Source of the DNA: Actinomycetes bacterium
GTDB taxonomy: Bacteria > Actinomycetota > Acidimicrobiia > IMCC26256 > PALSA-610
Direction: 5' to 3'
Assembly (NCBI GenBank): GCA_031404355.1
Contig: JANNHK010000018.1
Span: 1 to 62,276 of the forward strand
Length of the DNA stretch: 62,276 nucleotides
Shown here: positions 1-62,276 of the stretch, in pieces
Layout: every line of letters begins with the position of its first letter
How positions within the stretch are numbered: the first letter of the stretch is position 1
The notes under the pieces: model-generated
Seen by the model: the letters and a program-made list of their open reading frames with translations, nothing else
The model's database searches: none
Told to the model about the DNA's origin: nothing
Made by a program: the position numbers and the translations under genes

Positions 1-1
1 C

Positions 2-1087
2 CTCGGAGGCCGCCCGATGTTGCGCTTCATGCTGGATCGGCTCCGCGATCTCGAGTGTGCCGATGTCGTCGTCGCGACGAGCGACCTCGAACGCGACGAC
101 ATCGTCGAGGACGTCGCTCGAATCGCCGGGTTCGAGGTCGCTCGCGGTTCCGAGACCGACGTACTCGCCCGCTTCGTGGGCGCGCTCGACGGGCATCCGG
201 CCGAGCACGTCGTGCGGCTGACCGCGGATTGTCCGCTCGCGGATCCGGCGTTGATCGCGGCGGTGGTCGACCGGCACGTGACGTCGGTCGCCGACTACAC
301 GTCGAACGTGCTCCCGCGCACGTTCCCGAAAGGCCTCGATGTCGAGGTCGTGACGCGCGCGGCTCTCCTCACCGCGCACGCCGAGGCGACCGATTCCGCC
401 GAGCGGGAACACGTCACGCCGTTCCTCTACCGGCGCCCCGAACGGTTCCGGCTCGCGAACCTTCGTCATGGCGACCCGCTCGGGCGGGAACGGTGGACGG
501 TCGACACGGCGGCCGATCTGGAGTTCGTCCGCGAGGTGGTGGCGAGCATGGGACGCGATCGGTTCGCGTGGCAGGACGCGTGGGCCGCGATCGGTCCGCG
601 CGTTGCCGACGAACCGGGGGCGCCGGTCCTGTTCCCCGCGGCCGTCGAGCACGGCGCGTTCGTGCTCGCGTGCCGCAGCGACGAGGACGCGGTGCGGTGG
701 AGTAGGAGCGGCCGGGCCGTCGGCGTCGAGGAGCACCGGGCGTGGTACGGCCGGGCGATCGACGACCCCGGGATCCGGTTGCGGGTGGCGCGTATCGGCG
801 GCGAACTTGTCGGGACGGCCCGAGTCGATGTGCAGGGTGGTGTCGGCACCGTCGGTATCGCGCTCGCCGCCGAGTGCCGGGGCCGGGGCCTGGGCCGGGC
901 GCTACTCACCGCGCTGGTCGAGGACTGCGCCGACGACCCGCAGGTGGTGCGCCTCGACGCGACCGTCCATGCCGAGAACGGGGCGTCGCTCCGGGCGTTC
1001 GCCGCCGCCGGGTTCGTCACCATCGGTGACGACGGCGGCTTCCGAGTGCTGAGCCGCCCCGTGCACCAGCCGATAGAGGTGGCATGA
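2..1087 (+). CDS. Cytidylyltransferase (PseF/SpsF-like) fused to a C-terminal GNAT acetyltransferase (PseH-like); 5' end runs off the window
   Basis: The frame is open to the window edge, and 'GGRPMLRFMLDRL' is internal to this family. 'RLTADCPLADP' is the SpsF/CMP-sugar transferase motif. The C-terminal half has GNAT motif A, 'RGRGLGRALL'. Confidence 0.8.
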   Translation, partial: LGGRPMLRFMLDRLRDLECADVVVATSDLERDDIVEDVARIAGFEVARGSETDVLARFVGALDGHPAEHVVRLTADCPLADPALIAAVVDRHVTSVADYTSNVLPRTFPKGLDVEVVTRAALLTAHAEATDSAEREHVTPFLYRRPERFRLANLRHGDPLGRERWTVDTAADLEFVREVVASMGRDRFAWQDAWAAIGPRVADEPGAPVLFPAAVEHGAFVLACRSDEDAVRWSRSGRAVGVEEHRAWYGRAIDDPGIRLRVARIGGELVGTARVDVQGGVGTVGIALAAECRGRGLGRALLTALVEDCADDPQVVRLDATVHAENGASLRAFAAAGFVTIGDDGGFRVLSRPVHQPIEVA

Positions 1088-1155
1088 CAACCGTGCGGAC
1101 GCAGCGGAGGCCCGCCTGCCGCAGGCCCCTCGACCGGGAGCGGAGGGAGCCATGA
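1084..1155 (+). repeat. MIRU-like intercistronic repeat unit (72 nt) forming a 23-codon mini-ORF
   Basis: The ATGA at 1084-1087 overlaps the upstream stop. The ATGA at 1152-1155 overlaps the downstream start. It shares the blocks ACCGTGCGGACGCAG / GCCGCAGGC / GAGGGAGCCATG with the copies at 36807-36875 and 48821-48958. Confidence 0.6.
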
Positions 1156-2378
1156 CGAATCTTCATCCGGGCGTGGAGCGCGCGACCCAGGACGTGATCC
1201 GGAGTCGGGGCGCCGAGAAGCGACCGATCGTGTACTGCCGGCGGTGTCTCATCCCGGAGACGAAGCCCGACATCCTGTTCGACGCCGACGGTGTGTGCGG
1301 CGCCTGCGCGCACTACGCGGCGCGCACCGAGGTCGACTGGACCGTCCGGCGCGCCGAGCTGGAGCAGATCCTCGATCGCTACCGGTCGGTCGACGGCACG
1401 AACTACGACTGCGTGATCCCTGTCAGTGGCGGCAAGGACTCGACGACGCAGGCGATCCGCATGCTCGAACTCGGCGCGAACCCGCTGTGCGTCACGGCGA
1501 CGACCGACCAACTGTCCGAACTCGGCCGCCGCAACATCGAGAACCTCAAGTCGCTCGGCGTCGACTTCGTCGAGTACACGACGAACCCGGTCGTCCGCCG
1601 CCGCATCAACCGCCTCGCGCTCACGCAGGTCGGTGACATCTCGTGGCCCGAGCACGTCACGATCTTCACGCTGCCGATCCGCATCGCGGTGCAGATGGGA
1701 ATCAAGCTCGTCGTCTGGGGTGAGAACCCGCAGAACGAGTACGGCGGGCCCGCGGCGGCCGCGACCGACAACACGCTCACCCGGCGGTGGCTCGAGGAGT
1801 TCGGCGGCATGCTCGGTCTGCGCGTCAGCGACCTTGTGGGCCAGGAAGACATCGAGGCCAAGCACCTCGTGCCCTATACCTACCCGAGCGACGCGGATCT
1901 CGCCCGGGTCGGCGTCACCGGGATCTTCCTCGGCCACTACATGCCGTGGGACGGGCTCCAGAACGCGATCTTCGCGCAGTCGTACGGCCTCGAGACATAC
2001 CCGACGACGGTCGAAGGTTCGCTCTGCGACTACGAGAATCTCGACAACCACCAGACCGGAATTCACGACTACTTCAAGTTCTTGAAGTTCGGTTTCGGAC
2101 GCGCGACCGACATCGCGTCGACCCACGTGCGGCGAGACCGGTTGCGCCGGGACGACGCGCTGACCCTCGTCAAGCGCCACGACGGCAAGTTCCCGTGGAC
2201 GTATCTCGGAAAGTCGATCCACGACATCCTGGCCAACATCGCCATGACGCTCGACGAGTTCGTCGCGGTGTGTGACCGCTTCACGAACAAGCGCCTGTTC
2301 GTGACGGATCGGCACGGCGAACTGGTGCGCGGCGCCGACCACAACCTCACGAAGATCAACGACGACAACGTGGACTAG
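1152..2378 (+). CDS. N-acetyl sugar amidotransferase (WbpG/PseA-type, PP-loop ATPase)
   Basis: It has an N-terminal CxxC...CxxC, the PP-loop 'PVSGGKDS', and the classic context immediately upstream of hisH/hisF paralogs. Confidence 0.85.
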   Translation: MTNLHPGVERATQDVIRSRGAEKRPIVYCRRCLIPETKPDILFDADGVCGACAHYAARTEVDWTVRRAELEQILDRYRSVDGTNYDCVIPVSGGKDSTTQAIRMLELGANPLCVTATTDQLSELGRRNIENLKSLGVDFVEYTTNPVVRRRINRLALTQVGDISWPEHVTIFTLPIRIAVQMGIKLVVWGENPQNEYGGPAAAATDNTLTRRWLEEFGGMLGLRVSDLVGQEDIEAKHLVPYTYPSDADLARVGVTGIFLGHYMPWDGLQNAIFAQSYGLETYPTTVEGSLCDYENLDNHQTGIHDYFKFLKFGFGRATDIASTHVRRDRLRRDDALTLVKRHDGKFPWTYLGKSIHDILANIAMTLDEFVAVCDRFTNKRLFVTDRHGELVRGADHNLTKINDDNVD

Positions 2379-2383
2379 CGAAC

Positions 2384-3001
2384 GTGCAGCGGGTAGCTAT
2401 TGTTGATTACGGCCTGTGCAACCTCGACTCGGTGCGACGCGCGTTCGAGACCCTCGGTGCGCAGGCGTTCGTCACCGATGTCCCTGCCGAGCTCGCGCAC
2501 GCGGACCGGATCGTGCTCCCGGGCGTCGGCGCATTCCCCGATGCGATGCGCAACCTGCGGGCGCGGGGCCTCGACGAGGCGCTCGGCCTGCAAGTGCTCG
2601 AAGCGGGCGCGCCCTTCCTCGGCGTGTGCCTCGGGATGCAGCTTCTTGCCGCGCTCGGGCACGAGGTCGAGGAGACCAAGGGCCTCGGTTGGTTCGACGG
2701 CGACGCCACGCGGCTGGTACCAACGGTCGGAGAGCGGCGTGTGCCCCACGTCGGGTGGAACGAGGTGCGGCTCGCGCGGGATTCCCCGCTGTTCGCGGGC
2801 ATCCCGCCGGAGGCGGACTTCTACTTCGTGCACTCGTTCCACGTCGAGTGCGCGCACGACGACGACGTGCTCGCGACCACGCCGTATTGCGGCGGCTTCA
2901 CGTCGGCGCTCCAACGCGAGCACGTGTACGGCGTCCAGTTCCATCCGGAGAAGAGTCAGCGGTACGGCCTGGCGCTCCTGAAGAACTTCCTGGCCGTGTA
3001 A
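2384..3001 (+). CDS. hisH: Imidazole glycerol phosphate synthase glutaminase subunit paralog (glycan-cluster HisH)
   Basis: Class I glutamine amidotransferase: 'LPGVGAF', 'GVCLGMQLL', 'GVQFHPEKS'. Confidence 0.9.
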   Translation: MQRVAIVDYGLCNLDSVRRAFETLGAQAFVTDVPAELAHADRIVLPGVGAFPDAMRNLRARGLDEALGLQVLEAGAPFLGVCLGMQLLAALGHEVEETKGLGWFDGDATRLVPTVGERRVPHVGWNEVRLARDSPLFAGIPPEADFYFVHSFHVECAHDDDVLATTPYCGGFTSALQREHVYGVQFHPEKSQRYGLALLKNFLAV

Positions 3002-3010
3002 CGGGCAGGC

Positions 3011-3754
3011 ATGCTGAAAACAAGGGTAATTCCGACGTTGTTGCACAAGAGTTGGGGGCTGGTGAAGGGCACCCAGTTCGATTCGAGACGCTCGGTCGGC
3101 AGCCCGATGCCGGCGGTGAAGGTGTACAACCTGCGCAACGTCGACGAGTTGGTGTTCCTCGATGTCGCGGCAACGACGGAAGGGTGTGGCCCCGACTTCG
3201 CCCTGATCGACGAACTGGCCGACGAGTGCTTCATGCCGCTCGCGGTCGGCGGCGGCATCCGCACCGTCGACGACGTGCGCAAGCTGCTCTCGGTCGGTGC
3301 CGACAAGGTCGTCATCGGCTCCGCCGCGGTGGAGCGCCCGGAGATCGTGCGCGAGGCGTCCGATCGGTTCGGCGCGCAGTGTGTCGTCGTGTCGGTGGAC
3401 ACGAAGGACGGCGTCGTGTGGGTTCGGTCGGGGACCGTTCGCACCGAGCGCGGCCCGGTCGCGTTCGCGCGTGAGATGGAGCGGATGGGAGCGGGCGAGA
3501 TCCTGCTCCAGTCGATCGAACGCGACGGCATGATGGAGGGCTACGACCTCGAGACGATCGCGAGCGTCGCGGCGGCGGTGTCCGTACCCGTCATCGCGTC
3601 GGGCGGCGCGGGGCGCTTCGAGCACATGCGCGACGCGCTGCGGGCGGGCGGGGCCTCGGCGGTTGCCGCCGCGAGCATGTTTCATTTCACCGAACAGACG
3701 CCGATGGAAGCGAAGAAGTACCTCGCGGCCGCGGGCATTCCAACCCGGGTGTAG
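3011..3754 (+). CDS. hisF: Imidazole glycerol phosphate synthase cyclase subunit paralog (glycan-cluster HisF)
   Basis: HisF-like barrel motifs: 'RVIPTLL', 'VDELVFLDV', 'AVGGGIRT', 'PVIASGGAG'. Confidence 0.9.
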   Translation: MLKTRVIPTLLHKSWGLVKGTQFDSRRSVGSPMPAVKVYNLRNVDELVFLDVAATTEGCGPDFALIDELADECFMPLAVGGGIRTVDDVRKLLSVGADKVVIGSAAVERPEIVREASDRFGAQCVVVSVDTKDGVVWVRSGTVRTERGPVAFAREMERMGAGEILLQSIERDGMMEGYDLETIASVAAAVSVPVIASGGAGRFEHMRDALRAGGASAVAAASMFHFTEQTPMEAKKYLAAAGIPTRV

Positions 3755-4890
3755 ATGCAGGAGGGTCCGAACGCCATGCAGATCTCCGTCGTGAGCGACT
3801 CGCCCGAGTTCCAAGTCACCGACGACCTCGCGCTGCTCGACGCGATGCTCGACGACCTACGCGCCGCCGACGAGGTGTGGCAACCCACGAACTACTGGTC
3901 GAGGTATACCGACGAGACGATTGCGCGCCTCCGTTCGGGCCTGCACGACTTCCGGCGCGCGCGACCGATGGCAACCTCGGACGCTTCGGGGCGACGGATC
4001 CGCCGCCCCGCCTGGTGGCGCGGATTCGGTCGCAGGACGAGCGCCTGGCGTCCGCCCTCGACGACGCGGTCAGTCAGGTAACGCGCGCGGTCGTCGAGGG
4101 CAGGCAGCTCTTCGAGGGTGGCCCGACCCTGGTCGACATCTTCGAGTCCGGGTATGAGCGCTGTCTCCGGGCCGCGGCCGAGCATCCGGCGATCGTGTCG
4201 ATCGAACGGCTGTCGGTCTCGCGAGCCGGGAACCCGTTCGGGTTCCTCGTCGACGACCGATTCCTCACCGCGTCCGCGCTCAACTACTACCTGCGCTACG
4301 CCTACGTCGCCGCCCGGATCGATCTCGAGACCGTCGACACGGTCATCGAGTTGGGATCAGGCGCGGGCCGCCAGGCCGAGATTCTCGCAACCCTGCACCC
4401 GAACCTGGCGATCGTGCAGCTCGACTTGGCACCACAGCTGTACGTGGCCGACCGTTATCTCAACGCGGCGCTCGGCGACCGGGTGATCCCCTACCGAGCG
4501 ACGCGCGGGGATGGGCCGCTGCAGCCGCAACCCGGAAGCGTCGTGTGCGCGGGCAACTTCCGCGTCGCCGACGTGATCGACAGTGGTCGCACCCTGTTCT
4601 GGAATGCCGCGAGCTTCGGCGAGATGGAGCCCGACGTTGTGTTGAACTACGCGAAGCATGTATCGCAGTTCTCCGACTGGCTGTTCCTGCATCAGTGCTT
4701 TGCCGGCAAGGAGCGGGGCCGGGTCGGTGGAGGCGGAGTGCTGCGCCAGATCCGGATGGCCCACTACGAGGGATTCTTCGCGGACTACGAGCGGGACGAC
4801 GTGCAGCCGGCGCACGCGGGCTTGTACTGGCTCGTCGAGGGAGCGCATCGCTACGACGACTCGTTCTGGACGCGCCGAAGCGCGGGTTGA
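3755..4890 (+). CDS. SAM-dependent (putative sugar O-) methyltransferase, apparently frameshifted near 3955-3963
   Basis: The N-terminal part, '...WQPTNYWSRYTDETIARLRSGLHDFRR', is in frame 2 (ORF 3755-4081). The rest, 'ATDGNLGRFGATD...VIELGSGAGRQ...', is in frame 1 (ORF 3877-4890). The switch falls in the alternating run gcgcgcgcg. Confidence 0.6.
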
Positions 4891-4904
4891 GTCCGGGGGG
4901 CAGG

Positions 4905-7900
4905 TCAACGCCCGGCGCGGCGGGTCTTGCGGGCGCGGACGAGGATGATGCCGACGGCGAGGAGTAGCAGACCGACGAGCAACTGGGCGCGGGCATCGGA
5001 ACCGGTGCGGGGCAGGCTCGGACTCGCGGTTGCCTGAGCGGCGGTCGCCGTCGTGGGCGCCGGCGATCCGGCGACGGTCGTCGTCGACCCCTGGACCACG
5101 AGCGGCGCGCCGGTGGTTGTCGTTGCGCCCGCCGCGGCGGCCACCGTGGTCGAGGTCGAGGTCGAACCGGGCGCGGTGGTCGATGTCGATGTCGGCGGCA
5201 CGGTCGTCGTCGATGTGCTTGTGCTCGTTGTCGTCGGCGGAACGGTGGTCGTCGTCGTGCTCGTGCTGGTCGTCGTCTTCGGCACCGTCGTCGTCGACGT
5301 GCTGGTGCTCGTGCTCGTCGTCGTGGGCGGCACCGTCGTGGTCGTCGTGCTCGTACTCGTCGATGTCGTGCTCGACGTCGTGCTGCTCGTCGACGTGGTG
5401 GTGCTCGTCGACGTGGTGGTGCTCGTGCTGGTCGACGTCGTTCCGTTGGGCGTACCGCCGATGATGTCGGTCGGGGTCGAACGCCTCGTCGTTGACGAGG
5501 CCGGGGTCGTCGCCCGTGTGCGACACGCTCGCGCCGTTCACGACGGAGTCGGGTGTGTCCTCGGCGACGATCACCTTGACCGTGACCGTCGCCGTCTCAC
5601 CGACGCCCAGCGGGTTGACGTTCTGGCACTTGACCACGCCGATCAGGTTGCACGCCCACCCGAGTTCGGCGTCCCAGTCGTAGAACTCGAGCCCGGGCGG
5701 CAGCGTGTCGATCACCTCGAAGCCGTCGACGGCTTCCGGCCCGAGGTTTTCGACCGTGATCTCGTACTCGTGCACATTGCCGCGCTCGAAGTCCCCGGTA
5801 TGCGTCTTGGTGATCGCGAGGTCCGCGTTGGCCTTGGGCGGATCGCCGCGCACGGTCAGAGGAGCGGTTGCCGTTCCGCACCCGCCGTCGTCGTCGCACA
5901 CCTCGACCGTGAGCGTGTAGTCGCCGGGTGCCGGATAGACGAAGCCCTCGGCGAGGGCACTGGTGCCGAACCCGAGACCCGAGCGACCGACGGGGAACTC
6001 TTGCGGCCCGGAGCCTTCGCCGTAGTCGACGGTCGCGGTCCACTCGTCGGCGCCGGGGTCGACGAAGCTCACGTCGGGAACGAACACGTAGCCATTCGGG
6101 ATGTCGTACGGCCCGCCCGCTTCGACGACGGGTACCACATTCGTGAACGTCACGGTGTGGTCGTCGGTGTCCTCGAGGTTCTGGCTGTCCCAAACCTTCA
6201 GGCCGACGTTCACGACCGCGTCGTCATTGCGCGTGACCGAGAGTGGGTTCGTGAACGGCGCGTCGGCGTAGTTGCCGTCGCCGTTCAGGTCCCAGTCCCA
6301 GATGCAGCACTGGTTCTCCGGGTCGCTCGACAAGTCCTTGTTGAGCTGCACCGTCGAACCTTCGGGTGCGGTCGTCGGCCCGCTGATCACCGCGGTCGGC
6401 GGCTGCGGCACCGCGACCGTGCGCGAGAGCGTGATCGTCGCCACGTTCGAGTAGCGGTGACCGTCGCCGGCGATGTAATGCACCTTCTTCTCGAACGATC
6501 CCGAGTACTGGACGCCGATGGACACCGGGGTCGTGACATCACGGGAGCCGCCGTCGTCGAGCAGCGTGTACTTGAGTGTGTCGCCTTCGGGGTCGGTCGC
6601 CGACAACGTCACGGGTATCGAGAGCGTGTTGTTCGGTACCACGAGCGTCACGTCGACGGCCGTCGGTGCCTGGTTCGTGTTCGTGGCCAGCGCGAAGTCG
6701 AGCACCGCGTTGTCGTCGGGGTGGATCGTGACGGGTTTCGTCTGGCTGAACAGCAGCTCCGTTTCCGGCCGCAGCGCGGTGACGTTCCACGTGCGGGCAG
6801 TCGCTTCGCCTGCCATCGGTACGGTGGGGAACACGTAGTGCCCGGCGGCGTCGGTGGTCGTGACTGCGCCCCACTCGCCGCCGACCGTGGCGCCCACGAC
6901 CGGCGTACCGTCCGCCGCGCGTGTGACGGTGCCGCTGACGGAGGCGGTGCCCGTGTTCGCGCTACCGAAGTCGAGCGTGATGTTTGCCCCGCAGAAGACG
7001 GTGACGCTGCGTACCGCAGTGATGAAGCCCGACTTCTGCGCGAAGACCTGCACCGCCCGCGGCTGATTCTGGTGCGGGACGATGTTCGGAATCGTGAAGC
7101 GGCCGTCGATGTCGGTGAGCGGATCCGGGAATGGCGTCACGCCGGGGATCGAGATTGACGCGCCCGGAAGCGGCGCACCGGTCGCGGCGTTCAACACCCG
7201 ACCGCGGATGGTCGCGTTCCCGCACTCGCGGAACAAACGAAGGGTGACCTCGACGAGCGCGTTCGGCATGATCGTCACGGTTTTTCCGGCGCCGAGGTAC
7301 CCGGGGAAGTTCGCGGAGACCGTGCGGTTCGTCGGGGCGTTGTTCGCGAGGTTCTGGTGCGGGTAGTCCCTCTTCCCGTCGAGGCCGACGCGCGAATCGG
7401 TCTGTCCCGTCACCGGGTCGGCCAGGCCGACGACGTCGGCCATCGGAAGCGGGTCGCCGGTCACCGCGTCGACCACTGTGACCCTGACGTCGCCGTACAA
7501 CTTGCGCACCATCGTCGCGTCGACGGTGGTCGTCTGGCCGTCGAAGATCTTTGCGCTCTTGCCCGTCGGGATGTACTCGTTCATCGCGGCGGTGCCCGGC
7601 CCGAAACTGACCGAGATGTCGCGGTCGGTCGGCCCGTCAAGGCCGAACACGCCCTCGAAGGAGTACCGGCCGTCGGCATCGGTGAGGCCACTGCCGACGT
7701 AGGTGCCGACGAGGATGTCCTTGAGCGGCTCACCGGTGACCGAGTCGGTGACGCGGCCCTGCACTGTGGCGCGCCGTTCGACCGGCTTGTGGATGACGAC
7801 GTCGGCGATGCCGAGTGAACCGCAGTCGAACAGTTTCCCGGATCCGAACGCGGAGTACTGCACTCCGGCGATGGTGATCGACGCCGACACGCCGAAGCCG

Positions 7901-10900
7901 GTCGATGAGTTCTGCTTGCCGAGGCTGATGCCGTCGAGGCGGACTCGCCCGTTTGGCCCGGTGACGCCCGAGGCGAACGAGTGCTCGTTGCCGGCACCCA
8001 CGGCCGCGCCCGCGATCGGGAGCCGCGTCGTTTCGTCGAGCACGCGTACGTCGGCCGAGCCGTAACACCTCGGAATCAGCGCGACGACCGCGTGCGGGGT
8101 GGCGGTCTCGGTGATCAGGAACGGGCCGGCACTCTTGCCCCAGTAGCCGTCGATGACAGCCGCCGCCGACGCACCGAGCGGCCCGTTATTGGGCGGCGAG
8201 AGCGTAAACCCGTCGAATGCGAAGGTGCCGTCGGCGGCTGCGTCGCCCGATCGGCCCTCGAAGCCCGCGCTGATCGTGACGTCGGCGCCGGGCAGAGGGG
8301 TGTTCGTCGGTGTGATCGTGCGGTTCTCCGTGTGGTTGATGGGATCCGGCGTGCCCACGACGACCCGCCCGGTGATGCCACCGCTGCGCTGCTTCAGGAT
8401 GCGGAAGTCGTGGGTGGTGACGACGTCACACGCGGCGGGGGCGGACTCGAACGTCTTGAAGTAGCCGGCCTTGGTGACCTCGTAGGTGGCCGACGCCGGC
8501 GAGTTGCCGCTGCCGAGCGGAATTTCGACGAGACGAAGGAGTCCGCCGGCGTCGGTGACCTTGCCGTTGATGAAGGCGCCCTGTACCGGCGCGCCGGTTT
8601 CGAGGTCGTAGACGTGTACGTCGAGGGTGCCGAAGCACAGCGGGACCAGGCCGAAGTCGACTTCGACCGTGCTCGCGGTGTCGTGTTCGACGCCGTCACT
8701 TGTACCCCGTATGACGATCGGTCCCGAGAACTCGGGAGCGGTCGGTGCGGCCGTGATGTTCACGAATCCCCACTGGTCGGGCGTGAGCACGGGGGGCGTG
8801 AACGTCGCGGTGATCCCGGGCGGCAGGTCGGGTGCCGAGAGCGCGACGGGCTTGTCCCAACCGCTGGTGGTACTCGCGTTGATGTTGAGCGCGACGTTGC
8901 CGCCGGGGCGTACGACGACACTCGACGGCGTCAGGCCGATCGAGAAATCGCGCTTGAACCTGATCGTGATGGGATCGATCGCGAACGCACCGACCTCGTC
9001 CCGGAACACGACACCGACGGTGTAGTCCGTCCCGGGCGCGCACGCACCGCCGCACAACTTCTCGTCCATGGCCTCGGCCGTAAGCGTGTCGAGAATGTCG
9101 ACCGCAGGATCGAGGATGCCGTCGCCGTCGATGTCGAAGCCGGGCACCGACAACGGGCCGAATTCGGGGTCGAACGAACCACTGATGTCGATCTCGAGGT
9201 CGTCGCCGACAAGCACTTCGTACGGACCGTGTGCTTCACCGACGGGCGGTTCGTTGGCAACGACCCGGAACGGCGCAATCGTTCCCACGCCCGGTCCGCC
9301 CGGGAGCGGGAGCACGGTGACCGTCATCGAGTAGTCGCCAGGAGCGTGGTCGACGATGATGCGCTTGATCGCTACGCCGCCGATGCCCGTTGTTGCCGTG
9401 GTTGTGAACGTCCCGAACGCGAACTCCACGACGCGGCCCGTGACCGGTGCGCCGTCTGCGGTCGTGACGTTCGCGGCGAACGTGGCTGCGCCGCCGCGCT
9501 GGACTTCCGTGTCGCCGGTGTACACCACGTTCGGCGGGACGCCGATACCGCCGACATCGAGGTGCATCGACGCCGTCACCGTTCCGAACTTGTCGGCGAG
9601 CATCGTGAAGCTGCCGGGGTCGAGGTAGGTGACGTGCGTGGTCGCGTTCACGGCAACACCGAATGGCAATCGACCGTCGCCGGTCTGGATCTTCACGCCA
9701 CCGGGCGAGCGGTTGATCACGACGATGTCGTCGCCCGCGTCGGGCGTGACGTCGGAGACGGTGAACGCGCTGACCGGCGTCGCCGGGTCGACGAACGCGG
9801 TTCGGCCTTCGGCACGGCTGCCGACCCATGCCTTCGTCTCGGTCGGAGGCTCCGAGCCCGGGTACCCGGGGTCGATCGGGTCGATGCTGGGCTCTTCGAG
9901 GTCGGGCGGAAGTTCGGGGCAGTCGACGACCGACCCGTACATCACGACCCACAGCGTTCCGTGGCTCGTGCCGATGCGGGCGATGCCGATGGAGTTCCAC
10001 CGCGGATCGAGCTGGTTGATGTTGTGGAGGTCGGAAACCTTCCACGCGATGAGCGCGCCCGATGCCGCGCGCGGGCCACGCGCGAGGTTCTCGCCGACGA
10101 CCCCGGTCGGGTAGTCGGCGGCGAGGGCGCGTTCGGACGGCGTGCTGCCGTCTTCGCCGATGTGCTCGAACGCGTCGTTGTCGCGGAGCCAGCGGGCGTG
10201 CTCGAGCGCGGCGTCACTGAGTGTCGGCGACGGGTAGACCCGGTGGCGGCCGTTGGCGACGCGGTACTGGCTCACGAGGTCGACGAAGTCCTGTTCGCCG
10301 GTGTCGAGCTTGACGCCGTAGTCGCAGGCCGGTGCGGGCTCAGTTTCGGCTTCGGTGTCGGGCTCGACAACTTCGTCCGGCTCCTCGGCGTCGCCCACCT
10401 CGACCTTGATCTTCTTCGTGTGCGACCCGCCGTCCTTGTCGGAGACCTTGACGCTCAGTGTGTGCTTGCCGTCGGGCACGTAACCGAGTTCGAGTGTCGC
10501 CGCGCCGGCGGGAATAGCGCGCGCGTCGTAGAACGGCATCCCGAACGTTCCGTCGGCATCCCACGACAGCTGGAGGGTCAGCGCTTCTTGGTCGCGTTCG
10601 CCCGGGTCGAAGAGACGCAAGGGGACCTTGACCGACTGGCTGTTCTTGAACGTCACGTCGTCGCCGTCGGCTTCGGGTGCGACGTTCGTGACCGTGACGT
10701 TGATCTCGTGCGTGTCGGAAACTCCTCGCGAGTCGGTGACCTTCAGTGTGACCTGGTACGTCCCGTCGTCGCCGTACACGTGGTCGGGGTTCGGGAGCAC
10801 GCTGCCCGAATCGTCGCCGAAGTCCCACTCCCACTCGACGATGTCGTAGTTCGGGTCTTGCGACGCGTCGAGGAAGTGGTTGACCGCGCCTTCCTTGGTG

Positions 10901-13900
10901 GTGACCCAGTCGCGCGCGATCGCCGCGATCGGCGGAGCCGGCGGGCTCGAGCAGTCGGGGAGCTCGAGGTCGTCCGCGGTCACGTCGGGATCGTCGGTGA
11001 TCGTGGCGACGAAGCGGTACTTCGTGTGCGCCTCGCCCAGGTCGCGGTCGTCGCCGATGACTTGGTCGAAGGGCGCAAACTGCTCGGTCAGTGCGCCGCT
11101 GCAGTAGTGGTACGTGTTCCAGTCGTCGCCGTCCGGGCGCGTGAACACGATCGACTGTTCGAGGTCGTTGCCGACTCGGAATGCCGAGGAACCCAGCTCG
11201 CGTTCCGCGAGCGCGAGCGGGCCCATGAAGTAATTGAGCCGAGTGCAGCCGACGCCGACGTCGTTGATGCAGTCGACGGAGTCGAGCGGGTGGTACGGGT
11301 AGTCGATCGCGCTGACGTCGCCGAGGTCGAAGACTTCGATGCGATCTTCCTGCACGTCGAACTGCGTGTTTGCGAACGGCTGCTCGTCGTGCGGTGTGCC
11401 GTGCTCGTCGTGGGAGTCGACGACGTAGCCCCCGACCCATTGGTTCTCGACCGTGCGGTGCTTGATCGGTATTTGCTCGATGAAGCTGCCCGTGTTCTCG
11501 TCGCCGTCGCCGAAGACCACGTGGAGGTCCGCCGTGAACTTGCCCGAGTTCACCGTCTCGGTGAGCCGCGCGCTCGGACGGCCGCGCGGGTCGACCGCCA
11601 TGGGGGTGAGGCTGCCGGTGCGCTCGATCACGGTCGGCGCGTTCGACGTGTACTCGGCGACGTGGTCGCTGAACACGGTCCGCTCCTCGATCTTGTGCCA
11701 GTCGTCGGTGACCTGTTCCCACCTGTAGATGAGGTGCGGCTCGTGGTCGATCTCGATGATGCGCGAACCGCGGATGGTCTGCGTGACCGCACCGCCGGTG
11801 CCCTCGATCGTCACCTCGGCGAGCACCTTGACGTGCTCGACGTCGTCGCCGGCGTTCAGGGTGACGGTCGCGCGACCGCTGTCGTCGGTAGTCGCGGTCG
11901 GAGCCGAGATCGTCGCGTCGCTCGGCGTCTCGTCGGAACGCTTCACCGAGAACGTGACGGCCACGTCGTCGACCGGGTCGGCGTCGCACTTCAGGAACTG
12001 GGCGTGCACCTTGGTGCTGTCGCCGGAGCCGGCCGCGAGGTCGGAGTCGGTCGCGGTCACGGTCAACGTGGGGAAGCACAGGTCGATGCGCTGGTCCTGA
12101 CCGTGCTTCAGCGTCGTGAGCTCGAGCGTCGTGTCGACGGGCCGGCCGTCGACCGTTGCGTGTCCAATCACCTCGATCGGTTGGCCGGCGTCGACGGTCG
12201 GAACGGTCACGATCCGCGCTCCGCCGCGCCGGGTGATGGGGGCCGCCGATGCCTGCGTGCGCGTCGTGCCGTAGCGGACTTCGATGTCGACGCTGGTGGC
12301 GCCGGCGTTGAACATCGCGTCGGCGTGGATCTCGAGATCACCCGACTTCACGAGGTTCGGCAGGTCGCTCGCGCCCCATCCTTCGGAACCGGTTTCGAAC
12401 CACCGTTGGAACGCGGCCAGGTCGGTCACCGATTCGGGCGCGCCGCCGTTGCCGATCGGGATCGGCTCGGCGCGGGTCAACGTCAGGACGCCGTCGCCGT
12501 TCAGGTCGAAGCGGGACCAGTCCTCTTCGCTGCGGCACGAGTCGGAGAACACGCAGCCGTCGTAGTTGAGGTCCTTCTTCGGGTGGTCGACGACGCCGTC
12601 GAGCCCGATCGTCGATGCCGCCGGGCAGCCCTCGATCCCGCCTCGCTGCATGCACGCTTGGAGCAGTGCGTCGCGGAACCGCCGGAAGTCACGCATATCC
12701 ACGTGGCCGTCGGGTGCCGAATAGATGGGGCCGAGGGGCGACGTCGGCCCCCGCGTCGTATCGACGGTCTCAGTCCCGTTGGGGCCGCGGATGATGCGCC
12801 GGTTCCCGTCGGCCGACGAGTCGCTGAGGTCGGCGGCCTCGTACAACCCACCCATTATGAGGAGAGAGTTGTACGCGTCGATCCGCGGTGCGCTCGGCGG
12901 TATCGGCGGCAAAGGAGGCCCCGGAATCCCGATCGGGCGCGCACCGCCGATGATCGCGGCGCGGATGTCGCCAACGCTCGCGGCCGGCCGGAACGCGGCG
13001 AGGTAGCCGGCGAGTGCCGCGACGTGCGGAGCGGCCATTGACGTTCCGCTCTCGCCTTGGTAGCCGTTGCACGGCGGCCCGCCCTTGAAGCACAGCGCCT
13101 GCGGCGGGTAGGTGCTGACGATGCCCGAACCGGGCGCCGAGACGTGGCCGCCGTAGTTCGAAAAGTCCGAGCGCACGGCGCTCTTCGTGTTCGACTCGAC
13201 CATAAGGATCGGGTTCGCGCGCCCGCTCGTCCAGTTTGCGCTCGCGTACGCGAACGCGTGGAAGTTCTTCGTGTCGACCTGCGTGAGCTTGAATCCGCCC
13301 GTGCACGGCGGCGTGATCGTGACCTCGCCGTTGTCGCAGATGCTGTCACTGTCGTTGCCGGCTGAGATCGTGAGCAGCACGTTCTTTTCGGACGCGATTT
13401 CGGCGACGCGGCGGGCCATCACGCCTTCGGCGGCGACGTCCTTGAGGACGACGTCGGACGTGTTGGGCGTACACGGACCGTGGAGTGCCCCCGCGTCGTC
13501 GTTCGCCCCGGGCCCGCAGTGGTCGAACTTGTGATTGTTGCCCCATACGGCGTCGTTGGATGGCTCCGTGCGGGTCAGGACATAGCTCGCGCCGCTCATC
13601 GTGATGACGCGCGCGTTCGGGAAGTCTCCGCTCGGTTTTACTTCGGCGAGCATCTCTGCCCACGCGGGCCAGTTGGTCGACCTCGACCCCGAGCCCGCAA
13701 CCGAGTCGTCGGAGATGTTGAACTGCCCGTTGCGGTAGTTGCCGTGCCACGACACCAAAGACATGCGCGCCACCGGATTGCCGCCGCTGATGCCGAGCGT
13801 TCGGCTCTGCACCGCCGACGCATTGTCGAACGTTGCGCCGACGGTGCCCGCGACGTGCGTGCCGTGTTCGCGCCGCTCCGGGTTCTTCGGGTTGCGCGTG

Positions 13901-14895
13901 CACAAGACGACCGCCCAGCGGCAGACGTCGACGACGGTCGCGTTCAGATCGGGGTGGGCCTCGAAGCCGGAGTCGTACACGATGGTCTGCACCTGAGGGT
14001 TCTTGAGCCGTAGGTGGTCGAGGACGTTCCACGCGTTCGGGAAGTTGGCGTCCTTGAGGCCCCAGTTGCCCCCGACGCCGCGTGGCGCGCCGCCGAACCC
14101 GTCAGTGCGGATGTCGTCGGCCCACGTCCAGTCCGTGAGTACCGGCGGCACCGGGTCGGCGGGCTGGACCGCCGCGGTCGTCCCTGACATCGCGTCGAGC
14201 ATCGCGGCCTCGATCGCGGGGTGGGCGCGCAGCTGCTCGATCGCGAACGATACGGGTGCGAAGTCGCCGACCGCGGGTGACGGAACAACCTGCAGCACCG
14301 CCGCGTTCAGCGGCTCGATCGTTCCGATGACGGTCAGGTTCGTGATGGCCAGCGCGTTGTTCACCATTTCGACCGTCGCGTCGTTCTTGAAGGCGACGAT
14401 GATGCGCGACCGCGACGCCCAGATACCGACGGGGTGGTGATCCATGTCGGCGACGGGTGCGACGGCGATCTCGGGGATCTGACTGGCGATGGTCGCGTTG
14501 GACGCGCCCGGCATGTCGAGCAACCCGACCGAGAGGACGCCGATGTGGTCGGAATCGTTTGTGGATGCGAACTCCCACGATCCAGTCGTCCCGATCGCGA
14601 GACCGAACCCGCCGCCGGGCGGAATCGGGCCGGAGTCGAACAGCTCCTCGACCGACGTGACCGTCTGCACCGTGCCGGACTCGTTCGTGAACTCGACCGT
14701 CTGGCCGACCGAGAGCGTGACCGCCGGCGGCGCGTAACCGTCGGGCGTGATGACCACGTGGACCGGTTCCGGCACCGGCCGCGGTGCGGCCGCGGCGGGC
14801 TTCGCCGGTTGGGCGAGTTCGAGTCCGCTGAACGCGAGGGCGCCCACAAGCGTAATCGCCGAGATGCGCCGGGTCAGGGTCGTCCGCGTCGTCAT
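4905..14895 (-). CDS. Giant (~3,330 aa) secreted, sortase-anchored multidomain subtilisin-like (S8) protease/adhesin; needs a 1-nt frame correction at ~5473-5476
   Basis: A GGAGG lies 9 nt upstream of the ATG at 14895, followed by signal peptide 'MTTRTTLTRRISAITLVGALAFSG'. Domains read by eye: cupredoxin-like fold, I9-like propeptide, S8 triad (DSG / HGTHVAG / GTSMAAPH), PKD repeats, a CAP/SCP domain, many CarboxypepD_reg-like repeats and DUF11. The Thr/Ser linker and LPRTG signal are in the frame of ORF 4905-5333. Confidence 0.85.
4908..5015 (-). other. Cell-wall sorting signal (LPRTG, hydrophobic segment, basic tail)
   Basis: 'LPRTGSDARAQLLVGLLLLAVGIILVRARKTRRAGR*'. LPRTG is encoded at 5001-5015. 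Confidence 0.75.
5016..5470 (-). repeat. Thr/Ser/Pro-rich low-complexity stalk built from degenerate nucleotide repeats
   Basis: 'TPNGTTSTSTSTTTSTSTTT...TTVPPTTTSTSTSTSTTTVPKTTTST...' with reiterated units of about 45 nt (e.g. cgtcgacgtggtggtgct twice at ~5389-5424). Confidence 0.7.
9934..10326 (-). other. CAP/SCP (cysteine-rich secretory protein-like) domain inside the giant protein
   Basis: '...LVSQYRVANGRHRVYPSPTLSDAALEHARWLRDNDAFEHIGEDGSTPSERA...GENLARG...IGIARIGTSHGTLWVVMYG'. Confidence 0.7.
12975..13995 (-). other. Peptidase S8 catalytic domain of the giant protein
   Basis: Asp in 'VYDSGFEAHPDL' (~13972-13974), His in 'HGTHVAGTVGA' (~13864-13866), Ser in 'GTSMAAPHVAALAG' (~13039-13041). 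Confidence 0.85.
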
Positions 14896-14952
14896 GCGGG
14901 CAGCCTCCGCCCGGCGCGTTAACCCGCCCGTAACGCCTCGGAAGCCCCGCTG

Positions 14953-16047
14953 TCAGCGGAGGGCAGCCCCCAACGCCCGCACGACGGCGGCCTGCTGGGC
15001 GTCGGTCAGGTCGGGATACATGGGCAGCGACAGGAGCCCGGCGTACGCCTTCTCCGCCTCGGGGTGGTCGCCGGGGCGGCAGCCGAGGCGGGCGTAGACC
15101 GGGTGCACGTGGATGGGTACGTAGTGCACCTGCACGCCGATACCCGCCTCGCGCATGGCGTCGTAGACGTCACGACGGCCGACTCCACCTTCTGTGGGAA
15201 CCCGGATCGGGAACAGGTGGTACGCGTGGCGGGTGCCGACCGGTGCTTCGGGCGGGAGTTCGACGGGCAGCGGCGCGAGCAGCTCGCGGTAGCGATCGGC
15301 GATTTCGTTCCGGCGGGTGACAAAGCGTTCGAGCTTCGTGAGTTGCGACGTGCCGAGCGCGCATTGCAAGTCGGTGAGCCGGTAGTTGTAGCCGAGCTCT
15401 TCGATCTCGTAGTACCAGCCACCCTGCTCGGGGTGCGGCACCGCACCGTGGGAACGGAACTGCCGCAGGCGCGCTGCGAGCTCGTCGGAGTTGGTCGTCA
15501 CCGCGCCACCCTCACCCGAGGTGATCGCCTTCACCGGATGAAACGACAACGTGCACATGTCGGAGTGCGCGCAGTTCCCGACCGGGCCGTCGGGCGTGGA
15601 CGCGCCGAGCGCGTGCGCGGCGTCCTCGACGACAACACGCGGCCGGCGGGGCAGCGCGGCGAGGTCAACGGGCAGTCCGGCGTAGTGCACCGCGACGAGC
15701 GCGTCGCACTCGCGCACCGCGCCCGGGTCGAGGTTGAGTGTCTTCGGGTCGATGTCGACGAACCCGGGTGTCGCTCCGACGTACAGCGCACAGTTCGCGC
15801 TGGCCGAGAACGACAACGGCGACGTGAGCACGCGGTCGCCGATACCGATGCCCGCGGCCCACAACGCCGCGTGCAACGCGGCCGTGCCGTTCGCGAAGAC
15901 GACTGCGTGACGGGCGTCCGTTGCGCCGCGCAGTGCGTCCTCGAACCGTTCGACCGCGGGCCCCGTCGTCAGCCAGTCGCTGCGCAACGTGTCGACGACC
16001 GCCTGGATGTCGTCCTCGTCGATCGATTGCCGCCCGTACGGGATCAC
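14953..16047 (-). CDS. pseC: DegT/DnrJ/EryC1-family PLP aminotransferase (UDP-4-amino-4,6-dideoxy-sugar transaminase, PseC-like)
   Basis: 'MIPYGRQSIDEDDIQAVVDTLRSDWLTTGP', 'SFHPVKAITSGEGG' (PLP lysine). It is adjacent to pseB. Confidence 0.85.
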   Translation of the reverse strand: MIPYGRQSIDEDDIQAVVDTLRSDWLTTGPAVERFEDALRGATDARHAVVFANGTAALHAALWAAGIGIGDRVLTSPLSFSASANCALYVGATPGFVDIDPKTLNLDPGAVRECDALVAVHYAGLPVDLAALPRRPRVVVEDAAHALGASTPDGPVGNCAHSDMCTLSFHPVKAITSGEGGAVTTNSDELAARLRQFRSHGAVPHPEQGGWYYEIEELGYNYRLTDLQCALGTSQLTKLERFVTRRNEIADRYRELLAPLPVELPPEAPVGTRHAYHLFPIRVPTEGGVGRRDVYDAMREAGIGVQVHYVPIHVHPVYARLGCRPGDHPEAEKAYAGLLSLPMYPDLTDAQQAAVVRALGAALR

Positions 16048-16062
16048 GCGATTCTCATGCGG

Positions 16063-17118
16063 CTACGAGCTCCGGCCCTCGATCACGATGCGACCTTGAC
16101 GGGACCGTCCGGGCCTCCGCTCTGCGCCTGGCCCGGTTGCAATTCGCCGAGCATGGCTCGGAGTTCGGGGGACGGTGAGCCACCAGTCGTTCGTGTCGCT
16201 TGCGTACACGAAGCCGTCTGGCATCTGCGTTCCGAGCTGGCCCGGGCCCTTGGCGTCCCACCACGGGTGTTCGGGGAGCACCACGTAGGTGTCGCCCGCG
16301 TCGATCGTGTGGCGCGACTCGTCGCCCGTGATCATCAACTCGTGCAGCTTCTCACCGGGACGGATGCCGACGATCTCGCGGGGCACGCCCGGCGCGATCG
16401 CCTCGGCCAGGTCGGTGACCCGCATCGACGGGATCTTCGGGATGAAGATCTCGCCGCCCTCCATGTGGTCCAGCGCGTGCAACACCAGGTCGACCGCTTG
16501 CGGCAGCATGATCCAGAACCGCGTCATGCGCTCGTCGGTGATGGTGATGCGACCCTCGGTCGCCATCTGCCGGCAGAACAGCGGCACGACCGAACCGCGG
16601 GAACCGACGACGTTGCCGTAGCGAACACACGCGAGGCGGGTGTCGCGCTGGGCCGCGTACGCGTTGCCCTGCACAATGATTTTCTCCTGGCACAGCTTCG
16701 TCGCTCCGTACAGGTTGACGGGGTTCACGGCCTTGTCGGTCGAGAGCGCGATGACGCGCGGCACCCGAGCGTCGATGGCCGAGTCGACGACGTGCTGGGC
16801 GCCGAGCACGTTTGTGCGCACTGCCTCGAACGGGTTGTACTCGCACGCGGGGACCTGCTTCATGGCGGCCGCGTGGATGAGGATGTCGGCGCCCTCGGCG
16901 GCGCGCGACATTCGGGCGCGGTCGCGTACGTCGCCGATCAGGTAGCGCACCTGGTCTTCGCCGAAGCGGGTGCGGAGTTCGGATTGCTTGAGCTCGTCGC
17001 GGGAGTACACGCGCACGACGGCGTCGGGCCAGGTCGTGGTCACCCGTTCGATGAATGCGTTGCCGAACGAGCCCGTGCCGCCGGTGAGCAGGATCGTTGA
17101 GCCGTTGAGGTCCGTCAC
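16063..17118 (-). CDS. pseB: UDP-N-acetylglucosamine 4,6-dehydratase (inverting), PseB/FlaA1/CapD-like
   Basis: 'ILLTGGTGSFGNAF', 'STDKAVNPVNLYGATK' (SDR YxxxK), 'RYGNVVGSRGSV'. Confidence 0.85.
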   Translation of the reverse strand: MTDLNGSTILLTGGTGSFGNAFIERVTTTWPDAVVRVYSRDELKQSELRTRFGEDQVRYLIGDVRDRARMSRAAEGADILIHAAAMKQVPACEYNPFEAVRTNVLGAQHVVDSAIDARVPRVIALSTDKAVNPVNLYGATKLCQEKIIVQGNAYAAQRDTRLACVRYGNVVGSRGSVVPLFCRQMATEGRITITDERMTRFWIMLPQAVDLVLHALDHMEGGEIFIPKIPSMRVTDLAEAIAPGVPREIVGIRPGEKLHELMITGDESRHTIDAGDTYVVLPEHPWWDAKGPGQLGTQMPDGFVYASDTNDWWLTVPRTPSHARRIATGPGAERRPGRSRQGRIVIEGRSS

Positions 17119-17124
17119 GAGGAC

Positions 17125-17151
17125 TCATCGGCATCGGGGCCGGGGCGTTGA
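17125..17151 (-). promoter_or_regulatory. Candidate sigma-28/WhiG-type promoter for pseB-pseC (and possibly the giant gene); would give a near-leaderless mRNA
   Basis: Minus strand reads TCAA-N15-GCCGATGA (consensus TAAA-N15-GCCGATAA). The -10 box ends 6 nt before the GTG at 17118. Confidence 0.35.
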
Positions 17152-17184
17152 GCGCCCCCCGCCCGAATACCGCGGCCGATGACC

Positions 17185-17211
17185 GAAATATCGGCGGGAA
17201 ACGGCCGATGA
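17185..17211 (+). promoter_or_regulatory. Candidate sigma-28/WhiG-type promoter for the Pse-associated methylase gene
   Basis: GAAA-N15-GCCGATGA (3/4 and 7/8 to TAAA-N15-GCCGATAA), 45 nt upstream of the ATG at 17256. Confidence 0.45.
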
Positions 17212-17255
17212 GAACAGGGTTCGAACCTGGCTGCGACGACGAACAGAGGTGCGAC

Positions 17256-17867
17256 ATGACCACCGAGACCGAGCGCCTGGAGGGGCTGTGGTCGGGCGAG
17301 TTCGGCGACGAGTACGTCGACCGGAACCTCGGCTCCTACGAGGTCCGCGCCCCGTTCTGGCGGGCGCTGACCGACGAGTTGGCCCCGGCCGGCGTGCTCG
17401 AGGTGGGTTGCAACGTCGGTGGCAACCTCCAGTGGATGGCGGGGGCCGTCCCGCCCGAGCAGACGTTCGGCGTCGACGTGAATCGCAAGGCGCTGGAGTT
17501 GATGGAGGCCCGGATTCCGGGCGTGCAGGCGGTGCTGGGTTCGGCCCGGACGCTTCCGTTCGACGATGCCTCGATCGACCTCGTCTTCACGATGGGTGTG
17601 CTCATCCACCAGCCGGAGGAGTCGCTCCCGGCTGTGATGGACGAGATGGTTCGGGTGAGTCGTCGCTATCTGTTGTGCGGCGAGTACTTCGACACGAGCA
17701 CCGTCGAGGTGGCGTATCGCGGCCACGAGGGTGCGCTCTTCCGACGCGACTACGGCGCGCTGTTCGAGTCGCGTTTCCCGGATGAGCTCGAGTTCGTGCG
17801 GAAGGGCTTTCTCGGTCGCGATGCCGGTTGGGACGACATCACGTGGTGGCTGTTCCGGCGGCGTTGA
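17256..17867 (+). CDS. Pseudaminic acid biosynthesis-associated SAM-dependent methylase
   Basis: The start was moved to the ATG at 17256 (AGAGG 8 nt upstream). 'VLEVGCNVGGNL' is methyltransferase motif I. 'DLVFTMGVLIHQ' and the tail 'ITWWLFRR' are typical of this family. Confidence 0.8.
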   Translation: MTTETERLEGLWSGEFGDEYVDRNLGSYEVRAPFWRALTDELAPAGVLEVGCNVGGNLQWMAGAVPPEQTFGVDVNRKALELMEARIPGVQAVLGSARTLPFDDASIDLVFTMGVLIHQPEESLPAVMDEMVRVSRRYLLCGEYFDTSTVEVAYRGHEGALFRRDYGALFESRFPDELEFVRKGFLGRDAGWDDITWWLFRRR

Positions 17868-19578
17868 CCACCGCCCGAACTCTCGCGGCCGCGGTCTCGA
17901 TCACCGCATCCCATTCCATGTCGAGATGCCGGTAGACGAGTTCGACCGTAGGGAACCACGGCGACGTATCGGTCCCGAGGTCCGACCAGTCCCAACGGTT
18001 ACCCATCATCGCGGTCGGCCGGCCCAGCGCGCCCGCGAGCATCGCGACGGCGTTGCGGGGCGCGACCACGAAGTCGAGGCATTCCATGAGTGCTGCGACA
18101 CCGTCGAAGTCGTCCTTCAGGTTGAGGTCGTCCCAACGGTGCACCGTGATGCCGAAACGTCGCTCCGCGGTGAGGAGTTCGCGTTCGCAGTCGTCGTACT
18201 GGAGGTTGACCCAGGTGACGCCGGGAATCTCGAACAGCGGCCCCCATTCCGGCAACGTCGTGTACTCGAGCCGGCGTTCCGCGGTCTGCACGCCGCTCCG
18301 CCACGAGACACCGACGTACGGCGGCGGCCCGATCGCGGCCAACGTCGATCGCCAGTGCTCGATGCGTTCGGGATCGGCGGTGAGGTACGACCGCCGGTCG
18401 GGGAAGTGGGCGACCGTGGGGCGTACCAAGAGCGGCAGGCTCCCGGACGGAATGTCGCGGTCGTACTCGATGTCGACGACCAACTCCTGACCGAGTGGGT
18501 TCGTGGTCAGCTCGCGGACCTGCGCCCGTGGAAACGATCGTGTGAACAGCGGGACGAGTCGTGTGTTGCACTCGATGATGACGTTCGGCGTCGCCGCGAT
18601 GAGATCGGGGTAGCACGACGCGAACAGGATCTCGTCGCCGATTCCCTGTTCGCGGTACACCATGACCGTCGTCCCGGGATCCTCGGGCGTCCACCGGGCC
18701 GCGCCCGTCACCCGCTCGACCCCTCGGGGCCCTCCCTTGTTCGCGTACTCCCAGTCGTCCCAGCCGCCGGTCAGATCGCCGGCGGTGAGCCGCACGTACC
18801 CGCGGTTGGCCTTGATGACGTCGACGTCTTCGCCGCCGAGTTCGATCGCCTGGTCCAGACGTGCGAGTGCTTCGTCGAAGCGGCCGCACCCGGCGAGCGC
18901 GATCGCGAGGTTGCCGTGTGAGTGGGGAGTATCACCTGCGATCTCGTAGGCGCGTTCGAGCGCATCGACCGCCGCCGGCATCTCACCGAGGTACCGGTAG
19001 TTGTTGCCGATGACGGTCCATACCTCGTAGTCGTTGTCCCATCCGAGTTCGGTGCAGCGGCGCAGGCTTGCCTCGGCGCTGCGCAGGCGCCCGAGCTTGT
19101 GGAGGACTTCACCGAGGACGCCGTGGTTCGGGCCGTAGGTCGGTTCGAGCACCGTTGCGCGGCGCAGTGCCGCGACGGCTTCGTTGAGGCGGCTGCGCAG
19201 CTTGTACACCTGGCCGAGGTTGTGCCACGGCTGCCAGTCGTCGGGCGCGATGGCGATCAGCGCCTTCAGGATTTCCTCGGCCTCGTTGTATTCGGCGGCG
19301 CGGCGCAGCGCGTTGGCGAGGTTGTTGTAGAAGCCGAGGGTCTTCTCGCCGGGAGGGCCGACGCGCGGCTCGGCCGCGCGCAGCAGTTCGACCGCCTCTT
19401 CGTGGTCGCCTCGATCCGAGCAGATCATGGCGAGGAGCTGGGCGGCGCGCGGTTCGCCCGGATCCGAGGCGAGGACGCGTCGGAGCAGCTTTTCGGCCCG
19501 GGTCGCGTCGCCGTGCTGCTGGTGCTTTTGGGCGCGGACCAGGAGCTGATCGACGTCGGCGGGCAAAGTTCGCGGCAT
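17839..19578 (-). CDS. TPR-repeat protein fused to a GT9-like (heptosyltransferase-fold) glycosyltransferase domain; candidate flagellin glycosyltransferase
   Basis: The N-terminal ~260 aa are TPR repeats. The C-terminal half has 'VYREQGIGDEILFASCYPDL' and 'DFDGVAALMECLDFVVAPRNAVAMLAGALGRP', which are GT9-like motifs. Confidence 0.7.
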   Translation of the reverse strand: MPRTLPADVDQLLVRAQKHQQHGDATRAEKLLRRVLASDPGEPRAAQLLAMICSDRGDHEEAVELLRAAEPRVGPPGEKTLGFYNNLANALRRAAEYNEAEEILKALIAIAPDDWQPWHNLGQVYKLRSRLNEAVAALRRATVLEPTYGPNHGVLGEVLHKLGRLRSAEASLRRCTELGWDNDYEVWTVIGNNYRYLGEMPAAVDALERAYEIAGDTPHSHGNLAIALAGCGRFDEALARLDQAIELGGEDVDVIKANRGYVRLTAGDLTGGWDDWEYANKGGPRGVERVTGAARWTPEDPGTTVMVYREQGIGDEILFASCYPDLIAATPNVIIECNTRLVPLFTRSFPRAQVRELTTNPLGQELVVDIEYDRDIPSGSLPLLVRPTVAHFPDRRSYLTADPERIEHWRSTLAAIGPPPYVGVSWRSGVQTAERRLEYTTLPEWGPLFEIPGVTWVNLQYDDCERELLTAERRFGITVHRWDDLNLKDDFDGVAALMECLDFVVAPRNAVAMLAGALGRPTAMMGNRWDWSDLGTDTSPWFPTVELVYRHLDMEWDAVIETAAARVRAVVNAAGTATT

Positions 19579-19654
19579 GGCTGTTCAATCGGCCGGAATG
19601 ACGATCCCGTAAGGCCCCGGAGGCGCGCTCAGGCGCCAGACTCAGGCGCCAGAC

Positions 19655-19957
19655 TCAGGCAAGAGTTTCGAACCGGGCCTTGCCGCGGGGTGTGGTGTCC
19701 GGGCGGCGGGGGCGGCCGGCTAGATCCGCCCGAATCCGGTCGCGTTCGGCCGTCAACCGCCGGTCGATCTCCGCGGCGCGGTCGAGGAGTGCGTGCGCGC
19801 GTCCCCGCTGCGGTTCGGGAACGGGGCCGGCGAGTGCCGGTGGTTCGAAACCGGCGGGGACCGATGCGTCGGTACCGAGTTCCAGCACGGCTTCGCAGAG
19901 TTCGAGGCGCGCCTCGAACTCGTCGAGGGCGGCGACCCAGCTCTCGGAAGCGGTCAT
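19655..19957 (-). CDS. Hypothetical 100-aa protein translationally coupled to fliS
   Basis: The ATGA overlap at 19954-19957 links it to the fliS stop. The product 'MTASESWVAALDEFEARLELCEAVLEL...' looks helical. I recognised no family. Confidence 0.5.
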   Translation of the reverse strand: MTASESWVAALDEFEARLELCEAVLELGTDASVPAGFEPPALAGPVPEPQRGRAHALLDRAAEIDRRLTAERDRIRADLAGRPRRPDTTPRGKARFETLA

Positions 19958-20367
19958 CGCCGCGCCGAACTCGCCGAACTCGCCGAACTCGATGTGCCGG
20001 CTACGCCGGCAGCCTCGCTCCACGCGTCGCGCAACGGAGTCACGAGCGCTCGACACGCGGCGACTCGTGCCGGTTCCTTCGAGACGTTCGCGGCGACGAG
20101 TTCTCCGAGCACGTAGAGGTACAGGTCGGCGAGTTGCGGTGCCGCGGACCATGCGGTCACGTCGAGCGCGTCGTGGAGCGCGTGCACGATCTCCTGCGCG
20201 TGCACCAGCGCGTCGTGCGACGCCGCGTGGTCCTTCGCGGTGATCGCGTGCTCGGCCCGGTCGAGATCGAGCAGGAGCCGGTCGTAGAGCGCGACGATCA
20301 CGCGGCCGGGCGACATCGTTTCGAGGGCGTCGGTCCGGTATCGATCGCGAGATGCTGCGCTCGTCAA
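19954..20367 (-). CDS. fliS: Flagellar export chaperone FliS
   Basis: 'SPGRVIVALYDRLLLDLDRAEHAI...AHDALVHAQEIVHALHDALD...LADLYLYVLGELVAANV'. Confidence 0.85.
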   Translation of the reverse strand: MTSAASRDRYRTDALETMSPGRVIVALYDRLLLDLDRAEHAITAKDHAASHDALVHAQEIVHALHDALDVTAWSAAPQLADLYLYVLGELVAANVSKEPARVAACRALVTPLRDAWSEAAGVAGTSSSASSASSARR

Positions 20368-20395
20368 GGGAGTCCCTTCCCGCTGTCAGATTCCG

Positions 20396-22798
20396 TCACT
20401 GCTGGTTGCCGGTGAGGCCGGCGAGTTGACCACTGAGCCAGGTGCTCTGCGACTGCAAGAGGGAGAGCGAGGTCTCGAGGGCCGTGAACTGGCGCCGCAG
20501 CCGAGTCTCGAAGAGTTCGAGTCGGTGCTCCATCGACTCCACCTGGGCATCGATGAACTCCACTCGCGCCTTGAGCGTTGTCTCGCTCGACGTCAGGTAG
20601 CCCGCGACGGCGTCGGTGGCGTCGAACATCGCCGTACTGACCCGTTGGGCGACGCCCGGCTCGTACGTGAACGTGCCGAGCGCACCGGTCGCGGTGCCCG
20701 CGATCTGGAGCGACAACCCACCGAGGGTCGCGTCGTCGAACGCGATGCTGAGGAGTTGACCGGAACCGGTCGCGGCGACGCCGTCGATCGTTCCCGCGAC
20801 GTTCGTGCCCGCGTACGGCTCCCAGGTGCTGCCGTCCCATGCCACCTCGAAGTGGGCCGACGTCCCGTACTGCGTCGTCTTGATTTCGATGCCGATACCC
20901 GAGGTCGACGCCTCGAGCGCGAGCCCTCCGGTCGCGAACGCGGCATTCAACCCGTTGACCACGTCGGCCTGCAGGTCGCCGGGCTGCACCGCGTACGAGA
21001 CTTCGATCGTTCCGATCTTCGCCCGGACCGTGGGCGGCGCGCCGATGGGCCACGCGCCTTCGAGGCCGACGTCGGACGCCTGCGCGGCGGCAGTCGTGAT
21101 GTTGATGTCGTACGTGCCGGCTCGGGTCCGGTCGCCCGCGGAGATGAACGTCACGTTCGCATCGGTCGCGGAGCCGCCCTGCACGAAGAGCCGCGTCATG
21201 CCTTCTGGGTCGGCGTCGAACGCGGCGGTGAACTTCGAGCGGTCGAACGAGTACACGCCCGTTCGATCGACGGAGACGCCCGCCGCGCTGGCATTGCCCG
21301 GAGTCGCCCAGGGCGCGGCGTCGGAGATGGCCCGACTCGCCTCCGACAGGATCCGGCGCAGCACCGAGTCGCCCGTGAGGATCGACGCCTGCTTCGTCTC
21401 GGCGTTGTACTTGGTCGCGGCGTCGATCGCCTGCTTCGTGGCGTTGTAGGCGTCGACGACCTTTTGGACCCTGTCGGCGAGCGCGCCCGAGTCGCGGCTG
21501 GCGGTGATCGTCACGGCCGACGCCGTTGTCGTCTTGAGGGTCGCGGTGATCCCCGGCAGCAGGTTGGCAACCGTGTTCGTCGCCGACGTCACCTGGTACG
21601 AGCCGGGTCCGCTCCCGACGGTGATCATGGCGTCGGTCGCGGTGCTGAGGTCGACGAAACCGCCGAGGCCGGCCCCGAACTCCGATGCCGCGATGTTGGG
21701 ACCGGTGCCCGCTCCCGTCGCGTTCGCCGCGATCTGGAGCCGGTACGCGTTCGTGCCGACCTGCACCGCGCTCGCGACCAAGCCCGCCCCCGCCGCGTTG
21801 ATGTTCGCGACGACGACCGCGAGGCTGCCGTCGCCGACCGCCACGTTCTTCGCCGCGACCGTCCCGGTGCGCAAGCCGCCCGAGAAGGTCGCCGTCACCG
21901 TGCCGGCGGCCGCGGTCAGCACGGCCGTGCCCCCGGCTTCGATGCTCGACCAGGTTTCGATGCCCGCGGTACCGACTTGGGTCTTGCCGTCGGTCCCGAG
22001 GAGGGCCCCGACGTCGACGGAGAAGACGAGGGGCGAGACCGCGTTCCCGCCGGTCACCTGCAGCGTCGCGAGGCTGCCTTCGCGGTTGGTCGCGAGGGTG
22101 AGCTTGTTGGTCGCCTGGTCGACCCCGACACTGACGGCGGCGCCCGCGGTGTCGGCGGCGGCCTGGACCGCGGCTGCGAGTTGCGTACGGTCGTAGGTGC
22201 CGCTCGCGATCGTCAACACCTTGGCGACGCCGTTGACGTCGACGTTGAGTGTGTTGTTGGTGCCGTCGATGACGGTCGACGCGGCGAGCGCGCTGTCTCC
22301 GTTCTTGGTCGCGGCGGCGGAAGCTTGCGTGACGACGATGTTGTGGCTGCCGGTCGCGAGCGCGTCGTCGGATGCGAAGGTCGAGAAGCCGAGTTTCCCG
22401 CCGCCGGCCGCGACCAGGATCGCGGTATCGGCGTTCACGAGCGTGGTGGTGGCCGCGACCGTCGCGCCCGAGCGGATGCTGCCCGCGGCGGCGAGCGTGT
22501 TGACCGTGAACGAGAGCGTGCCGCCGAACGTGCCCGATCCGGACGACACGGTGACGGCGTCGGCGTTCGAGGTGGTTGCGGCCAGGGGGCGCCAGTCGAT
22601 CGATCGCGCCAGACCGGTCGTCGCGGTCTTGAACGCCGAGACTTGGGCCCGGATCGCGTCGTAGGCCGCGAGCCTCGCGCTGGCCGTTGTCCCGCGTGCC
22701 CTCACCATGCTCTGGGACCGGCGTTCGAGCGCGACCATCTGGGCGACGATCGCGTTCGTGTCGAGCCCGGACCCGAGGCCGGAGATCGACTGTGTCAC
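20396..22798 (-). CDS. fliD: Flagellar filament capping protein FliD (hook-associated protein 2), unusually long (800 aa)
   Basis: 'ISGLGSGLDTNAIVAQMVALERR' at the N-terminus and a C-terminal coiled coil, '...RLRRQFTALETSLSLLQSQSTWL'. AAGGAG lies upstream of the GTG at 22798. Confidence 0.85.
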   Translation of the reverse strand: MTQSISGLGSGLDTNAIVAQMVALERRSQSMVRARGTTASARLAAYDAIRAQVSAFKTATTGLARSIDWRPLAATTSNADAVTVSSGSGTFGGTLSFTVNTLAAAGSIRSGATVAATTTLVNADTAILVAAGGGKLGFSTFASDDALATGSHNIVVTQASAAATKNGDSALAASTVIDGTNNTLNVDVNGVAKVLTIASGTYDRTQLAAAVQAAADTAGAAVSVGVDQATNKLTLATNREGSLATLQVTGGNAVSPLVFSVDVGALLGTDGKTQVGTAGIETWSSIEAGGTAVLTAAAGTVTATFSGGLRTGTVAAKNVAVGDGSLAVVVANINAAGAGLVASAVQVGTNAYRLQIAANATGAGTGPNIAASEFGAGLGGFVDLSTATDAMITVGSGPGSYQVTSATNTVANLLPGITATLKTTTASAVTITASRDSGALADRVQKVVDAYNATKQAIDAATKYNAETKQASILTGDSVLRRILSEASRAISDAAPWATPGNASAAGVSVDRTGVYSFDRSKFTAAFDADPEGMTRLFVQGGSATDANVTFISAGDRTRAGTYDINITTAAAQASDVGLEGAWPIGAPPTVRAKIGTIEVSYAVQPGDLQADVVNGLNAAFATGGLALEASTSGIGIEIKTTQYGTSAHFEVAWDGSTWEPYAGTNVAGTIDGVAATGSGQLLSIAFDDATLGGLSLQIAGTATGALGTFTYEPGVAQRVSTAMFDATDAVAGYLTSSETTLKARVEFIDAQVESMEHRLELFETRLRRQFTALETSLSLLQSQSTWLSGQLAGLTGNQQ

Positions 22799-22864
22799 GC
22801 TGTGCTCCTTTCGCCGGCCCGGCCCTCGAGGCAGCGGCGCCCATCGGCGCCGATCCCCCGAAGG

Positions 22865-22889
22865 GTGGGGGAGGCATCACCTCCCCCAC
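22865..22889 (-). terminator. Stem-loop downstream of flagellin gene 1 (10-bp GC stem)
   Basis: The arms gtgggggagg and cctcccccac flank a 5-nt loop, between the fliC stop (22910) and the fliD start (22798). Confidence 0.5.
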
Positions 22890-22909
22890 TCAATCGGACG
22901 TTCTCCCGG

Positions 22910-24124
22910 TTACTGGAGGAGCCGCAGGATCGACTGCGGTGCCGCGTTCGCCTGGGCGAGCATGGCGGTGCCGGCCTGGAGGAGGATCTGGTGGCGGGTG
23001 AAGCTCACCATCTCCAGGGCCATGTCGGTGTCTCGGATCCGGGATTCGGATGCCGTGACGTTCTCCGTGATGTTCTGGAGGTTGGCGACGGTTGTCTCGA
23101 ACCGGTTCTGGGTGGCGCCCAGGCGGCCCCGGACGGTTGTCAATGCCGTGATGGCGGCGTCGGCGAGGAGGCCGGCCGTGACATGACTCGCCGTGTCGGT
23201 GACGTCGATGCCCGACAGTGCCATGAACGCTCCGACCGTGCCGGACGTGATGCGGATGTCGTCGATCGACACCGCGATCTGGTTGGTCGTGTTGACGTTG
23301 GCGCCGACTTGGAACACGCCGCCGGTGCTCGGGGTGAGTGACACCGAGCCGGTGGTGATGATCGATACGCCGGTGCCCCGGTTGGAAATCGTGATCTTGG
23401 TGCCCGCCGATGTGGAGTTCCGGACGATCTCGGTCGACCAGACACCGTTGCTCAGGTCCCGGACCGTGGCGGTGACGGTGCCGGTGAAGCCGGCGGTCAG
23501 GGCCGCACTGATCCTGGTCTGGAGTTCGGTCGCGTACGACGCCGCGGTGACGTAGGTCCCGGTGGTGAGCGTGACGGTCACCGACAAGCTGTTCCCGGAA
23601 GCGTTGTCGACGGTGAGGTCGAACGTGACGCTGGCGCTGCCGACGAGGGCACCGGCCGCGAGGCCGACCGAGGTGTCGATCTTGCGGGCCGACTGGGCAC
23701 CGAACGATCCGTTCAACAGCACCTGGGACCCGAACGTGGTCGTGAGCCCGATCCGGTCGATCTCGGAGCGGAGTTGCACGATCTCGTTCTGGGCCGCGGT
23801 GCGGGCGGCCGAGTCGGACGACGCCGTGTTGGCCGACTGCACGATGAGGTCGCGAATACGGCCCAGCATCGTCTGGACTTCGGTCAGTGCACCTTCTGCG
23901 GTCTGCACCACCGACACGCCGTCTTGGGCGTTGCGGGTGGCCTGACGCAGACCTGACACCTGGGCCCGCAGGCCCTGGCTGATGACCAGGCCCGACGCGT
24001 CGTCGGCGGCCCGGTTGATGCGATACCCGGACGAGAGCTTCTCGAGGCTCTTGCCGAGCACACCTTGCGTCATTGTGAGGTTTCGGTAGGCGTTGAACGC
24101 CATGATGTTCTGGTTAATGCGCAT
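22910..24124 (-). CDS. fliC: Flagellin (404 aa), copy 1
   Basis: The start was moved to the 'MRINQNIMAFNAYRNL' ATG at 24124 (GGAGGAG upstream). Conserved flagellin N- and C-termini are present ('...LAQANAAPQSILRLLQ'). Confidence 0.95.
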   Translation of the reverse strand: MRINQNIMAFNAYRNLTMTQGVLGKSLEKLSSGYRINRAADDASGLVISQGLRAQVSGLRQATRNAQDGVSVVQTAEGALTEVQTMLGRIRDLIVQSANTASSDSAARTAAQNEIVQLRSEIDRIGLTTTFGSQVLLNGSFGAQSARKIDTSVGLAAGALVGSASVTFDLTVDNASGNSLSVTVTLTTGTYVTAASYATELQTRISAALTAGFTGTVTATVRDLSNGVWSTEIVRNSTSAGTKITISNRGTGVSIITTGSVSLTPSTGGVFQVGANVNTTNQIAVSIDDIRITSGTVGAFMALSGIDVTDTASHVTAGLLADAAITALTTVRGRLGATQNRFETTVANLQNITENVTASESRIRDTDMALEMVSFTRHQILLQAGTAMLAQANAAPQSILRLLQ

Positions 24125-24150
24125 GTGCGCGTCTCCTCCATGAAGTAGGC

Positions 24151-24175
24151 AACGGACCCAATCCGTAGGTCCGTT
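24151..24175 (-). promoter_or_regulatory. Candidate CsrA-binding hairpin in the flagellin-1 5' leader
   Basis: The minus-strand RNA is aacggacc-UACGGAUUG-ggtccgtt, an 8-bp stem with GGA in the loop. A second GGA overlaps the SD (cauGGAGGAGac). Confidence 0.45.
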
Positions 24176-24387
24176 CTTTGAGCGGGCGCCCCCGTACTCA
24201 CTGTGAGTGAGTCGGCAGCGCTCGTGTTTTCGGCGCCGTGGCCACCGTGCTGTAGGCCGAGCGGCCCATTTCACGTTTTTGCCTACGGATCGCCCCGGGC
24301 CTGCCGACGCACGCCCCCGCCGCACGCCCAGGGCCGGCGGGGCCCTTGGGCGGGGGGAGGTGGCGAACCCGACGACCGGGCGCGCGA

Positions 24388-24418
24388 GATCGGGGCGGGC
24401 CCAAGGCCCGCCCCGATC
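24388..24418 (-). terminator. Perfect 14-bp GC-rich hairpin downstream of flagellin gene 2
   Basis: gatcggggcgggcc-caa-ggcccgccccgatc, about 50 nt past the stop at 24466. Confidence 0.55.
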
Positions 24419-24465
24419 AGCCGCTACGGCCCGCCCGCTTCGGTGCTTACTGCCTGCTCGGTTTC

Positions 24466-25680
24466 TTATTGGAGGAGACGCAGGACCGCCTGCGGTGCCG
24501 CGTTCGCCTGGGCGAGCATGGCGGTGCCGGCCTGGAGGAGGATCTGGTGGCGGGTGAACTCCACCATCTCCAGGGCCATGTCGGTGTCTCGGATCCGGGA
24601 TTCTGATGCCGCGATGTTCTCGGTGATGTTCTGGAGGTTGGCGATCGTCGCCTCGAACCGGTTTTGGACGGCGCCGAGTTTGCCCCGGAAGCTCGAGGTT
24701 TCCGTGACGGCGGCGTCGATGAGCAACCCCGCCGCGATGTGGCTCGACGTGTTGGTGACGTCGATGCCCGACAGTGCCGTGAAGACGCCCATCGTGCCGC
24801 TGGTGATGCGGATGTCGTCGATCATCAACGTGATCTGGTTGACCGTGTTGACGTTGGCGCCGACTTGGAACACGCCGCCGCTACCGGGGGTGAGTGCCAC
24901 CGAGCCGGTGGTGATGATCGATACGCCGGTGCCCCGGTTCGCGATCGTGATCTTGGTGCCCGCCGATGTGGAGTTCCGGACGATCTCGGTCGACCAGACA
25001 CCGTTGCTCAGGTCCCGGACGAAGGCGGTGACGGTGCCGGTGAAACCGGCGGTGAGCGCCGCGCTGATCCTGGTCTGCAGCTCGGTCTGGTACGACGCCG
25101 CAGTGACGTAGGTACCGGTGACCAGCGTGACGGTGACCGAGAGGCTGTTCCCGGAACCGTTGTCGACGGTGAGGTCGAACGTGACGCTGGCGCTGCCGAC
25201 GAGGACACCGGCCGCGAGGCCGGTCGCGACGTCGGTCTTGCGGGCCGCCTGGGCACCGAACGAACCGTTCAACAGCACCTGGGCACCGAACGAGGTCGTG
25301 TTCCCGATCCGGTCGATCTCGGCACGGAGTTGCACGATCTCGTTCTGGGCCGCGGTGCGGGCGGCCGAGTCGGACGACGCCGTGTTGGCCGCCTGCACGA
25401 TGAGGTCGCGCATACGGCCCAGCATGTTCTGGACTTCGGTCAGTGCACCTTCTGCGGTCTGCGTCACCGAGACGCCGTCTTGGGCGTTGCGGCTGGCTTG
25501 ACGCAGACCCGACACCTGGGCCCGGAGGCCCTGGCTGATGACCAGACCCGACGCGTCGTCGGCGGCCCGGTTGATGCGGTAACCCGACGAGAGCTTCTCG
25601 AGGCTCTTCCCCAGGCTGCCCTGCGTCATCGTAAGGTTTCGGTAGGCGTTGAACGCCATGATGTTCTGATTGATGCGCAT
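24466..25680 (-). CDS. fliC: Flagellin (404 aa), copy 2
   Basis: It has the same length as copy 1 and near-identical termini. Substitutions are scattered across the protein, with somewhat more in the middle and C-proximal part. Confidence 0.95.
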   Translation of the reverse strand: MRINQNIMAFNAYRNLTMTQGSLGKSLEKLSSGYRINRAADDASGLVISQGLRAQVSGLRQASRNAQDGVSVTQTAEGALTEVQNMLGRMRDLIVQAANTASSDSAARTAAQNEIVQLRAEIDRIGNTTSFGAQVLLNGSFGAQAARKTDVATGLAAGVLVGSASVTFDLTVDNGSGNSLSVTVTLVTGTYVTAASYQTELQTRISAALTAGFTGTVTAFVRDLSNGVWSTEIVRNSTSAGTKITIANRGTGVSIITTGSVALTPGSGGVFQVGANVNTVNQITLMIDDIRITSGTMGVFTALSGIDVTNTSSHIAAGLLIDAAVTETSSFRGKLGAVQNRFEATIANLQNITENIAASESRIRDTDMALEMVEFTRHQILLQAGTAMLAQANAAPQAVLRLLQ

Positions 25681-25807
25681 CTGCGCGTCTCCTCCGTGAT
25701 GTCCGCAGCCCGACTTTCGTCGGACCCCGACTCCGTCGGCGTGTGCGGTTCGCCTACTTGCTCTGGGACCTGTTCGACCGGAGCACGCGCCGGATTAGGA
25801 GTTCGGA

Positions 25808-26692
25808 TCAGGAATGTGTGCGCCCGCCGGCGATCGCCACCGGCTGGCTCTCCGGCAGCGGCCGGTCCGACACGCGCGACCGGTAGTCGGACCCGGCGGC
25901 GACGGCGGCGTAGTAGGCGACCTTGCGCCGGGCCACGCGCCCGTTGGGCCTGGCCTCCGGCGCGACCGCGCTCGGCTCGAGCTGAGAGTTGATGCCGTCG
26001 CGCAGCAGGGCGAGGGCCTCGGCGCGGAGTTGCGAGACGCGCGACTCACTGACGCCGAGCTCGTCGGCAATCTCCTGCATCGAGCGCTCCTCGAAGAAGT
26101 ACTGCACCACGACGTGGCGCAGACGTTCGGGGAGCGCCTCGATCGAGTCGATGAGGTACGCCTTGCGTTCGCGGTCGAGGATCGTGTCCTCGGGCCCGTC
26201 GCCGTGGATGGCGAGGAACGACTCGGCGTCGCCGTCGAGCACGAGCGACTCGTAGTTCAGCACCGTCGCGCGGTGTACGTCGTCGACGAGTTTGTGCACC
26301 GTCTCGATCGGGACGCCGAGCGCGCCTGCCACTTCTTCCTGCGTCGGTGCGCGGCCCAGCCGGTTGGTGAGTTCTTCGCCCGTGGCTTGTAACCCGCGGG
26401 CGCGTGAGCGCACCGACCGGCTCGCCCAGTCGCGGCCGCGCAACTCGTCGAGCAGCGCGCCGCGGATACGGGTCGAGGCGAAGCGGTCGAACGCGATACC
26501 GCGTTCGGGGTCGAAGCTGCGGGCGGCCTGGGCGAGGCCCAGCATCCCCGCGCTCACGAGATCGCTGCGGCTGACATGGTTTGGTACCCGGTGCGCGATC
26601 TCCGAAACGACGTATTGCACCAACGGAAGGTGCGCACGGACCAGCCGGTCCTCGTTGGCTGCCCGTTCCAGGTCGATGGTCTTGGTCTTCAT
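25808..26692 (-). CDS. fliA: FliA/WhiG-family (sigma-28) RNA polymerase sigma factor with a ~55-aa C-terminal extension
   Basis: Region 2 'LVRAHLPLVQYVVSEIAHRV...DLVSAGMLGLAQAARSFDPERGIAFDRFASTRIRGALLDELR'. Region 4 'SMQEIADELGVSESRVSQLRAEAL'. Confidence 0.9.
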   Translation of the reverse strand: MKTKTIDLERAANEDRLVRAHLPLVQYVVSEIAHRVPNHVSRSDLVSAGMLGLAQAARSFDPERGIAFDRFASTRIRGALLDELRGRDWASRSVRSRARGLQATGEELTNRLGRAPTQEEVAGALGVPIETVHKLVDDVHRATVLNYESLVLDGDAESFLAIHGDGPEDTILDRERKAYLIDSIEALPERLRHVVVQYFFEERSMQEIADELGVSESRVSQLRAEALALLRDGINSQLEPSAVAPEARPNGRVARRKVAYYAAVAAGSDYRSRVSDRPLPESQPVAIAGGRTHS

Positions 26693-26756
26693 GAGTTGCC
26701 CCCCGCAGGATGATCGTTCGGGCGTGGTACTCGACCGATTCCGTATTGCGCCTTGA

Positions 26757-26772
26757 TCAACCCCAGGGTTGA
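26757..26772. promoter_or_regulatory. Inverted repeat in the divergent fliA / LuxR-regulator intergenic region
   Basis: TCAACCC-CA-GGGTTGA sits in the most AT-rich stretch of the intergenic region. Confidence 0.25.
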
Positions 26773-26865
26773 AGTTTGGTACCGCATACCGTGGTGCCCG
26801 TACCGCGATGAGAGGTAATGGGAGGTATGGTGTCCCGGTCCGGGGGACGGGGAGGAAACGGGAAC

Positions 26866-27498
26866 GTGGACAGTCGCACCCACGCGGTCATCGTCGACGA
26901 GCTGCCGCTGGCGCGCACGGGAATGGCAGCCGTGCTGCGTGACCTGGGCTTCGAGCTGTTGAGCGAGACCCATTCGGGCCGGGAGGCAGCCGCCATCGCG
27001 GCCATCGACTCGCCCGCCCTCGTCGTTGTCGGCGCCGCTACCGACATCACCTCCGTCGAGACCGCGCGCCGGGTCATGCGCGTGCGGCCGGTTCCGGCGG
27101 TCATCGTGTTGGTGCCTCCCGCCGCGGAGCAGCCGGTCGGCTACCTGCTCGCACTCGGCATACGCGGCGTCGTGCTGCGCAGTGGTCCGCCCGACGACTT
27201 CGCGACGGCGGTCGAAGCAGTCATGAAGGGCACCCAGTACGTCGCCCCGGGCTTGCATCGCTCGCTCGCGGGGTCGGTGCAACCCAAGGCGGCCGGCGCC
27301 GACCACGGCCTGACGGCCCGGGAGCGAGAGGTGCTCGCCTTCCTCGCCGAGGGCCGATCAAACCGCGAGATCGCCGCCGCGCTCTCTGTGACGCTCGCCA
27401 CCGTGAAGTCGCACCTCGTGCGCATCTACGCCAAGTTGGGTGCGACCAACCGCAACGAGGCCCTCGGCAAGGCTGTTTCCCTCGGCCTGTTGGGCTGA
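26866..27498 (+). CDS. NarL/LuxR-family regulator with an atypical (probably non-phosphorylatable) receiver domain
   Basis: The start was moved to the GTG at 26866 (GGGAGGAAA upstream). The C-terminal HTH is 'LTAREREVLAFLAEGRSNREIAAALSVTLATVKSHLVRIYAKLG'. The receiver reads 'PALVVVGAATD' where 'PDVVLMDLxMP' is expected. Confidence 0.8.
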   Translation: MDSRTHAVIVDELPLARTGMAAVLRDLGFELLSETHSGREAAAIAAIDSPALVVVGAATDITSVETARRVMRVRPVPAVIVLVPPAAEQPVGYLLALGIRGVVLRSGPPDDFATAVEAVMKGTQYVAPGLHRSLAGSVQPKAAGADHGLTAREREVLAFLAEGRSNREIAAALSVTLATVKSHLVRIYAKLGATNRNEALGKAVSLGLLG

Positions 27499-27550
27499 AC
27501 CGCCCGCGCACCGGGTGCCCTTCCGTTACTTGCGCCACACCTCCGACCCC

Positions 27551-27578
27551 TTCACAAACGCGCGGGCCAGGCCGATGA
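27551..27578 (+). promoter_or_regulatory. Candidate sigma-28-type promoter for flgN-flgK-flgL-fliW-csrA
   Basis: TCAC-N15-GCCGATGA. The -10 octamer is identical to those at 17125-17132 and 17204-17211. It lies 34 nt upstream of the flgN ATG. Confidence 0.4.
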
Positions 27579-27612
27579 GTAGGGACGGAATCCGAAGGAC
27601 GAGGTCACGTCG

Positions 27613-28098
27613 ATGTCGCTCTCTGACGTATCGAACATCTTGTGGCGCGAGCGCCAGCTCCTCGAACTCCTCGTGTTCAAACTCGAGGAGGAGCAGCTCG
27701 TCCTCGCGGCCGGTCGCAACAAGTGGCTGGCGCATGCCACGAGAGAGGTCGAGACCGTTCTCGACGAGATCAAGCGCGTCGAACTCGAGCGCAGCATCGC
27801 CGTCTCCGAACTCGGTCGCGAGATGGAGCTGTCGAACGCCCCGAGCCTGACCGAACTCTCCACCGTCGCGGAGCCGCCGTGGGACGGCATCTTCGCCGAA
27901 CACCGCCGCGCGCTCATGACGCTCGCGCAAGAGATCGACAGCGTCGCGAAGTCGAATCGCGATCTGCTCCTGCGCGGCCAGCAAGCGACGCGGGAGACGC
28001 TGACCGCAATGGGCGAGATCGATATCGAGGCCTACAACGCCAGCGGCGCCGTCACCGACCGCACCCTCGCCCTTCGCCTCGTCGACGAGGCGATATAG
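27613..28098 (+). CDS. flgN: Flagellar chaperone FlgN-family protein
   Basis: 'NILWRERQLLELLVFKLEEEQLVLAAG' is an FlgN-like helical protein. It sits immediately upstream of flgK. Confidence 0.75.
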   Translation: MSLSDVSNILWRERQLLELLVFKLEEEQLVLAAGRNKWLAHATREVETVLDEIKRVELERSIAVSELGREMELSNAPSLTELSTVAEPPWDGIFAEHRRALMTLAQEIDSVAKSNRDLLLRGQQATRETLTAMGEIDIEAYNASGAVTDRTLALRLVDEAI

Positions 28099-28100
28099 CA

Positions 28101-29795
28101 ATGTCCGACTTCGCGGGACTCCGCATCGCGCTCAGTTCGCTGTACGCGCAACGACGCGGCCTCGAACTCGCGGGCCACAACGTCGCGAACGCCAATACCG
28201 AGGGGTACTCGCGCCAGCGGGTCGATCTTGTCAACGTCGGCGCGCCGCTGACTCCGGCGTTCTGGTCGCGTTGGGAAGGCGACGGTGCGGGCGTTCAGGT
28301 CTCGGACGTCGTGCGCTACCGCGACCAGTTCCTCGAGATCCGGGCCTCGCTCGAACACGGCGCCAACGCCCACCTCACCGTGTCGCGCACCGTGCTCGAC
28401 CGCCTCGAGCAGCTCTTCGCGGAGCCCGGTGACCTCGGGCTCGGCAGTCAGTTCGGCGAATTCTGGGCCGGATGGGACGACGTCGCCAACAACCCGAACT
28501 CCCCGGCGGCGCGCATCCAGCTCATGGAGCGCGGCGCCACCCTTGTCGCCGGGTTCAACGACGCGGCCGCCTCGATCACCCGAATGCGGGTCGACACGAT
28601 CAGCGAGCTCGACTCCGTCGTCGCCGAGGTCAACGCGACCGCCGAGACCGTGGCCGAGCTCAACCAGGCGATCAAGACCGCCGAGGTCGCCGGGATCAAC
28701 GCCAACGACCTCATGGACCGGCGCGACCTGCTCGTCAACAAGCTCGCGGACCTGATCGGCGCGACCGTCCGCACCGGTGAGTTCGGTCAGGTCAACCTGT
28801 ACGTCGGCGGCACCCCGCTCGTCTTGGAAAATCGGTTCGAGAGCCTCTACCTCGACACGAGCGCACCCTCTGCGGTGATCCGCTGGACGAAGGACAACTT
28901 CCCCGCGTCGGTGAGCTCGGGAACTGCCGGCGGCATGCTCGAGGCGATCAACACCACACTCTCCGGATATCTGGCCGACCTCGACGCCGTGGCGCTCGAA
29001 CTGCGCACCGAGGTCAACGCGCTGCACTCGACCCTCACCGGCTCGATCGCCGTCACGGCGCGCGACCAGAGCGCGGCGGGCGTGCTCCAGTTCGACCTCT
29101 CCCTCAACGGCGCCGCCTTCGCGCCCGTCGCCGTCGCCGGCGCCGACTGGTCGGGTGGCGGCGGTGCCGCCGCGCTGCAGGCCTCCATGCAGGCCGCGAT
29201 CGACGCTGCCATCGGTGCCGGGAACGCGACCGTCGTAGTGAGCGGCATCGCGGGCCAGCCCTTGGCCGTGTCGGTGACACCCACAGGCACCAACGCCATC
29301 CGCATTCAGGCCACCGGCGCGAACGCCGGCTTCTCGACGCTGCTCGGGACCACTGCCGTGGGAACCGACGGCATCGGCGGCCGCCGGTTCTTCGAAGGAT
29401 CGACCGCGGCGACGCTCGTCGTGTCGGCCGACATTGCCGGCACCCCGAACGCCATCGGCGCCGGGGTGTCGTCCGGGGGCCCCCTCGACGGCAGCCGCGC
29501 CCTCGCCCTCGCCGAACTGGCGACGTCGTCCACCGGTCCCGACGCGCTCTACCGGTCGTTCATCGTCGCCCTCGGCGTCGACTCGCAGACCACACAACGT
29601 CGCCAAGACATGCAAGAGATCGCAACGGAGCGCGTCGACGAGGCCCGCGACTCGGTCTCGGGCGTGAACATCGACGAAGAGATGGTGAACATGGTGCAGT
29701 TCCAGCACGCGTACGACGCGGCGGCGCGTTTCATGAGCACGATCGACGAGATGCTCGACACACTGATCAACCGGACCGGCGTGGTCGGCCGGTGA
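28101..29795 (+). CDS. flgK: Flagellar hook-associated protein 1 FlgK
   Basis: The start was moved to the ATG at 28101, 'MSDFAGLRIALSSLYAQRRGLELAGHNVANANTEGYSRQ'. The C-terminus is 'VNIDEEMVNMVQFQHAYDAAARF'. Confidence 0.9.
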   Translation: MSDFAGLRIALSSLYAQRRGLELAGHNVANANTEGYSRQRVDLVNVGAPLTPAFWSRWEGDGAGVQVSDVVRYRDQFLEIRASLEHGANAHLTVSRTVLDRLEQLFAEPGDLGLGSQFGEFWAGWDDVANNPNSPAARIQLMERGATLVAGFNDAAASITRMRVDTISELDSVVAEVNATAETVAELNQAIKTAEVAGINANDLMDRRDLLVNKLADLIGATVRTGEFGQVNLYVGGTPLVLENRFESLYLDTSAPSAVIRWTKDNFPASVSSGTAGGMLEAINTTLSGYLADLDAVALELRTEVNALHSTLTGSIAVTARDQSAAGVLQFDLSLNGAAFAPVAVAGADWSGGGGAAALQASMQAAIDAAIGAGNATVVVSGIAGQPLAVSVTPTGTNAIRIQATGANAGFSTLLGTTAVGTDGIGGRRFFEGSTAATLVVSADIAGTPNAIGAGVSSGGPLDGSRALALAELATSSTGPDALYRSFIVALGVDSQTTQRRQDMQEIATERVDEARDSVSGVNIDEEMVNMVQFQHAYDAAARFMSTIDEMLDTLINRTGVVGR

Positions 29796-29810
29796 ATGGG
29801 GTGATGGACC

Positions 29811-30701
29811 GTGCCGTCTGCTGACTTCCGCATCGCGCACGGGTCGCTGGCGCGACGTTCGCTCGAGAACTTGCGGAGCAACCTCGCGCGCCTCGCGAGC
29901 GCCCAGGACGAAGTGTCCTCGATGAAGAAGCTGCGCCGCCCCTCGGACTCGCCGGTGGACACGGTGTCGGCGATGCGGCTGCGCAGCGACCTGGGCCGCA
30001 ACGACCAGATCTCGCGCAACCTCGACGATGCCATGGGCTGGCTCGGTGTTGCCGACAACGCCATGACCACCGCCATCGAACAGCTCAACCGCGTGCGGGA
30101 CCTCACCATCCAGGCGCGCAATGCATCCAATGACGCGGTCGCCCGCGAAGCGATCGCGACCGAGATCGACCAGATCCGGGAAACGGTCCTCGGTCTGGCC
30201 AACACCCAGTACAACGGCCGGGCGATCTTCGCGGGGACGGCCTCGACGACGGCCGCCTACGACGCCAACGCGTCGTACATCGGCTTCTCGGCCGCGATCG
30301 AGCGGACGATTGCACCGGGAGTTCGGGTTCAGGTGAACGTCAACGGTGACGAGGTATTCGGTGCGGGCCCGACCCACATGTTCGTGTACCTGAACCAGCT
30401 CGCCGGGGCCATCCGCACCGATCCTTCCCAACTCGACACGCTTGCTCCCGACCTCGACACCCGAGTCCAGACGATGCAGGGCCACCTCGCCGAAGTCGGT
30501 GTTCGGTTCAGCCGCATCGAGACGATGAAAGACCGGAACAGCTCGGATGCGCTCACGATGAAGCAGAACCTGTCGAACGTAGAAGACGCCGATATGGCGC
30601 AGGCGATCATGGAGCTCCAGATGCAGGAGGTTTCCTACCAGGCGGCGCTGCAGGCCACGGCGCGCGCGATCCAACCGTCCCTCGTGGACTTCCTCCGGTA
30701 G
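29811..30701 (+). CDS. flgL: Flagellar hook-associated protein 3 FlgL
   Basis: Flagellin-like N-terminus 'SSMKKLRRPSDSPVDTVSAMRLRSDL' and C-terminus 'DADMAQAIMELQMQEVSYQAALQATARAIQPSLVDFL'. Confidence 0.85.
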   Translation: MPSADFRIAHGSLARRSLENLRSNLARLASAQDEVSSMKKLRRPSDSPVDTVSAMRLRSDLGRNDQISRNLDDAMGWLGVADNAMTTAIEQLNRVRDLTIQARNASNDAVAREAIATEIDQIRETVLGLANTQYNGRAIFAGTASTTAAYDANASYIGFSAAIERTIAPGVRVQVNVNGDEVFGAGPTHMFVYLNQLAGAIRTDPSQLDTLAPDLDTRVQTMQGHLAEVGVRFSRIETMKDRNSSDALTMKQNLSNVEDADMAQAIMELQMQEVSYQAALQATARAIQPSLVDFLR

Positions 30702-30707
30702 GTACCC

Positions 30708-31133
30708 ATGATTGAAGCCGACCTCTTGGGCAGCGCAGCCACCGAGTGCGTGGAAGTCACGTTCGCGGCCGGCCTGCCCGGATTTCCCGACGCGCACCAG
30801 TTCCAGCTCACGCCCTGGGGCCCGGCCGAGACGCCGTTCATGCTCTTGACCGCGGTCGACGACCACGACGTGGGTTTCGTGGTGGTCCCGCCGTGGGTCT
30901 TCTACCCCGAATACGAGTTCGACCTCGACGCCGGCTCGATCGAGCGGCTCGCGTTGCGAGAGGCCACGGACGCGCTCGTCCTGTGCGTCGTCACGTTGAA
31001 GGACCGGCCCGAGGACGCGACGATGAACCTGCTCGGCCCGATCGTGATCAACCGCCACACCCTCGAAGCGGCGCAGGTGGTCTTGCCCGCCTCCGGGTAC
31101 AGCGTGACGGCTCCGCTCGCCATCGCGAGCTGA
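30708..31133 (+). CDS. fliW: Flagellar assembly factor FliW
   Basis: 'VTFAAGLPGFPDAHQFQL...PFMLLTAVDD...VVVPPWVFYPEYEFDL...TMNLLGPIVIN'. Confidence 0.9.
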   Translation: MIEADLLGSAATECVEVTFAAGLPGFPDAHQFQLTPWGPAETPFMLLTAVDDHDVGFVVVPPWVFYPEYEFDLDAGSIERLALREATDALVLCVVTLKDRPEDATMNLLGPIVINRHTLEAAQVVLPASGYSVTAPLAIAS

Positions 31134-31249
31134 GCCCCCTCCCACCGTTCCTCCCGTATTACGGCGTGCGGTCCCCGGCGCGGGATTGTGACCGCGCGTA
31201 TGCTGGGTCGTGCGCCCCACACGGCGGGCCGCCACGGAGGGAGGACCCC

Positions 31250-31498
31250 GTGCTCGTGCTCACCCGACGAGCGAACCAGAGCATCATGATCGGTCACGAG
31301 ATCGTCGTGACCGTTCTCGAGGTTCGTGGCGACCAGGTCCGGCTGGGAATCAAAGCCCCCCGCTCGATCGACGTGCATCGCGAAGAGATCTTCGCCCAGC
31401 TCCAGCAGGCGAACCGCGACGCCGTCAAGCCCTCCCCGGCCGCGCTCGAGTTGCTCTCTGAGCTGAAGACCCCCGCCTCCGAGGACGACCGCCGCTAA
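31250..31498 (+). CDS. csrA: Carbon storage regulator CsrA (flagellin translational repressor type)
   Basis: GTG at 31250 after GGAGGGAGGA. 'VLVLTRRANQSIMIGHEIVVTVLEVRGDQVRLGIKAPRSIDVHREEI'. Confidence 0.9.
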   Translation: MLVLTRRANQSIMIGHEIVVTVLEVRGDQVRLGIKAPRSIDVHREEIFAQLQQANRDAVKPSPAALELLSELKTPASEDDRR

Positions 31499-31509
31499 CC
31501 GAGGCGCCG

Positions 31510-32646
31510 CTAACCGAGCGCGGCCGGCAGGTCGGCGACAGCCAGTCCGAGCGCTTCGGCCACGGCCGCGTTCGGAACCTTGCCCGCGACGGTGTTCACG
31601 CCCGCAGCCAGCGCCGGGTCGGCCTCGACGGCCTCGCGTACGCCCCGGCTCGCGAGTTCGAGTGCGTACGGCAGGGTGGCGTTCGTGAGCGCGTAGGTCG
31701 ACGTGTTGGGTACCGCGCTCGGCACGTTGCCGACCGCGTACAACAGGACCCCGTGTTCCTCGTACACGGGCGCCGAGTGGGTCGTCTCCCGGATGGCCTC
31801 GACCGTGCCGCCCTGGTCGATGGCACAGTCGACGACGACTGCGCCCTGCTTCATGGTGGCGATCATGTCCTGGGTGACGAGCACCGGCGCCCGCCCACCG
31901 GGGAGGAGTACCGCTCCGATCACGAGGTCGGCGTCGGCGACGGCGCGGGCGACGGCGCCGCGGTTGCTCGCCAGCGTCATGATGCGACCTTTGTGGATCT
32001 GGTCGACCCAGCGCAGCCGATCGAGGTTCTTGTCGAGCAACAGGACCTCGGCCTCCATGCCCTGCGCGATCCACGCCGCGTTCCACCCGACATTGCCCGC
32101 GCCGAGCACCACGACACGCGCGGGGCGCACGCCGGGCGCGCCGCCGAGGAGTACCCCGCGGCCGCCCTGCGCCCGCTCGAGGAAGTGCGCGCCGATCTGC
32201 GACGCCATGCGCCCCGCGACCTCGCTCATCGGCGCGAGCAGGGGAAGCTGACCGTTCGCCAGTTGCACCGTCTCGTACGCGATCCCGGTCGTGCCCGCAT
32301 CGAGGAGGGCGCGGGCGACGTCGGGGTAGGCGGCGAGGTGCAGGTAGGTGAACAGCACGAGGTCGTCGCGGAGGAACCGGAACTCGTCGGCTTGGGGCTC
32401 TTTCACCTTCATGACGATGCCGGCCCGGGCCCACACGTCCTCGGCGCGCGCGACGATCTCGGCACCCGCGGCGCGGTAGTCGTCGTCGCCGATCCCCGAG
32501 TCGGCGCCGGCGTCGTGTTCGATCATCACGTCGACGCCGCGGTGGTTCATTTCCGCGACACCGTCGGGCGTGATCGCGACCCGGTGCTCCTCGGTCTTGG
32601 TCTCGCGCGGGACGCCGACGTTCAGCGTCTTGGCTGTGACAGTCAT
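31510..32646 (-). CDS. ald: Alanine dehydrogenase
   Basis: The start was moved to the ATG at 32646. 'VGVPRETKTEEHRVAITP', 'VVVLGAGNVGWNAA', 'VDCAIDQGG'. Confidence 0.9.
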   Translation of the reverse strand: MTVTAKTLNVGVPRETKTEEHRVAITPDGVAEMNHRGVDVMIEHDAGADSGIGDDDYRAAGAEIVARAEDVWARAGIVMKVKEPQADEFRFLRDDLVLFTYLHLAAYPDVARALLDAGTTGIAYETVQLANGQLPLLAPMSEVAGRMASQIGAHFLERAQGGRGVLLGGAPGVRPARVVVLGAGNVGWNAAWIAQGMEAEVLLLDKNLDRLRWVDQIHKGRIMTLASNRGAVARAVADADLVIGAVLLPGGRAPVLVTQDMIATMKQGAVVVDCAIDQGGTVEAIRETTHSAPVYEEHGVLLYAVGNVPSAVPNTSTYALTNATLPYALELASRGVREAVEADPALAAGVNTVAGKVPNAAVAEALGLAVADLPAALG

Positions 32647-32650
32647 AAAA

Positions 32651-33535
32651 TCAGTCCCTCCCCAGTTGCGGCACGACCTCGCGCATGAACCGTTCGACGG
32701 TCTCGGGTGCGCCGAAATCGGAGAACTGGAGCACGAAGCCCTCGACGCCGCGTTCGACCTCGGCCGCGAGCGCGTCGGCGACCTCGTTGGCCGTGCCCGC
32801 GACGACACCGCCCCACGACCCGAAGCGCCGTTCGACGGTCGCCACGACTTCGTCGCGTTCCGCGGCGAACGCCGCGAGTCCGATCGGGTGCTGCACCGAC
32901 ACCCGGGCGGTGCCCGCGAGTGGTCGCAGTTCGTCGATGCGGTGGAGCGCGTAGCCCGGACAGTTCCACCAGTCGGCGTACTGCGCGACGATCGGCATGG
33001 TGAGTTGCGTTCCGCCGCCACCGATGTGCACCGGGATGCGCGCCTGCGTCGGTGTCGGCCGGCCGGTTGCCGCCCGCAGTTGCGTGTACTCGCCGTCGTA
33101 GTCGAACGGTTCGCCCGCGAACATCAACTCGAGGATGTCGAGGGTCTCGCGCAACTTTGCCGCGCGCACGCGGCTGGGTTCGGGTCCGAACCCGTACGTC
33201 GCGAGTTCGTCGGGCACCGAGCCCCACCCGATTCCGAGGTCGAGGCGGCCGTTCGACACGACGTCGAGTGTTGCCGCCATCTTCGCGAGCAGCGCGGGAT
33301 GGCGGAACGGGTCGCACAACACGAGGTGCCCGATTCGCACCCGTTCGGTGCGCGCCGCGAGCGCGCTCGCGATCGTCCACCCTTCGAACGTGTCGATCTC
33401 GGGTGCCATGGGTGCCGAGAGGTGGTCCATGAGCCACACCGAATCGAACCCGGCCGCTTCGGCGGCGAGGGTGCGTTCGAGGATGCGATCCCACGGCATG
33501 CGGATCTGGGGCAGGTAAAGGCCGAACCAGGGCAC
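32651..33535 (-). CDS. Luciferase-like monooxygenase family oxidoreductase (possibly F420-dependent)
   Basis: 'AAEAAGFDSVWLMDHL', 'ATLDVVSNGRLDLGIGWG'. Confidence 0.75.
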   Translation of the reverse strand: MPWFGLYLPQIRMPWDRILERTLAAEAAGFDSVWLMDHLSAPMAPEIDTFEGWTIASALAARTERVRIGHLVLCDPFRHPALLAKMAATLDVVSNGRLDLGIGWGSVPDELATYGFGPEPSRVRAAKLRETLDILELMFAGEPFDYDGEYTQLRAATGRPTPTQARIPVHIGGGGTQLTMPIVAQYADWWNCPGYALHRIDELRPLAGTARVSVQHPIGLAAFAAERDEVVATVERRFGSWGGVVAGTANEVADALAAEVERGVEGFVLQFSDFGAPETVERFMREVVPQLGRD

Positions 33536-33561
33536 GACTGCGACGGTAGTTTGCGCAACTC

Positions 33562-34218
33562 ATGCGAGCCGTGGTCTTCGACTTCGACGGGGTCATTCTC
33601 GATACCGAAGGTCCACTGTTCGCGGCCTGGAGCGAGGCCTACGTCGCGCACGGTTGCGAACCGATGACCGTCGAGGAGTGGTCGGTCGAGATCGGGACCG
33701 TAGGCCAACTCGACGCGCTTTCGGTCCTGCGGCAGCGCTCGACGCTCGCCGTCGATGTCGACGCGGTCGAAGCCCGCCGCCGGTCTCGGCGCGACGAGTT
33801 GCTCGCACTCGAACCCGTGCAACCCGGAGTGATCGCGTGGATCGAGGCCGCGCACGCGGCGGGAATGCCACTCGCGATCGCATCGAGCAGCGACGAACCG
33901 TGGGTGACGACCCACCTCGACCGCATCGGCCTGCGCGAGCACTTTTCCCATCTCGCGTGCTACCGGGCGGGTGGGCGCGCCAAGCCCGCGCCCGACCTCT
34001 ACCTCGAAGCGTGCGCCGCGATCGGTGTCGCGCCGCGTGACGCGCTCGCGATCGAGGACTCCCCGAACGGTATCGCCGCCGCGAAAGCCGCCGGCCTTGC
34101 GTGCATCGCGGTTCCGCACGCGATCACGGTGCAGCTCGACCTGTCCGCGGCCGACCTGATCGTGCCGTCACTGGCCGACGTCACACTCGCCGACGCGCTG
34201 GCGCGGCTACCGCGCTAA
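33562..34218 (+). CDS. HAD-IA family hydrolase (beta-phosphoglucomutase-like)
   Basis: 'VVFDFDGVILDTE', 'LAIASSS', 'AIEDSPNGIAAAKAAG'. Confidence 0.8.
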   Translation: MRAVVFDFDGVILDTEGPLFAAWSEAYVAHGCEPMTVEEWSVEIGTVGQLDALSVLRQRSTLAVDVDAVEARRRSRRDELLALEPVQPGVIAWIEAAHAAGMPLAIASSSDEPWVTTHLDRIGLREHFSHLACYRAGGRAKPAPDLYLEACAAIGVAPRDALAIEDSPNGIAAAKAAGLACIAVPHAITVQLDLSAADLIVPSLADVTLADALARLPR

Positions 34219-35210
34219 CAGCGACCGTTCCACGGCTGGTTGCCCTGCCACTCGTAGAGCACCCACGCGAGTTCGTCCTGGTCGAACGCCTGCGCGCGTG
34301 AAGGCAGCACACCGACGAGGTCGATACGCCCGGCCCGACTCGCGGTGACGTTCCACGTCGTCGGGGCGAACTGATACGCGCCGTAGTACCCCGACGGGTT
34401 GACGGCCGCGTAGTTCCCGCCGCTCTCGCGGTCGCGTGTGCACACGAGGAAGGGTTCGTCGTGGCGGGGGTGGGTGCCCCGCGGTTCGGACACCGCGGGT
34501 GTGACCGCGGGCGGGACCGTGGTCGGCGCGGCTGTTGCCGCGGGCGCGGCCGCGGCCGGTGGTGCGGCCCGCGTCGGTCGGGAGCGGGCGGCTTGGCGGT
34601 TGGCTTCGACCGCGCGCGCCGCGGCCTCGTTGGCGGCCTGCGTCTCGAGTTCGGCAAGTCGGGCGTCGAGGTCGTCCTCTTGCGCGGCGAGCTCGCCGGT
34701 CAGCTGAGCCTGCGCGTCCTGCTGGTCGGCGAGGGCCTCGCGGTTAGCGTCGAGGTCGGAGGCCGCGGTGTTCAGGGCTTCGATGGCGCGTTGGGCTTCG
34801 TCGTCGGCCCGGTCGAGCAGCTCCGCGGCGCGGGCGCTGTCCAGCGCGTCCTCGCTGTCGAAGACCGGCGCCAGCGGGCTCGGTGATCCCGTGTACAACT
34901 CGACGGCCTGGGCGGACGCGATGGCGCCGAGGTGTTCGGCTTCGGCGCGTGCATCGGCGACGTGCTGTTCGAGGGTGGCGATCTCCGCGTCGATGCGACC
35001 CGCTTCCGCTTGGCTGTCGAACCAGGCTTGCGCGACGTCCGCGATCTCGGCGCGAGTTCGCTCGATCTGTTCTTCGGTTGTGGCGGCGCGTGCGGGGACA
35101 GCAAGTGCACCTATCGCGACTCCGCACGCGACCGCGGCAGCGCAAAGGCGGAACCGGGGCACATGGCGACCATAACGAAGAGATCGCGAACCGTCGAAAG
35201 CAAGGCTCAC
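34215..35210 (-). CDS. Secreted coiled-coil protein with a C-terminal transglycosylase-like (Rpf/SLT-like) domain
   Basis: Signal-like 'RLCAAAVACGVAIGALAVPARA' (alternative GTG start at 35162), a long Ala/Glu-rich coiled coil, then 'RESGGNYAAVNPSGYYGAYQFAPTTW'. Confidence 0.7.
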   Translation of the reverse strand: MSLAFDGSRSLRYGRHVPRFRLCAAAVACGVAIGALAVPARAATTEEQIERTRAEIADVAQAWFDSQAEAGRIDAEIATLEQHVADARAEAEHLGAIASAQAVELYTGSPSPLAPVFDSEDALDSARAAELLDRADDEAQRAIEALNTAASDLDANREALADQQDAQAQLTGELAAQEDDLDARLAELETQAANEAAARAVEANRQAARSRPTRAAPPAAAAPAATAAPTTVPPAVTPAVSEPRGTHPRHDEPFLVCTRDRESGGNYAAVNPSGYYGAYQFAPTTWNVTASRAGRIDLVGVLPSRAQAFDQDELAWVLYEWQGNQPWNGRC

Positions 35211-35251
35211 GTTTCGTCACATCGACGTCACCATGCGCGAAAAACCCCTGG

Positions 35252-35986
35252 TCACGTAATAAGCGCGCCACCTTCTACCGGAACCGTTTGTCCAGTGACA
35301 TAACGGGCGTCATCGGAACACAAGAACGCGACGACGTCGGCGAGATCTTCGGGTTGCGCGTAGCGACCGATCGGGATACGCGTGCGCGCCCGTTCCTGCG
35401 CGTCGGGTGACGCGAACACACCGTTCGTCATCGGTGTGTCGACACCGCCGGGACATACGCAGTTCGCGCGCACGCCGTTCGGCCCGTACTGCACTGCGAG
35501 CAAACGCGTCAACGCGTCGACACCGCCTTTGCTCGCGGTGTAGCCCGCGCCGAATCCGTGGCCGCGCAACGCCGCCGTCGAAGCGATGGTCACGATCGCG
35601 CCGCCACCGTCGACGAGCTGCGGCAGCGAATGCTTGATCATCGAGAACGTGCCGACGAGGTTCACCGAGAGCACGTGCACGAAGTCTTCGACGCTCACGA
35701 GGTGCGCGGGTTGCAGATCGGGACCGTGGAAGATGCCGGCTGCTGTGACGACGCCCGAGATGCGGCCGAGGTCGGTCGCCACTGCACTCGCCACGGCCGC
35801 GACCGCGGCGTCGTCGGCGACGTCGCATCCGTACGCCCGGCTCGTTCCCCCGGCCAAGCGCACGGTTTCTTCGGCGTTGGGGCCGTGGAGATCGACGACC
35901 GCGACCGCCTTGCCGTCACGGACGAGTCGAATCGCCGTCGCGCGCCCGATCCCACTCCCGGCCCCTGTCACCACAGTCACGGTCAT
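35252..35986 (-). CDS. SDR-family oxidoreductase
   Basis: The start was moved to the ATG at 35986. 'VVTGAGSGIGRA', 'YTASKGGVDALTR'. Confidence 0.85.
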   Translation of the reverse strand: MTVTVVTGAGSGIGRATAIRLVRDGKAVAVVDLHGPNAEETVRLAGGTSRAYGCDVADDAAVAAVASAVATDLGRISGVVTAAGIFHGPDLQPAHLVSVEDFVHVLSVNLVGTFSMIKHSLPQLVDGGGAIVTIASTAALRGHGFGAGYTASKGGVDALTRLLAVQYGPNGVRANCVCPGGVDTPMTNGVFASPDAQERARTRIPIGRYAQPEDLADVVAFLCSDDARYVTGQTVPVEGGALIT

Positions 35987-36010
35987 GAAAGAGAAGTTAC
36001 GCTCACCGGC

Positions 36011-36793
36011 ATGACGAGTGTCGAGGAGACGCGTGCGATGCACGGCGTCGACGGCCGGGTGATCGTCGTCACCGGCGCGGGCAAGGGCATCGGCAAGGGC
36101 ATCGCGCACCACCTCGGCAAAGGTGGCGCGCGCATCGTTGTCGCCGAATGGAAACCCGAGCTCATGCAAGAGACCGTGCGCGAACTCGACGCGTTGGGCG
36201 TCGACAACCTCGGTGTCGTGTGCGACATCCAGCAACGCGAACAGATCGACGCGATGGTCGCGCAGACCGTCGCGCGGTTTGGTCGCGTCGACTGCATTGT
36301 GAACAACGCGCAGACCTTCCGCCCGATGGCGTCGGTTGCCGAAGTCAGCGAGCACGACGTCGACGTCTTCTACGGTTCGGGTGTGAAGGGGACACTGTGG
36401 GCGATGCAAGCGGTGTACCCGCACATGCGTGCACAAGGTTGGGGTCGCATCGTCAACTTCGCGTCGTCGATGGGCATCACGGGTGGCCGCGGATTCGCCG
36501 CGTACAACGCGTCGAAGGAAGCGATCCGCGCGCTGACACGCACGGCTGCGCGCGAATGGGGTGCCGACGGCATCGCGGTGAACGCGATCGCACCCGCGGC
36601 CGCGACGCATCACGGCGACGCGGGAAAGCAGAGCGAGGGCTACCGCATCTTCATCGAGAACTGCCCGATGAAACGCCAGGGCGACCCCGAACTCGACATC
36701 GGCTCGGTCGCGTGGTTCCTCTGCAGCGACGCGAGCCGTTACATCACCGGCCACACCCTCATGGCGGATGGTGGTGCATTCATGTGGGCCTAA
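36011..36793 (+). CDS. SDR-family oxidoreductase
   Basis: The start was moved to the ATG at 36011. 'VVTGAGKGIGKG', 'YNASKEAIRALTR'. Confidence 0.85.
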   Translation: MTSVEETRAMHGVDGRVIVVTGAGKGIGKGIAHHLGKGGARIVVAEWKPELMQETVRELDALGVDNLGVVCDIQQREQIDAMVAQTVARFGRVDCIVNNAQTFRPMASVAEVSEHDVDVFYGSGVKGTLWAMQAVYPHMRAQGWGRIVNFASSMGITGGRGFAAYNASKEAIRALTRTAAREWGADGIAVNAIAPAAATHHGDAGKQSEGYRIFIENCPMKRQGDPELDIGSVAWFLCSDASRYITGHTLMADGGAFMWA

Positions 36794-36906
36794 GGACCGT
36801 TGTGTCCATGGCTCCCTCGCGACCCGCGTGTGCGCCTGCGGCGTGGAGGGCGGGCCACTGCGTCCGCACGGTCATGGCGGATGGTGGTGCATTCATGTGG
36901 GCCTGA
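36759..36906 (+). repeat. 35-bp direct duplication of the SDR gene 3' end (36759-36793 and 36872-36906, 1 mismatch) bracketing an inverted MIRU-like unit
   Basis: tcatggcggatggtggtgcattcatgtgggcctaa versus ...cctga. The period is 113 bp. Confidence 0.8.
36807..36875 (-). repeat. MIRU-like repeat unit (69 nt), inverted relative to the flanking genes
   Basis: Minus strand: ATGACCGTGCGGACGCAG-N15-GCCGCAGGC-N15-GAGGGAGCCATG. Confidence 0.6.
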
Positions 36907-37634
36907 CAGGTTCGGGGGACTGGCCGTCGGATCAGTGGCCGCGGCCGTCGAACGCGCCCGGGTTCGGCGCGTCCCCGCCACCACCCGGTGGCACCGCGCC
37001 GCCCGGCTACCCGCCGCCCGGCGGGTGGGCGCCGCCCGCGCCGGCGCCGGGGCAGCACTACGGACCGCCGCGCACGAACCCGCTCGCGATCGTCTCGCTC
37101 GTCGCCGGTCTCGCAAACTTCGCCTTCTGCGGCGTCGGCGCCGTCGCTGCCGTGATCACCGGCCACATCGCCCGGCGCCAGATCAAGCGCTCGAACGGCA
37201 CCGAGGGCGGCAAGGGTCTCGCCACGGCCGGGCTCGTCCTCGGGTACATCGGGATCGGCTTGGCCGCGGCGCTCCTCGTCTTCATCGTCGTTGTCGCGGC
37301 CAACGCCGACGACTGGGAGCGCAACGAACTCCGCGACGAAGCCCGCGAGTACGTGCGGTTGGCGGAACTCAACGCGTCGGCATCCGGTGAGGGCGCGCTG
37401 CACGACCCCGACCTGCTCGCCGTCGCGTACTACGACTGGTCCGAAGACAACTTCAGCGGCGACGAGATGCGCCTCGCGACCGGGCGGTTCATACCCGGCG
37501 CCACCCGAGGTGACTGGGAGGCCGCCGGCTGGCGCATCGAGCTCGGCGGTGACGCAGGCGTTCACGTGTGTGCGACCGTTCCCGACCGAGCCGGCGAGGA
37601 CGTGTTCATCACCGACGGTCGGTGCAACTCGTGA
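36897..37634 (+). CDS. DUF4190-type membrane protein with a Pro/Gly-rich N-terminus (start uncertain)
   Basis: 'PPPPGGTAPPGYPPPGGWAPP' followed by 'LAIVSLVAGLANFAFCGVGAVAAVITGHIARRQIK...LVLGYIGIGLAAALLVFIVV'. The GTG at 36897 is the first start after the repeat. Confidence 0.6.
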   Translation: MGLTGSGDWPSDQWPRPSNAPGFGASPPPPGGTAPPGYPPPGGWAPPAPAPGQHYGPPRTNPLAIVSLVAGLANFAFCGVGAVAAVITGHIARRQIKRSNGTEGGKGLATAGLVLGYIGIGLAAALLVFIVVVAANADDWERNELRDEAREYVRLAELNASASGEGALHDPDLLAVAYYDWSEDNFSGDEMRLATGRFIPGATRGDWEAAGWRIELGGDAGVHVCATVPDRAGEDVFITDGRCNS

Positions 37635-38436
37635 GCAGATCGTCGACGGCCCGGATCGCACGCGGCACGGCGTCGTCGTAGCCCTCTTCGTCGATGCGCG
37701 GGCCGATCAACTCGAGGTCGAACGCGCCCGGGTAGCCGGCGTCGAGGAGCGCGCCGATGATGCGCGCGAGCGGAATGTCGCCGTCGCCGGGGACGAGGCG
37801 GTCGGGTGTGCACAGTGTCCCGACGCGAAAGTCGGAGACCTGCACGAGCGCGATGCGGTCGACGCCCGTTCGGATGGTCGAGAGCAGGTCGCGCTCGGCC
37901 CAGCACGCGTTGACCTCCATGCACACCCCGGTATCGAGGCGGCGGGCGAGGTCGACGACGTCGCGCAGTGTGTGCACGAACCCCACGTCGACGCGCAGCG
38001 AGTTCGTGTGCTCGATCGCGAACTGCACGCCGGCAGCCCGCGCCGACGTGAGCACGGGTTGCAGCGCGGCTTCGAGCGCGTCGGCCGCCTCCTCCCACGA
38101 CAACGGTGTCGACGGTCCCGTCGTGAACACGAGCCGGTCGGCGCCGATCGCGTTCGCGGCGTCGATCGCACGGACCAGTCGTTCGCGTTGCGCTTCCCAC
38201 TGACTCGGATTCGCGAGCTCGAACGGCCCGAGACCGATCAGGTTGCAGACTCGTAGGCCGCGACCCACCGCGTCGGCGACGCGCGCGGTGCCGTCGTCCC
38301 AACCGTGCGCTTCGAGCTTGGCGACGGAGACGCCGACGTGGTCGATGCCGTGCCGCGCCCAGAATGCGAGGTCGTCGGTGAGCGAAAGTTTGTACGTGCA
38401 GATGGCGCTGACGGAGATGCGCGGGTGCACGGTCAC
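37609..38436 (-). CDS. Sugar phosphate isomerase/epimerase (xylose isomerase-like TIM barrel)
   Basis: The GTGA overlap at 38433-38436 links it to the upstream SDR stop. 'GADRLVFTTG', 'FAIEHTN', 'ALVQVSDF'. Confidence 0.7.
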   Translation of the reverse strand: MTVHPRISVSAICTYKLSLTDDLAFWARHGIDHVGVSVAKLEAHGWDDGTARVADAVGRGLRVCNLIGLGPFELANPSQWEAQRERLVRAIDAANAIGADRLVFTTGPSTPLSWEEAADALEAALQPVLTSARAAGVQFAIEHTNSLRVDVGFVHTLRDVVDLARRLDTGVCMEVNACWAERDLLSTIRTGVDRIALVQVSDFRVGTLCTPDRLVPGDGDIPLARIIGALLDAGYPGAFDLELIGPRIDEEGYDDAVPRAIRAVDDLLTSCTDRR

Positions 38437-39200
38437 CCGAGGGTCGTGCCGCGTGCGCTGCTGCTGCCGCCGTCGAGTGGCAGGTTTGCGCCGGTGAGGA
38501 AGCCCGATTCGGAGCTCGCGAGGTATACCGCGGCGTACGCCACGTCGGCCGCGCTGCCGAGCCGCGTCAAGTGCATGGCCTCGTAGCGCTGCCGGCGTTC
38601 GTCGGTGATGTCGGCGTCGCGCCGGTCGTTCACGACGTAGCCGGGGCTGATCGTGTTGCAGCGGATGCCGTCGGCCGCGTAGTCGACGGCGATCGACCGC
38701 GTCAGCGCGTTCAGCGCGCCCTTGGCCGCGATGTACGCGGCCAGCCCGCGACTCGCCCGCTCTGCCTGGCGCGACGAGATGTTGACGATCGAGCCGTGGC
38801 CCGCGTTCCGCAGGTGCGGGATCGCGGCCCGCGCCATCCAGAAGGGCGCGGTCAGGTCGACCCGCAGGATCGCTTCCCACGCCTCGGTCGTGAGGTCGGC
38901 GACGGCCCCGTCTGTGACGCCGCCGCCGGCCGCGTTGTTGACCAGCACCGTGAGGCCGCCGAGCCGGTCCGCGGCTGTAGTGACCAGGTGCGTGCACGCG
39001 GCCTCGTCGTGCAAGTCCGCGGCGACGAACGAGGCGGTCGCGCCGCCGCGCTCGATCTCGGCGACCACCTCGGCGCCGCGTTCGGCGTCGCGGCCGGTGA
39101 CGACCACCGCCGCACCTTCACGCGCGAACTCGACCGCGATCGCGCGCCCGATGCCCGACGTCGATCCGGTGACCAGAGCCTTCTCGCCGGCAAGCCGCAC
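38433..39200 (-). CDS. SDR-family oxidoreductase
   Basis: 'ALVTGSTSGIGRA', 'YIAAKGALNALTR'. Start taken as the GTG at 39200. Confidence 0.8.
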   Translation of the reverse strand: MRLAGEKALVTGSTSGIGRAIAVEFAREGAAVVVTGRDAERGAEVVAEIERGGATASFVAADLHDEAACTHLVTTAADRLGGLTVLVNNAAGGGVTDGAVADLTTEAWEAILRVDLTAPFWMARAAIPHLRNAGHGSIVNISSRQAERASRGLAAYIAAKGALNALTRSIAVDYAADGIRCNTISPGYVVNDRRDADITDERRQRYEAMHLTRLGSAADVAYAAVYLASSESGFLTGANLPLDGGSSSARGTTLG

Positions 39201-39259
39201 GCCGCGGAAGCTACTCCAGTGTCCGCGAGTCCGGAGCCGTCCGCGACGACACTGGTCCG

Positions 39260-40495
39260 ATGCACACGCACGACGTCGCGCTTGCCCCGGCCACACGACG
39301 CGCGCTCGTAGGCTTGACGGTCGTCGTCGGAGCGCTCGTCGCGATAGCGGTCGTCGGCATCTCGGTCCGGGCCGAGGTCGACCGGAGCCAGGCGGACTTC
39401 CTCGTCGGCACGGTGTACGAGGCGCGCGTCGGCGACATTCGCGTCGAACTGTGCGAGGGGACCACGATCGAGTGCATCGAAGTCGACGTCCGGCTCACGC
39501 AGGGACCCGACGATGGCGAGACGCGCACCCTCGTCTTCACGGCTGACTCGCCGGTTACTCCGAGTCTGAGCAACGGCGACCGCATTGTCCTGTCATACAC
39601 GGAGGGCGCCGACGAGGGATTCGAATACACCTACTCCGATAGGCAGCGCCGACCTGTGTTGCTGGCAGCCGCGGTGGTGTTCGGAGTCGCGGTCGTGTTG
39701 CTAGGCCGCCTCCGGGGCCTGGCCGCGCTCGGCGGTCTCGTCGTCAGCATCGGCACGATCATGGTGTTCGTACTGCCCGCGATCCTCGCCGGCTACAGCC
39801 CGGTGCTCGTCGCAGTCCTCGGCTCGGCGGCGATCGCGTACATCGCGCTCTATCTCGCGCACGGGCTCAACCTGCTGACGACCGTTGCACTCCTCGGCAC
39901 CCTGGCCGCGCTCGCGCTGACGGTCCTGCTCTCGGCGATCTTCACCGCGCTGGCCGAGTTCTCCGGATTCGCGAGCGAGGAAGCCTTACTGCTCGGCAAT
40001 CTCTCGGGCGACGTCGACATGAGCGGCCTCATCCTCGCCGGCATCGTGATCGGCGCCCTCGGCGCCCTCGATGACGTAACCATCACCCAGGCGTCGGCGG
40101 TCGCGGAATTGCGCGAAGCGAATCCGACGATGTCGCGAACCGCGGTCTACGGCAGCGCGATCCGCATTGGGCGTGACCACATCGCTTCGACGGTGAACAC
40201 GTTGGCGCTGGCGTACGCAGGCGCCGCGCTCCCGCTGTTGTTGCTGTTCGTCCTTTCGGCGCAGTCTCTCGGAACGATCGCGAACAGCGAAGTGGTGGCC
40301 ACCGAGATTATTCGGACGCTGGTCGGCAGCATCGGGCTGGTGGCGTCGGTGCCGATCACAACTTGGCTCGCGGCACGAGTCGTCGCGGGCCCCGCACATC
40401 CCGACGGGCACGCACCCACCGTCGACGACGGTGCGGCGCGGGAAGCCGAGCGGAAACGCGCAGCCGACACGGGCGAAGCCAGCTTCTGGGAGTAA
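39260..40495 (+). CDS. YibE/F-family membrane protein
   Basis: An N-terminal TM segment and extracytoplasmic domain, then multiple TM segments with 'LGALDDVTITQASAVAEL' and 'IASTVNTLALAYAGAALPLLLLF'. Confidence 0.75.
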   Translation: MHTHDVALAPATRRALVGLTVVVGALVAIAVVGISVRAEVDRSQADFLVGTVYEARVGDIRVELCEGTTIECIEVDVRLTQGPDDGETRTLVFTADSPVTPSLSNGDRIVLSYTEGADEGFEYTYSDRQRRPVLLAAAVVFGVAVVLLGRLRGLAALGGLVVSIGTIMVFVLPAILAGYSPVLVAVLGSAAIAYIALYLAHGLNLLTTVALLGTLAALALTVLLSAIFTALAEFSGFASEEALLLGNLSGDVDMSGLILAGIVIGALGALDDVTITQASAVAELREANPTMSRTAVYGSAIRIGRDHIASTVNTLALAYAGAALPLLLLFVLSAQSLGTIANSEVVATEIIRTLVGSIGLVASVPITTWLAARVVAGPAHPDGHAPTVDDGAAREAERKRAADTGEASFWE

Positions 40496-40498
40496 CAC

Positions 40499-41332
40499 CT
40501 AGCCGGGAAGGACCGGGCCCGCGCCGACGCGGCGGGCGACGCCGGCGGTCGTGGCCGTCACGATGAAGACCGCGAGTGCGGTGAGCACGATCGCGCCGCC
40601 GGGGGCGAGATCCCACTCGCGTGCCGCGGCGAGGCCGACGACGACCGCCACCATGCCTACGAGCGACGCGCCGAGCAGCGTGTCGCGGAACGATCGGGCC
40701 AGCAGCCGGCTCGTCGCGACCGGGACGACCATGAGCGCGGCGACCAGCAGCACGCCGACGATTCGCATCGCGGCGACGATCGTCACCGCGGTGAGCGCGG
40801 CCAGCACGGTGTTGAGTGTGTCGACGGGAAGTCCGGCGACGCGCGCCGATTCTTCGTCGAGCACGATCGCGAACAACGCTCGCCCGGTCACCACCAAGGT
40901 CGTGACGATCAGGGCGCCGAGCACGACGATGACGCGCACGTCGGCCCACGTGACCGTGATGATCGAGCCGAAGAGCCACGGCAACATTGCGCCGGTGCCC
41001 TCGTCGGACATGTTGACGAGGACGACGGCGAGGGCGATGCCGCCGTAGAACGCCAGCGCGAGCGCGAGGTCGCCCGAGGTGCGGCCGTGGGCCCGCAACC
41101 ACTCGATGAGGATCGCGCCGCCGACCGCGGCGACGAGCGCGGTCCAGATCGGCCACACCTCGGCGAGCAAGCCCGCCGCGACACCCGCGAACGCGAGGTG
41201 GCCGATGCCGTCGCCCATCAGCGACATGCGTTTCTGCACGAGAAACGTGCCGATCAGTGGCGCGCACGCACCGATGACGAGGCCCGCGACGAGTGCGATC
41301 TGCATGTACTCGCGTTCGAACGGCCAGGGCAT
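40499..41332 (-). CDS. Metal (Zn/Mn) ABC transporter permease (ABC-3 family)
   Basis: The start was moved to the ATG at 41332 (TGATG overlap with the ATPase stop). 'LVQKRMSLMGDGIGHLAFAGVA'. Confidence 0.85.
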   Translation of the reverse strand: MPWPFEREYMQIALVAGLVIGACAPLIGTFLVQKRMSLMGDGIGHLAFAGVAAGLLAEVWPIWTALVAAVGGAILIEWLRAHGRTSGDLALALAFYGGIALAVVLVNMSDEGTGAMLPWLFGSIITVTWADVRVIVVLGALIVTTLVVTGRALFAIVLDEESARVAGLPVDTLNTVLAALTAVTIVAAMRIVGVLLVAALMVVPVATSRLLARSFRDTLLGASLVGMVAVVVGLAAAREWDLAPGGAIVLTALAVFIVTATTAGVARRVGAGPVLPG

Positions 41333-42090
41333 CAGCGCAGCCCTTCGAGCCACATCGGCAGGTCGTCGGCGTGCACGCCGAGGCTCACGCCCTGGGCGAT
41401 GAGATCGGGTGCCGGACCGTCGAAGAGCACCCGCTGTTTCAGCACGATCACCCGGTCGAGCACGTCGGCGACGGCGCCGAGTTCGTGCGAGACGAGCAGT
41501 ACGGTGACGGCGTCGTGCTCGACGAGGTGCACGAGCGATTCGCGGAACAATTGCTGCGACTGCGCGTCGACGCCGGCGATCGGCTCGTCGAGCAGAATCA
41601 CTTCCGGTTCGCCGACGAGCGCCTTGGCGATGAGCACGCGTTGCTGTTGTCCGCCCGACAGTTCGCGCATCCGCCGGTCTCGGTGGTCAGTGAGCGCGAC
41701 GGCGCCGAGCGCATGGTCGACCGCGTCGCGGTCGGCAGAATTCGGTGGCCGCCACCACCCCCGCCGCGCCAGGCGCCCGGCGCGTACGACCTCCTCGACG
41801 GTTGCGGGCAGGTCGGGCGGGAGGTGGAGTCGCTGCGGCACGTACCCGATGCGCCACCGGTCGCGCAGGTTTCGCGGGTCGTCGCCCAGCAACCGCACCG
41901 AGCCGCGGGCCGGGCGTTCGAGGCCGAGGAGCAGCCGCAGCAGGGTCGACTTGCCGCTGCCGTTCGGCCCGACCAGCGCTGCGAACTCGCCCGACCCGAT
42001 CGCGAACGAGACGTCGTCGAGCACAGGAGTCGTGTCGTACGCGAACGAGACCCCGTGGGCTTCGATGACGGCGTCCTCGATGACGTCCAC
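41332..42090 (-). CDS. Metal ABC transporter ATP-binding protein
   Basis: Walker A 'GPNGSGKST', signature 'LSGGQQQRV', Walker B 'ILLDEP'. Confidence 0.9.
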   Translation of the reverse strand: MDVIEDAVIEAHGVSFAYDTTPVLDDVSFAIGSGEFAALVGPNGSGKSTLLRLLLGLERPARGSVRLLGDDPRNLRDRWRIGYVPQRLHLPPDLPATVEEVVRAGRLARRGWWRPPNSADRDAVDHALGAVALTDHRDRRMRELSGGQQQRVLIAKALVGEPEVILLDEPIAGVDAQSQQLFRESLVHLVEHDAVTVLLVSHELGAVADVLDRVIVLKQRVLFDGPAPDLIAQGVSLGVHADDLPMWLEGLR

Positions 42091-42103
42091 GCGTGTCCCG
42101 CCT

Positions 42104-42124
42104 TTCTGAGAGTCATTCTCAGAA
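42104..42124. promoter_or_regulatory. Candidate Zur/Fur-family operator upstream of the metal ABC transporter operon
   Basis: TTCTGAGA-GTCAT-TCTCAGAA has 8-bp perfect arms and an AT-enriched core resembling actinobacterial Zur boxes. It lies 14 nt upstream of the GTG at 42090. Confidence 0.45.
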
Positions 42125-42150
42125 TAGCCGACCCAGACGATGGCCCAAAT

Positions 42151-43089
42151 TCAGGAACCGTGCGGCTCGCCGGGGGTCAGGGTGAGTACCTCGACGCCGG
42201 TCGCCGTCACCAGCACCGTGTGTTCGAACTGCGCCGACCGCGAGAGGTCGCGGGTCGGTGCGGTCCAGCCGTCGGCCCAGATACGGCCGAGTTCCCACGA
42301 ACCCTCGGTGATCATCGGCTCGATGGTGAACGTCATGCCGGGAACGAGCTGCGTGTCGGCGCGCGGGTCGTAGTAGTGCGGCACCGACGGCGCGGTGTGG
42401 AACACCTCACTGATGCCGTGGCCCACGAACGAACGCACGACACCGAAGTCTGCGGCTTCGGCGTGCACCTGAATCGCGCGACCGATGTCGGAGATGAGCC
42501 CGCCCGGTCGTACCGCGTCGATGCCCTTCCACATTGCTTCCTTGGTGACCTGCACCAAGGACTTCGCGTCCTCGTCGACGTCGCCGACGAGGAACGTCGC
42601 GTTGCAATCGCCGTGCACACCACCCAGGAAGATCGTGACGTCGCAGTTGACGATGTCGCCCTCTTGCAGTGCGCGGTCGTCGGGGATGCCGTGACAGATG
42701 ATCTCGTTGACCGAGGTGCACAACGACTTCGGGAATCCTTTGTAGTGCAATGGGCTCGGATAGCCGCCGCGCGCGATGCACGCGTCGTGGCAGATGCGGT
42801 CGAGTTCGTCGGTCGTCATACCGGGGCGCACCGCGGCCGCCAGTTCGAGCAACACCTCGCGACCGGCCCGGCCGGCGACGCGCATGCGGTCGAGGAACTC
42901 GTCGGGCGGGACGGCGGGAACCAGTTTCGGCGCGTCGGGTGCGTACGGCGGACGCGGGATCGACGCGGGAACCGTGAGGAACGGCGAGACGATCCCGGGC
43001 CGCAGGGCCTCACGGCGTTCGCCCGGTCCTCGCCGCGTCGATGCCTCTCGCCGCCGGGCCAGGCGTTCCTTCTGCTGCCGCTTACTCAT
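42151..43089 (-). CDS. map: Type I methionyl aminopeptidase with an N-terminal extension
   Basis: 'ICHGIPD', 'NCDVTIFLGGVHGDCN', 'FVGHGI', 'FTIEPM', 'AQFEHTVLVT'. Confidence 0.9.
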   Translation of the reverse strand: MSKRQQKERLARRREASTRRGPGERREALRPGIVSPFLTVPASIPRPPYAPDAPKLVPAVPPDEFLDRMRVAGRAGREVLLELAAAVRPGMTTDELDRICHDACIARGGYPSPLHYKGFPKSLCTSVNEIICHGIPDDRALQEGDIVNCDVTIFLGGVHGDCNATFLVGDVDEDAKSLVQVTKEAMWKGIDAVRPGGLISDIGRAIQVHAEAADFGVVRSFVGHGISEVFHTAPSVPHYYDPRADTQLVPGMTFTIEPMITEGSWELGRIWADGWTAPTRDLSRSAQFEHTVLVTATGVEVLTLTPGEPHGS

Positions 43090-43107
43090 ACGGCGCCCAT
43101 TGTCGCG

Positions 43108-43479
43108 CTAGCTGTTGACCATTGCGTCCGCCGCCATCGCGAAGTAGTCGCGCATGGCTTCGGCGATCTCGGCGGGAACGTCGGCCTCGTCGAGGCTGGC
43201 GAGCATCGCCGCCAGCCAGGCGGCTCGTTCGACATGGGTGATGCGGAACGGCGCATGACGCATGCGCAGCCGCGGGTGGCCCTTCTCGTCGCTGTACACC
43301 GGCGGGCCACCCCAGTACTGGGCCAGGAACAGCGCGAGGGCGCGCTTCCCCGGCTCGAGATCGGCGGGATACAGCGGCCGCAACACGGTGTCGGCCTCGA
43401 CCCGTTCGTAGAAGCGACCGACGAGCGCGTCGAAGAACGGCTGGCCACCTACAGCTGCGAAGACGGTGTCGGGCTCCAT
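43108..43479 (-). CDS. glbO: Group II truncated hemoglobin (GlbO-like)
   Basis: 'FAAVGGQPFFDALVGRFYERV...LAQYWGGPPVYSDEKGHPRLRMRHAPFRI'. Confidence 0.9.
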   Translation of the reverse strand: MEPDTVFAAVGGQPFFDALVGRFYERVEADTVLRPLYPADLEPGKRALALFLAQYWGGPPVYSDEKGHPRLRMRHAPFRITHVERAAWLAAMLASLDEADVPAEIAEAMRDYFAMAADAMVNS

Positions 43480-43586
43480 TACTGTCGCCGATTCTGGATC
43501 AGTCGTGGCTCTCGCCGCTTGCCGAGGAACGTGTCGCCGGCATCAAGGGTCGGGGAATCTTTGCCCGGTCCGACATCGACGCGGGC

Positions 43587-43994
43587 GTGACCGTGGTCGC
43601 GTTCGGCGGCTACGCAGTCGAACGGTCCGAATTCGAAGGGCTTGCCGAACTCGTCCGGACGCACGCGATCCAGATCGACGACGACGTCTTCATGACCAGC
43701 GCCCCGCCGTTCTCGCCCGCCGACTGCGTGAACCACTCGTGCGACCCCAACTGCGGCCTCCTCGGCTCGATCGTGCTCGTGACGATGCGCCCGGTCACCG
43801 CCGGCGAAGAACTGTGCTTCGACTACGCAATGAGCGACACCGACCCGTACGACGAGTTCTCCTGCGCGTGCGGCACCGCCGCGTGCCGCGGAACGATCAC
43901 GGGCAAGGACTGGCGCCTCCCCGAGTTGCAAGTCCGTTACGACGGCTACTTCTCCTCGTACATCGCGCGCAAGATCGCCGCGTTCCGCGACTAA
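43587..43994 (+). CDS. SET-domain protein (putative protein-lysine methyltransferase); the true 5' end probably lies upstream of the listed GTG
   Basis: 'CVNHSCDPNC', 'ELCFDYAM' and post-SET 'CACGTAACRG'. The frame upstream (43479-43586) is open and encodes 'SWLSPLAEERVAGIKGRGIFARSDIDAG', but has no ATG/GTG/TTG. Confidence 0.7.
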   Translation: MTVVAFGGYAVERSEFEGLAELVRTHAIQIDDDVFMTSAPPFSPADCVNHSCDPNCGLLGSIVLVTMRPVTAGEELCFDYAMSDTDPYDEFSCACGTAACRGTITGKDWRLPELQVRYDGYFSSYIARKIAAFRD

Positions 43995-44000
43995 ATACAA

Positions 44001-44555
44001 CTAGGACGCGACCGGGTCGCCGGTACCACCGGTGCACGGCGAGCCCGGTTCAGGTGTCTGCGGGCCTTCCTGAAACGTCTCGATGAACTCGTCGACCCGC
44101 GGGTCGTCGACCGAGTTGAGGCGGAGTTGGCGGCCCCACGCCGTGAGCACGACCGGGTCGTCGAGGTCTTCGTACGGCGTGACGAGGATGTACGACTGAC
44201 CCGCCGCCTTCGACTCGAGCGTTTCGATGTCGGCGGCCGGCAGGTCTTCGGCGTACGCGATCCACACGCCGCCGTGTTCGAGTACGTGCACCGCGTTCTC
44301 GTTGTTCACCGGATCGCGATAGACACCGCAGTTTTGCCAGATCGGGCTGTGGGCGCCACCGACCGGAGGGCTCTGCGGATACTCGACCGGGTCTTCGGTG
44401 TGGTCGCGCGCCAAGTCGGCGAATGCCTCCGTGCCTTCGGGTCCGGCCGGGGCCTCGGCCGCGTCGTCGTCGCCACCGCACGCGGCAAGGAGTGCCCCCG
44501 CCGCGACGACGAGCGCCAGCGCGCGCAACCAGGGCTTCGAGGCGGTCGGGATCAT
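44001..44555 (-). CDS. DUF3105-family lipoprotein
   Basis: The start was moved to the ATG at 44555. Lipobox 'LLAACGG'. 'PPVGGAHSPIWQNCGVY', 'VLEHGGVWIAY'. Confidence 0.75.
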   Translation of the reverse strand: MIPTASKPWLRALALVVAAGALLAACGGDDDAAEAPAGPEGTEAFADLARDHTEDPVEYPQSPPVGGAHSPIWQNCGVYRDPVNNENAVHVLEHGGVWIAYAEDLPAADIETLESKAAGQSYILVTPYEDLDDPVVLTAWGRQLRLNSVDDPRVDEFIETFQEGPQTPEPGSPCTGGTGDPVAS

Positions 44556-44578
44556 GAGGGAGGTCCTTTCGGATGAAC

Positions 44579-45022
44579 TCAGGCGCAGTCCGCGCAAAGT
44601 CCTACAAGGTCGAGACGGTGATGCTCGGTGCGGAAACCGATCTTCTCCGCCGCGTCGGCCACGGCGTCGGCGACCGATCGCTCGAGCCGGTCGGAGGCCG
44701 GAAGGTCGTCGACGCGGCCGCAGTTGGAGCACACGAGATGATGGTGGTGTCCCGTGAGCGCTTCGGTGAGTTCGTAACGGGCGAACTCGTCGTGGGTGAC
44801 GACGCGGTGCACGACGCCCGCCTGTTCCAGCACGACCAGGTTCCGGTACACCGAACTCTGCGCGAGGTCGCGCTGATGTTCGAGGATCTCGGTGATCGTG
44901 AGGGGCCGGTGGGTCGCGGCAAGTACTTCGAGCAGGCGCGACCGAACCGGAGTCATCCGCTGCTGTTGCTCGTGGAGCCGACGCGTGACGGTGTCGCGCA
45001 GCTCGTCGGTAACGCCACGCAT
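44579..45022 (-). CDS. Fur-family transcriptional regulator (possibly Zur)
   Basis: 'RMTPVRSRLLEVLAATHRPLTITEI', 'SVYRNLVVLEQAGVV', 'HHHHLVCSNCGRV...LCADC'. Confidence 0.85.
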   Translation of the reverse strand: MRGVTDELRDTVTRRLHEQQQRMTPVRSRLLEVLAATHRPLTITEILEHQRDLAQSSVYRNLVVLEQAGVVHRVVTHDEFARYELTEALTGHHHHLVCSNCGRVDDLPASDRLERSVADAVADAAEKIGFRTEHHRLDLVGLCADCA

Positions 45023-45045
45023 CAGTTGGCCAGTCTACCGGCGAG

Positions 45046-45858
45046 ATGCGGCCTCCAACGGCGGGATACGGTCGCCCCGTGGAGTCGAGCGACCGGTTCG
45101 TCGAGATGGTGACGTCGGTCGACGACGTGCGCCTCGACGTCGGCGCACTGTGCATCGCCGCGCACGCACATCCCGGTCTCGTCGTCGACGAATGGATCGC
45201 CCGCATCGACGAGATCGCCGGGACGTGCACCGATGTCTCGCTCGATGCCGTCGTAGCCGAGCTCTTCGGTCGTCGCGGCTTCCACGGTGATCTCGAACAC
45301 TACGACGACCCCGAGAACTCGTTCCTCGATTCGGTCGTCGAGAGGCGGTGCGGCATCCCGATCTCGCTTTCGGTGCTCGTCATCGAGGTCGCGCGCCGGC
45401 TTGGCATCTCCGTGCTCCCCGTCGGATTGCCCGGCCACTTCCTCGTGCGCGCCGCCGAGTGTCCCGATCACTGGTGCGATCCGTTTCACGGCGGCCGGCT
45501 CCTCACCCGCGAGCAGTGCCACGCGCTGTTCGACACGGTGTATCGCGGCACGCGCTCGTTCGAGGAGACAGACCTGCTTCCCGTGTCGGCGCGCAGTGTC
45601 CTGGCGCGGATGCTGGCGAACCTCGAGAGCGGCGAGCTCGCACGCGATCCCGTGCAGCTTGCGTGGATGTGCGAACTCCACCTCGCGATCCCGGGCGTGT
45701 CGGTTGCAGACGGCGTGCAGTTGCTGCGGCGTTTGGCGCGGGTCGTCGACCCCGTACGGGCGGCACGTGCGTACGAACGCATGGCCGAAGGATTCGACGA
45801 CGAGGTCGCGAAGCGTCTTCGCTCCGAAGCGCGCTTGTTGCGGTCGCGCATGAACTGA
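45046..45858 (+). CDS. Transglutaminase-like / SirB1-family protein
   Basis: 'NSFLDSVVERRCGIPISLSVLVIEVARRLGI...VGLPGHFLVR' plus a C-terminal TPR-like region. Confidence 0.7.
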   Translation: MRPPTAGYGRPVESSDRFVEMVTSVDDVRLDVGALCIAAHAHPGLVVDEWIARIDEIAGTCTDVSLDAVVAELFGRRGFHGDLEHYDDPENSFLDSVVERRCGIPISLSVLVIEVARRLGISVLPVGLPGHFLVRAAECPDHWCDPFHGGRLLTREQCHALFDTVYRGTRSFEETDLLPVSARSVLARMLANLESGELARDPVQLAWMCELHLAIPGVSVADGVQLLRRLARVVDPVRAARAYERMAEGFDDEVAKRLRSEARLLRSRMN

Positions 45859-46481
45859 TGACCGTGCTCCCGATGTTTCCGTTGGGAAGCGTGCTGTTTC
45901 CTTACGCGGTGCTTCCGCTGCACGTGTTCGAGCCGCGCTATCGCATGATGGTGCGCCGCTGCATCGACGGCACCGGCGAGTTCGGTGTCGTGCTCATCGA
46001 ACGGGGGAGCGAAGTGGGCGGCGGTGACGTGCGGTTCGACGTGGGCACCGTGGCGCGCATCATCCAGGCGAGTGAGATGCCCGATGGCCGCTTCGCGCTG
46101 GTGACGACCGGCATCCGGCGGTTTCGTGTCACGACGTGGTTGCCCGACGATCCGTATCCGCAGGCCGAGACAGAGGTGCTCGACGAGATCGCGCCCGCGG
46201 CCGGGGCGGCCGAGGCGCGTGAACGTGCCGTCGACGAGTTGCGCGCCGTGCTCGACCTGTGGCGCCGGCTCGAGCCAAGCGCCCCCGACGAGCTCCCGCC
46301 GATTTCCGACGACCCGGCGTGGGCGGCGTACGAGTTGGCGGCGGTCGCCCCGATCGGTCCGCTCGACGCGCAGCGCGTACTCGAGGCCCCGGCTCCGCAC
46401 GACCAGCTCGCGCTGTTGACGAAACTGTTCGCCGAACGGGCCGACGAACTGCGCGCCCGCATCGCGTTCGGAAGCCAGTGA
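45858..46481 (+). CDS. LON substrate-binding (Lon N-terminal) domain protein
   Basis: TGATG overlap with the upstream stop. 'LPMFPLGSVLFPYAVLPLHVFEPRYRMM'. Confidence 0.8.
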   Translation: MTVLPMFPLGSVLFPYAVLPLHVFEPRYRMMVRRCIDGTGEFGVVLIERGSEVGGGDVRFDVGTVARIIQASEMPDGRFALVTTGIRRFRVTTWLPDDPYPQAETEVLDEIAPAAGAAEARERAVDELRAVLDLWRRLEPSAPDELPPISDDPAWAAYELAAVAPIGPLDAQRVLEAPAPHDQLALLTKLFAERADELRARIAFGSQ

Positions 46482-46527
46482 CGAGACGACGGTGACCGGG
46501 CCGGAGCCCGTGGGTAGGGTGAAATGC

Positions 46528-46869
46528 ATGAGCGACAGCGACTCGGAGGACACGCGCCGGCGACTGCTGGCGGAGCGGGAACGCCTCGAATCGGTGCGCC
46601 AGGGTGTGCGCGCCGAAGGCGGCGACGAGAGCGCCGAGCTCTCGCACTACGACCAGCACCCCGCCGACCTGGGTTCGGACACGTTCGAGCGCGAGAAGGA
46701 CCAGTCGATTCTCGAAGAGCTCGAGCACGACCTGGCCGAGATCGAGGCGGCACTCCAGCGGGTCGACGAAGGCACCTACGGAATCGACGAGGTCACGGGC
46801 GATCCGATCGACCCGGAGCGCCTCGACGCCTTCCCGACGGCGCGGACCAACGTCGACACGCCCCACTAA
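46528..46869 (+). CDS. DksA/TraR-like protein lacking the zinc-finger cysteines
   Basis: ATG at 46528. 'HPADLGSDTFEREKDQSILEELEHDLAEIEAALQRVDEGTYGIDEVTGDPIDPERLDAFPTA'. There is no Cys in the protein. Confidence 0.6.
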   Translation: MSDSDSEDTRRRLLAERERLESVRQGVRAEGGDESAELSHYDQHPADLGSDTFEREKDQSILEELEHDLAEIEAALQRVDEGTYGIDEVTGDPIDPERLDAFPTARTNVDTPH

Positions 46870-46890
46870 CCGGGGAGCTGTGACAGCACC

Positions 46891-47145
46891 GTGACGGTTC
46901 ACCTGCGGCTGTTCGCCACGGCCCGGGAGGCGGCCGGGCGGGCCTCGGACTCCTTCTCCGAGGCCGACGCCCCGACGGTGGGGGCCCTCGTCATCGCGGC
47001 CGTCGACCGTTACGGATCCGGCTTCGAGGCGATCCTGGGAACCTCAAGAATCTGGCTAAATGGGGAGGAACCGCCGGAAGGGGAGGAAAGCCTTTTACAC
47101 CCCGGAGACGAGGTCGCGATCCTGCCGCCGGTGAGTGGAGGCTGA
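46891..47145 (+). CDS. MoaD/ThiS-family sulfur-carrier protein
   Basis: 84 aa, ubiquitin-like. It ends in '...[13 protein letters not shown]'. Confidence 0.75.
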
Positions 47146-47162
47146 TAGCTTTCGCGCCGCTC

Positions 47163-48254
47163 GTGCGCGCCTTTTTCTCTTTCTCGTCGCTCCGCCGCGC
47201 CATTCCTGTGGCCGTGGCGCTTGCCCTCCTGGCGCCGGCGCAAGCCGCGACCGCGGCCCGCGATCCATTGGCCGAAGCCGAGGCGCGTGTCACCAGCGCC
47301 CAGCGCGCCGCCAACGAAGCCGCCGAACAGTACGAGGAAGCCCAGAGCGTCTACTGGGGTCTCGAAGGGGACATCGACCGCACCCGAACGGCTGTGACCG
47401 CGACCGAAGCGAGCGCCGCGGCGCTGACATCCGTCGCGCAGCAGCGTGCGGTGGAGGCGTATACCGAGGGCGGGCTCGACCTCGATGTCGTCGTCGAAGG
47501 CAACGACGTGCTCGAGGCCCAGCGTCGCAACGAACTTCTCGACCGGGTCAACGAAGACGGCAACCTCGCCGTCGAGCAACTCGGAGCCGTTACCGAGGAC
47601 CTCCGTGTGCAGGAGGCGAGTCTCGCCGACCAGATCGCGCAGCAGGAACAAGTCGTCGCGCAGATGAAGGAGACCGAGTCGCAGCTGCGCGACGCCCTCG
47701 CCGCCGCCGAGCGGGCCGAGTCCGAACTGCGGGCGCGCCTCGAACGCGAACGCAAGGCCCGTGAATTCCAGGAACGGTTGCGCCGGGCGCGCGCCGCGGC
47801 ATCGACGAGTTCGAGCAGCGGCAGCAGCCGAAGCGGCGGGTCGGCCGGCACGATCGTCGCGAGCGGATCGTGGGTGTGTCCGGTGCCGGGCGGGTCGTCG
47901 TTCGGCGACTCGTGGGGTGCGCCCCGCTCCGGTGGCCGCAGCCACCAAGGTGTCGACATGATGGCGTCGTCGGGTACGCCGGTCGCGGCCGTTGTGGGCG
48001 GGTCGATCCGCCAGAGTTCCGGCGGTCTCGGCGGCCTTTCCATCTGGTTGAACGGCAGCGACGGCAATACGTACTACTACGCCCACTTGCGCGACTTCGC
48101 GGGTGGCTCGCGTTCGGTCTCGGCGGGCGAATTGATCGGTTCGGTCGGCAGTACCGGGAACGCCAACGGCGGTGCCCCGCACCTCCACTTCGAGATCCAT
48201 CCGGGCGGGGGACGGGCCGTCAACCCCTACCCCACCGTGCGCTCCCGGTGCTGA
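47163..48254 (+). CDS. Secreted coiled-coil M23-family metallopeptidase
   Basis: A signal peptide and long coiled coil, then '[14 protein letters not shown]' and '[19 protein letters not shown]'. Confidence 0.85.
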
Positions 48255-48266
48255 CGATCAGCGGGC

Positions 48267-48824
48267 TTGCGTTGGCCAGCCGCCCCCTTCGCGGGCACTA
48301 GCCTCCGACCGGTGACTGCATCCGAACGCATCCAGCGCCTGCTCGACCCGCAATTCGTCGCGGCGCTCGACCGGCACGACGTCGACGCGTTGCGCGAGCT
48401 GAAGGCCGAGGCCTCCGACATCGAACTCTCGGTGTCGTACTACCGCCGCCTCGCGCAAGCCCGCATGGAAATTCTCGAAGCGGAACGCGCCCGCCGCGAA
48501 CGGGGGGGAGACATTTCCGAACTCGTCGCCGACCTGCCCCGCATCCTCGGGTCGGGTGGCGGGCGCGCCGCACCTGCCGACTCGCGCGTTCCCGACGCCG
48601 ACACGCCGGCGGTCGAGCTGAAGTGGGAGGACGGTCGCGAAGAGCTGGTCGCCGACCTGACGCTCGCGAACCTGCCAACGCTCGACGAAGCTGAACTCGC
48701 CGACACCGTCGCACGCCTCAGCGATTTCGAGCGCGAGCTTTCCGATATTCGCCGCGACCTTCACGGAGTGATCGACGCGCTCGAGCGGGAGATCGCGACG
48801 CGGCAGGTAGCCGGAACCGCGTGA
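48267..48824 (+). CDS. RsiG-like helical protein (candidate c-di-GMP-dependent anti-sigma factor); alternative start GTG 48312
   Basis: Two E(X)3S(X)2R(X)3[Q/H](X)3[D/E] motifs: 'ELSVSYYRRLAQARME' (48423-48470) and 'ERELSDIRRDLHGVID' (48729-48776). Confidence 0.6.
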   Translation: MRWPAAPFAGTSLRPVTASERIQRLLDPQFVAALDRHDVDALRELKAEASDIELSVSYYRRLAQARMEILEAERARRERGGDISELVADLPRILGSGGGRAAPADSRVPDADTPAVELKWEDGREELVADLTLANLPTLDEAELADTVARLSDFERELSDIRRDLHGVIDALEREIATRQVAGTA

Positions 48825-48961
48825 CCGTGCGGACGCAGCCGCAGCCCTTGGACGCCGCAGGCCGCGATGGCTTCGGCGAGGGAGCCATGTGGACCGTGCG
48901 GACGCAGCCGCAGCCCTTGGACGCCGCAGGCCGCGATGGCTGCGGTGAGGGAGCCATGTGA
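48821..48961 (+). repeat. Tandem pair of 69-bp MIRU-like intercistronic repeats forming one 46-codon mini-ORF
   Basis: The units are 48821-48889 and 48890-48958, with 4 mismatches. GTGA overlaps the upstream stop. ATGTGA overlaps the downstream GTG start. Each unit ends in GAGGGAGCCATG. Confidence 0.8.
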
Positions 48962-49332
48962 CTGAGCCGTTCGAGTCGCGGCTGCACGACCTGGGCGAGT
49001 TCATTCGTGACCAACGCCGGAACGCGCGGCTCTCGCTGCGCAAGTTGAGCGAAGCGGCCGGCATCTCGAATCCGTATCTCAGCCAAATCGAGCGCGGGTT
49101 GCGCAAGCCATCGGCCGAGATCCTCCAGTCGATCGCCAAGGGGCTGCGGATCTCGGCGGAGACGCTGTACGTCCGGGCCGGCATCCTCGACGAGCGCCGG
49201 GAGGTCGAAGCCGACTTGGTCGAAGTGGTGCTGGGCGACCCGACCCTGAACGACCGCCAGAAGCAGGTGCTGGTCGAGATCTACCGGTCGTTCCAGGCCG
49301 AAAACCGGGGCCAGGACGCGGAAGCGGGCTGA
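48958..49332 (+). CDS. XRE-family helix-turn-helix transcriptional regulator
   Basis: 'LSLRKLSEAAGISNPYLSQIERGLRKPS'. Confidence 0.85.
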   Translation: MTEPFESRLHDLGEFIRDQRRNARLSLRKLSEAAGISNPYLSQIERGLRKPSAEILQSIAKGLRISAETLYVRAGILDERREVEADLVEVVLGDPTLNDRQKQVLVEIYRSFQAENRGQDAEAG

Positions 49333-49361
49333 TCCGGGCCCTTGGGTACGATGCGCCCGCA

Positions 49362-50585
49362 ATGACTTTTCGTCGCGTTGCCGTGTTCAGCATGCACACG
49401 TCGCCGCTCGCCCAGCCGGGCGCGGGCGATGGGGGCGGCATGAACGTCTACGTCCGGGCAATGGCCTCCGCGCTCGCGCGTTCGGGGGTCGACTGCGACG
49501 TGTACACGCGCGCCGAGCACCCTGAGCAGCGTCCCGTGGTTCGGGTCGAACCGCGTTTTCGTGTCATCCACGTTCCGGCCGGCCCGCTCGAACCGGTAGC
49601 CAAACACGATCTGCTCGGACTCGTGGACCCGTTCGTCGAAGCCGCGTCCGAACTGATGGTCGGCCGGGCACCGGTCGACGTGCTCCACGGCAACTACTGG
49701 CTCTCCGGTTCGGTCGCACATCGGTTGAAGCACATCCACGACCTGCCGATGGTCGCGACGTTCCACACGCTCGCGCGCGTCAAGGCCGACGCGGGTGTCG
49801 ACGACGACAGCGCCGATCGGGCTCGTGTCGAGCACGACGTCATCGCGTGCGCCGACTTGATGTTGGCGTCGACCGACGACGAGCGCGCGCAACTCGCGTC
49901 GCTCTACGACGCCGACCCGGGCCGCATCGAAGTGGTTCCACCGGGTGTCGACCACGCGGTGTTCGAGCCCGGCGACCGCGTCGCGGCCCGGCGTCGACTC
50001 GGTCTCCAGGGCCGGCGCGTGCTGCTGTTCGTCGGACGCATTCAACCGCTCAAAGGCGTCGACCTCGCGGTGCGGTGCCTCGCATCGCTCGCCGATCCGA
50101 CGACCACGTTGCTCATCGTCGGCGGCCCGAGTGGTGCCGGCGGTGAAGCCGAACTGCGGCGGGTGCACGCACTCGTCGACGATCTGGGGCTGCGCGAGCG
50201 TGTGCGTTTCGTCGCGCCGCAGCCGCACGAGGGTCTTGCCGATTACTACCGGGCGGCCGACGTGTGCGTCGTTCCGTCACGCACCGAGTCGTTCGGTCTC
50301 GTCGCGCTCGAAGCCGCCGCGTGCGGAACCCCGGTCGTCGCGGCGGCGGTGGGCGGGCTGCGGTCGCTGGTCGACGACGGGCACACCGGGTTCCTGGTCG
50401 AGGGCCGTGACCCGTCCGACTTCGCGGCGCCGGTGGAGCTGTTGCTCGGCGATACCGACATCGCGGCCGAGATGGGTGTCAGTGCGGCGGCGCGATCGCG
50501 GCGGTACTCGTGGAGCATCACGGCCGCTCGCCTGCGCCGTTTGTACGGCGACCTTGTCGTGCGCGGCCTCGTTCGATGTGACTGA
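49362..50585 (+). CDS. mshA: D-inositol-3-phosphate glycosyltransferase (mycothiol biosynthesis)
   Basis: 'VAVFSMHTSPLAQPGAGDGGGMNVYV', GT4 'PSRTESFGLVALEAAACGTPVVA'. Confidence 0.9.
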   Translation: MTFRRVAVFSMHTSPLAQPGAGDGGGMNVYVRAMASALARSGVDCDVYTRAEHPEQRPVVRVEPRFRVIHVPAGPLEPVAKHDLLGLVDPFVEAASELMVGRAPVDVLHGNYWLSGSVAHRLKHIHDLPMVATFHTLARVKADAGVDDDSADRARVEHDVIACADLMLASTDDERAQLASLYDADPGRIEVVPPGVDHAVFEPGDRVAARRRLGLQGRRVLLFVGRIQPLKGVDLAVRCLASLADPTTTLLIVGGPSGAGGEAELRRVHALVDDLGLRERVRFVAPQPHEGLADYYRAADVCVVPSRTESFGLVALEAAACGTPVVAAAVGGLRSLVDDGHTGFLVEGRDPSDFAAPVELLLGDTDIAAEMGVSAAARSRRYSWSITAARLRRLYGDLVVRGLVRCD

Positions 50586-51030
50586 GCCGGTTCTCGACGA
50601 GCAGTTCCTTGCCGAGAAGCACGCGCTGATCGCCGCGCACCTCGAAGGGCCCGTTGCGCGCGAACCGTGGGTGCAGGTGGTCGAGTACGACTCGACGATC
50701 CCGCGCTGGTACGTGCGTTTCGGTTGCGACGGGCGCGACGCGGCGACGATCTACTTCGACCTGCACCAGCGCACGCTGCGCTACGAGGTCTATTTCATGC
50801 CGGACCCGCCCGCGCACCACGCGGAGTTGTACGCGTTTCTGATGCGCTGCAACCACACGTTGTACGGCGCGAGCTTTTCGGTCGGTCCCGACGGCGACGT
50901 CTACCTCGTCGGTCGGCGGCTGCTCGAACACCTCGACGAAGCCGAACTCGACCGCATCATCGGCGTGCTCTACGAGGCGGTCGAACGCCGGTTCCAACCC
51001 GCGATCCGCATCGGCTTCCGTAACGTCTAA
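50578..51030 (+). CDS. YbjN-domain protein
   Basis: The GTG at 50578 overlaps the mshA end. 'WYVRFGCDGRDAATIYFDLHQRTLRYEVYF...VGPDGDVYLVGR'. This is the conserved partner downstream of mshA. Confidence 0.75.
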   Translation: MTEPVLDEQFLAEKHALIAAHLEGPVAREPWVQVVEYDSTIPRWYVRFGCDGRDAATIYFDLHQRTLRYEVYFMPDPPAHHAELYAFLMRCNHTLYGASFSVGPDGDVYLVGRRLLEHLDEAELDRIIGVLYEAVERRFQPAIRIGFRNV

Positions 51031-51188
51031 AAATGTCTGAGATTGTGACAAGAGGTCTTGTGATGCCGAAACCTATCGTGGTACGGTGACCTCGCCAACC
51101 GGGCCCGAGGTGCAGGACGGTCGGCTCCGTTCGGGGAAGTGCGGGGTCGATTGAAGCGTTCCTCGGGCCCGTCGGCGCGCGTACGCTC

Positions 51189-51995
51189 ATGAACATGGCT
51201 CGCGTCGCGTTGCTCGGTGGCGGAAAGATGGGCGCGGCGCTGCTGGGTGGGTTGCTCGAAGTCGGCTGGGAAGCCGATCTGCTGTCGGTTGCCGAGATCG
51301 ACGTCGAACGCCGCCGCGAACTCGAGCAACAGTTCCCCAAGGTGCGGGTGGTCCCGAGCCCGGCGTGGGCCGTCGCCGACGCCGAGGTCGTCGTCCTCGC
51401 GGTCAAGCCCGGAGACGTCCCTGCCACCCTCGAGTCGGTCGAACCCGCGCTGCGCGAAGACACCCTTGTGCTCTCGATCGCGGCCGGCGTCACGATCGCC
51501 ACGATCGAAGCGCTCGTGCCCGGCCGGCCTGTCGTGCGCGCGATGCCGAATACGCCCGCACTCGTCGGCCGCGGCGCGTCGGCGATCGCGCCGGGAACCA
51601 CGGCGACCGACGACCACCTCGATCTCGCCGAGCGTCTCCTCGGTGCCGTAGGCATCGTCGTGCGCGTCGGCGAACCTTCGCTCGACGCGGTGACCGGACT
51701 TTCGGGATCGGGCCCGGCCTACGTGATGCTGATGGCCGAAGCGATGATCGAAGCGGGCGTACTCGTCGGGCTGCCCCGCGATGTCGCCAACGAACTCGTC
51801 GTACAAACGCTCCTCGGGTCCGCCACCCTGCTGGCACAAAGTGATTCGGGTCCCGAGGCCCTGCGCGCCGCGGTCACCTCGCCCGGCGGAACGACCGCAG
51901 CCGGGTTGCACGAACTCGAACGCGCGGGTGTGCGCGCCGCCTTCCTCGACGCGGTCGCGGCCGCGACCCGCCGATCACGCGAGCTCGGGCAATAA
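51189..51995 (+). CDS. proC: Pyrroline-5-carboxylate reductase
   Basis: 'VALLGGGKMGAAL', 'VRAMPNTPALVG', 'VTSPGGTTAAGL'. Confidence 0.9.
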   Translation: MNMARVALLGGGKMGAALLGGLLEVGWEADLLSVAEIDVERRRELEQQFPKVRVVPSPAWAVADAEVVVLAVKPGDVPATLESVEPALREDTLVLSIAAGVTIATIEALVPGRPVVRAMPNTPALVGRGASAIAPGTTATDDHLDLAERLLGAVGIVVRVGEPSLDAVTGLSGSGPAYVMLMAEAMIEAGVLVGLPRDVANELVVQTLLGSATLLAQSDSGPEALRAAVTSPGGTTAAGLHELERAGVRAAFLDAVAAATRRSRELGQ

Positions 51996-51997
51996 CG

Positions 51998-52813
51998 GTG
52001 AAGGCGCGGAATCGTCCGCCGCGCCTTGATACGCACGTCGCCGTCCACGCCCCGCCTGCACCCGCGACGATCGCGGAGCGGTTGGTGCGGGCCAAGGTCG
52101 CAGGGCGCGGTCCGGTCGGCCCGACGGAGTTGCGTCACCTCGTGATGCGCGTCGCCGCGGGCGAAACCGGTGCGCTCGGCGGCGTATCGGCGCCGCACGC
52201 GTCCGCGCCGGACGTGTGGGACGCGGTACATGCGGTCTACGGCGCCACCCTCGAGCACCCGGAGATCGATCCCGACCGGTTGGTATCGGCTGCGTTGCGC
52301 GCCGGCGCGCGCGTCGCCACCGTTGCCCGAGCGGGGGGCCGCATCGGCTTCGCGACCGCGGCGCCCGCCTGCTTGCTCGGCGTACACGCCGCCGTGGCCC
52401 GTCTGGCCCGGGCCGCGGGCGGCGACGTACTCGAAGCCGACGACGCCGGCCCGATACGCGTCGACGGCCGCTCACCACGCTGGGTTCGCTGGATCGACGG
52501 CGTGGCGACCGTCACCGACCGCCGGTCGCTCATTGCCGCCGAGGGCCCCGATGCGCCGTCGGAATGGCTGTTCCAGATCGGCCGGCCCGCACTCGTGGTC
52601 GCCGACGGGTGGTTCGCCGAAGCGGCCGCCGAAGCCGGGATCGAGGTCGTCGCCGCGTCCGGCCTGGATCGCATTGCGCTCGCGGTGCCCGCGAGCCGCC
52701 CGGGGCAGTGCCTCGTGATTCCGGTCCACACGACCCGACCTCCCCGGCACTACCGAACGCTCGTCGAGCTTCTGGAAGACGGTTTCGGTATGCCCGTCGG
52801 TACCGAAATGTGA
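51998..52813 (+). CDS. Hypothetical protein
   Basis: Coding-like composition over 271 codons, directly after proC. I recognised no motif. Confidence 0.5.
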   Translation: MKARNRPPRLDTHVAVHAPPAPATIAERLVRAKVAGRGPVGPTELRHLVMRVAAGETGALGGVSAPHASAPDVWDAVHAVYGATLEHPEIDPDRLVSAALRAGARVATVARAGGRIGFATAAPACLLGVHAAVARLARAAGGDVLEADDAGPIRVDGRSPRWVRWIDGVATVTDRRSLIAAEGPDAPSEWLFQIGRPALVVADGWFAEAAAEAGIEVVAASGLDRIALAVPASRPGQCLVIPVHTTRPPRHYRTLVELLEDGFGMPVGTEM

Positions 52814-52902
52814 CCTCACACACGCATCGGTAGTTCACCCTCGACAACTTCGGCCGCACAGGCGTAAGGTCGTTTTTCAGCGGGCAGGAGTAGGGAGACC
52901 GC

Positions 52903-53097
52903 GTGGGCCAGGGACTGAGTAAGGCGCGATTTCTGACAGTTCAGGAAGTCGCCGATTTGATGCGGGTGTCGTCTATGACGGTCTATCGACTGATCAAGGC
53001 GGCCGACCTGCCGGCGGTGCGCGTTGGGCGCTCCTTCCGGGTGGCGGAATCGGACGTCGACGCGTACCTCGCGTCGCGGTACACCGAGGCGGGTTAG
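52903..53097 (+). CDS. Excisionase-family helix-turn-helix DNA-binding protein (conserved actinobacterial proC neighbour)
   Basis: 'LTVQEVADLMRVSSMTVYRLIKAADLPAVRVGRSFRV'. Confidence 0.85.
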   Translation: MGQGLSKARFLTVQEVADLMRVSSMTVYRLIKAADLPAVRVGRSFRVAESDVDAYLASRYTEAG

Positions 53098-53121
53098 ACC
53101 AACTCGCCCCGCTAACTTCGG

Positions 53122-53949
53122 GTGGTGCCTGACCAGCCGGGATTCGTTTCGTTCCTGTCCGACTATGGACGCGCGGATGAGTTCGTCGGTGTGTGTCACG
53201 CGGTCATGCTCGACATCGCGCCGCATCTGCGGATCGTGGACGTCACGCACGACGTCACCCCGTTCGATGTGCGCGCGGGTGGGCTCGCGTTGGTGCGCGC
53301 GGCCCAGTACCTGCCCGAGGGCATCGTGCTGGCAGTTGTCGACCCGGGCGTGGGCACCGATCGGCGGTGCATCGCAGTGCAGGTCGAGAACGGGTACCTC
53401 GTCGGGCCCGACAACGGCCTGCTCGCGCCCGCGGTCACGATGCTCGGCGGCCCGCAACTCGTCGTCGCGCTGACGAACCCCGAGTACCAGCTCCCCGCGC
53501 CCGGCCCTACGTTCTCGGGCCGCGACGTGATGGCCCCGGCCGTCGCCCACATCGCCAACGGGGTCGAGCTGACCATGCTCGGCGAGGTCGTCGATCCCGC
53601 TTCGCTCGCACCCGGGCTGCTCCCGTTGCCCCAGGAGCTGGAGGGCACGCTCGTCGGCGAGGTGCTCTGGGTGGACCGGTTCGGCAATTGCCAGCTCAAT
53701 ATCGACCCCGACGCGCTCGCCGCGCTCGGCGCCCGGCCCGACGGCCCGATCAAAGTGCGGTTCGGCGAGAAGTCACGGCGGGCCCGGTGGGTGGGCACGT
53801 TCGCCGATGCCAAGGCCTCGGAGTTGGTGCTGATCGTCGACTCGTACGGATTGTGCGCGCTGGCGTTCGACCGGCAGTCGGCGGCGGCCGAGCTGAAGAT
53901 CCGGGCCGGGACCACGATCGTGCTCGTCCCGCCCGGAGACCCGGAATGA
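53122..53949 (+). CDS. SAM hydrolase / SAM-dependent halogenase-family protein (DUF62)
   Basis: 'FLSDYGRADEFVGVCHAVM', 'VVDPGVGTDRR', 'GPDNGLL', 'TFSGRDVMAPA', 'VDRFGN'. Confidence 0.85.
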   Translation: MVPDQPGFVSFLSDYGRADEFVGVCHAVMLDIAPHLRIVDVTHDVTPFDVRAGGLALVRAAQYLPEGIVLAVVDPGVGTDRRCIAVQVENGYLVGPDNGLLAPAVTMLGGPQLVVALTNPEYQLPAPGPTFSGRDVMAPAVAHIANGVELTMLGEVVDPASLAPGLLPLPQELEGTLVGEVLWVDRFGNCQLNIDPDALAALGARPDGPIKVRFGEKSRRARWVGTFADAKASELVLIVDSYGLCALAFDRQSAAAELKIRAGTTIVLVPPGDPE

Positions 53950-54411
53950 GCCGAAACTCATGAGCCGAAACTCATGAGGTGGGGCACCAGCCTGGTGCTG
54001 GTCGCGTTGCTCGGGTTGATCCTGCTCGCCGCGGTGGCCCAGTTCGTCCTGCGCCTGGGCCCGTAACGGGCCCCGAAACGCAACTTGCGTCGCACACCAC
54101 CCTGAAGCGGTTGTGCGACGCAAGAATGTGTACGTGTCTCGGAATTCGGGGCCCCGGCCGCAGTTGCGGACGTTTCTGGGGCGGGCTGGGAGGCTACGTT
54201 GCGAGGGTCCTACCGGTTTCCCGGCAAACACCCCCGCCGCCCACTCCCACGACCGAGACCCCCGATCTTTCCGAGTCGAGACGGCCAGGCCGCTCGCTTG
54301 TATGCCTAACTACGACACCCTCCGCGCGTTTCTTGAGCGACAGTTGTCACTCTAAGTGGGAATAGCCGACCCATACACGGGGCCGGTGATCCGGACGTAC
54401 GCTCCCGGGCC

Positions 54412-55900
54412 GTGAACCTCGCCGCTGCGCTGCTCGAGACCGCCGCGACTGCCCCCGACCGGCCCGCCCTGTTGACGGCCGCGGGTGTCGTCACCCACGG
54501 CGAACTTGCCGACTGGGTCGCCCGGGTCCGGGTCCTCCTCGTGGCCAACGGCGCCGGGCCCGGCTCCCGAGTCGCCATCGTCGTCGGCAACGAGGTCGAG
54601 TTCGTTGCCGCCTACCTGGCGACCCTGGCGGCCGGCGCGGTGGCCGTGCCGCTCAATCCGATTGCACCGTCGCACGAACTGGGTCGCGAACTCGCGGTCG
54701 TCGAACCGGCGCTGGTCGTCACAACCACTGAGCACCTCGACCTCGCGCGGCGAGCCTGCTCTCACGAGGACATCACCGCGCCGACACTCGCGCTCGACGC
54801 CGAGGTGTCCGACGCGCGTCACACGGCACCGTTCGTCGACCGCGAGTCGGGCGACCTCGCGGTGCTGTTGTTCACCGCCGGTACGGCCGGCGCGCCGAAA
54901 GCCGCGATGCTCACGCACGGATCGTTGCTCGCAAACATCGACCAGATGCAGGGGCACGCGGGCCTTCGCATCCACGAGGACGACGTCGTGCTCGGTGTCC
55001 TGCCGTTCTTCCACGTGTTCGGATTGAACGTCGTGGTCGGTCTCGGACTGCGTGCCGGCGCCGCCGTCTCGCTCGTCGAGCACTTCCATCCGGCCGAAAC
55101 ACTGGCGCGCATTCGCGACGACAAAGCGACGGTCGTGGCAGGTGTCCCGGCGATGTACGCGGCCTGGCTGGCAGTTCCCGACGCGCCCGCCGACGCGTTT
55201 TCGACGGTACGGCTGTGTGTGTCCGGCGCCGCGGCACTCTCCGAACGTGACGCGCGAGGAATGCTCGAACGGTTCGGTGTCGAAGTGCACGAGGGTTACG
55301 GGTTGACCGAAGCGTCGCCGGTCGTGACGACGAGCGCGGTCGCGGCAACGCCCCGACCGGGCTCGATTGGTCCGCCGTTGCCCGGTGTCGACGTGCGCCT
55401 CGTCGACGCCGACGGCGCGGCGGTGCTCGACGGCGACCCGGGCGAAGTGCTCGTGCGCGGCGCCAACGTGTTCGCGGGGTACTGGCACGACGCCGAGGCG
55501 ACCACGCGCGTGCTGACCGACGACGGGTGGTTGCGCACCGGCGACATCGCGGTCGCCGACGACGACGGCTGGCTCACGCTCGTCGAGCGGGCCAAGGACG
55601 TCATCATCGTTTCCGGTTTCAACGTTTTTCCCCGGCGAGGTCGAGGACGCGCTGGCCGACTATGCCGATGTCGTCGAAGTGGCCGTGGTCGGCGAGCCCC
55701 ACCCGCGCACGGGCGAGACGGTGGTCGCGTACGTGGTGGCGCGGCCCGGTGCGGCGCCCGATCCGGTGGCCCTGCTCCGCCACGCCGGTCGCCGGATCGC
55801 GCGTTACAAGCTCCCGACCCGGGTCGAGGTCGTCGCCGAACTCCCCCGCTCGTATACCGGGAAGCTCCTCCGGCGCGTCCTCACCGGCGACGCGAAATAA
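54412..55900 (+). CDS. AMP-dependent acyl-CoA synthetase/ligase, apparently frameshifted at ~55624-55632
   Basis: 'LLFTAGTAGAPKAAMLTH', 'GYGLTEASP', 'WLRTGDIAVADDDGWLTLVERAKDVIIVSGFNVFP'. The C-terminus, 'EVEDALADYADVVEVAVVGEPHP...YKLPTRVEVVAELPRSYTGKLLRR', continues in the frame of ORF 55679-55900. Confidence 0.8.
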
Positions 55901-55923
55901 CCGGCAGATTTCGCTTCCACACT

Positions 55924-55941
55924 TTGAGAATCTGCTCACAA
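55924..55941 (+). promoter_or_regulatory. Candidate Rex operator (ROP) upstream of rex
   Basis: TTGAGAA-TCTG-CTCACAA against consensus TTGTGAA-N4-TTCACAA (6/7 plus 6/7). It lies 19 nt upstream of the rex GTG. Confidence 0.45.
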
Positions 55942-55959
55942 GGTCGGTACCGTGGAGGA

Positions 55960-56625
55960 GTGACAGCTACCCCGGGCCGCAGGATCCCCGAGGCGACAGT
56001 GGCCCGGCTCCCGCTCTACTACCGGGCGTTGCTCGAGGCCGCCGAGCACCAGGTGGCGACGATCTCCTCCGAGCGACTCGCCGAGCTCGCGGGCGTGAAC
56101 GCGGCCAAGGTGCGCAAGGATCTCTCGTACCTGGGCTCCTACGGCACGCGCGGCGTCGGATACGACGTCGAGTACCTGCTGCACGAGATCTCACGCGAAC
56201 TCGGTCTCACCCGCGACTGGCCGGTCGCGATTGTCGGCATCGGAAACCTGGGCCGCGCCTTGGCGAACTACCGCGGCTTCGGCGCCCGTGGGTTCCGGGT
56301 CGTCGCCCTCATCGACCAGGACCCCGCGCTCGTGGGCCAGGAAGTCGCCGACCTCGCAGTCGAGTCGACCGACGACCTCGACCGCATCGTGGCTGATCGC
56401 GGCATCGCGATCGCGATTCTCGCCACGCCCGCGGGCGCGGCGCAGGAAGTCGCCGACCGCCTCGTCGCCGCCGGTGTGCGTTCGATCCTCAACTTCGCGC
56501 CGGCGGTATTGGCGGTGCCGGAGGGCGTTTCGATGCGTAAGGTCGACCTCGCGATCGAGCTCCAGATCCTCTCCTTCTACCAACTGCGCAAGGGCGGGCT
56601 CCCCGCCGGCGTGCTCCCCGGGTAG
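55960..56625 (+). CDS. rex: Redox-sensing transcriptional repressor Rex
   Basis: GTG at 55960 after GGAGGAG. 'IPEATVARLPLYYRAL', 'ISSERLAELAGVNAAKVRKDLSYLGSYGTRGVGY', 'IVGIGNLGRALANY'. Confidence 0.9.
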   Translation: MTATPGRRIPEATVARLPLYYRALLEAAEHQVATISSERLAELAGVNAAKVRKDLSYLGSYGTRGVGYDVEYLLHEISRELGLTRDWPVAIVGIGNLGRALANYRGFGARGFRVVALIDQDPALVGQEVADLAVESTDDLDRIVADRGIAIAILATPAGAAQEVADRLVAAGVRSILNFAPAVLAVPEGVSMRKVDLAIELQILSFYQLRKGGLPAGVLPG

Positions 56626-56699
56626 TCCAGGCGCAGACCGGAGGCTCGGACAGTGCCAACTCCTCGCACGGGCGATCGAGAGCCGGAGGTCGTAGCCGC

Positions 56700-57338
56700 A
56701 TGAACATGGCCCGGACTGCCCTCACGGGCTACCCCGTGAACCTGCTGGTCCGGGGGCGACGGGTGGTCGTAGTCGGCGCCGGGCGCATCGCCGCCCGCAA
56801 GATCGAGCCGCTCCTCGATCTCGGGGCCGAGGTCGTTGTGGTGGCGCCCGAAGCGAGCGCCGAGGTCATGGCGTGGGCCGACCAGGGTCGCCTCATCCTG
56901 GCGAACCGCCGCTTCGCACCGGCCGACCTCGACGGTGCCTGGCTGGCGGTCACCGCTACCGCCGACCCCGCCGTCAGCGCCGCGGTGTTCGCCGCGGGCG
57001 AGGAGCGCCGCATCTTCACGAACAGTGCGGACGACCCCACCAACTGTTCGTTTACCCTGATGTCGGTGATTCGGCGCGCGGAGTTGGTCGTCGCGATCGG
57101 CACCGGAGGCCGCAGTCCGGCGTTGGCCGCCCACCTGCGGGCGGTGATCGGCAAGGAGTTGGGTCCTGAGTACGAGACGCTGCTCGAACTGCTCTCGGAA
57201 GCCCGGGAAGCGATGCGGTCGACGGGGCGTTCCACCGAGGACGCGGATTGGCACGCGGCGTTCGAGTCGGGCATCGTGGAACTCGTTCGCGCCGGCCAGA
57301 TCGACGAGGCGAAGGAGCTGTTGAAGACATGTCTCTGA
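56700..57338 (+). CDS. Precorrin-2 dehydrogenase / sirohydrochlorin ferrochelatase (siroheme synthase N-terminal domain family)
   Basis: 'VVVVGAGRIAARKIEPLLDLGAEVVVVAP', 'IGTGGRSPALAAHLR'. Confidence 0.8.
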   Translation: MNMARTALTGYPVNLLVRGRRVVVVGAGRIAARKIEPLLDLGAEVVVVAPEASAEVMAWADQGRLILANRRFAPADLDGAWLAVTATADPAVSAAVFAAGEERRIFTNSADDPTNCSFTLMSVIRRAELVVAIGTGGRSPALAAHLRAVIGKELGPEYETLLELLSEAREAMRSTGRSTEDADWHAAFESGIVELVRAGQIDEAKELLKTCL

Positions 57339-58600
57339 TCGTCGTCGGTCTCAATCACCGGACGGTCCCCGTCGAGGTGCTCGAACGGATGACCGTTCCG
57401 CAGCATGCCGTCGCGAAAGTTCTCCACGACCTCGCCGCGCAGGAGCACCTGATCGAAGTCGTCGTGCTCTCCACGTGCAACCGCACCGAGATCTACGCGC
57501 AGTGCACGCGGTTCCACCCCGCTGTCGGCGACGTGCGCGATTTCCTCGCCGCGCACTCGGGCGCGCACCCCGAAGACTTCATCGACCACCTGTACGCATA
57601 TTTCGACGACGCCGCGATTTCGCACCTCTTCTCGGTTGCCGCGGGCCTCGACTCGATGATCGTCGGCGAGAGCGAGATCCTCGGGCAGGTACGCGACGCG
57701 TGGGAAGCCTCGGTCGCCGAGGGAACCAGCGGCCAGGCGTTGTCGCAGTTGTTCAAGCACGCGATCGAGTCGGGCAAGCGCGTGCGCAGCGAAACCGCGA
57801 TCGGCCACCACGCGGTGTCGATTCCGTCGGCCGCCGTATCCGTGGCCGCGGAGCACCTCGGCACGTTCGACGGCGCGAAGGTATTGGTCGTGGGCGCGGG
57901 CTCGATGGGCCGGGGTCTCGCGGCGCCGCTCAAGTCGCGCGGGGTGGAACACGTATGGATCGCGAACCGGTCGGCGGGCCCGGCGATCGAACTCGCGGCG
58001 CGGGTCGGGGGCGAGGCCATCGCGCTTACCGAGATCCCTGACGCCCTGGTCGACGCCGACGTCTTGCTCACCTCCACCGCGTCGAGCGGAGTGCTCCTCG
58101 AACGCTCGACGGTCGAGATGGTGATGGCCTGTCGCGACGGGCGCCCGTTGCTCGTCATCGACGTTGCCTTGCCGCGCGACGTCGATCCGGGCGTGCGTGA
58201 AGTCAACAACGTCACGCTGCTCGACCTCGACGATCTGAAGGACTACGCGCAGCGGTCCGCCGAACGGCGCCGAGGCGAGATCGGCAAGGTCCGCAAGATC
58301 CTCGCGGCCGAGATCGATCGCTACCGCGGCGTACGGGCCGCGCGTGGCGTCGCACCGCTCGTCAGCGCGTTGCGCGAGCGCGGCGACCTCGTGCGGGCAG
58401 CCGAGTTGGAGCGCTTCCGATCCAAGCTCGCCGGGCTCGACCCCGAAACCCGAGCGGCGGTCGAGGCATTGACGCAAGGCATCGTGAACAAGCTGTTGCA
58501 CGAGCCGACGGTGAAGGTGAAGGACGCGGCGGGTACGCAGCGCGGCGACTTCTACGCCGAGGCGCTCGCCGCGTTGTTCGATCTGCCTGCCGAGCAGTGA
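57329..58600 (+). CDS. hemA: Glutamyl-tRNA reductase
   Basis: ATG at 57329. 'VVGLNHRTVPVEVLERM', 'VLSTCNRTEIY', 'MIVGESEILGQV', 'VVGAGSMG'. Confidence 0.9.
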   Translation: MSLIVVGLNHRTVPVEVLERMTVPQHAVAKVLHDLAAQEHLIEVVVLSTCNRTEIYAQCTRFHPAVGDVRDFLAAHSGAHPEDFIDHLYAYFDDAAISHLFSVAAGLDSMIVGESEILGQVRDAWEASVAEGTSGQALSQLFKHAIESGKRVRSETAIGHHAVSIPSAAVSVAAEHLGTFDGAKVLVVGAGSMGRGLAAPLKSRGVEHVWIANRSAGPAIELAARVGGEAIALTEIPDALVDADVLLTSTASSGVLLERSTVEMVMACRDGRPLLVIDVALPRDVDPGVREVNNVTLLDLDDLKDYAQRSAERRRGEIGKVRKILAAEIDRYRGVRAARGVAPLVSALRERGDLVRAAELERFRSKLAGLDPETRAAVEALTQGIVNKLLHEPTVKVKDAAGTQRGDFYAEALAALFDLPAEQ

Positions 58601-59460
58601 AGCTCCGGGTCGCCACGCGCGCGAGCCGGCTCGCGCGCTGGCAGGCGGAGCGCGTCGGCGCGTTGTTGGGCGGCGACGTCGAGTACGTCGAGATCACGAC
58701 GACCGGCGACATCCGCCAGGACGTCGACCTGCATGTCATCGGCGGTACGGGCGTGTTCGTCAAAGAGGTGCAGCAGGCGGTGCTCGACGGCCGGGCCGAC
58801 ATCGCGGTGCACTCGGCCAAGGACCTGCCCGCGCTGACGCCCGACGGGCTCCTGCTCGCGGCCATTCCCGAACGGGCCGACCCGCGCGACGCGCTCGTCG
58901 GCGCGCCCCTCGACCAGATCCCCGCCGGTGGCCGCATCGGCACCAGTTCGGTCCGGCGCCGGGCCCAGATCGCGAACCTGCGCCCCGACCTGGTATTCGG
59001 GTTGCTGCGCGGCAACATCGAGACCCGCCTGCGCAAGCAGGCCGACGAGGGCTTCAACGCGGTCGTCGTGGCCCTGGCCGCACTCGAACGCCTGGAACTG
59101 ACCGATCACGTGGCCGAGGTGCTGGCGCCGTCAATCGTGTTGCCGCAAGTCGCGCAAGGCGCGCTGGCGGTCGAGTGCCGGGCCGGCGAGCGGTCGGTCG
59201 AGCACCGACTCGCGGCGATCGACAACGCGGCCGCGCACCGCGCAGTCGCCGCCGAGCGCGCGTTCCTCGCGGAGTTGGGCGGCGGGTGCGACCTCCCGTG
59301 CGGTGCGCTCGCGACCCTCGACGGCTCCGACGTGATCCTCGACGCGCTGCTGGCCACGCTCGACGGCCATGTCGTCATCCGCACCCGTGTCGTCGGCGAC
59401 GAGCCCGCCGACGTCGGCCGCACCGCCGCGGCCGACCTTCTCGCCAAGGAACTGGCGTGA
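58597..59460 (+). CDS. hemC: Hydroxymethylbilane synthase (porphobilinogen deaminase)
   Basis: GTGA overlap with the hemA stop. 'LRVATRASRLARWQAE', 'TTGDIRQD', 'AVHSAKDLP', 'GTSSVRRRAQ'. Confidence 0.9.
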   Translation: MKLRVATRASRLARWQAERVGALLGGDVEYVEITTTGDIRQDVDLHVIGGTGVFVKEVQQAVLDGRADIAVHSAKDLPALTPDGLLLAAIPERADPRDALVGAPLDQIPAGGRIGTSSVRRRAQIANLRPDLVFGLLRGNIETRLRKQADEGFNAVVVALAALERLELTDHVAEVLAPSIVLPQVAQGALAVECRAGERSVEHRLAAIDNAAAHRAVAAERAFLAELGGGCDLPCGALATLDGSDVILDALLATLDGHVVIRTRVVGDEPADVGRTAAADLLAKELA

Positions 59461-60905
59461 CCATTTACTTGGTCGGTGCCGGACCGGGTGACCCCGGCTT
59501 GCTCACCCGGCGCGGTGAGGAACTGCTGCGACGGGCCGACGTCGTGGTGTACGACCGGCTTGCGTCATCCGTTCTGCTCGACCTCGCGCCCGCGAGCGCG
59601 GAGCGCATCGACGTCGGCAAGGCGCCGGGTCGCGTCGCGATGAACCAGGACGAGATCAACGCCGTGCTCGTCGCGCGCGGTGGCGAAGGCAAGGAAGTCG
59701 TCCGGTTGAAGGGCGGCGACCCGTTCGTGTTCGGGCGGGGCGGCGAGGAAGCCGAGGCGTGCATCGCCGCCGGACTCCCGTTCGAGGTCGTACCCGGCAT
59801 CACGAGCGCGATAGCCGCCGCCGCGTACGCAGGCATCCCCGTGACCCACCGCGGCGTTTCCACGTCGTTCACGGTCGTCACCGGGCACGAGGACCCGGCC
59901 AAGGGCACGATCGACACCGACTGGGCCGCGCTGGCGAAAGCGGGCGGCACCCTCGTGATCCTCATGGGCGCCGGGCACATCGCCGACATCGCGGCCGCGC
60001 TCGTAGCGGGTGGGCGCGCCGCCGACACGCCGGTCGCGGCTGTGCGCTGGGGTACGCGCCCCGAGCAGCGCACGATCCGCACGACGCTCGCGAAGGTGGC
60101 CGACGCGGGTGTCGAGTCCCCGTCGGCGATCGTCGTCGGCGATGTCGCGGCGCTCGACTTCGCGTGGTTCGAGCAGCGCCCGCTCTTCGGCCGGCGGGTG
60201 GTCGTCACCCGCGCGCGCGAGCAGGCGAGCGAACTGCGTACCCAACTCGAGGCGCTGGGCGCCGAGGTCGTGGAACTCCCGGCGATCGTCCTCGAGCCGC
60301 TCGAGTTCGAGATCCCCGATCTCGTTGCGTACGAGTGGATCGTGTTCACCTCGGCCAACGGCGTGACCGCGTTCTTCGGCGCGCTCGACCGCGACGGTCG
60401 CGACGCGCGTGCGCTGCACCCGGTGCACATCGCCGCGATCGGGCCTGGTACCGCCGACGTGCTGGCGGAACGCGGTGTGCGCGCCGACCTGCTGCCCGAA
60501 CGGTTCGTCGCCGAGTCGCTGCTCGACGCGTTCCCTGCGCCCTCTCGCGCCCGTGCCCGCGTCCTGCTCCCGCGCGCCGAAGTCGCGCGTGACGTTCTTC
60601 CCGAGGGCCTGCGAGCCGCGGGCTACGAGGTCGACGTACTCGCGGTGTACCGCACGGTCACCGCGGTCCCCGACGCCGACGAGTTGGAACGGGCCCGCAC
60701 CGCCGACGCCGTCACCTTCACGTCGTCGTCGACGGTCACGAACTTCTGCGACCTCGCCGGTGCTCTGGACCCGCAACCGCTCGTGGTGTCGATCGGACCG
60801 GTCACGAGCACCACGGCCCGCGAGCGGGGCCTGCGCGTCGACGCCGAAGCCGACCCCCACACGATCGCCGGCCTGGTCGCCGCCGTCCTCGTCTCGCTCG
60901 CGTAG
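59457..60905 (+). CDS. Bifunctional uroporphyrinogen-III C-methyltransferase / uroporphyrinogen-III synthase
   Basis: GTGA overlap with the hemC stop. 'IYLVGAGPGDPGLLT', 'RLKGGDPFVFGRGGEE', followed by a HemD-like C-terminal half. Confidence 0.85.
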   Translation: MTIYLVGAGPGDPGLLTRRGEELLRRADVVVYDRLASSVLLDLAPASAERIDVGKAPGRVAMNQDEINAVLVARGGEGKEVVRLKGGDPFVFGRGGEEAEACIAAGLPFEVVPGITSAIAAAAYAGIPVTHRGVSTSFTVVTGHEDPAKGTIDTDWAALAKAGGTLVILMGAGHIADIAAALVAGGRAADTPVAAVRWGTRPEQRTIRTTLAKVADAGVESPSAIVVGDVAALDFAWFEQRPLFGRRVVVTRAREQASELRTQLEALGAEVVELPAIVLEPLEFEIPDLVAYEWIVFTSANGVTAFFGALDRDGRDARALHPVHIAAIGPGTADVLAERGVRADLLPERFVAESLLDAFPAPSRARARVLLPRAEVARDVLPEGLRAAGYEVDVLAVYRTVTAVPDADELERARTADAVTFTSSSTVTNFCDLAGALDPQPLVVSIGPVTSTTARERGLRVDAEADPHTIAGLVAAVLVSLA

Positions 60906-60999
60906 CCCGGCTCCTGGGTCACCCTCGTGGCTGTCCTATAGATCAGATCCTGTGCACATAAGATTTGTACCGAGCGCAAAATGATTCTATCATTGAGAC

Positions 61000-62205
61000 A
61001 TGCCGATCTTCGAGACCCCCGAGCTGGCGCAGGAGGAGTTGGACGCGATCGCGCTGATCGAAGAGCGGCGCAAAGCGCTCAGATTCCGGGTCCATGATCC
61101 GCGCCGTTGGTACGGCGGCCTGCGCCGGCTCGTGTTCGCGAAGGCGGTTCAGGGCTCCAACTCGATCGAGGGCTACGACGCTTCGCTCGATGACGTGCTC
61201 GCGGCAATGGACGACGAGGAACCGCTCAACGCAGAGGCGGAAACGGTCCTCGCGCTCCAGGGCTATCGCGACGCGATGACATACGTCCTCCAGCTCGCCG
61301 ACGAGGACGTGCTCGATATCAACGAGCAACTCATCAAGTCCTTGCACTTCATGATGATGAAGTACGACCTCTCGAAGCGACCGGGGCGATATCGGCTTGG
61401 GCCGGGTTTCGTCGTGCGCGAGAGCGACGGGGTAACGGTGTATGAGGGGCCGCCGGCAGACGTCGCCGCCGAAGCAATGGACGACCTGCTCACTTCCATT
61501 CACGAGAGTGACCGCCCAGTTCTCGTGCGCGCCGCGATGTCACATCTCAACCTCGTGATGATCCATCCCTTCAAGGATGGCAATGGCCGAATGGGCCGAT
61601 GCATGCAGTCGCTCGTTCTGAGCCGCGAAAAGATTGTCAGCCCCGTGTTTTCCTCCATCGAGGAGTACCTGGGCCGCAACACGCACGCTTACTACGACGT
61701 TCTCGAAGCTATTGCCGAGGGCGAATGGCATCCGGAACGCAATGCTCGACCTTGGGTTCGGTTCTGTCTGAATGCGCACTACCAATGCGCGGAGACGATG
61801 TTGTGGCGTGTGCAAGAGGCCGAAGAACTCTGGGATGTATGCACGAATCTCGTGGTGGCCCGCGGACTTCCGGAGCGCGCGATCGGCCCACTGAGCGATG
61901 CCGCACGTGGCCGTCGCATGAGAAACGCGTCGTACCGCATCGCCGTCGAAGAGTCCTTCGGTCTCGAGATCGAGGTTCCCACCGCTAGCCGCGATCTCCG
62001 TGCTTGTGTCGCCGCGGGTCTGTTGGAGGCGCAGGGAGAAACGCGGGGTCGCGTGTATGTGCGCTCGCCCGAGTTGCAACGAGCGTTCGGCGAGGTCAGA
62101 TCGATGAAGCCAAAGTTTGAAACAGCGAATCTCTTCGGTCTTGAAGGTCAACAGAAGTCGGATCTGGCGGCCGACTTCTTGCGGCCCGGTACGATCACGA
62201 CGTGA
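61000..62205 (+). CDS. Fic-family protein (class II, N-terminal inhibitory motif)
   Basis: Fic motif 'HPFKDGNGRMGR'. Fic_N/inhibitory motif 'SNSIEG' ((S/T)xxxE(G/N)). It is preceded by a conspicuously AT-rich 94-bp spacer. Confidence 0.85.
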   Translation: MPIFETPELAQEELDAIALIEERRKALRFRVHDPRRWYGGLRRLVFAKAVQGSNSIEGYDASLDDVLAAMDDEEPLNAEAETVLALQGYRDAMTYVLQLADEDVLDINEQLIKSLHFMMMKYDLSKRPGRYRLGPGFVVRESDGVTVYEGPPADVAAEAMDDLLTSIHESDRPVLVRAAMSHLNLVMIHPFKDGNGRMGRCMQSLVLSREKIVSPVFSSIEEYLGRNTHAYYDVLEAIAEGEWHPERNARPWVRFCLNAHYQCAETMLWRVQEAEELWDVCTNLVVARGLPERAIGPLSDAARGRRMRNASYRIAVEESFGLEIEVPTASRDLRACVAAGLLEAQGETRGRVYVRSPELQRAFGEVRSMKPKFETANLFGLEGQQKSDLAADFLRPGTITT

Positions 62206-62276
62206 CGTTTCCCGATCGTCGGCTGCGCCGCTTGCGCCGAACTCCCGCGCTGCGGCGGCTGGTCGCCGAGCACCGG
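62202..62276 (+). CDS. hemB: Porphobilinogen synthase (delta-aminolevulinate dehydratase), 5' fragment running off the window
   Basis: GTGA overlap with the Fic stop. 'VTFPDRRLRRLRRTPALRRLVAEHR' matches the HemB N-terminus, and the position after hemD fits. Confidence 0.7.
   Translation, partial: MTFPDRRLRRLRRTPALRRLVAEHR

Follow-up and report, generated by a model that had tools for sequence, protein, structure and literature searches.

Gene Organization of the Locus

The window, i.e., the whole 62,276-nt stretch of DNA that was analysed, contains a pseudaminic acid (Pse) island composed of pseB, pseC, a PseF/H-like gene, the acetamidino genes WbuX/HisH/WbuZ, a Pse methylase, a NanM-like O-methyltransferase and a TPR protein, and this island adjoins fliS, fliD, two flagellin genes and fliA. 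The TPR protein (579 aa, FlmG-like architecture) is the candidate glycosyltransferase; the window encodes a sigma factor of FliA/WhiG type and, in addition, an RsiG-like protein. These surroundings constitute a genuine flagellin glycosylation island of the kind described in Campylobacter, Aeromonas, Geobacillus and Clostridium, as well as for the Caulobacter FlmG system. Within it lies a minus-strand gene of ~10 kb, the giant gene, with a start ATG at 14895 and GGAGG 8 nt upstream. The order pseB-pseC, spacer, giant gene converges on the methyltransferase, and the neighbours on that other side are WbuX, HisH, WbuZ/HisF2 and the NanM-like O-methyltransferase (plus strand). The initial annotation had placed the giant gene inside the Pse island, and physically it does lie between pseBC and a convergent Pse-modification operon. 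The features of the locus are as follows.

3755–4890, plus strand: NanM-like sugar O-methyltransferase gene, convergent on the giant gene across a 14-nt gap
4905–14895, minus strand: giant gene, 3329 aa once the C4 run at 5473–5476 is shortened by one base
5473–5476, minus strand: frameshift site, C4 in the window vs. C3 in Logan contig L085 of the same strain
14896–14952, minus strand: pseC-to-giant-gene spacer, exactly 57 nt, with the GGAGG ribosome-binding site
14953–16047, minus strand: pseC (TIGR03588, 442.5 bits vs. cut-off 423.5)
16063–17118, minus strand: pseB (TIGR03589, 451.1 bits vs. cut-off 407.75)
17125–17151, minus strand: sigma-28-like motif TCAA-N15-GCCGATGA, ending 6 nt before the pseB GTG
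17185–17211, plus strand: mirror sigma-28-like motif GAAA-N15-GCCGATGA, facing the Pse-associated methylase gene from upstream (start ATG 17256)

Domain Architecture of the Giant Protein

The regions of the frame-corrected product, all encoded on the minus strand, are listed from the N-terminus onwards.

14788–14895, minus strand: putative signal peptide, residues ~1–36, read from the sequence; homologue N-termini align
14518–14769, minus strand: cupredoxin-like beta-sandwich, residues ~43–126 (Cupredoxin_1 E 0.0096, below cut-off; 9cck E 1e-3)
14191–14418, minus strand: I9/fervidolysin-like propeptide, residues ~160–235 (Fervidolysin_NPro-like E 0.0087, below Pfam cut-off)
12931–13998, minus strand: Peptidase_S8 catalytic domain, residues ~300–655 (PF00082; D308/H344/N514/S619)
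12481–12714, minus strand: Cys-paired module with two Ca-loop-like motifs, residues 728–805 (PDGxVDMRDFRRFRDA ... DLNYDG ... DLNGDG, conserved)
10966–12480, minus strand: family-specific middle region, residues 806–1310 (no Pfam/PDB sequence match but weak Big_1)
10396–10938, minus strand: PKD/Big_13-like pair, residues 1320–1500 (Pfam search)
9937–10284, minus strand: CAP/SCP domain, residues 1538–1653 (PF00188, 44.9 bits vs. cut-off 21.1)
8656–9855, minus strand: conserved region, residues 1681–2080 (Ig-like appearance, no Pfam call, DIDGDG loop at 1921)
6694–8628, minus strand: seven CarboxypepD_reg-like beta-sandwich repeats, residues 2090–2734 (Pfam, above cut-off, and repeat count)
5851–6675, minus strand: Big_9/cadherin-like domain and PKD domains, residues 2741–3015 (Pfam search)
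5482–5823, minus strand: DUF11 domain, residues 3025–3138 (above Pfam cut-off)
5019–5459, minus strand: Thr/Ser-rich stalk, in the window's +1 frame (47% Thr, 20% Ser)
4908–5015, minus strand: sorting signal with LPRTG (5001–5015), hydrophobic helix and RARKTRRAGR tail

Read by eye, the N-terminus shows a basic TRR, a hydrophobic stretch and an Ala-rich cleavage region, all kept in homologues, and its first 60 residues contain no YSIRK motif (regex [YF]S[IL]RK). The cupredoxin-like fold lacking a Cys ligand, as initially described, agrees with the weak matches to Cupredoxin_1 and to the Cu nitrite reductase 9cck and with the absence of any Cys in residues ~43–126, so that a type-1 copper site cannot form; in two family members Cupredoxin_1 matches at 8.5e-6. 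An I9-like propeptide is likewise consistent with the Fervidolysin_NPro-like match, found also in 3 of 14 full-length relatives, and with a beta-alpha-beta-beta-alpha-beta pattern that comes solely from the secondary structure of an AF2 model (pLDDT 63–84). The proposed complete S8 triad stands: Peptidase_S8 scores 72.8 bits vs. a cut-off of 21.8 over residues 306–652, and D308 (VYDSG), H344 (HGTH) and S619 (GTSMA), together with the oxyanion N514 (AGND), are invariant in five homologues. The domain bears long insertions relative to subtilisin, and its best match among solved PDB subtilases is thermitase (E 2e-8). No PA or fn3 domain was matched by Pfam in the giant protein at E <= 0.01; the AF2 model of residues 1–900 (pLDDT 40) is too poor to show the S8 insertions. 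Proteolysis and self-removal of the propeptide are putative activities.

Downstream of the protease, the 'DLNGDG' loops that had been called EF-hand/dockerin-like are present, and both DLNYDG (775) and DLNGDG (797) are invariant in homologues, but no Pfam dockerin or EF-hand match in the giant protein reaches E < 0.01; homologue P0009 has Dockerin_1 and EF-hand_5. The expected PKD, CAP/SCP and DUF11 domains all score above Pfam cut-offs, PKD_4 three times, and the CAP domain aligns with the SCP-domain protein 4ifa (E 0.0026) over the H...FxH and GEN...W..S..H motifs. The CarboxypepD_reg-like repeats, first estimated at roughly ten, number seven.

The Thr/Ser stalk (67% Thr+Ser) and the LPRTG signal were rightly recognized, albeit in the frame-corrected reading only, where LPRTG is followed by LLVGLLLLAVGIILV and then by RARKTRRAGR. 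The tail scores 21.5 with NCBIfam TIGR01167 (cut-off 15.9) and 20.4 with Gram_pos_anchor PF00746 (cut-off 20). Family members carry related signals, i.e., LPRTG in L097, L101, and L086, LPFTG in L002, LPATG in L103 and Gram_pos_anchor in P0014. Among the genes scanned in the window there is no sortase gene, and the TLxTC signature was not found in the flanks of homologue loci; that the sorting signal recurs across the family speaks indirectly for a sortase in the genome. Wall anchoring of the giant protein is predicted from its tail.

A Family of Giant Proteins

The middle region (residues 806–1310) is the family-defining module: searches with it recovered 257 cluster representatives at a threshold of E <= 1e-3, falling to 153 at 1e-10 and to 58 at 1e-30, and many of these are 2000–5800 aa long. 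Family member L097 has an intact ORF of 3799 aa with S8, PKD, CAP, seven CarboxypepD_reg repeats and LPRTG. Judged by these sequences, the family appears to comprise conserved, uncharacterised giant S8-PKD-CAP-CarboxypepD_reg proteins of uncultured Actinomycetota (Acidimicrobiia-like). The combination of S8 with CAP, at first regarded as unusual, is so only in comparison with characterised proteins; within the family it is common (among full-length members, S8 in 13/14, CAP in 10/14 and the two together in 10/14) and forms the conserved core of a sizeable group.

Among known systems, the giant protein shares with Gram-positive cell-envelope proteases (ScpA/ScpB C5a peptidase, SpyCEP, lactocepin PrtP) a pro-sequence, the subtilase S8 domain, an extended series of Ig/Fn-like domains, a low-complexity flexible linker and a C-terminal LPXTG signal, and its putative signal peptide would be a further common feature. 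The dual protease/adhesin logic of these enzymes may be likened to that of the giant protein (PMC9082167). The giant protein is a variant of wall-anchored subtilases, however, with clear departures. It is two to three times larger, has no YSIRK, no PA detected inside S8 and no Fn3, and adds a Cys-less cupredoxin-like N-domain, the Ca-loop module, PKD, CAP, seven CarboxypepD_reg repeats and DUF11; its S8 domain has only remote similarity to solved subtilases, and its host is an environmental high-GC actinobacterium instead of a Firmicute pathogen. Fervidolysin-type subtilases resemble it in the weak N-pro match, which is below cut-off, and in the beta-sandwich domains after S8, but fervidolysin is a protein of ~70 kDa without CAP domain, stalk or LPXTG. 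Bacterial extracellular CAP/SCP proteins (4ifa; YkwD-like) share the CAP domain and its motifs; to our knowledge these are small, secreted and of unknown function, whereas the CAP domain here sits in the middle of a 3329-aa chain, that of a wall-anchored protease.

Reading Frame and Sequence Reliability

The initial annotation treated 4905–14895 as one ~10-kb gene. The gene is real, but a frameshift had been overlooked, and the window as written holds no single ORF across this interval. The mechanical ORF runs from 14895 to 4357 (3512 aa) with an out-of-frame tail of His/Asp/Arg, since the extra C at 5473–5476 shifts the frame ahead of the stalk; the stalk and LPRTG are read in the +1 frame, which ends at the stop at 4905. 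In L085, assembled independently from short reads of the same strain, the extra C is missing and the reading is intact. The window's methyltransferase gene is similarly split: its GC run at 3955–3963 carries two additional nucleotides (GC) that are also missing from L085, and both L085 and the relative L005 have the gene intact (377 aa). Apart from these two indels, L085 and the window are identical over 3859 bp, and elsewhere (5.6 kb) contigs L001 and L121 differ from the window by 3 substitutions and 0 indels. Both indels fall in short repeats, one in each of two neighbouring accessory genes, and with none in the 5.6 kb elsewhere, real variants are conceivable.

If the frameshifts were real, the giant protein of the window haplotype would lose its stalk and LPRTG and be secreted, unanchored or degraded, and the Pse O-methyltransferase would be inactivated as well. 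This would reflect accessory genes in decay, or else a population in which surface and glycan genes switch on and off in a contingency-like manner. Each difference is a one-unit repeat expansion (C3 to C4; one added GC unit), the two are located within 1.5 kb of each other, and the 3 substitutions in otherwise indel-free sequence imply that the assemblies differ in consensus. There is precedent in Campylobacter, where repeat-tract frameshifts are known in flagellin-glycosylation genes (PMC3068675). Nevertheless, this reading is rather unlikely: the tracts are much too short for high-rate slippage, and 2 indels to 3 substitutions is implausibly high for natural variation, but a ratio that faulty consensus calling in homopolymers and short tandem repeats typically gives. 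Moreover, intact alleles occur in the same strain, orthologues and homologues are intact, and the out-of-frame extension passes antisense through the methyltransferase gene. The window frameshift is most likely a consensus error, or else a minority allele, with an intact allele present in the same strain.

Transcription of the Giant Gene

The junction with pseC is as initially reported, on the same strand, 57 nt long and without a convincing terminator: no terminator-like site was found in the spacer, the fold of which is not unusual (z = +0.5). The sigma-28-like promoter candidate at 17125–17151 is also present. In a search for motifs of the TAAA-N15-GCCGATAA type, which identifies a motif only, 2 matches were obtained in 62 kb (both strands) vs. 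0.31 expected, a statistically notable excess, and both fall in the 137-bp pseB/Pse-methylase intergenic region, divergently, each facing its own gene. The position of the first, 6 nt before the pseB GTG, would imply a leaderless or near-leaderless mRNA. A different promoter-like motif, TACA-N16-GCCGAA(A/T), is conserved at flaB and common to the window and L022. Read-through co-transcription of the giant gene from the sigma-28-like pseB promoter is plausible, because the strand is shared, the gap is 57 nt, terminator and sigma-70 matches are missing and the sigma-28-like motif is there.

The giant gene could instead be an independent transcription unit with its own promoter in the pseC 3' end or the spacer, regulated apart from pseBC and sigma-28. 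Homologues elsewhere stand alone with their own upstream regions, which in L089 and L090 exceed 100 nt and contain TTGACC boxes that the window copy does not have, and ~48 nt of non-homologous leader arrived with the giant gene. Actinobacterial promoters are, besides, poorly captured by consensus scans. Such autonomy is nonetheless doubtful, as the consensus scan gave no sigma-70-like match anywhere in 14000–20000, inspection of the spacer revealed no TANNNT/TTGAC-like pair, and a short gap with no terminator would be expected to allow some read-through anyway.

A Probable Insertion at a Variable Junction

Synteny comparison had been proposed at the outset to see whether the gene interrupts an otherwise contiguous Pse island. 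In L005, the closest relative genome (PseC 89% identical), pseC and the NanM methyltransferase gene converge directly across 39 bp, with no giant gene between them. The giant gene is absent from the pseC junction in L005, L007, L008, and L019; the junction cargo is a trypsin-like protease with DUF2510 in L007 and a STAND/LuxR regulator in L022, and L008 has none. The secreted protease of L007 at this same junction may be a coincidence or a hint of a link. Since the L005 junction is empty and its flanking Pse proteins are 65–89% identical to those of the window, whereas the family member of that genome (P0013) is 49% identical and located on another contig beside an SNF2 helicase gene, the giant gene with its ~48 nt leader is probably a lineage-specific insertion at a junction of variable content immediately 3' of pseC. 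Flanking DNA is present at ~40 homologue loci, and none of them has pse or flagellar genes nearby; the contexts include mfd/enolase, rplJL-rpoBC, SNF2 helicase and a type I secretion system. We know of no described flagellin glycosylation island with a giant sortase substrate, and the islands of this organism's relatives have none either.

Is the giant protein then functionally tied to the island? Its stalk might be O-glycosylated with the island's pseudaminic acid, or it might act as a motile-phase protease/adhesin co-expressed with flagella via sigma-28. The close, terminator-free position behind pseC, the restriction of the sigma-28-like pair to the pseB/Pse-methylase intergenic region, the FliA/WhiG and RsiG-like proteins, the Thr+Ser content of the stalk and the L007 protease just 3' of pseC all point this way. 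The association is not conserved, however, either at the pseC junction of the four relatives or at the homologue loci, and the candidate glycosyltransferase is FlmG-like. FlmG itself is a cytoplasmic enzyme that owes its specificity for flagellin to the TPR domain (PMC7591256). A substrate of Sec and sortase would have to be modified by another route. Functional coupling is therefore improbable, and the initial view that co-regulation marks a Pse-glycosylated or motility-coupled protein can hardly be kept, as relatives carry the gene outside any glycosylation context. Even less credible is a co-opted insertion, in which the sigma-28-like pseB promoter would drive a motile-phase surface factor whose stalk bears the island's pseudaminic-acid derivative, both indels being real on/off variants of anchor and glycan methylation.

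The explanation we favour, at a probability of roughly 0.7, is that of a ~350-kDa sortase-type wall-anchored subtilase/adhesin of a widespread family, inserted 3' of pseC, with probable read-through and a window frameshift that is most likely a consensus error. The giant gene would probably owe its transcription to read-through that starts at the sigma-28-like pseB promoter, a consequence of the landing site and not evidence for a role in flagellin glycosylation. The giant protein would be exported by Sec via its N-terminal signal peptide, the I9-like propeptide would aid folding of S8 and then be removed by the protease itself, and a sortase would cleave LPRT|G and join the protein to peptidoglycan, with the Thr/Ser stalk spanning the wall. 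Its ~20 beta-sandwich domains may form a long rod by which the S8 protease, the Ca-binding module and the CAP domain are held far from the cell, where protein degradation or particle attachment would be the likely roles.

Domain Architecture and Reading Frame of the Giant Protein

The giant gene, located on the minus strand, encodes a 3329-aa protein after frame correction, and nearly all of the domains that had initially been read by eye were borne out by Pfam and NCBIfam searches.

Domains of the giant protein
Residues 306-652: Peptidase_S8 (Pfam/NCBIfam)
Three copies: PKD_4 (Pfam/NCBIfam)
Residues 1538-1653: CAP (Pfam/NCBIfam)
Residues 2090-2734: seven CarboxypepD_reg repeats
Also matched: Big_9 (Pfam/NCBIfam)
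Residues 3025-3138: DUF11 (Pfam/NCBIfam)
C-terminus: LPXTG anchor (Pfam/NCBIfam)

The S8 residues D308, H344, N514 and S619 are invariant among homologues, and solved subtilases are only distant kin of this domain (thermitase, E 2e-8). The N-terminal beta domain contains no Cys and its cupredoxin matches are weak; Cupredoxin_1 is clearly matched by two relatives of the protein. The segment 163-234, with its beta-alpha-beta-beta-alpha-beta pattern, fits an I9/fervidolysin-type propeptide, and a strongly conserved Cys-paired module with DLNYDG and DLNGDG loops lies C-terminal to S8. The AF2 model of residues 1-900, built on a 5-sequence alignment, was poor (mean pLDDT 40), so that its secondary-structure pattern alone was used and not a fold comparison. 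PDB sequence searches with residues 701-1310 and 1681-2080 gave no match. The stalk is composed of 47% Thr and 20% Ser. Tat export, considered for the 'TRR' of the signal peptide, was judged unlikely for a multidomain protein of this size.

The mechanical minus-strand ORF extends through 14895..4357 (3512 aa) in a window of 67-71% G+C, and its last ~370 residues, rich in His/Asp/Arg, come from ACC/ACG/TCG repeats read in the wrong frame. It is the +1 frame that holds the Thr/Ser stalk, LPRTG, a hydrophobic helix and the RARKTRRAGR tail, with a stop at 4905. The two frames meet at 'gcgttcgaCCCCgaccgac', and deletion of one C from the run 5473-5476 gives ...NDEAFDPTDIIGGTPNGTTSTS... and the 3329-aa protein. 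Exact-protein look-ups provided three contigs of the same strain from Logan short reads (run SRR20217199), while those with orf108, HemC and FlaA found no contigs. The first contig, L085 (3859 bp), differs from window 2064-5925 by two indels and 0 substitutions: it lacks the extra base of 5473-5476, so that the C-terminus of the giant gene is one continuous ORF, as well as one GC unit of the GC run 3955-3963. In the window this extra unit, an insertion of 2 nt, breaks the gene of the NanM-like sugar O-methyltransferase (3755-4890, +) into ORFs 3755-4081 and 3877-4890; the gene is intact in L085 (377 aa), and its orthologue in L005, a locus of the closest relative, is also a single ORF. The other two contigs, L001 (2455 bp, spanning pseB'-pseC-giant N-terminus) and L121 (3159 bp, window 42786-45944), together show 3 substitutions and no indels.

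The same strain therefore has an intact allele of the giant gene. Two one-unit repeat expansions, set against three substitutions, resemble consensus error more than they do natural variation; that the frameshifts of the window are real variants is rated the less likely reading. Programmed +1 frameshifting was rejected as unnecessary, since the same-strain allele lacks the extra base and homologues are single ORFs. The GC3 frame plot of the window revealed no other obvious frame breaks. A 737-aa ORF just upstream of hemA-hemC-hemD (54412-56625, +) joins an AMP-binding enzyme domain (9-358) to a complete Rex-type redox repressor (Put_DNA-bind_N and CoA_binding, 525-697), and may be either a genuine fusion or the product of a further assembly indel that ran two genes together. 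The initial annotation was thus largely right and its limits, 4905-14895, are those of the true gene, but it silently joined two frames, missing the break between them, and counted about ten CarboxypepD_reg repeats where there are seven.

A Family of Giant S8-CAP Proteins

In the word-indexed search the N-terminal 900 residues had only 11 homologues (best 49% identity) and the CAP region one, and a metagenome scan yielded 32 loci. By tblastn, a common order of N-domain, S8, middle region, PKD, CAP, region 1681-2080 and CarboxypepD_reg repeats was established in L087, L088, L090, L095, L097/L099 and L002, all loci encoding family members. L097 carries an intact ORF of 3799 aa with S8, PKD, CAP, seven CarboxypepD_reg repeats and LPRTG, and the sorting signals of the family are conserved (LPRTG, LPFTG, LPATG). 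The family-specific middle region (residues 690-1310) served as query for an exhaustive HMMER search, which returned 257 cluster representatives at E <= 1e-3, of which 153 reach <= 1e-10 and 58 reach <= 1e-30; many are 2000-5800 aa long and carry the module around residues 650-1100. S8 is present in 13 and CAP in 10 of the 14 full-length representatives; the combination, initially regarded as unusual on a single anchored chain, thus forms the family's conserved core and is not a singular fusion.

One relative (L086, 9992-15900, +) is without the S8 half and begins at CAP (equivalent residue 1543), followed by CarboxypepD_reg, Big_9, PKD, DUF11, stalk and LPRTG. It adjoins a frameshifted type I secretion/RTX locus, and several assembly frame breaks make its boundaries uncertain. 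The regions flanking the homologue loci were searched for the TLxTC signature of sortases with no convincing result, and no sortase gene was found among the scanned genes of the 62-kb window.

The Insertion Downstream of pseC

The giant gene stands within a flagellin-glycosylation island, where the order upstream on its own strand is FliA/WhiG sigma, two flagellin genes, fliD, fliS, a TPR gene, pseB and pseC.

Features upstream of the giant gene
25808-26692, minus strand: FliA/WhiG sigma factor
17839-19578, minus strand: TPR protein (579 aa), between fliS and the pse genes
17256-17867, plus strand: Pse-associated methylase, between the TPR gene and pseB
16063-17118, minus strand: pseB
14953-16047, minus strand: pseC

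Downstream lies a convergent set (PseF/H-like fusion, WbuX, HisH, WbuZ/HisF2 and the NanM-like O-methyltransferase), the last of which ends 14 nt from the giant-gene stop. An RsiG-like protein (PF22802; 48267-48824, +) is encoded ~22 kb from the sigma factor gene; RsiG of Streptomyces is the c-di-GMP-dependent anti-sigma factor of WhiG, and here the RsiG-like protein occurs in a flagellated relative. The TPR protein has N-terminal TPR repeats and a ~330-aa C-terminal half without Pfam match, and the position of its gene between fliS and the pse genes is conserved in relatives. In size and architecture it resembles the 596-aa FlmG, the flagellin Pse glycosyltransferase of Caulobacter. FlmG is described as a cytoplasmic, flagellin-specific Pse transferase (PMC7591256).

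Scanning species-representative genomes with PseC brought up relatives among uncultured Actinomycetota whose PseC is 59-89% identical; some of their bins bear the labels Acidimicrobiia, Microthrixaceae and Ilumatobacteraceae. In the closest relative (L005, MAG P2IB.169, PseC 89%) the convergent genes pseC and the methyltransferase are 39 bp apart, with no giant gene at this junction, and WbuZ, HisH, WbuX and PseF/H follow (71-83% identical). In L008 and L019 pseC likewise leads to the convergent operon. Two other relatives carry different genes just 3' of pseC: L007 (PseC 73%) a secreted trypsin-like S1 protease (11139-12101, +) and then a DUF2510 gene, and L022 a STAND/LuxR regulator with an adenylate-cyclase domain. 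The L007 protease at the position of the giant gene may be a coincidence or a recurring theme. Since only ~7 nt after the pseC stop are common to the window and L005, the giant gene with its ~48-nt leader is, by this alignment, to be read as a lineage-specific insertion at a variable junction, in a Pse island that is contiguous in the closest relative. Inspection of the junction sequences by eye revealed no mobile-element remnants, and composition gives no sign of foreign origin, because GC and GC3 of the giant gene equal those of the rest of the window. L005 also has a second, divergent WbuX/WbuZ/HisH paralogue set (31-4039, 35-50% identity), which together with a paralogue of the TPR protein takes the place of pseB directly upstream of pseC and shows the plasticity of these islands. 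In such islands the 3' end of pseC is a hot spot of variable cargo.

Transcription Signals

The spacer between the pseC stop and the giant ATG has 57 nt, as first described, with GGAGG 8 nt ahead of the ATG, and contains no terminator-like site and no sigma-70-like match. The sigma-70 promoter scan of 14000-20000 gave zero matches, the terminator scan two terminator-like matches in all (plus strand, inside genes), and folding of the spacer and of the 3' junction nothing unusual. A GC-rich palindrome between the two flagellin genes (ggggcgggccttgggcccgcccc, 24385-24425, -) is probably a terminator or attenuator and, having no T-tract, would not be flagged by the simple scan.

A first sigma-28 scan gave 125 loose matches, GCCGAT being very frequent in DNA so rich in GC, and the full bipartite pattern and shuffles were relied on instead. 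TAAA-N15-GCCGATAA with <=2 mismatches has exactly 2 matches on both strands of the window (expected 0.31; 4/100 shuffles reach two), both in the 137-bp divergent intergenic region 17119-17255 and each facing its own gene.

Matches to the sigma-28-like pattern
17151..17125, minus strand: TCAA-N15-GCCGATGA, ending 6 nt ahead of the pseB GTG
17185-17211, plus strand: GAAA-N15-GCCGATGA, upstream of the Pse-associated methylase ATG

The same region has two more GCCGAT boxes, at 17175 (+) and 17195 (-). The short distance to GTG suggests a leaderless pseB mRNA. The flaB motif (TACA-N16-GCCGAAAA and GCCGAATC) is related to this pattern and shared in conserved form by the window and L022; the second flagellin gene is preceded by CCTACAG-N16-CCGAAAAC in the window (24240-24270, -) and CCTACAG-N16-CCGAATCA in L022 (about 2390-2420), an element that may be this clade's version of the FliA promoter. 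The first flagellin gene has a different conserved box, ATCCGGCGC ... CGA(A/C)CAGG. The paired motifs and the conserved flaB motif make a sigma-28-like promoter ahead of pseB a credible candidate. As for the initial proposal that it drives the giant gene, the motif is present, and read-through from pseBC would be plausible, which leaves co-transcription as a possibility. Elsewhere, several homologues are preceded by upstream regions of their own of >100 nt, with TTGACC boxes in L089 and L090, whereas the giant gene of the window has neither.

Genomic Context of the Family and Interpretation

Homologue loci examined with their flanks have no pse or flagellar homologues nearby.

Neighbours of family members
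L002: mfd, enolase, ppx
L003: other sugar genes, opposite strand
L004: regulators
L086: type I secretion system
L119: between rplJL and rpoBC
L120: adjoins SNF2 helicase

L120 and L005 come from one MAG, and the protein of L120, P0013, is 49% identical to the giant protein and collinear over 2040 residues; the closest relative thus keeps its family member apart from its intact Pse island. The initial annotation had proposed a Pse- or motility-linked role and itself held copies outside any glycosylation context to speak against it, and such is the copy of the closest relative. Adjacency to the pse genes and possible co-transcription stand, but functional coupling is unsupported. Its position behind pseBC would probably place the giant gene under the sigma-28-like promoter via read-through, and the comparison argues that such placement came about by the accident of where the gene inserted, not through a functional partnership.

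The best-supported reading is that of a wall-anchored giant subtilase/adhesin. Established knowledge of the domain families suggests that it would be exported, autoprocessed, anchored by sortase and projected on a rod of beta-sandwich domains. It would work like a Gram-positive cell-envelope protease (features compared from PMC9082167) and yet falls outside that family: the YSIRK signal and Fn3 domains are missing, no PA insertion was detected, and cupredoxin-like, CAP, PKD and CarboxypepD_reg modules are added.

As a Pse- or motility-linked role is unsupported by comparative evidence, the biological surprise is modest. What is new is that the giant protein is a variant in a family, widespread but so far undescribed, of giant wall-anchored S8-CAP proteins of uncultured Actinomycetota; sizeable and unstudied, this family has at least 150 clusters at 50% identity, with proteins of 2-5.8 thousand residues. 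Its members are probably major surface proteases/adhesins of soil and freshwater Acidimicrobiia-like bacteria, and the family offers a setting in which to ask what CAP domains do in bacteria.

Follow-up and report, generated by a model that had tools for sequence, protein, structure and literature searches.

The locus considered in this study lies on the plus strand of the window, which is the whole stretch of 62,276 nucleotides that was analyzed. An open reading frame of 185 amino acids extends from position 48267 to 48824 and begins at a TTG codon. Because the start is set 15 codons further in, at a GTG at 48312, both in the public gene call and in all homologues, the first 45 nucleotides of this frame are probably untranslated, and the real gene, rsiG, is probably 48312-48824 with a GTG start and a product of 170 amino acids. 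Upstream of rsiG is a conserved neighbor, a gene for a coiled-coil M23 peptidase (47163-48254, plus strand; Pfam Peptidase_M23, E=2.5e-18), which has an equal position relative to rsiG in loci L001, L002 and L003. Downstream is a conserved partner, an XRE-family HTH regulator gene (48958-49332, plus strand; Pfam HTH_3, E=5.9e-13). This rsiG-XRE gene order is kept in L001, L002, L003 and L246, whose regulators are 80-81% identical to the one described here, and in other Acidimicrobiia the XRE gene begins directly at the end of rsiG or within it. The gap between these two genes in the window holds an inserted tandem duplication of 2 x 69 bp, to which no strand is assigned (48823-48960; TRF period 69, 2.0 copies, 97% matches); it is not found in L001, L002 or L246 and is specific to the window. 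The gene sits in a conserved housekeeping block, as read to 10 kb in L001 and L002 and to +/-3 kb in L246, where the immediate rsiG neighbors are the same genes as in the other two. No sigma factor gene lies near rsiG within 10 kb on L001 and L002 or within the +/-3 kb covered by L246, and no flagellar gene lies within 10 kb of it on L001 and L002.

The preliminary description of this DNA had suggested that the product is RsiG-like, that it looks helical and that it carries two copies of the RsiG signature motif, and all three suggestions are supported by our analysis. A search against Pfam gives a significant match to the RsiG family PF22802 in two stretches of the protein (E=3.4e-20; 71.9 bits, where the gathering cutoff is 27), and the same family is carried by all 120 homologues among the matches listed. 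By phmmer, residues 39-183 of the 185-amino-acid form align with residues 27-167 of the S. venezuelae RsiG chain in 6PFJ (E=9.3e-8), while NCBIfam, which is without any RsiG model, returns no match for the product. The AF2 model, with a pLDDT of 82.9, contains two long helices, 24-63 and 126-167, that bear the motifs. When this model was compared with the PDB by Foldseek, the top three matches were the S. venezuelae RsiG chains 6PFV_T, 6PFJ_T and 6PFV_E (probability 1.00, TM 0.61-0.68); only RsiG chains matched significantly, and the next match had an E value of 0.86. Judged by profile, alignment and modeled fold, the product of 48312-48824 is an Acidimicrobiia RsiG anti-sigma factor of the monomeric, twin-motif type, which would be expected to bind c-di-GMP and to sequester a sigma factor. 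A near-identical protein from another MAG, MDZ4824875.1, is called 'hypothetical protein' at NCBI and can be named as RsiG, which is a gain in annotation.

Both motif strings are present exactly where the preliminary description had placed them within the frame. The first predicted c-di-GMP motif, ELSVSYYRRLAQARME (48423-48470, plus strand; helix 24-63), reads E38-X3-S42-X2-R45-X3-Q49-X3-E53 in the 170-amino-acid numbering, and the second, ERELSDIRRDLHGVID (48729-48776, plus strand; helix 126-167), reads E140-X3-S144-X2-R147-X3-H151-X3-D155. Copy 1 thus ends in Glu in place of Asp (E53), and copy 2 has His in place of Gln (H151). Alignment of 24 Acidimicrobiia homologues reveals that E38, S42, R45 and E53 are invariant in copy 1, with Q49 at least 90% conserved, and that all five positions are invariant in copy 2, so that both substitutions are fixed in this clade. 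The pattern E...S..R...[QH]...[DE] occurs exactly twice in the window, both times in the rsiG frame (six-frame ORFs of at least 60 amino acids, 100,637 amino acids). When the protein was shuffled 200,000 times, two copies never arose, and the probability of at least one copy was 0.0008; the twin motif is not a matter of chance. The exchange of Gln for His has been described, for helix 1, as compatible with guanine stacking (PMC7005675), and Glu53 stands in place of the base-reading Asp and keeps its carboxylate. Twin-motif RsiG proteins are already known from three of four Acidimicrobiales species, as published in 2021 (PMC8325347) with a supplement in which the RsiG genes of Acidithrix, Ferrithrix and Ilumatobacter are identified, and the rsiG gene described here adds to them.

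About 21.6 kb from rsiG lies the sole sigma-28-type gene found in the window, at 25808-26692. As had been proposed, it is the only WhiG/FliA-type sigma gene here and lies beside two flagellin genes, with the correction that it is encoded on the minus strand. The flagellin genes adjoin it at 24466-25680 and 22910-24325, both on the minus strand, with fliD and fliS just beyond, and on its other side a gene for a LuxR-type regulator is followed by flgN-flgK-flgL. The regulator, a LuxR-type response regulator (26818-27498) upstream of flgN (27613-28098), does occupy the flgM slot as previously described, and the further statement that the late flagellar cluster has no FlgM-like ORF agrees with our scan of its called genes and ORFs. 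No called gene matches FlgM, and a coding-like orphan ORF at about 19655-19954 on the minus strand has no Pfam or NCBIfam match. Absence of FlgM is a known trait of actinobacterial flagellar clusters. The flgN-flgK-flgL operon is closed by fliW (30708-31133) and csrA (about 31252-31498), and GGA motifs are found on both sides of the flagellin Shine-Dalgarno sequences. By analogy, a FliW-CsrA checkpoint probably acts on flagellin, similar to the FliW-CsrA-flagellin partner switch of Bacillus subtilis, which we take to be a late-assembly checkpoint that operates without FlgM. FliW-CsrA has no relation to RsiG and works at the level of translation, not on a sigma factor. The window contains no GGDEF, EAL or PilZ gene, and Rfam and tRNA scans of it gave no match, hence no c-di-GMP riboswitch.

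Since a permissive scan for sigma-28 promoters is noisy in GC-rich coding sequence, it was combined with inspection of intergenic regions and with a stricter pattern under a shuffle control. The strict pattern, YTYA-N16-GCCGAT, has three matches in the window against 0.28 expected, and none of 100 shuffles reached three. These predicted sigma-28-type promoters are TTCA-N16-GCCGATGA (27551-27578, plus strand) upstream of flgN-flgK-flgL-fliW-csrA, CTCA-N16-GCCGATGA (17125-17152, minus strand) upstream of a pseB/pseC-like sugar operon that putatively serves flagellin glycosylation, and CTTA-N16-GCCGATTG (19586-19613, minus strand) upstream of a TPR-protein gene (17839-19578). The permissive scan adds a weaker sigma-28-like candidate, TACA-N16-GCCGAAAA (24227-24254, minus strand), upstream of flagellin 2, and similar weaker candidates for flagellin 1 (25733-25761) and fliD (22841-22869).

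It had further been suggested that RsiG gates the flagellar sigma factor of the window, and this suggestion is not supported. The sigma factor passes the general FliA_WhiG model TIGR02479 (200.8 bits against a cutoff of 189.6) but fails the NCBI WhiG equivalog NF004935 (178 bits against 343), and on a profile of Acidimicrobiia WhiG2 it scores 172.6 bits, where S. venezuelae WhiG reaches 356.8 and E. coli FliA 206.1. The three c-di-GMP contacts of WhiG, K57, G61 and R62, are all lost, being Q25, S29 and E30 in the window sigma, and the K/G/R triad is absent from all of the 150 cluster representatives nearest to it. Any side chain at WhiG position 61 has been reported to clash with the ligand, so the Ser at this position should do so, and an acidic Glu takes the place of Arg62. 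The RsiG contacts T235, L236, Y239, E240 and L242 read V, Q, F, E and R, so that E240 alone is kept; the Arg at the last position is shared by 105 of 150 clade members. The signature YSPLVKY[VA]AGRV, common to the WhiG proteins of Rubrobacter and Streptomyces, reads HLPLVQYVVSEI in the window sigma, whose gene lies between flagellin and the LuxR regulator in the flagellar cluster and not at a dprA-xerC-whiG-M23-rpsB-tsf locus. Denis et al. 2026 (PMC12871210 = PMC13595943) found by two-hybrid assay and AF3 that the flagellar-cluster WhiG1 of Geodermatophilus does not bind RsiG. The window sigma agrees with the description of WhiG1, a FliA/WhiG subfamily member located in a flagellar cluster and without the RsiG and c-di-GMP contacts, and we label it WhiG1-like from its residues, scores and location. 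By its sequence it is non-WhiG2 in character and fits the WhiG1-type sigmas, not the expected partner of RsiG. Thus, because its contact residues are changed, NF004935 fails and WhiG1 has been shown not to bind RsiG, the window sigma is unsupported as the RsiG partner.

A better candidate appears to be the paralogue WhiG2, with which RsiG pairs according to Denis et al. 2026 (PMC12871210 = PMC13595943), whose evidence is a two-hybrid assay, AF3 and the joint distribution of the two proteins. In G. obscurus the AF3 ipTM is 0.86 for RsiG with WhiG2 and 0.14 for RsiG with WhiG1. Of 120 genomes sampled, 15 have a WhiG2-type sigma, recognized by the signature YSPLVKY[VA]AGRV, and all 15 are labeled Acidimicrobiia; the sigmas read through to sigma-4 have intact RsiG contacts, with all eight contact residues present. 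At NCBI, proteins of this kind are entered as 'RNA polymerase sigma factor WhiG [Acidimicrobiales bacterium]', and their locus in Acidimicrobiia, dprA-xerC-whiG-M23-rpsB-tsf, is syntenic with that of Streptomyces whiG. It was the scan of labeled genomes that gave the taxonomic assignment; genes common to the metagenome WhiG2 groups and the window gave none. No WhiG2 gene was found in the 62-kb window and no RsiG at any of 120 metagenome WhiG2 loci, and the compared assemblies do not overlap, with RsiG in ERZ25039533 and ERZ25039458 and WhiG2 in ERZ25039600. The cognate sigma factor of RsiG is likely a WhiG2 orthologue elsewhere in the genome, at the dprA-xerC-whiG-M23-rpsB-tsf locus, and its presence in this MAG is predicted from related genomes.

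Taken together, the explanation that we consider probable combines a monomeric RsiG, a WhiG2 partner encoded elsewhere in the genome and a WhiG1-like sigma that serves the late flagellar genes. By homology to the S. venezuelae protein, the two long antiparallel helices of RsiG would each present one E-X3-S-X2-R-X3-[Q/H]-X3-[D/E] motif, and both motifs would jointly clamp a c-di-GMP dimer. Loaded in this way, RsiG would sequester the WhiG2-type sigma-28 paralogue, which a drop in c-di-GMP would set free. Transcription of the late flagellar genes would depend chiefly on the WhiG1-like sigma, and FliW-CsrA would act as a checkpoint on flagellin. Points against this explanation are the Glu that ends motif copy 1, the lack of GGDEF, EAL and PilZ genes in the window, and the fact that RsiG and WhiG2 were not found together in any single genome examined.

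An alternative explanation is that c-di-GMP-armed RsiG directly sequesters the sigma factor at 25808-26692 and so replaces the absent FlgM as the late flagellar gate. The location of this only sigma-28 of the window some 21.6 kb from rsiG, the failure to find FlgM in the cluster, the sigma-28-type promoters on the late flagellar operons and the still open question of what anti-sigma acts on WhiG1-type sigmas are all consistent with it. However, the changed c-di-GMP contacts, the change of four of the five sigma-4 contacts to RsiG, including L242 to R, and the experiment in G. obscurus argue against a direct interaction; so do the better-fitting WhiG2 found across the class Acidimicrobiia and the housekeeping location of rsiG, more than 10 kb away from flagellar genes in L001 and L002 and in like surroundings over +/-3 kb in L246. 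Direct gating is therefore very unlikely in our view. The connection could also be indirect, if RsiG and c-di-GMP control a WhiG2, itself predicted in this MAG, that recognizes the late flagellar promoters of the WhiG1-like sigma. The strict-pattern promoters read (C/T)T(C/T)A-N16-GCCGAT(G/T)(A/G) and fit both the WhiG1 and the WhiG2 consensus, which overlap extensively in flagellar clusters (PMC12871210 = PMC13595943), and we regard this indirect route as possible, if somewhat unlikely.

A change in the function of the RsiG homologue itself should also be considered. The Glu53 found for the base-reading Asp in every clade member might alter c-di-GMP binding, or the protein might act with the co-transcribed XRE regulator instead of with a sigma factor. 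The latter is in line with the tight linkage, in L001, L002, L003 and L246, between rsiG and an XRE gene that is itself highly conserved. But all other ligand-contact positions are strictly conserved, Glu keeps the carboxylate, the fold as a whole is that of RsiG, and it is difficult to see why a WhiG2 with intact contacts to c-di-GMP and RsiG should be kept across the class if RsiG did not work. Such a change of function is most unlikely. That c-di-GMP gates late flagellar transcription through RsiG in flagellated Acidimicrobiia seems to us doubtful, whether by way of a WhiG2 that shares sigma-28 promoters or because the variant RsiG (Glu53/His151) binds the WhiG1-like sigma with another surface and so takes the anti-sigma role that FlgM leaves vacant in actinobacteria.

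The preferred reading, with WhiG2 as the partner of RsiG, can be compared with several known systems. With the RsiG-(c-di-GMP)2-sigma-WhiG complex of S. venezuelae (6PFJ/6PFV; Gallagher et al. 2020, PMC7005675) the RsiG of the window, about 30% identical over near full length (TM 0.61-0.68), shares the Pfam family, the monomeric twin-motif architecture, the two long antiparallel helices and the E, S and R of both copies, while it differs in the Glu and His fixed in the Acidimicrobiia clade and in a central loop that is not obviously conserved. Because the host of the window, unlike S. venezuelae, is flagellated and presumably non-sporulating, the downstream regulon of RsiG must differ. In Rubrobacter radiotolerans, a unicellular actinobacterium, the (RsiG)2-(c-di-GMP)2-WhiG complex (7LQ2-7LQ4; Schumacher et al. 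2021, PMC8325347) has a homologous helix 1 (E=0.02, residues 38-94) and a similar ligand-binding logic, but its RsiG is a single-motif homodimer, whereas the window RsiG has both motifs in one chain. FlgM is likewise an anti-sigma for a sigma-28-family protein, FliA, but has no homology to RsiG, and its release depends on export through the hook-basal body and not on a nucleotide. A like arrangement is that of G. obscurus (Denis et al. 2026; PMC12871210 = PMC13595943), which also has its own flagellar-cluster WhiG1-type sigma without the contacts, an RsiG elsewhere in the genome and no FlgM; there WhiG2 is present and shown to bind RsiG, whereas here it is predicted from other Acidimicrobiia genomes.

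In summary, the window is a clear case of a flagellated member of the Acidimicrobiia with an RsiG and a flagellar-cluster WhiG1-like sigma, and with no FlgM found in the cluster. The same arrangement in Geodermatophilus has prompted the question of how WhiG1 sigmas are held in check. If RsiG and WhiG2 do feed into these flagellar promoters, c-di-GMP would control the transcription of motility genes directly, by means of a sigma/anti-sigma pair.

The ORF at 48267..48824 (+), which encodes 185 aa and had been put forward in a preliminary description as a c-di-GMP-armed anti-sigma factor of the RsiG type, is present in the window (62,276 bp, 68.6% G+C), and both 16-residue motif strings reported for it are found where they had been located. 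The public gene call (P0001, 170 aa) starts 15 codons further in, at the GTG at 48312, as do all homologues, and we therefore take 48312-48824 as the rsiG gene. When every six-frame ORF of 60 aa or more in the window is searched (100,637 residues in all), the relaxed pattern E...S..R...[QH]...[DE] turns up exactly twice, both times inside the rsiG ORF, and 200,000 shuffles of the RsiG protein sequence never yielded two copies. The twin motif is not due to chance. In an alignment of 24 homologues with 59-76% identity, E38, S42, R45 and E53 of copy 1 and E140, S144, R147, H151 and D155 of copy 2 are invariant, and Q49 is at least 90% conserved. Since these positions are invariant, the Asp-to-Glu change in copy 1 and the Gln-to-His change in copy 2 are variants fixed in the clade, not signs of decay. 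The former falls at the base-reading position of the motif, and published work describes the swap of Q for H where the residue stacks as tolerable (PMC7005675).

The family assignment is borne out by a profile match to Pfam PF22802, 'RsiG-like' (E=3.4e-20, 71.9 bits versus a cutoff of 27). A phmmer search against PDB sequences aligns residues 39-183 with residues 27-167 of S. venezuelae RsiG (6PFJ/6PFV, E=9.3e-8), with both motifs in register, and matches helix 1 of the Rubrobacter RsiG (E=0.02), which has a single motif, unlike the twin-motif protein of the window. The helical product expected earlier is predicted by a confident AF2 model built from the 24 homologues (pLDDT 82.9, pTM 0.76), in which long helices at 24-63 and 126-167, each bearing one motif, are connected by a partly disordered loop. 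Foldseek against the PDB recovers three S. venezuelae RsiG chains (probability 1.00, TM 0.61-0.68, about 30% identity) and no other match with E<0.8. Sequence and predicted structure could not make the assignment any more secure. NCBI gives a near-identical protein no name beyond 'hypothetical protein [Actinomycetota bacterium]', and those homologues with source names come from Acidimicrobiia MAGs, some already annotated as 'RsiG family protein'. In 2021, twin-motif RsiG was described in three of four Acidimicrobiales reference species, Acidithrix, Ferrithrix and Ilumatobacter (PMC8325347), so the protein is a new member of a family that is not new in the class.

The proposal of a c-di-GMP-armed anti-sigma-28 factor was probably right in kind, but its choice of the flagellar-cluster sigma factor (25808-26692, minus strand) as the target is probably wrong, as the contact residues are changed. 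This gene, the only sigma-28-type gene found in the window, as described previously, lies in the late flagellar cluster, whose (-) arm reads, in coordinate order, fliS, fliD, two flagellin genes and the sigma gene; the divergent (+) arm carries a LuxR-type response regulator, flgN, flgK, flgL, fliW and csrA. Its product scores above the cutoff of the broad FliA/WhiG model TIGR02479 (200.8 versus 189.6) but well below that of the WhiG equivalog NF004935 (178 versus 343). In an alignment with S. venezuelae WhiG, whose chain numbering is native (K57-Y-V-A-G61-R62), the c-di-GMP contacts K57, G61 and R62 are replaced by Q25, S29 and E30, and the RsiG contacts T235, L236, Y239, E240 and L242 by V, Q, F, E and R. 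Gly61 is reportedly essential in WhiG, where any side chain would clash with the ligand (PMC7005675). When 1.84 billion cluster representatives were searched exhaustively, 47,116 relatives of the window's sigma factor were found; each of the nearest 150 outscores S. venezuelae WhiG, none has K/G/R at the contact positions, acidic residues predominate at position 62, and 105 have Arg at position 242. These features agree with a recent study in which the sigma-28 factors of actinobacteria fall into two clades (Denis et al. 2026, bioRxiv and mSystems; PMC12871210/PMC13595943). According to that study, WhiG1 is tied to the flagellar cluster, has no c-di-GMP/RsiG contact residues and, in Geodermatophilus obscurus, is not bound by RsiG in a two-hybrid assay and AF3 predictions, while WhiG2 is under RsiG regulation and its presence correlates with that of RsiG (r=0.88). 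The same study finds FlgM missing in almost all actinobacterial flagellar clusters, so its absence among the ORFs scanned here is a known gap, and names no anti-sigma factor for WhiG1. On every feature tested, the sigma factor of the window looks like a WhiG1. It also has a C-terminal extension of about 60 residues past region 4 (aa 235-294; 25808-25990), with a motif G251-x-x-A-R-R-(R/K)-x-A-Y260 ... R273 that is common to most of the nearest 150 representatives and absent from WhiG2 and FliA. Because the anti-sigma factor of WhiG1-type sigmas is not known, this tail could be a regulatory handle.

The sequence 'YSPLVKY[VA]AGRV' around K57-R62 is common to Rubrobacter and Streptomyces WhiG, and the window's sigma reads HLPLVQYVVSEI at this site. 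The signature was back-translated and scanned in metagenome contigs and in a one-genome-per-species collection, yielding at least 120 loci in each. Among the matches listed for the latter, 15 of 120 belong to Acidimicrobiia, including Microthrixaceae, Ca. Microthrix, Rhabdothermincola, Acidimicrobiaceae and 'Acidimicrobiales bacterium'; they keep K57, G61 and R62, and those read to sigma-4 have the RsiG contacts 'TLYYYEGL' or close variants. A profile built from nine of these Acidimicrobiia proteins gives E<=1e-30 for 7,999 of 8,000 candidates scored, with top matches named 'RNA polymerase sigma factor WhiG [Acidimicrobiales/Acidimicrobiia bacterium]' at NCBI. It scores S. venezuelae WhiG at 356.8 bits, E. 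coli FliA at 206.1, the window's sigma at 172.6 and the clade of the latter at a median of 138. The Acidimicrobiia locus reads dprA-xerC-whiG-M23-rpsB-tsf-pyrH-frr, an arrangement common to most Streptomyces loci among the matches listed, and therefore these whiG2 genes are positional orthologues of Streptomyces whiG. When assembly accessions were compared, no genome was found to carry both RsiG and WhiG2, and the two genes are not linked within 10 kb on two contigs of other assemblies (L001, L002) or at the listed metagenome WhiG2 loci. From the wide distribution of WhiG2 in the class and the published co-occurrence with RsiG, we infer a WhiG2 in this MAG as well. Acidimicrobiaceae MAGs (L132, L169, L170) and metagenome loci (L006, L030, L035, L039) hold a divergent WhiG2 subgroup of about 310 aa, with 'YSPFVKY[IV]AGRV' and an extended C-terminus that finishes in ...RARLQLLAS; its genes are not at the canonical dprA-xerC-rpsB locus. 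The signature also occurs in genomes labelled Acidobacteriota (L148, with actinobacterial dprA-xerC-whiG-rpsB-tsf synteny) and Firmicutes (L201), which are probably mis-binned or mislabelled contigs.

The rsiG gene itself sits in a housekeeping block (transglutaminase-like, Lon-N, DksA-like, ThiS/MoaD, M23 peptidase, RsiG, XRE-HTH, MshA, YbjN and ProC, continuing to Rex and HemA) whose order is repeated around RsiG homologues on contigs of other assemblies. No flagellar or sigma genes lie within 10 kb of the homologue on L001 and L002, and on L003 and L246, which cover a few kb only, the immediate neighbours match. In these other genomes the start of the XRE gene falls at the rsiG stop codon or overlaps it (the two genes abut or overlap in L001, L002 and L246), which suggests an rsiG-XRE operon there. 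In the window, a tandem duplication of 2 x 69 bp (48823-48960, perfect register, 97% identical) separates the rsiG stop from the start of the intact XRE gene, whose product is 80-81% identical to its homologues; this may be an insertion that uncouples translation of the two genes, or else an assembly artefact. The window contains no GGDEF, EAL or PilZ gene, and no riboswitch was found in it. A 738-aa gene call (54412-56625, +) joins an AMP-binding enzyme to a Rex-like module (Put_DNA-bind_N and CoA_binding), which are two separate genes in L001 and L002; a true fusion, a frameshift and an artefact of gene calling are all conceivable.

The promoters leave room for a less direct route. YTYA-N16-GCCGAT occurs three times in the window versus 0.28 expected (at least three in 0 of 100 shuffles), always intergenic and correctly oriented: before flgN (TTCA-N16-GCCGATGA), before a pseB/pseC-like sugar operon (17125-17152, CTCA-N16-GCCGATGA) and before a TPR gene (CTTA-N16-GCCGATTG). 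Weaker candidates precede fliD and both flagellin genes; rsiG has no sigma-28-type promoter upstream. The published consensuses of WhiG1 and WhiG2 overlap (Denis et al. 2026, PMC12871210/PMC13595943), so these promoters are not assignable to one sigma factor. An indirect c-di-GMP input to the late flagellar promoters via WhiG2 is possible. We consider it unlikely that RsiG and c-di-GMP reach flagellar promoters in these organisms. The strong promoter at 17125-17152 borders a sugar-modification island (1-17152) with a DegT aminotransferase (14953-16047), a PseB-like dehydratase (16063-17118), a cytidylyltransferase-GNAT fusion, a GATase and a HisF-like protein, probably a flagellin-glycosylation operon controlled by the flagellar sigma. 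The island also contains a giant ORF of 3,513 aa (4357-14895, -) with S8 subtilase, PKD, CAP, CarboxypepD_reg, Ig-like and DUF11 domains; its product is presumably a very large protease that is secreted or sits on the cell surface.

Several other genes of the flagellar cluster deserve mention. The LuxR/GerE-type regulator upstream of flgN, noted earlier, is confirmed at 26818-27498 (+), divergent from the sigma gene; its receiver domain is sub-threshold (Response_reg, 17.7 bits versus 30.2), and the protein is possibly an orphan or otherwise atypical response regulator, at the site where other phyla have flgM. Directly downstream of fliS, a coding-like ORF of about 100 aa (19655-19954, -), beginning MTASESWVAALDEFEARLE, has no match in Pfam or NCBIfam; judging by its position, it might encode a FliT-like chaperone or a regulator not yet recognised as such. 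In the second flagellin gene (22910-24325, -), about 69 codons of the longest ORF precede the Flagellin_N domain; the true start is likely near 24118, with a sigma-28-like promoter (24227-24254) and the SD-like sequence GGAGGAG just upstream of it. The flgN-flgK-flgL operon ends with fliW (30708-31133) and csrA (about 31252-31498; Pfam CsrA, E=2.8e-23), and GGA motifs flank the Shine-Dalgarno sequence in the leaders of both flagellin genes (25681-25720 and 24119-24150), as in GCGGACATCACGGAGGAG. These features fit the FliW-CsrA-flagellin checkpoint of the Bacillus system, which does not require FlgM, and suggest that such a checkpoint on flagellin translation takes the place of FlgM here.

Follow-up and report, generated by a model that had tools for sequence, protein, structure and literature searches.

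A tandem repeat at the junction of two genes

What occupies the gap between an RsiG-like gene and the XRE gene that follows it, and how could two closely spaced genes accommodate such an insert? The question arises within the 62,276-nt stretch of DNA analyzed here (the window). By direct reading, this gap (site C, 48821-48958) is filled by two head-to-tail units of 69 nt each on the forward strand, unit 1 at 48821..48889 and unit 2 at 48890..48958, which differ at four positions. Tandem Repeats Finder reported the same repeat with a period of 69, 2.0 copies, 97% matches, and a score of 262 at 48823-48960, and a profile search (see below) recovered both units (nhmmer E=1.4e-8 and E=3.3e-8, respectively). 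Each unit carries a block 1 (ACCGTGCGGACGCAG; 48824-48838 in unit 1 and 48893-48907 in unit 2) and ends in a block 3 (GAGGGAGCCATG; 48878-48889 and 48947-48958), all on the forward strand. The upstream ORF (48267..48824, +) encodes an RsiG protein (Pfam PF22802, E=3e-20) and the downstream one (48958..49332, +) an HTH_3/XRE protein (Pfam HTH_3, E=6e-13), so that both the pair of units and the gene labels given in the initial annotation proved correct. Exact protein look-ups found no exact-sequence record for XRE, the RsiG-like protein, or P0121.

The array shares codons with both neighbors. It opens with GTGA (48821..48824, +), where the TGA stop of the RsiG-like gene (48822-48824) overlaps the GTG start of a mini-ORF, and closes with ATGTGA (48956..48961, +), which combines the ATG of the element, the GTG start of the XRE gene (48958), and the TGA stop of the mini-ORF (48959-48961). 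The period of 69 nt is a multiple of three, and the mini-ORF runs open over both units for 46 codons (48821..48961, +), as had been read from the letters at the outset; its product matched no Pfam family. A Shine-Dalgarno (SD)-like GAGGGAG at the end of unit 2 (48947..48953, +) places its GAGG core 7 nt upstream of the XRE GTG, with an equivalent motif in unit 1 (48878-48884, +), and would act as the SD of the downstream gene. In full, the junction reads ...CGCGTGAC-C[unit-unit]CCAT-GTGAC-TGAGCC..., in which the opening GTGA and the one within ATGTGA are the left and right copies of a duplicated GTGA(C).

The two outer blocks are not confined to this site. ACCGTGCGGACGCAG and GAGGGAGCCATG occur exactly four times each in the window (1090+, 36872-, 48824+, and 48893+), against a shuffle expectation, with mismatches allowed, of 0.99 and 0.26, respectively, and an unbiased nhmmer profile also found just four units. 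The additional two are the related units that had been noticed initially, and both are single. Copy A (1084..1155, +; nhmmer E=7.5e-13) lies between a cytidylyltransferase/GNAT gene, whose stop is in the ATGA at 1084-1087, and an N-acetyl-sugar amidotransferase gene, whose start is in the ATGA at 1152-1155, and it is flanked on both sides by the same pentanucleotide (ATGAC-[unit]-ATGAC). Copy B (36807..36875, -; nhmmer E=7.9e-8) has the antisense orientation relative to the SDR and DUF4190 genes on either side and lies between two identical direct copies of a 33-nt stretch from the SDR 3' end, the left one at 36759..36791 (+) and the right one, which contains the DUF4190 GTG start, at 36872-36904.

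A family of dispersed repeats in Acidimicrobiia

To delimit the family, a species-representative genome collection was scanned with blocks 1 and 3 fixed and the middle left free, which gave 61 loci with 73 exact-block units; the 18 MAGs that contain them are nearly all labeled Acidimicrobiia or Actinomycetota. A profile made from 63 distinct aligned units (nhmmer, cut-off E<1e-3) then detected 86 units in 67 arrays, so the genome-wide search that had been proposed for this repeat did return more copies. Two to three or more units were present in 13 of the 67 arrays, and several further arrays were broken by contig ends. As negative controls, neither 202 kb of XRE-orthologous metagenome loci nor nine further syntenic loci contained any profile match. 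Unit length, measured from block 1 to the terminal RTG, was 57 to 67 nt and the array period 51 to 72 nt, with shorter variants that lack an internal segment (L053, L016, and L017). Since the relatives are MAG fragments, the copy numbers per genome are lower bounds: counting exact blocks only, at least 15 loci in P2IB.169 and at least 11 in MFD05942.bin.2.133. The density in the window is three sites per 62 kb.

Three conserved blocks had been proposed for all copies. The outer two are found family-wide, whereas the middle one (GCCGCAGGC) is constant only among the units of the window and varies in the family (e.g., GGGCGAAGCCC and GCCGTAGGC). GAGGGAG is unchanged in all 63 aligned units, a set that was chosen for that motif, and block invariance in L001 to L061 is likewise circular, because these loci were selected by their exact blocks. 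The N-terminal codons of the mini-ORF, GTG CGG ACG CAG, are also invariant in the aligned units. Near-identical units at separate loci of one genome (L008/L013 and L022/L024/L025) point to recent intragenomic spread, and the apparently orthologous loci L003, L011, and L027, which have matching 5' flanks, hold 2, 2, and 3 units, i.e., copy number varies.

No copies of the element were found in a plasmid collection (blastn) or in viral contigs, and Rfam gave no match, whether the whole window was searched at the gathering threshold or positions 48700-49060 at E<=5. Our literature search found the block sequences in no relevant context and retrieved no description of Acidimicrobiia repeats and no families similar to the mycobacterial interspersed repetitive units (MIRUs) in other actinobacteria.

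Filled and empty sites

Comparison with relatives revealed empty counterparts for all three sites of the window. At site C, all 80 loci with an XRE orthologue (62 to 81% identity) lacked the element. In the closest orthologues that retain the RsiG-like gene, the two genes meet in a bare overlap, ...GGGATGAAGTCG... or ...CTGATGCC... (ATGA or TGATG), from which it follows that the array in the window sits inside a duplicated RTGA; the shared prefixes and suffixes of filled and empty sites delimit a duplication of 5 nt, GTGAC. In the MAG P2IB.169, which is ca. 90% identical to the window over >12 kb, site C is filled too, with a period of 69 nt and a contig end that falls inside unit 2. Site A is empty in L147, with a plain ATGA overlap, and in L148 of P2IB.169, with a 19-nt gap, and ATGAC is duplicated around the element in the window. 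Site B is empty in the closest relative, P2IB.169 (L142, in which the SDR protein is 93% identical), where only a 12-nt imperfect repeat stands in place of the 33-nt duplication; this polymorphism can be read equally as the gain or the loss of copy B. The 15 nt between copy B and the left duplication were considered as a possible donor flank and rejected, as they are homologous to the spacer of L142; this stretch had no second copy in the sequence searched. Taken at the level of sequence, these comparisons demonstrate that the element is an insertion for which filled and empty sites coexist.

Position, orientation, and duplicated start codons

The genes around the 67 arrays were called by a GC-phase coding test on both flanks. 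A co-directional gene start was located 0 to 12 nt from the terminal RTG in 38 of 67 arrays, and in ca. 30 the terminal RTG was itself the gene start. Upstream, a co-directional stop preceded the unit by 2 to 30 nt in ca. 24 arrays; for genes called by the coding test the distance was 2 to 22 nt, the other upstream neighbors being divergent genes. About six copies were clearly antisense and ca. 13 (about a fifth) were promoter-proximal rather than intercistronic. Copies elsewhere in the genomes thus show both the conserved outer blocks and the preference for gene junctions anticipated in the initial annotation, and the intercistronic, VNTR-forming, MIRU-like repeat with an overlapping mini-ORF and its own SD-like motif that was described there is borne out by the empty RTGA/TGATG sites, the orientation of the copies, and the arrays.

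The duplication of the target extends beyond the window. The start codon and codon 2 of the downstream gene reappear in the 5' flank of 12 of 30 copies (an in-frame RTG plus the same codon-2 dinucleotide), against 2.8 ± 1.4 in shuffled pairings, where 12 was reached in 0 of 5,000; examples are ATGAAGACC/ATGAAGACC in L014 and ATGAGCTC/ATGAGCTC in L022. This excess indicates that the start region is duplicated, over a variable length. The specific test replaced a generic one for target-site duplications, based on the longest common substring of the flanks, in which the difference was not significant (16% versus 10%). Altogether the flank duplications vary from 4 to 5 nt up to ca. 20 or 33 nt, a variability that appears to fit no known transposition mechanism. 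From sites and flanks together, it can be established that the element lands at gene starts, typically within an overlapping stop/start RTGA and in the orientation of the gene, that it is flanked on either side by a copy of the start-codon region, and that units amplify into tandem arrays of two to three or more.

The mini-ORF and its frame

In 22 of 38 arrays, the reading frame that begins GTG-CGG-ACG-CAG stops between -3 and +10 nt from the gene start, compared to 2 and 5 of 38 for the two control frames, a statistic that is partly a by-product of the RTGA targets and in which one control frame is the gene's own. In-frame RTGA was found at -6, -9, -12, or -15. Of the array periods, eight were 0 mod 3 and five were 2 mod 3, and a remainder of 1 did not occur. 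The arrays with 0 mod 3 form one continuous mini-ORF, and in four of the five with 2 mod 3, ATGA/TGATG junctions chain one mini-ORF per unit. L055 (period 65) fits no overlap scheme.

An open frame through both units of the window and four invariant first codons could also mean that the mini-ORF encodes a functional micropeptide (V-R-T-Q...). Unit lengths between 57 and 67 nt that differ by non-multiples of three imply, however, that no peptide is conserved past VRTQ, and the invariance extends to wobble positions, which suggests that the constraint acts on the nucleotides. In a few copies (L001, L009, L049, and L059) there are in-frame stops inside the unit. With these observations and the lack of a Pfam match, a peptide function, already unlikely, is the least credible of the explanations considered here.

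Downstream genes and promoter-proximal copies

A Pfam survey of 43 downstream proteins found them functionally diverse, with unrelated housekeeping functions; their genes include birA, nuoD/F/H, ribB, trpA, cydB, fabF, rpiA, phoU, and a tyrosine recombinase. On the basis of this survey, the hypothesis that the element marks a regulon was rejected.

Among 21 copies without a co-directional upstream gene, nine have a TANNNT hexamer 4 to 13 nt before the unit (four independent loci once copies with shared flanks, apparently orthologous, are counted together), compared to 1 of 25 operon-junction copies and a background of 0.5%. At these promoter-proximal loci, among them the L003 and L020 types, the unit makes up approximately the whole 5' leader, downstream of a -10-like hexamer, and its GTG is located approximately where transcription is predicted to begin. 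One may speculate that the mini-ORF is translated there as a leaderless ORF.

Secondary structure of the units

The spacers between the blocks had been suggested to pair in a compensated stem. In unit 2 they do so in an interior hairpin (48907..48946, +), identified by own-arm pairing and folding, whose arms, GCCGCAGCC on the 5' side (48907-48915) and GGCTGCGGT on the 3' side (48938-48946), pair around an apical part GCC-GCA-GGC (48923-48931, +). This interior folds with z=-2.1, and its own arms pair at 9 of 10 positions versus 6.0 with foreign arms. L012, an orthologue of site C, keeps the stem through G.U-compatible changes. In unit A the arms pair at only 4 of 10 positions and there is no stem. 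Over the family, in an alignment-free comparison, own-arm complementarity reached at least 8/10 in 20 of 63 copies, versus 5.7% with unrelated arms (Wilcoxon p=1e-5). From this excess we conclude that the compensated stem does exist in one part of the family, a hairpin subfamily to which both units of site C (C1 and C2), copy B, and L012 belong; the large GCGGAGCYCCGC...GGAGCGGGAGCG subfamily, with unit A among its members, lacks it. The proposed stem therefore stands for C1, C2, B, and about a third of the family and falls for unit A and the rest of the copies.

Structure in a 5' leader that ends in an SD raises the alternative of a cis-regulatory RNA (riboswitch, attenuator, or thermometer) that would sequester the SD and control a regulon. 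Several features go in this direction: in many units, the fold of minimum free energy brings the GAGGG of the SD into pairing with a CCCTC-type stretch; CCCTC is enriched in the interiors (15 of 63 versus 5.4 ± 2.2 in shuffles); and the apical mini-hairpin (GCC-GNA-GGC or GGGC-GNA-GCCC) switches from C-G to G-C in 14 sequences, above shuffles. Yet CCCTC is confined to a quarter of the copies, for which SD sequestration was rejected as a general mechanism, and the apical covariation was not counted as proof, because a control slid by +1 scores as well as the proposed hairpin. Single-sequence folding of whole units gave a mean z of -0.14 against dinucleotide shuffles, with sense similar to antisense, and RNAalifold on the MAFFT alignment returned no consensus fold, just an invariant 3-bp hairpin in block 1; on these two results a family-wide RNA structure is rejected. 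Such a leader would also have to be reconciled with downstream genes of no common function, with an element missing from all the orthologous XRE loci and polymorphic between 90%-identical relatives, with tandem arrays and antisense copies, and with the absence of any Rfam match even at E<=5. We regard it as very improbable and already largely refuted, and membership in an Rfam-type class of cis-regulatory RNAs was discarded on the missing Rfam match and consensus fold and on the diverse downstream genes.

The same stem may be read at the level of DNA. In that case an HUH/RAYT-type enzyme would recognize a hairpin plus conserved flank, as in REP/BIME or IS200/IS605-MITE elements, and, being strand-specific, would paste the element next to an RTGA-like tetranucleotide, while the SD, the ATG, and the mini-ORF would be merely what selection lets survive. 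Folding is no better in sense than in antisense (mean z of the interiors alone -0.32 and -0.49, respectively), which favors DNA over RNA. A third of the copies, including the recently polymorphic B and C, have a copy-specific compensated stem between constant flanks, and the short direct repeats around filled sites and the near-identical units at several loci of one genome are in keeping with such an origin. Against it, two thirds of the copies, A included, have no such stem; the ends are not terminal inverted repeats (ACCGTGCGGACG versus the reverse complement of CATGGCTCCCTC agree at 1 of 12 positions); the copies lie in sense at gene 5' ends rather than in extragenic 3' regions; and the flank duplications are not constant in length. 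We judge this origin unlikely, although it concerns mobilization and would be compatible with our preferred explanation, which is set out below.

A proposed translationally transparent insertion

We consider it probable that the array belongs to an undescribed family of short dispersed repeats with the architecture of MIRUs, found in a clade of uncultured Acidimicrobiia, and that the genes can accommodate its insertion, and may even profit from it, because the insert would be translationally "transparent." The left RTGA would still end the upstream gene and at the same time start the mini-ORF. Ribosomes finishing the upstream gene would then start the mini-ORF, read through the unit, melting any hairpin, and terminate on or within a few nucleotides of the downstream start (RTGA, TGATG, or ATGTGA), where they could re-initiate with the help of the SD of the unit (GAGG 5 to 7 nt upstream of the start). 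Re-initiation at this point would preserve translational coupling despite the insertion. Translation of the mini-ORF, use of the SD, and coupling itself are what we infer from the arrangement of codons and motifs. The scheme would accommodate arrays that keep a period of 0 mod 3, as one long mini-ORF, or of 2 mod 3, mostly as chained mini-ORFs coupled by ATGA/TGATG, and at promoter-proximal copies the unit would serve as the entire 5' leader. The degree of coupling could be modulated by the number of units and, where present, by the hairpin.

As to how the element moves, inverted repeats are lacking and the duplications differ in length, both of which argue against a classical transposase. In a bolder and rather doubtful version, it would be a mobile "translation-initiation cassette" with start codons as its target, which duplicates the start region, installs a strong SD plus ATG, and leaves a short ORF behind; this ORF would be coupled or, where a promoter adjoins, read leaderless from the GTG of the element. 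If true, overlapped, coupled junctions would be converted into SD-driven ones with expression tunable by unit number, and the variable duplications without inverted repeats would suggest an unconventional mobilization, for which the candidate routes are an intermediate of single-stranded DNA or of RNA and capture at RTGAC through microhomology.

Comparison with known repeats

MIRUs have been used for 25 years in tuberculosis typing. How they arise and move, and whether or not they mediate translational coupling, is still debated. Described by Supply et al. in 1997 and summarized in PMC3184786, they are units of 40 to 100 bp present in 40 to 50 copies in the intergenic regions of polycistronic operons, with ORFs that overlap the adjacent genes and with filled and empty sites that involve tetranucleotide direct repeats (PMC3184786). 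The Acidimicrobiia element resembles them in its size range (40 to 100 bp), its tens of dispersed copies between the genes of operons and in their orientation, the small ORF that overlaps the upstream stop at one end and the downstream start at the other, the head-to-tail arrays of variable copy number, the sites that occur both filled and empty and involve short direct repeats, and the shorter variants missing an internal segment.

There are also clear differences. The host is an uncultured member of the Acidimicrobiia, a different class, and not Mycobacterium; conservation is extreme in the terminal blocks, with free variation in the interior; SD plus ATG form the very end of the unit, and in most copies this ATG is the gene start; the flank duplications reach codons 2 to 3 and vary in length; and some copies constitute an entire promoter-proximal 5' leader. 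Taken as a provisional reference, a senX3-regX3 MIRU sequence gave no nhmmer match and a local alignment score of 13 versus a shuffle mean of 15. Given no detectable similarity to this reference and the other host class, the element is not filed as a MIRU proper. It appears instead to represent a new MIRU-like family, whose resemblance to MIRUs is architectural.

Other families of short repeats fit less well. REP/BIME sequences and the RAYT-mobilized REPINs are also short, GC-rich, dispersed, and sometimes clustered, can lie between cistrons, and share a hairpin with part of the copies described here. However, REPs are defined by an imperfect palindrome, are mostly extragenic at 3' ends, and follow no ORF, SD, or start-codon logic, whereas here two thirds of the copies lack a palindrome and copies adjoin gene starts in sense. 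Membership was rejected on both grounds, own-arm complementarity of at least 8/10 being limited to the 20 copies noted above and the copies lying at gene 5' ends. MITEs are likewise small, non-autonomous insertions with flanking direct repeats and filled/empty polymorphism, but they differ from the present element, which has head-to-tail arrays, no terminal inverted repeats, and no fixed duplication length; they were discarded given ends that match as inverted repeats at a single position of 12 and flank duplications from 4 to 5 up to ca. 33 nt. In mycobacterial transcriptomes, the leaderless or upstream short ORFs of actinobacterial 5' leaders are locus-specific regulatory uORFs. The promoter-proximal copies are similar to these in that a GTG opens a short ORF ending on the start of the main gene, but the known uORFs are locus-specific and not a dispersed repeat.

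An independent family with the architecture of MIRUs, dozens of copies spread over many genomes, and RTGA overlaps seen cleanly in both the filled and the empty state provides comparative material on the insertion mechanism and on the rules by which intercistronic insertions are tolerated. Together with the start-codon duplications and the frame-constrained arrays, it suggests that the MIRU design may be a recurrent solution for inserting DNA into coupled operon junctions. In practice, gene callers and operon predictors can be expected to mis-handle such junctions. A further observation concerns MAG assemblies, which break inside arrays, as in L012, whose contig ends in unit 2.

Structural variation among units

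The nuoH junctions of two MAGs (L050 and L054), apparently orthologous, have near-identical flanks and carry units of the MIRU-like element with identical terminal blocks, whereas the interiors differ strongly (58 against 61 nt). The difference points either to copies having been replaced or gene-converted by one another or to a very rapid drift of the interior. At other loci the interior is reduced or missing, with block 1 joined almost or entirely directly to block 3 (L053, L016, L017, L045, L051, and L057:1728-1772). An example in L053, a locus with a unit pair on the minus strand, is the 25-nt GTGCGGACGCAGCGAGGGAGCCGTG followed by TGA, and other short variants are units of 45 to 51 nt. The short variants recall the shorter MIRU types.

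Genes downstream of 61-nt or 58-nt units recurrently start with ATGTTTGA, ATGCTTGA, or ATGTTTAA (L005, L021, L042, L050, and L054), so that the mini-ORF opened by the unit stops 5 nt inside the gene. Units in L013, L020, L023, L035, L046, and L049 share the 3′ extension GCCATGGTGATG. This extension, possibly a variant terminus of the element, yields a stop/start overlap of the form TGATG.

Element-free counterparts of window sites

The antisense copy at the SDR/DUF4190 junction is flanked by an exact 33-nt duplication of the SDR 3′ end (window positions 36759-36791 and 36872-36904). The closest relative lacks the element here and has a 12-nt imperfect repeat, ATGTGGGCCTGA..ATGTGGGCATGA (L142:2789-2827). 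The element end CGTCCGCACGGTCATGG is similar to the SDR sequence CGGCCACACCCTCATGG, a likeness that may represent microhomology. The element-free counterpart of the copy at 1084-1155 (L148:1478-1504, likewise L149 and L150) holds the 8-codon micro-ORF ATGAGTAGTCAGTGGGTGTGGCAATGA, with an ATGA overlap at each end. Its junction logic is that of the filled sites, although no element is present, and it could be a footprint or a start-region duplication of independent origin.

Host range and assembly

Three copies (L004, L014, and L033, on contigs CAZJSY01...) come from MAG SRP272529_co1_36, labeled “uncultured Burkholderiales.” Their unit subfamily also occurs in Acidimicrobiia MAGs (L024, L034, and L043); this MAG is likely mislabeled or mis-binned, the alternative being a cross-phylum presence of the element. 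In the relative, the contig of L012 (JAWXCJ010000004.1) ends within unit 2 of the array orthologous to that at 48821-48958, which suggests that short-read assembly breaks at such arrays and that MAGs under-count them.

Other tandem repeats in the window

Four short perfect tandem repeats in the window bear no relation to the element: 19628-19660 (13 nt, 2.5 copies, CTCAGGCGCCAGA), 19963-19991 (9 nt, 3.2 copies), 31490-31518 (15 nt, 1.9 copies), and 53946-53978 (14 nt, 2.4 copies, ATGAGCCGAAACTC). Complex imperfect tandem repeats with periods of 42, 48, 18, and 15 and GTCGTCGTGCTC-type units occupy positions 5191-5441, probably as a low-complexity coding repeat.
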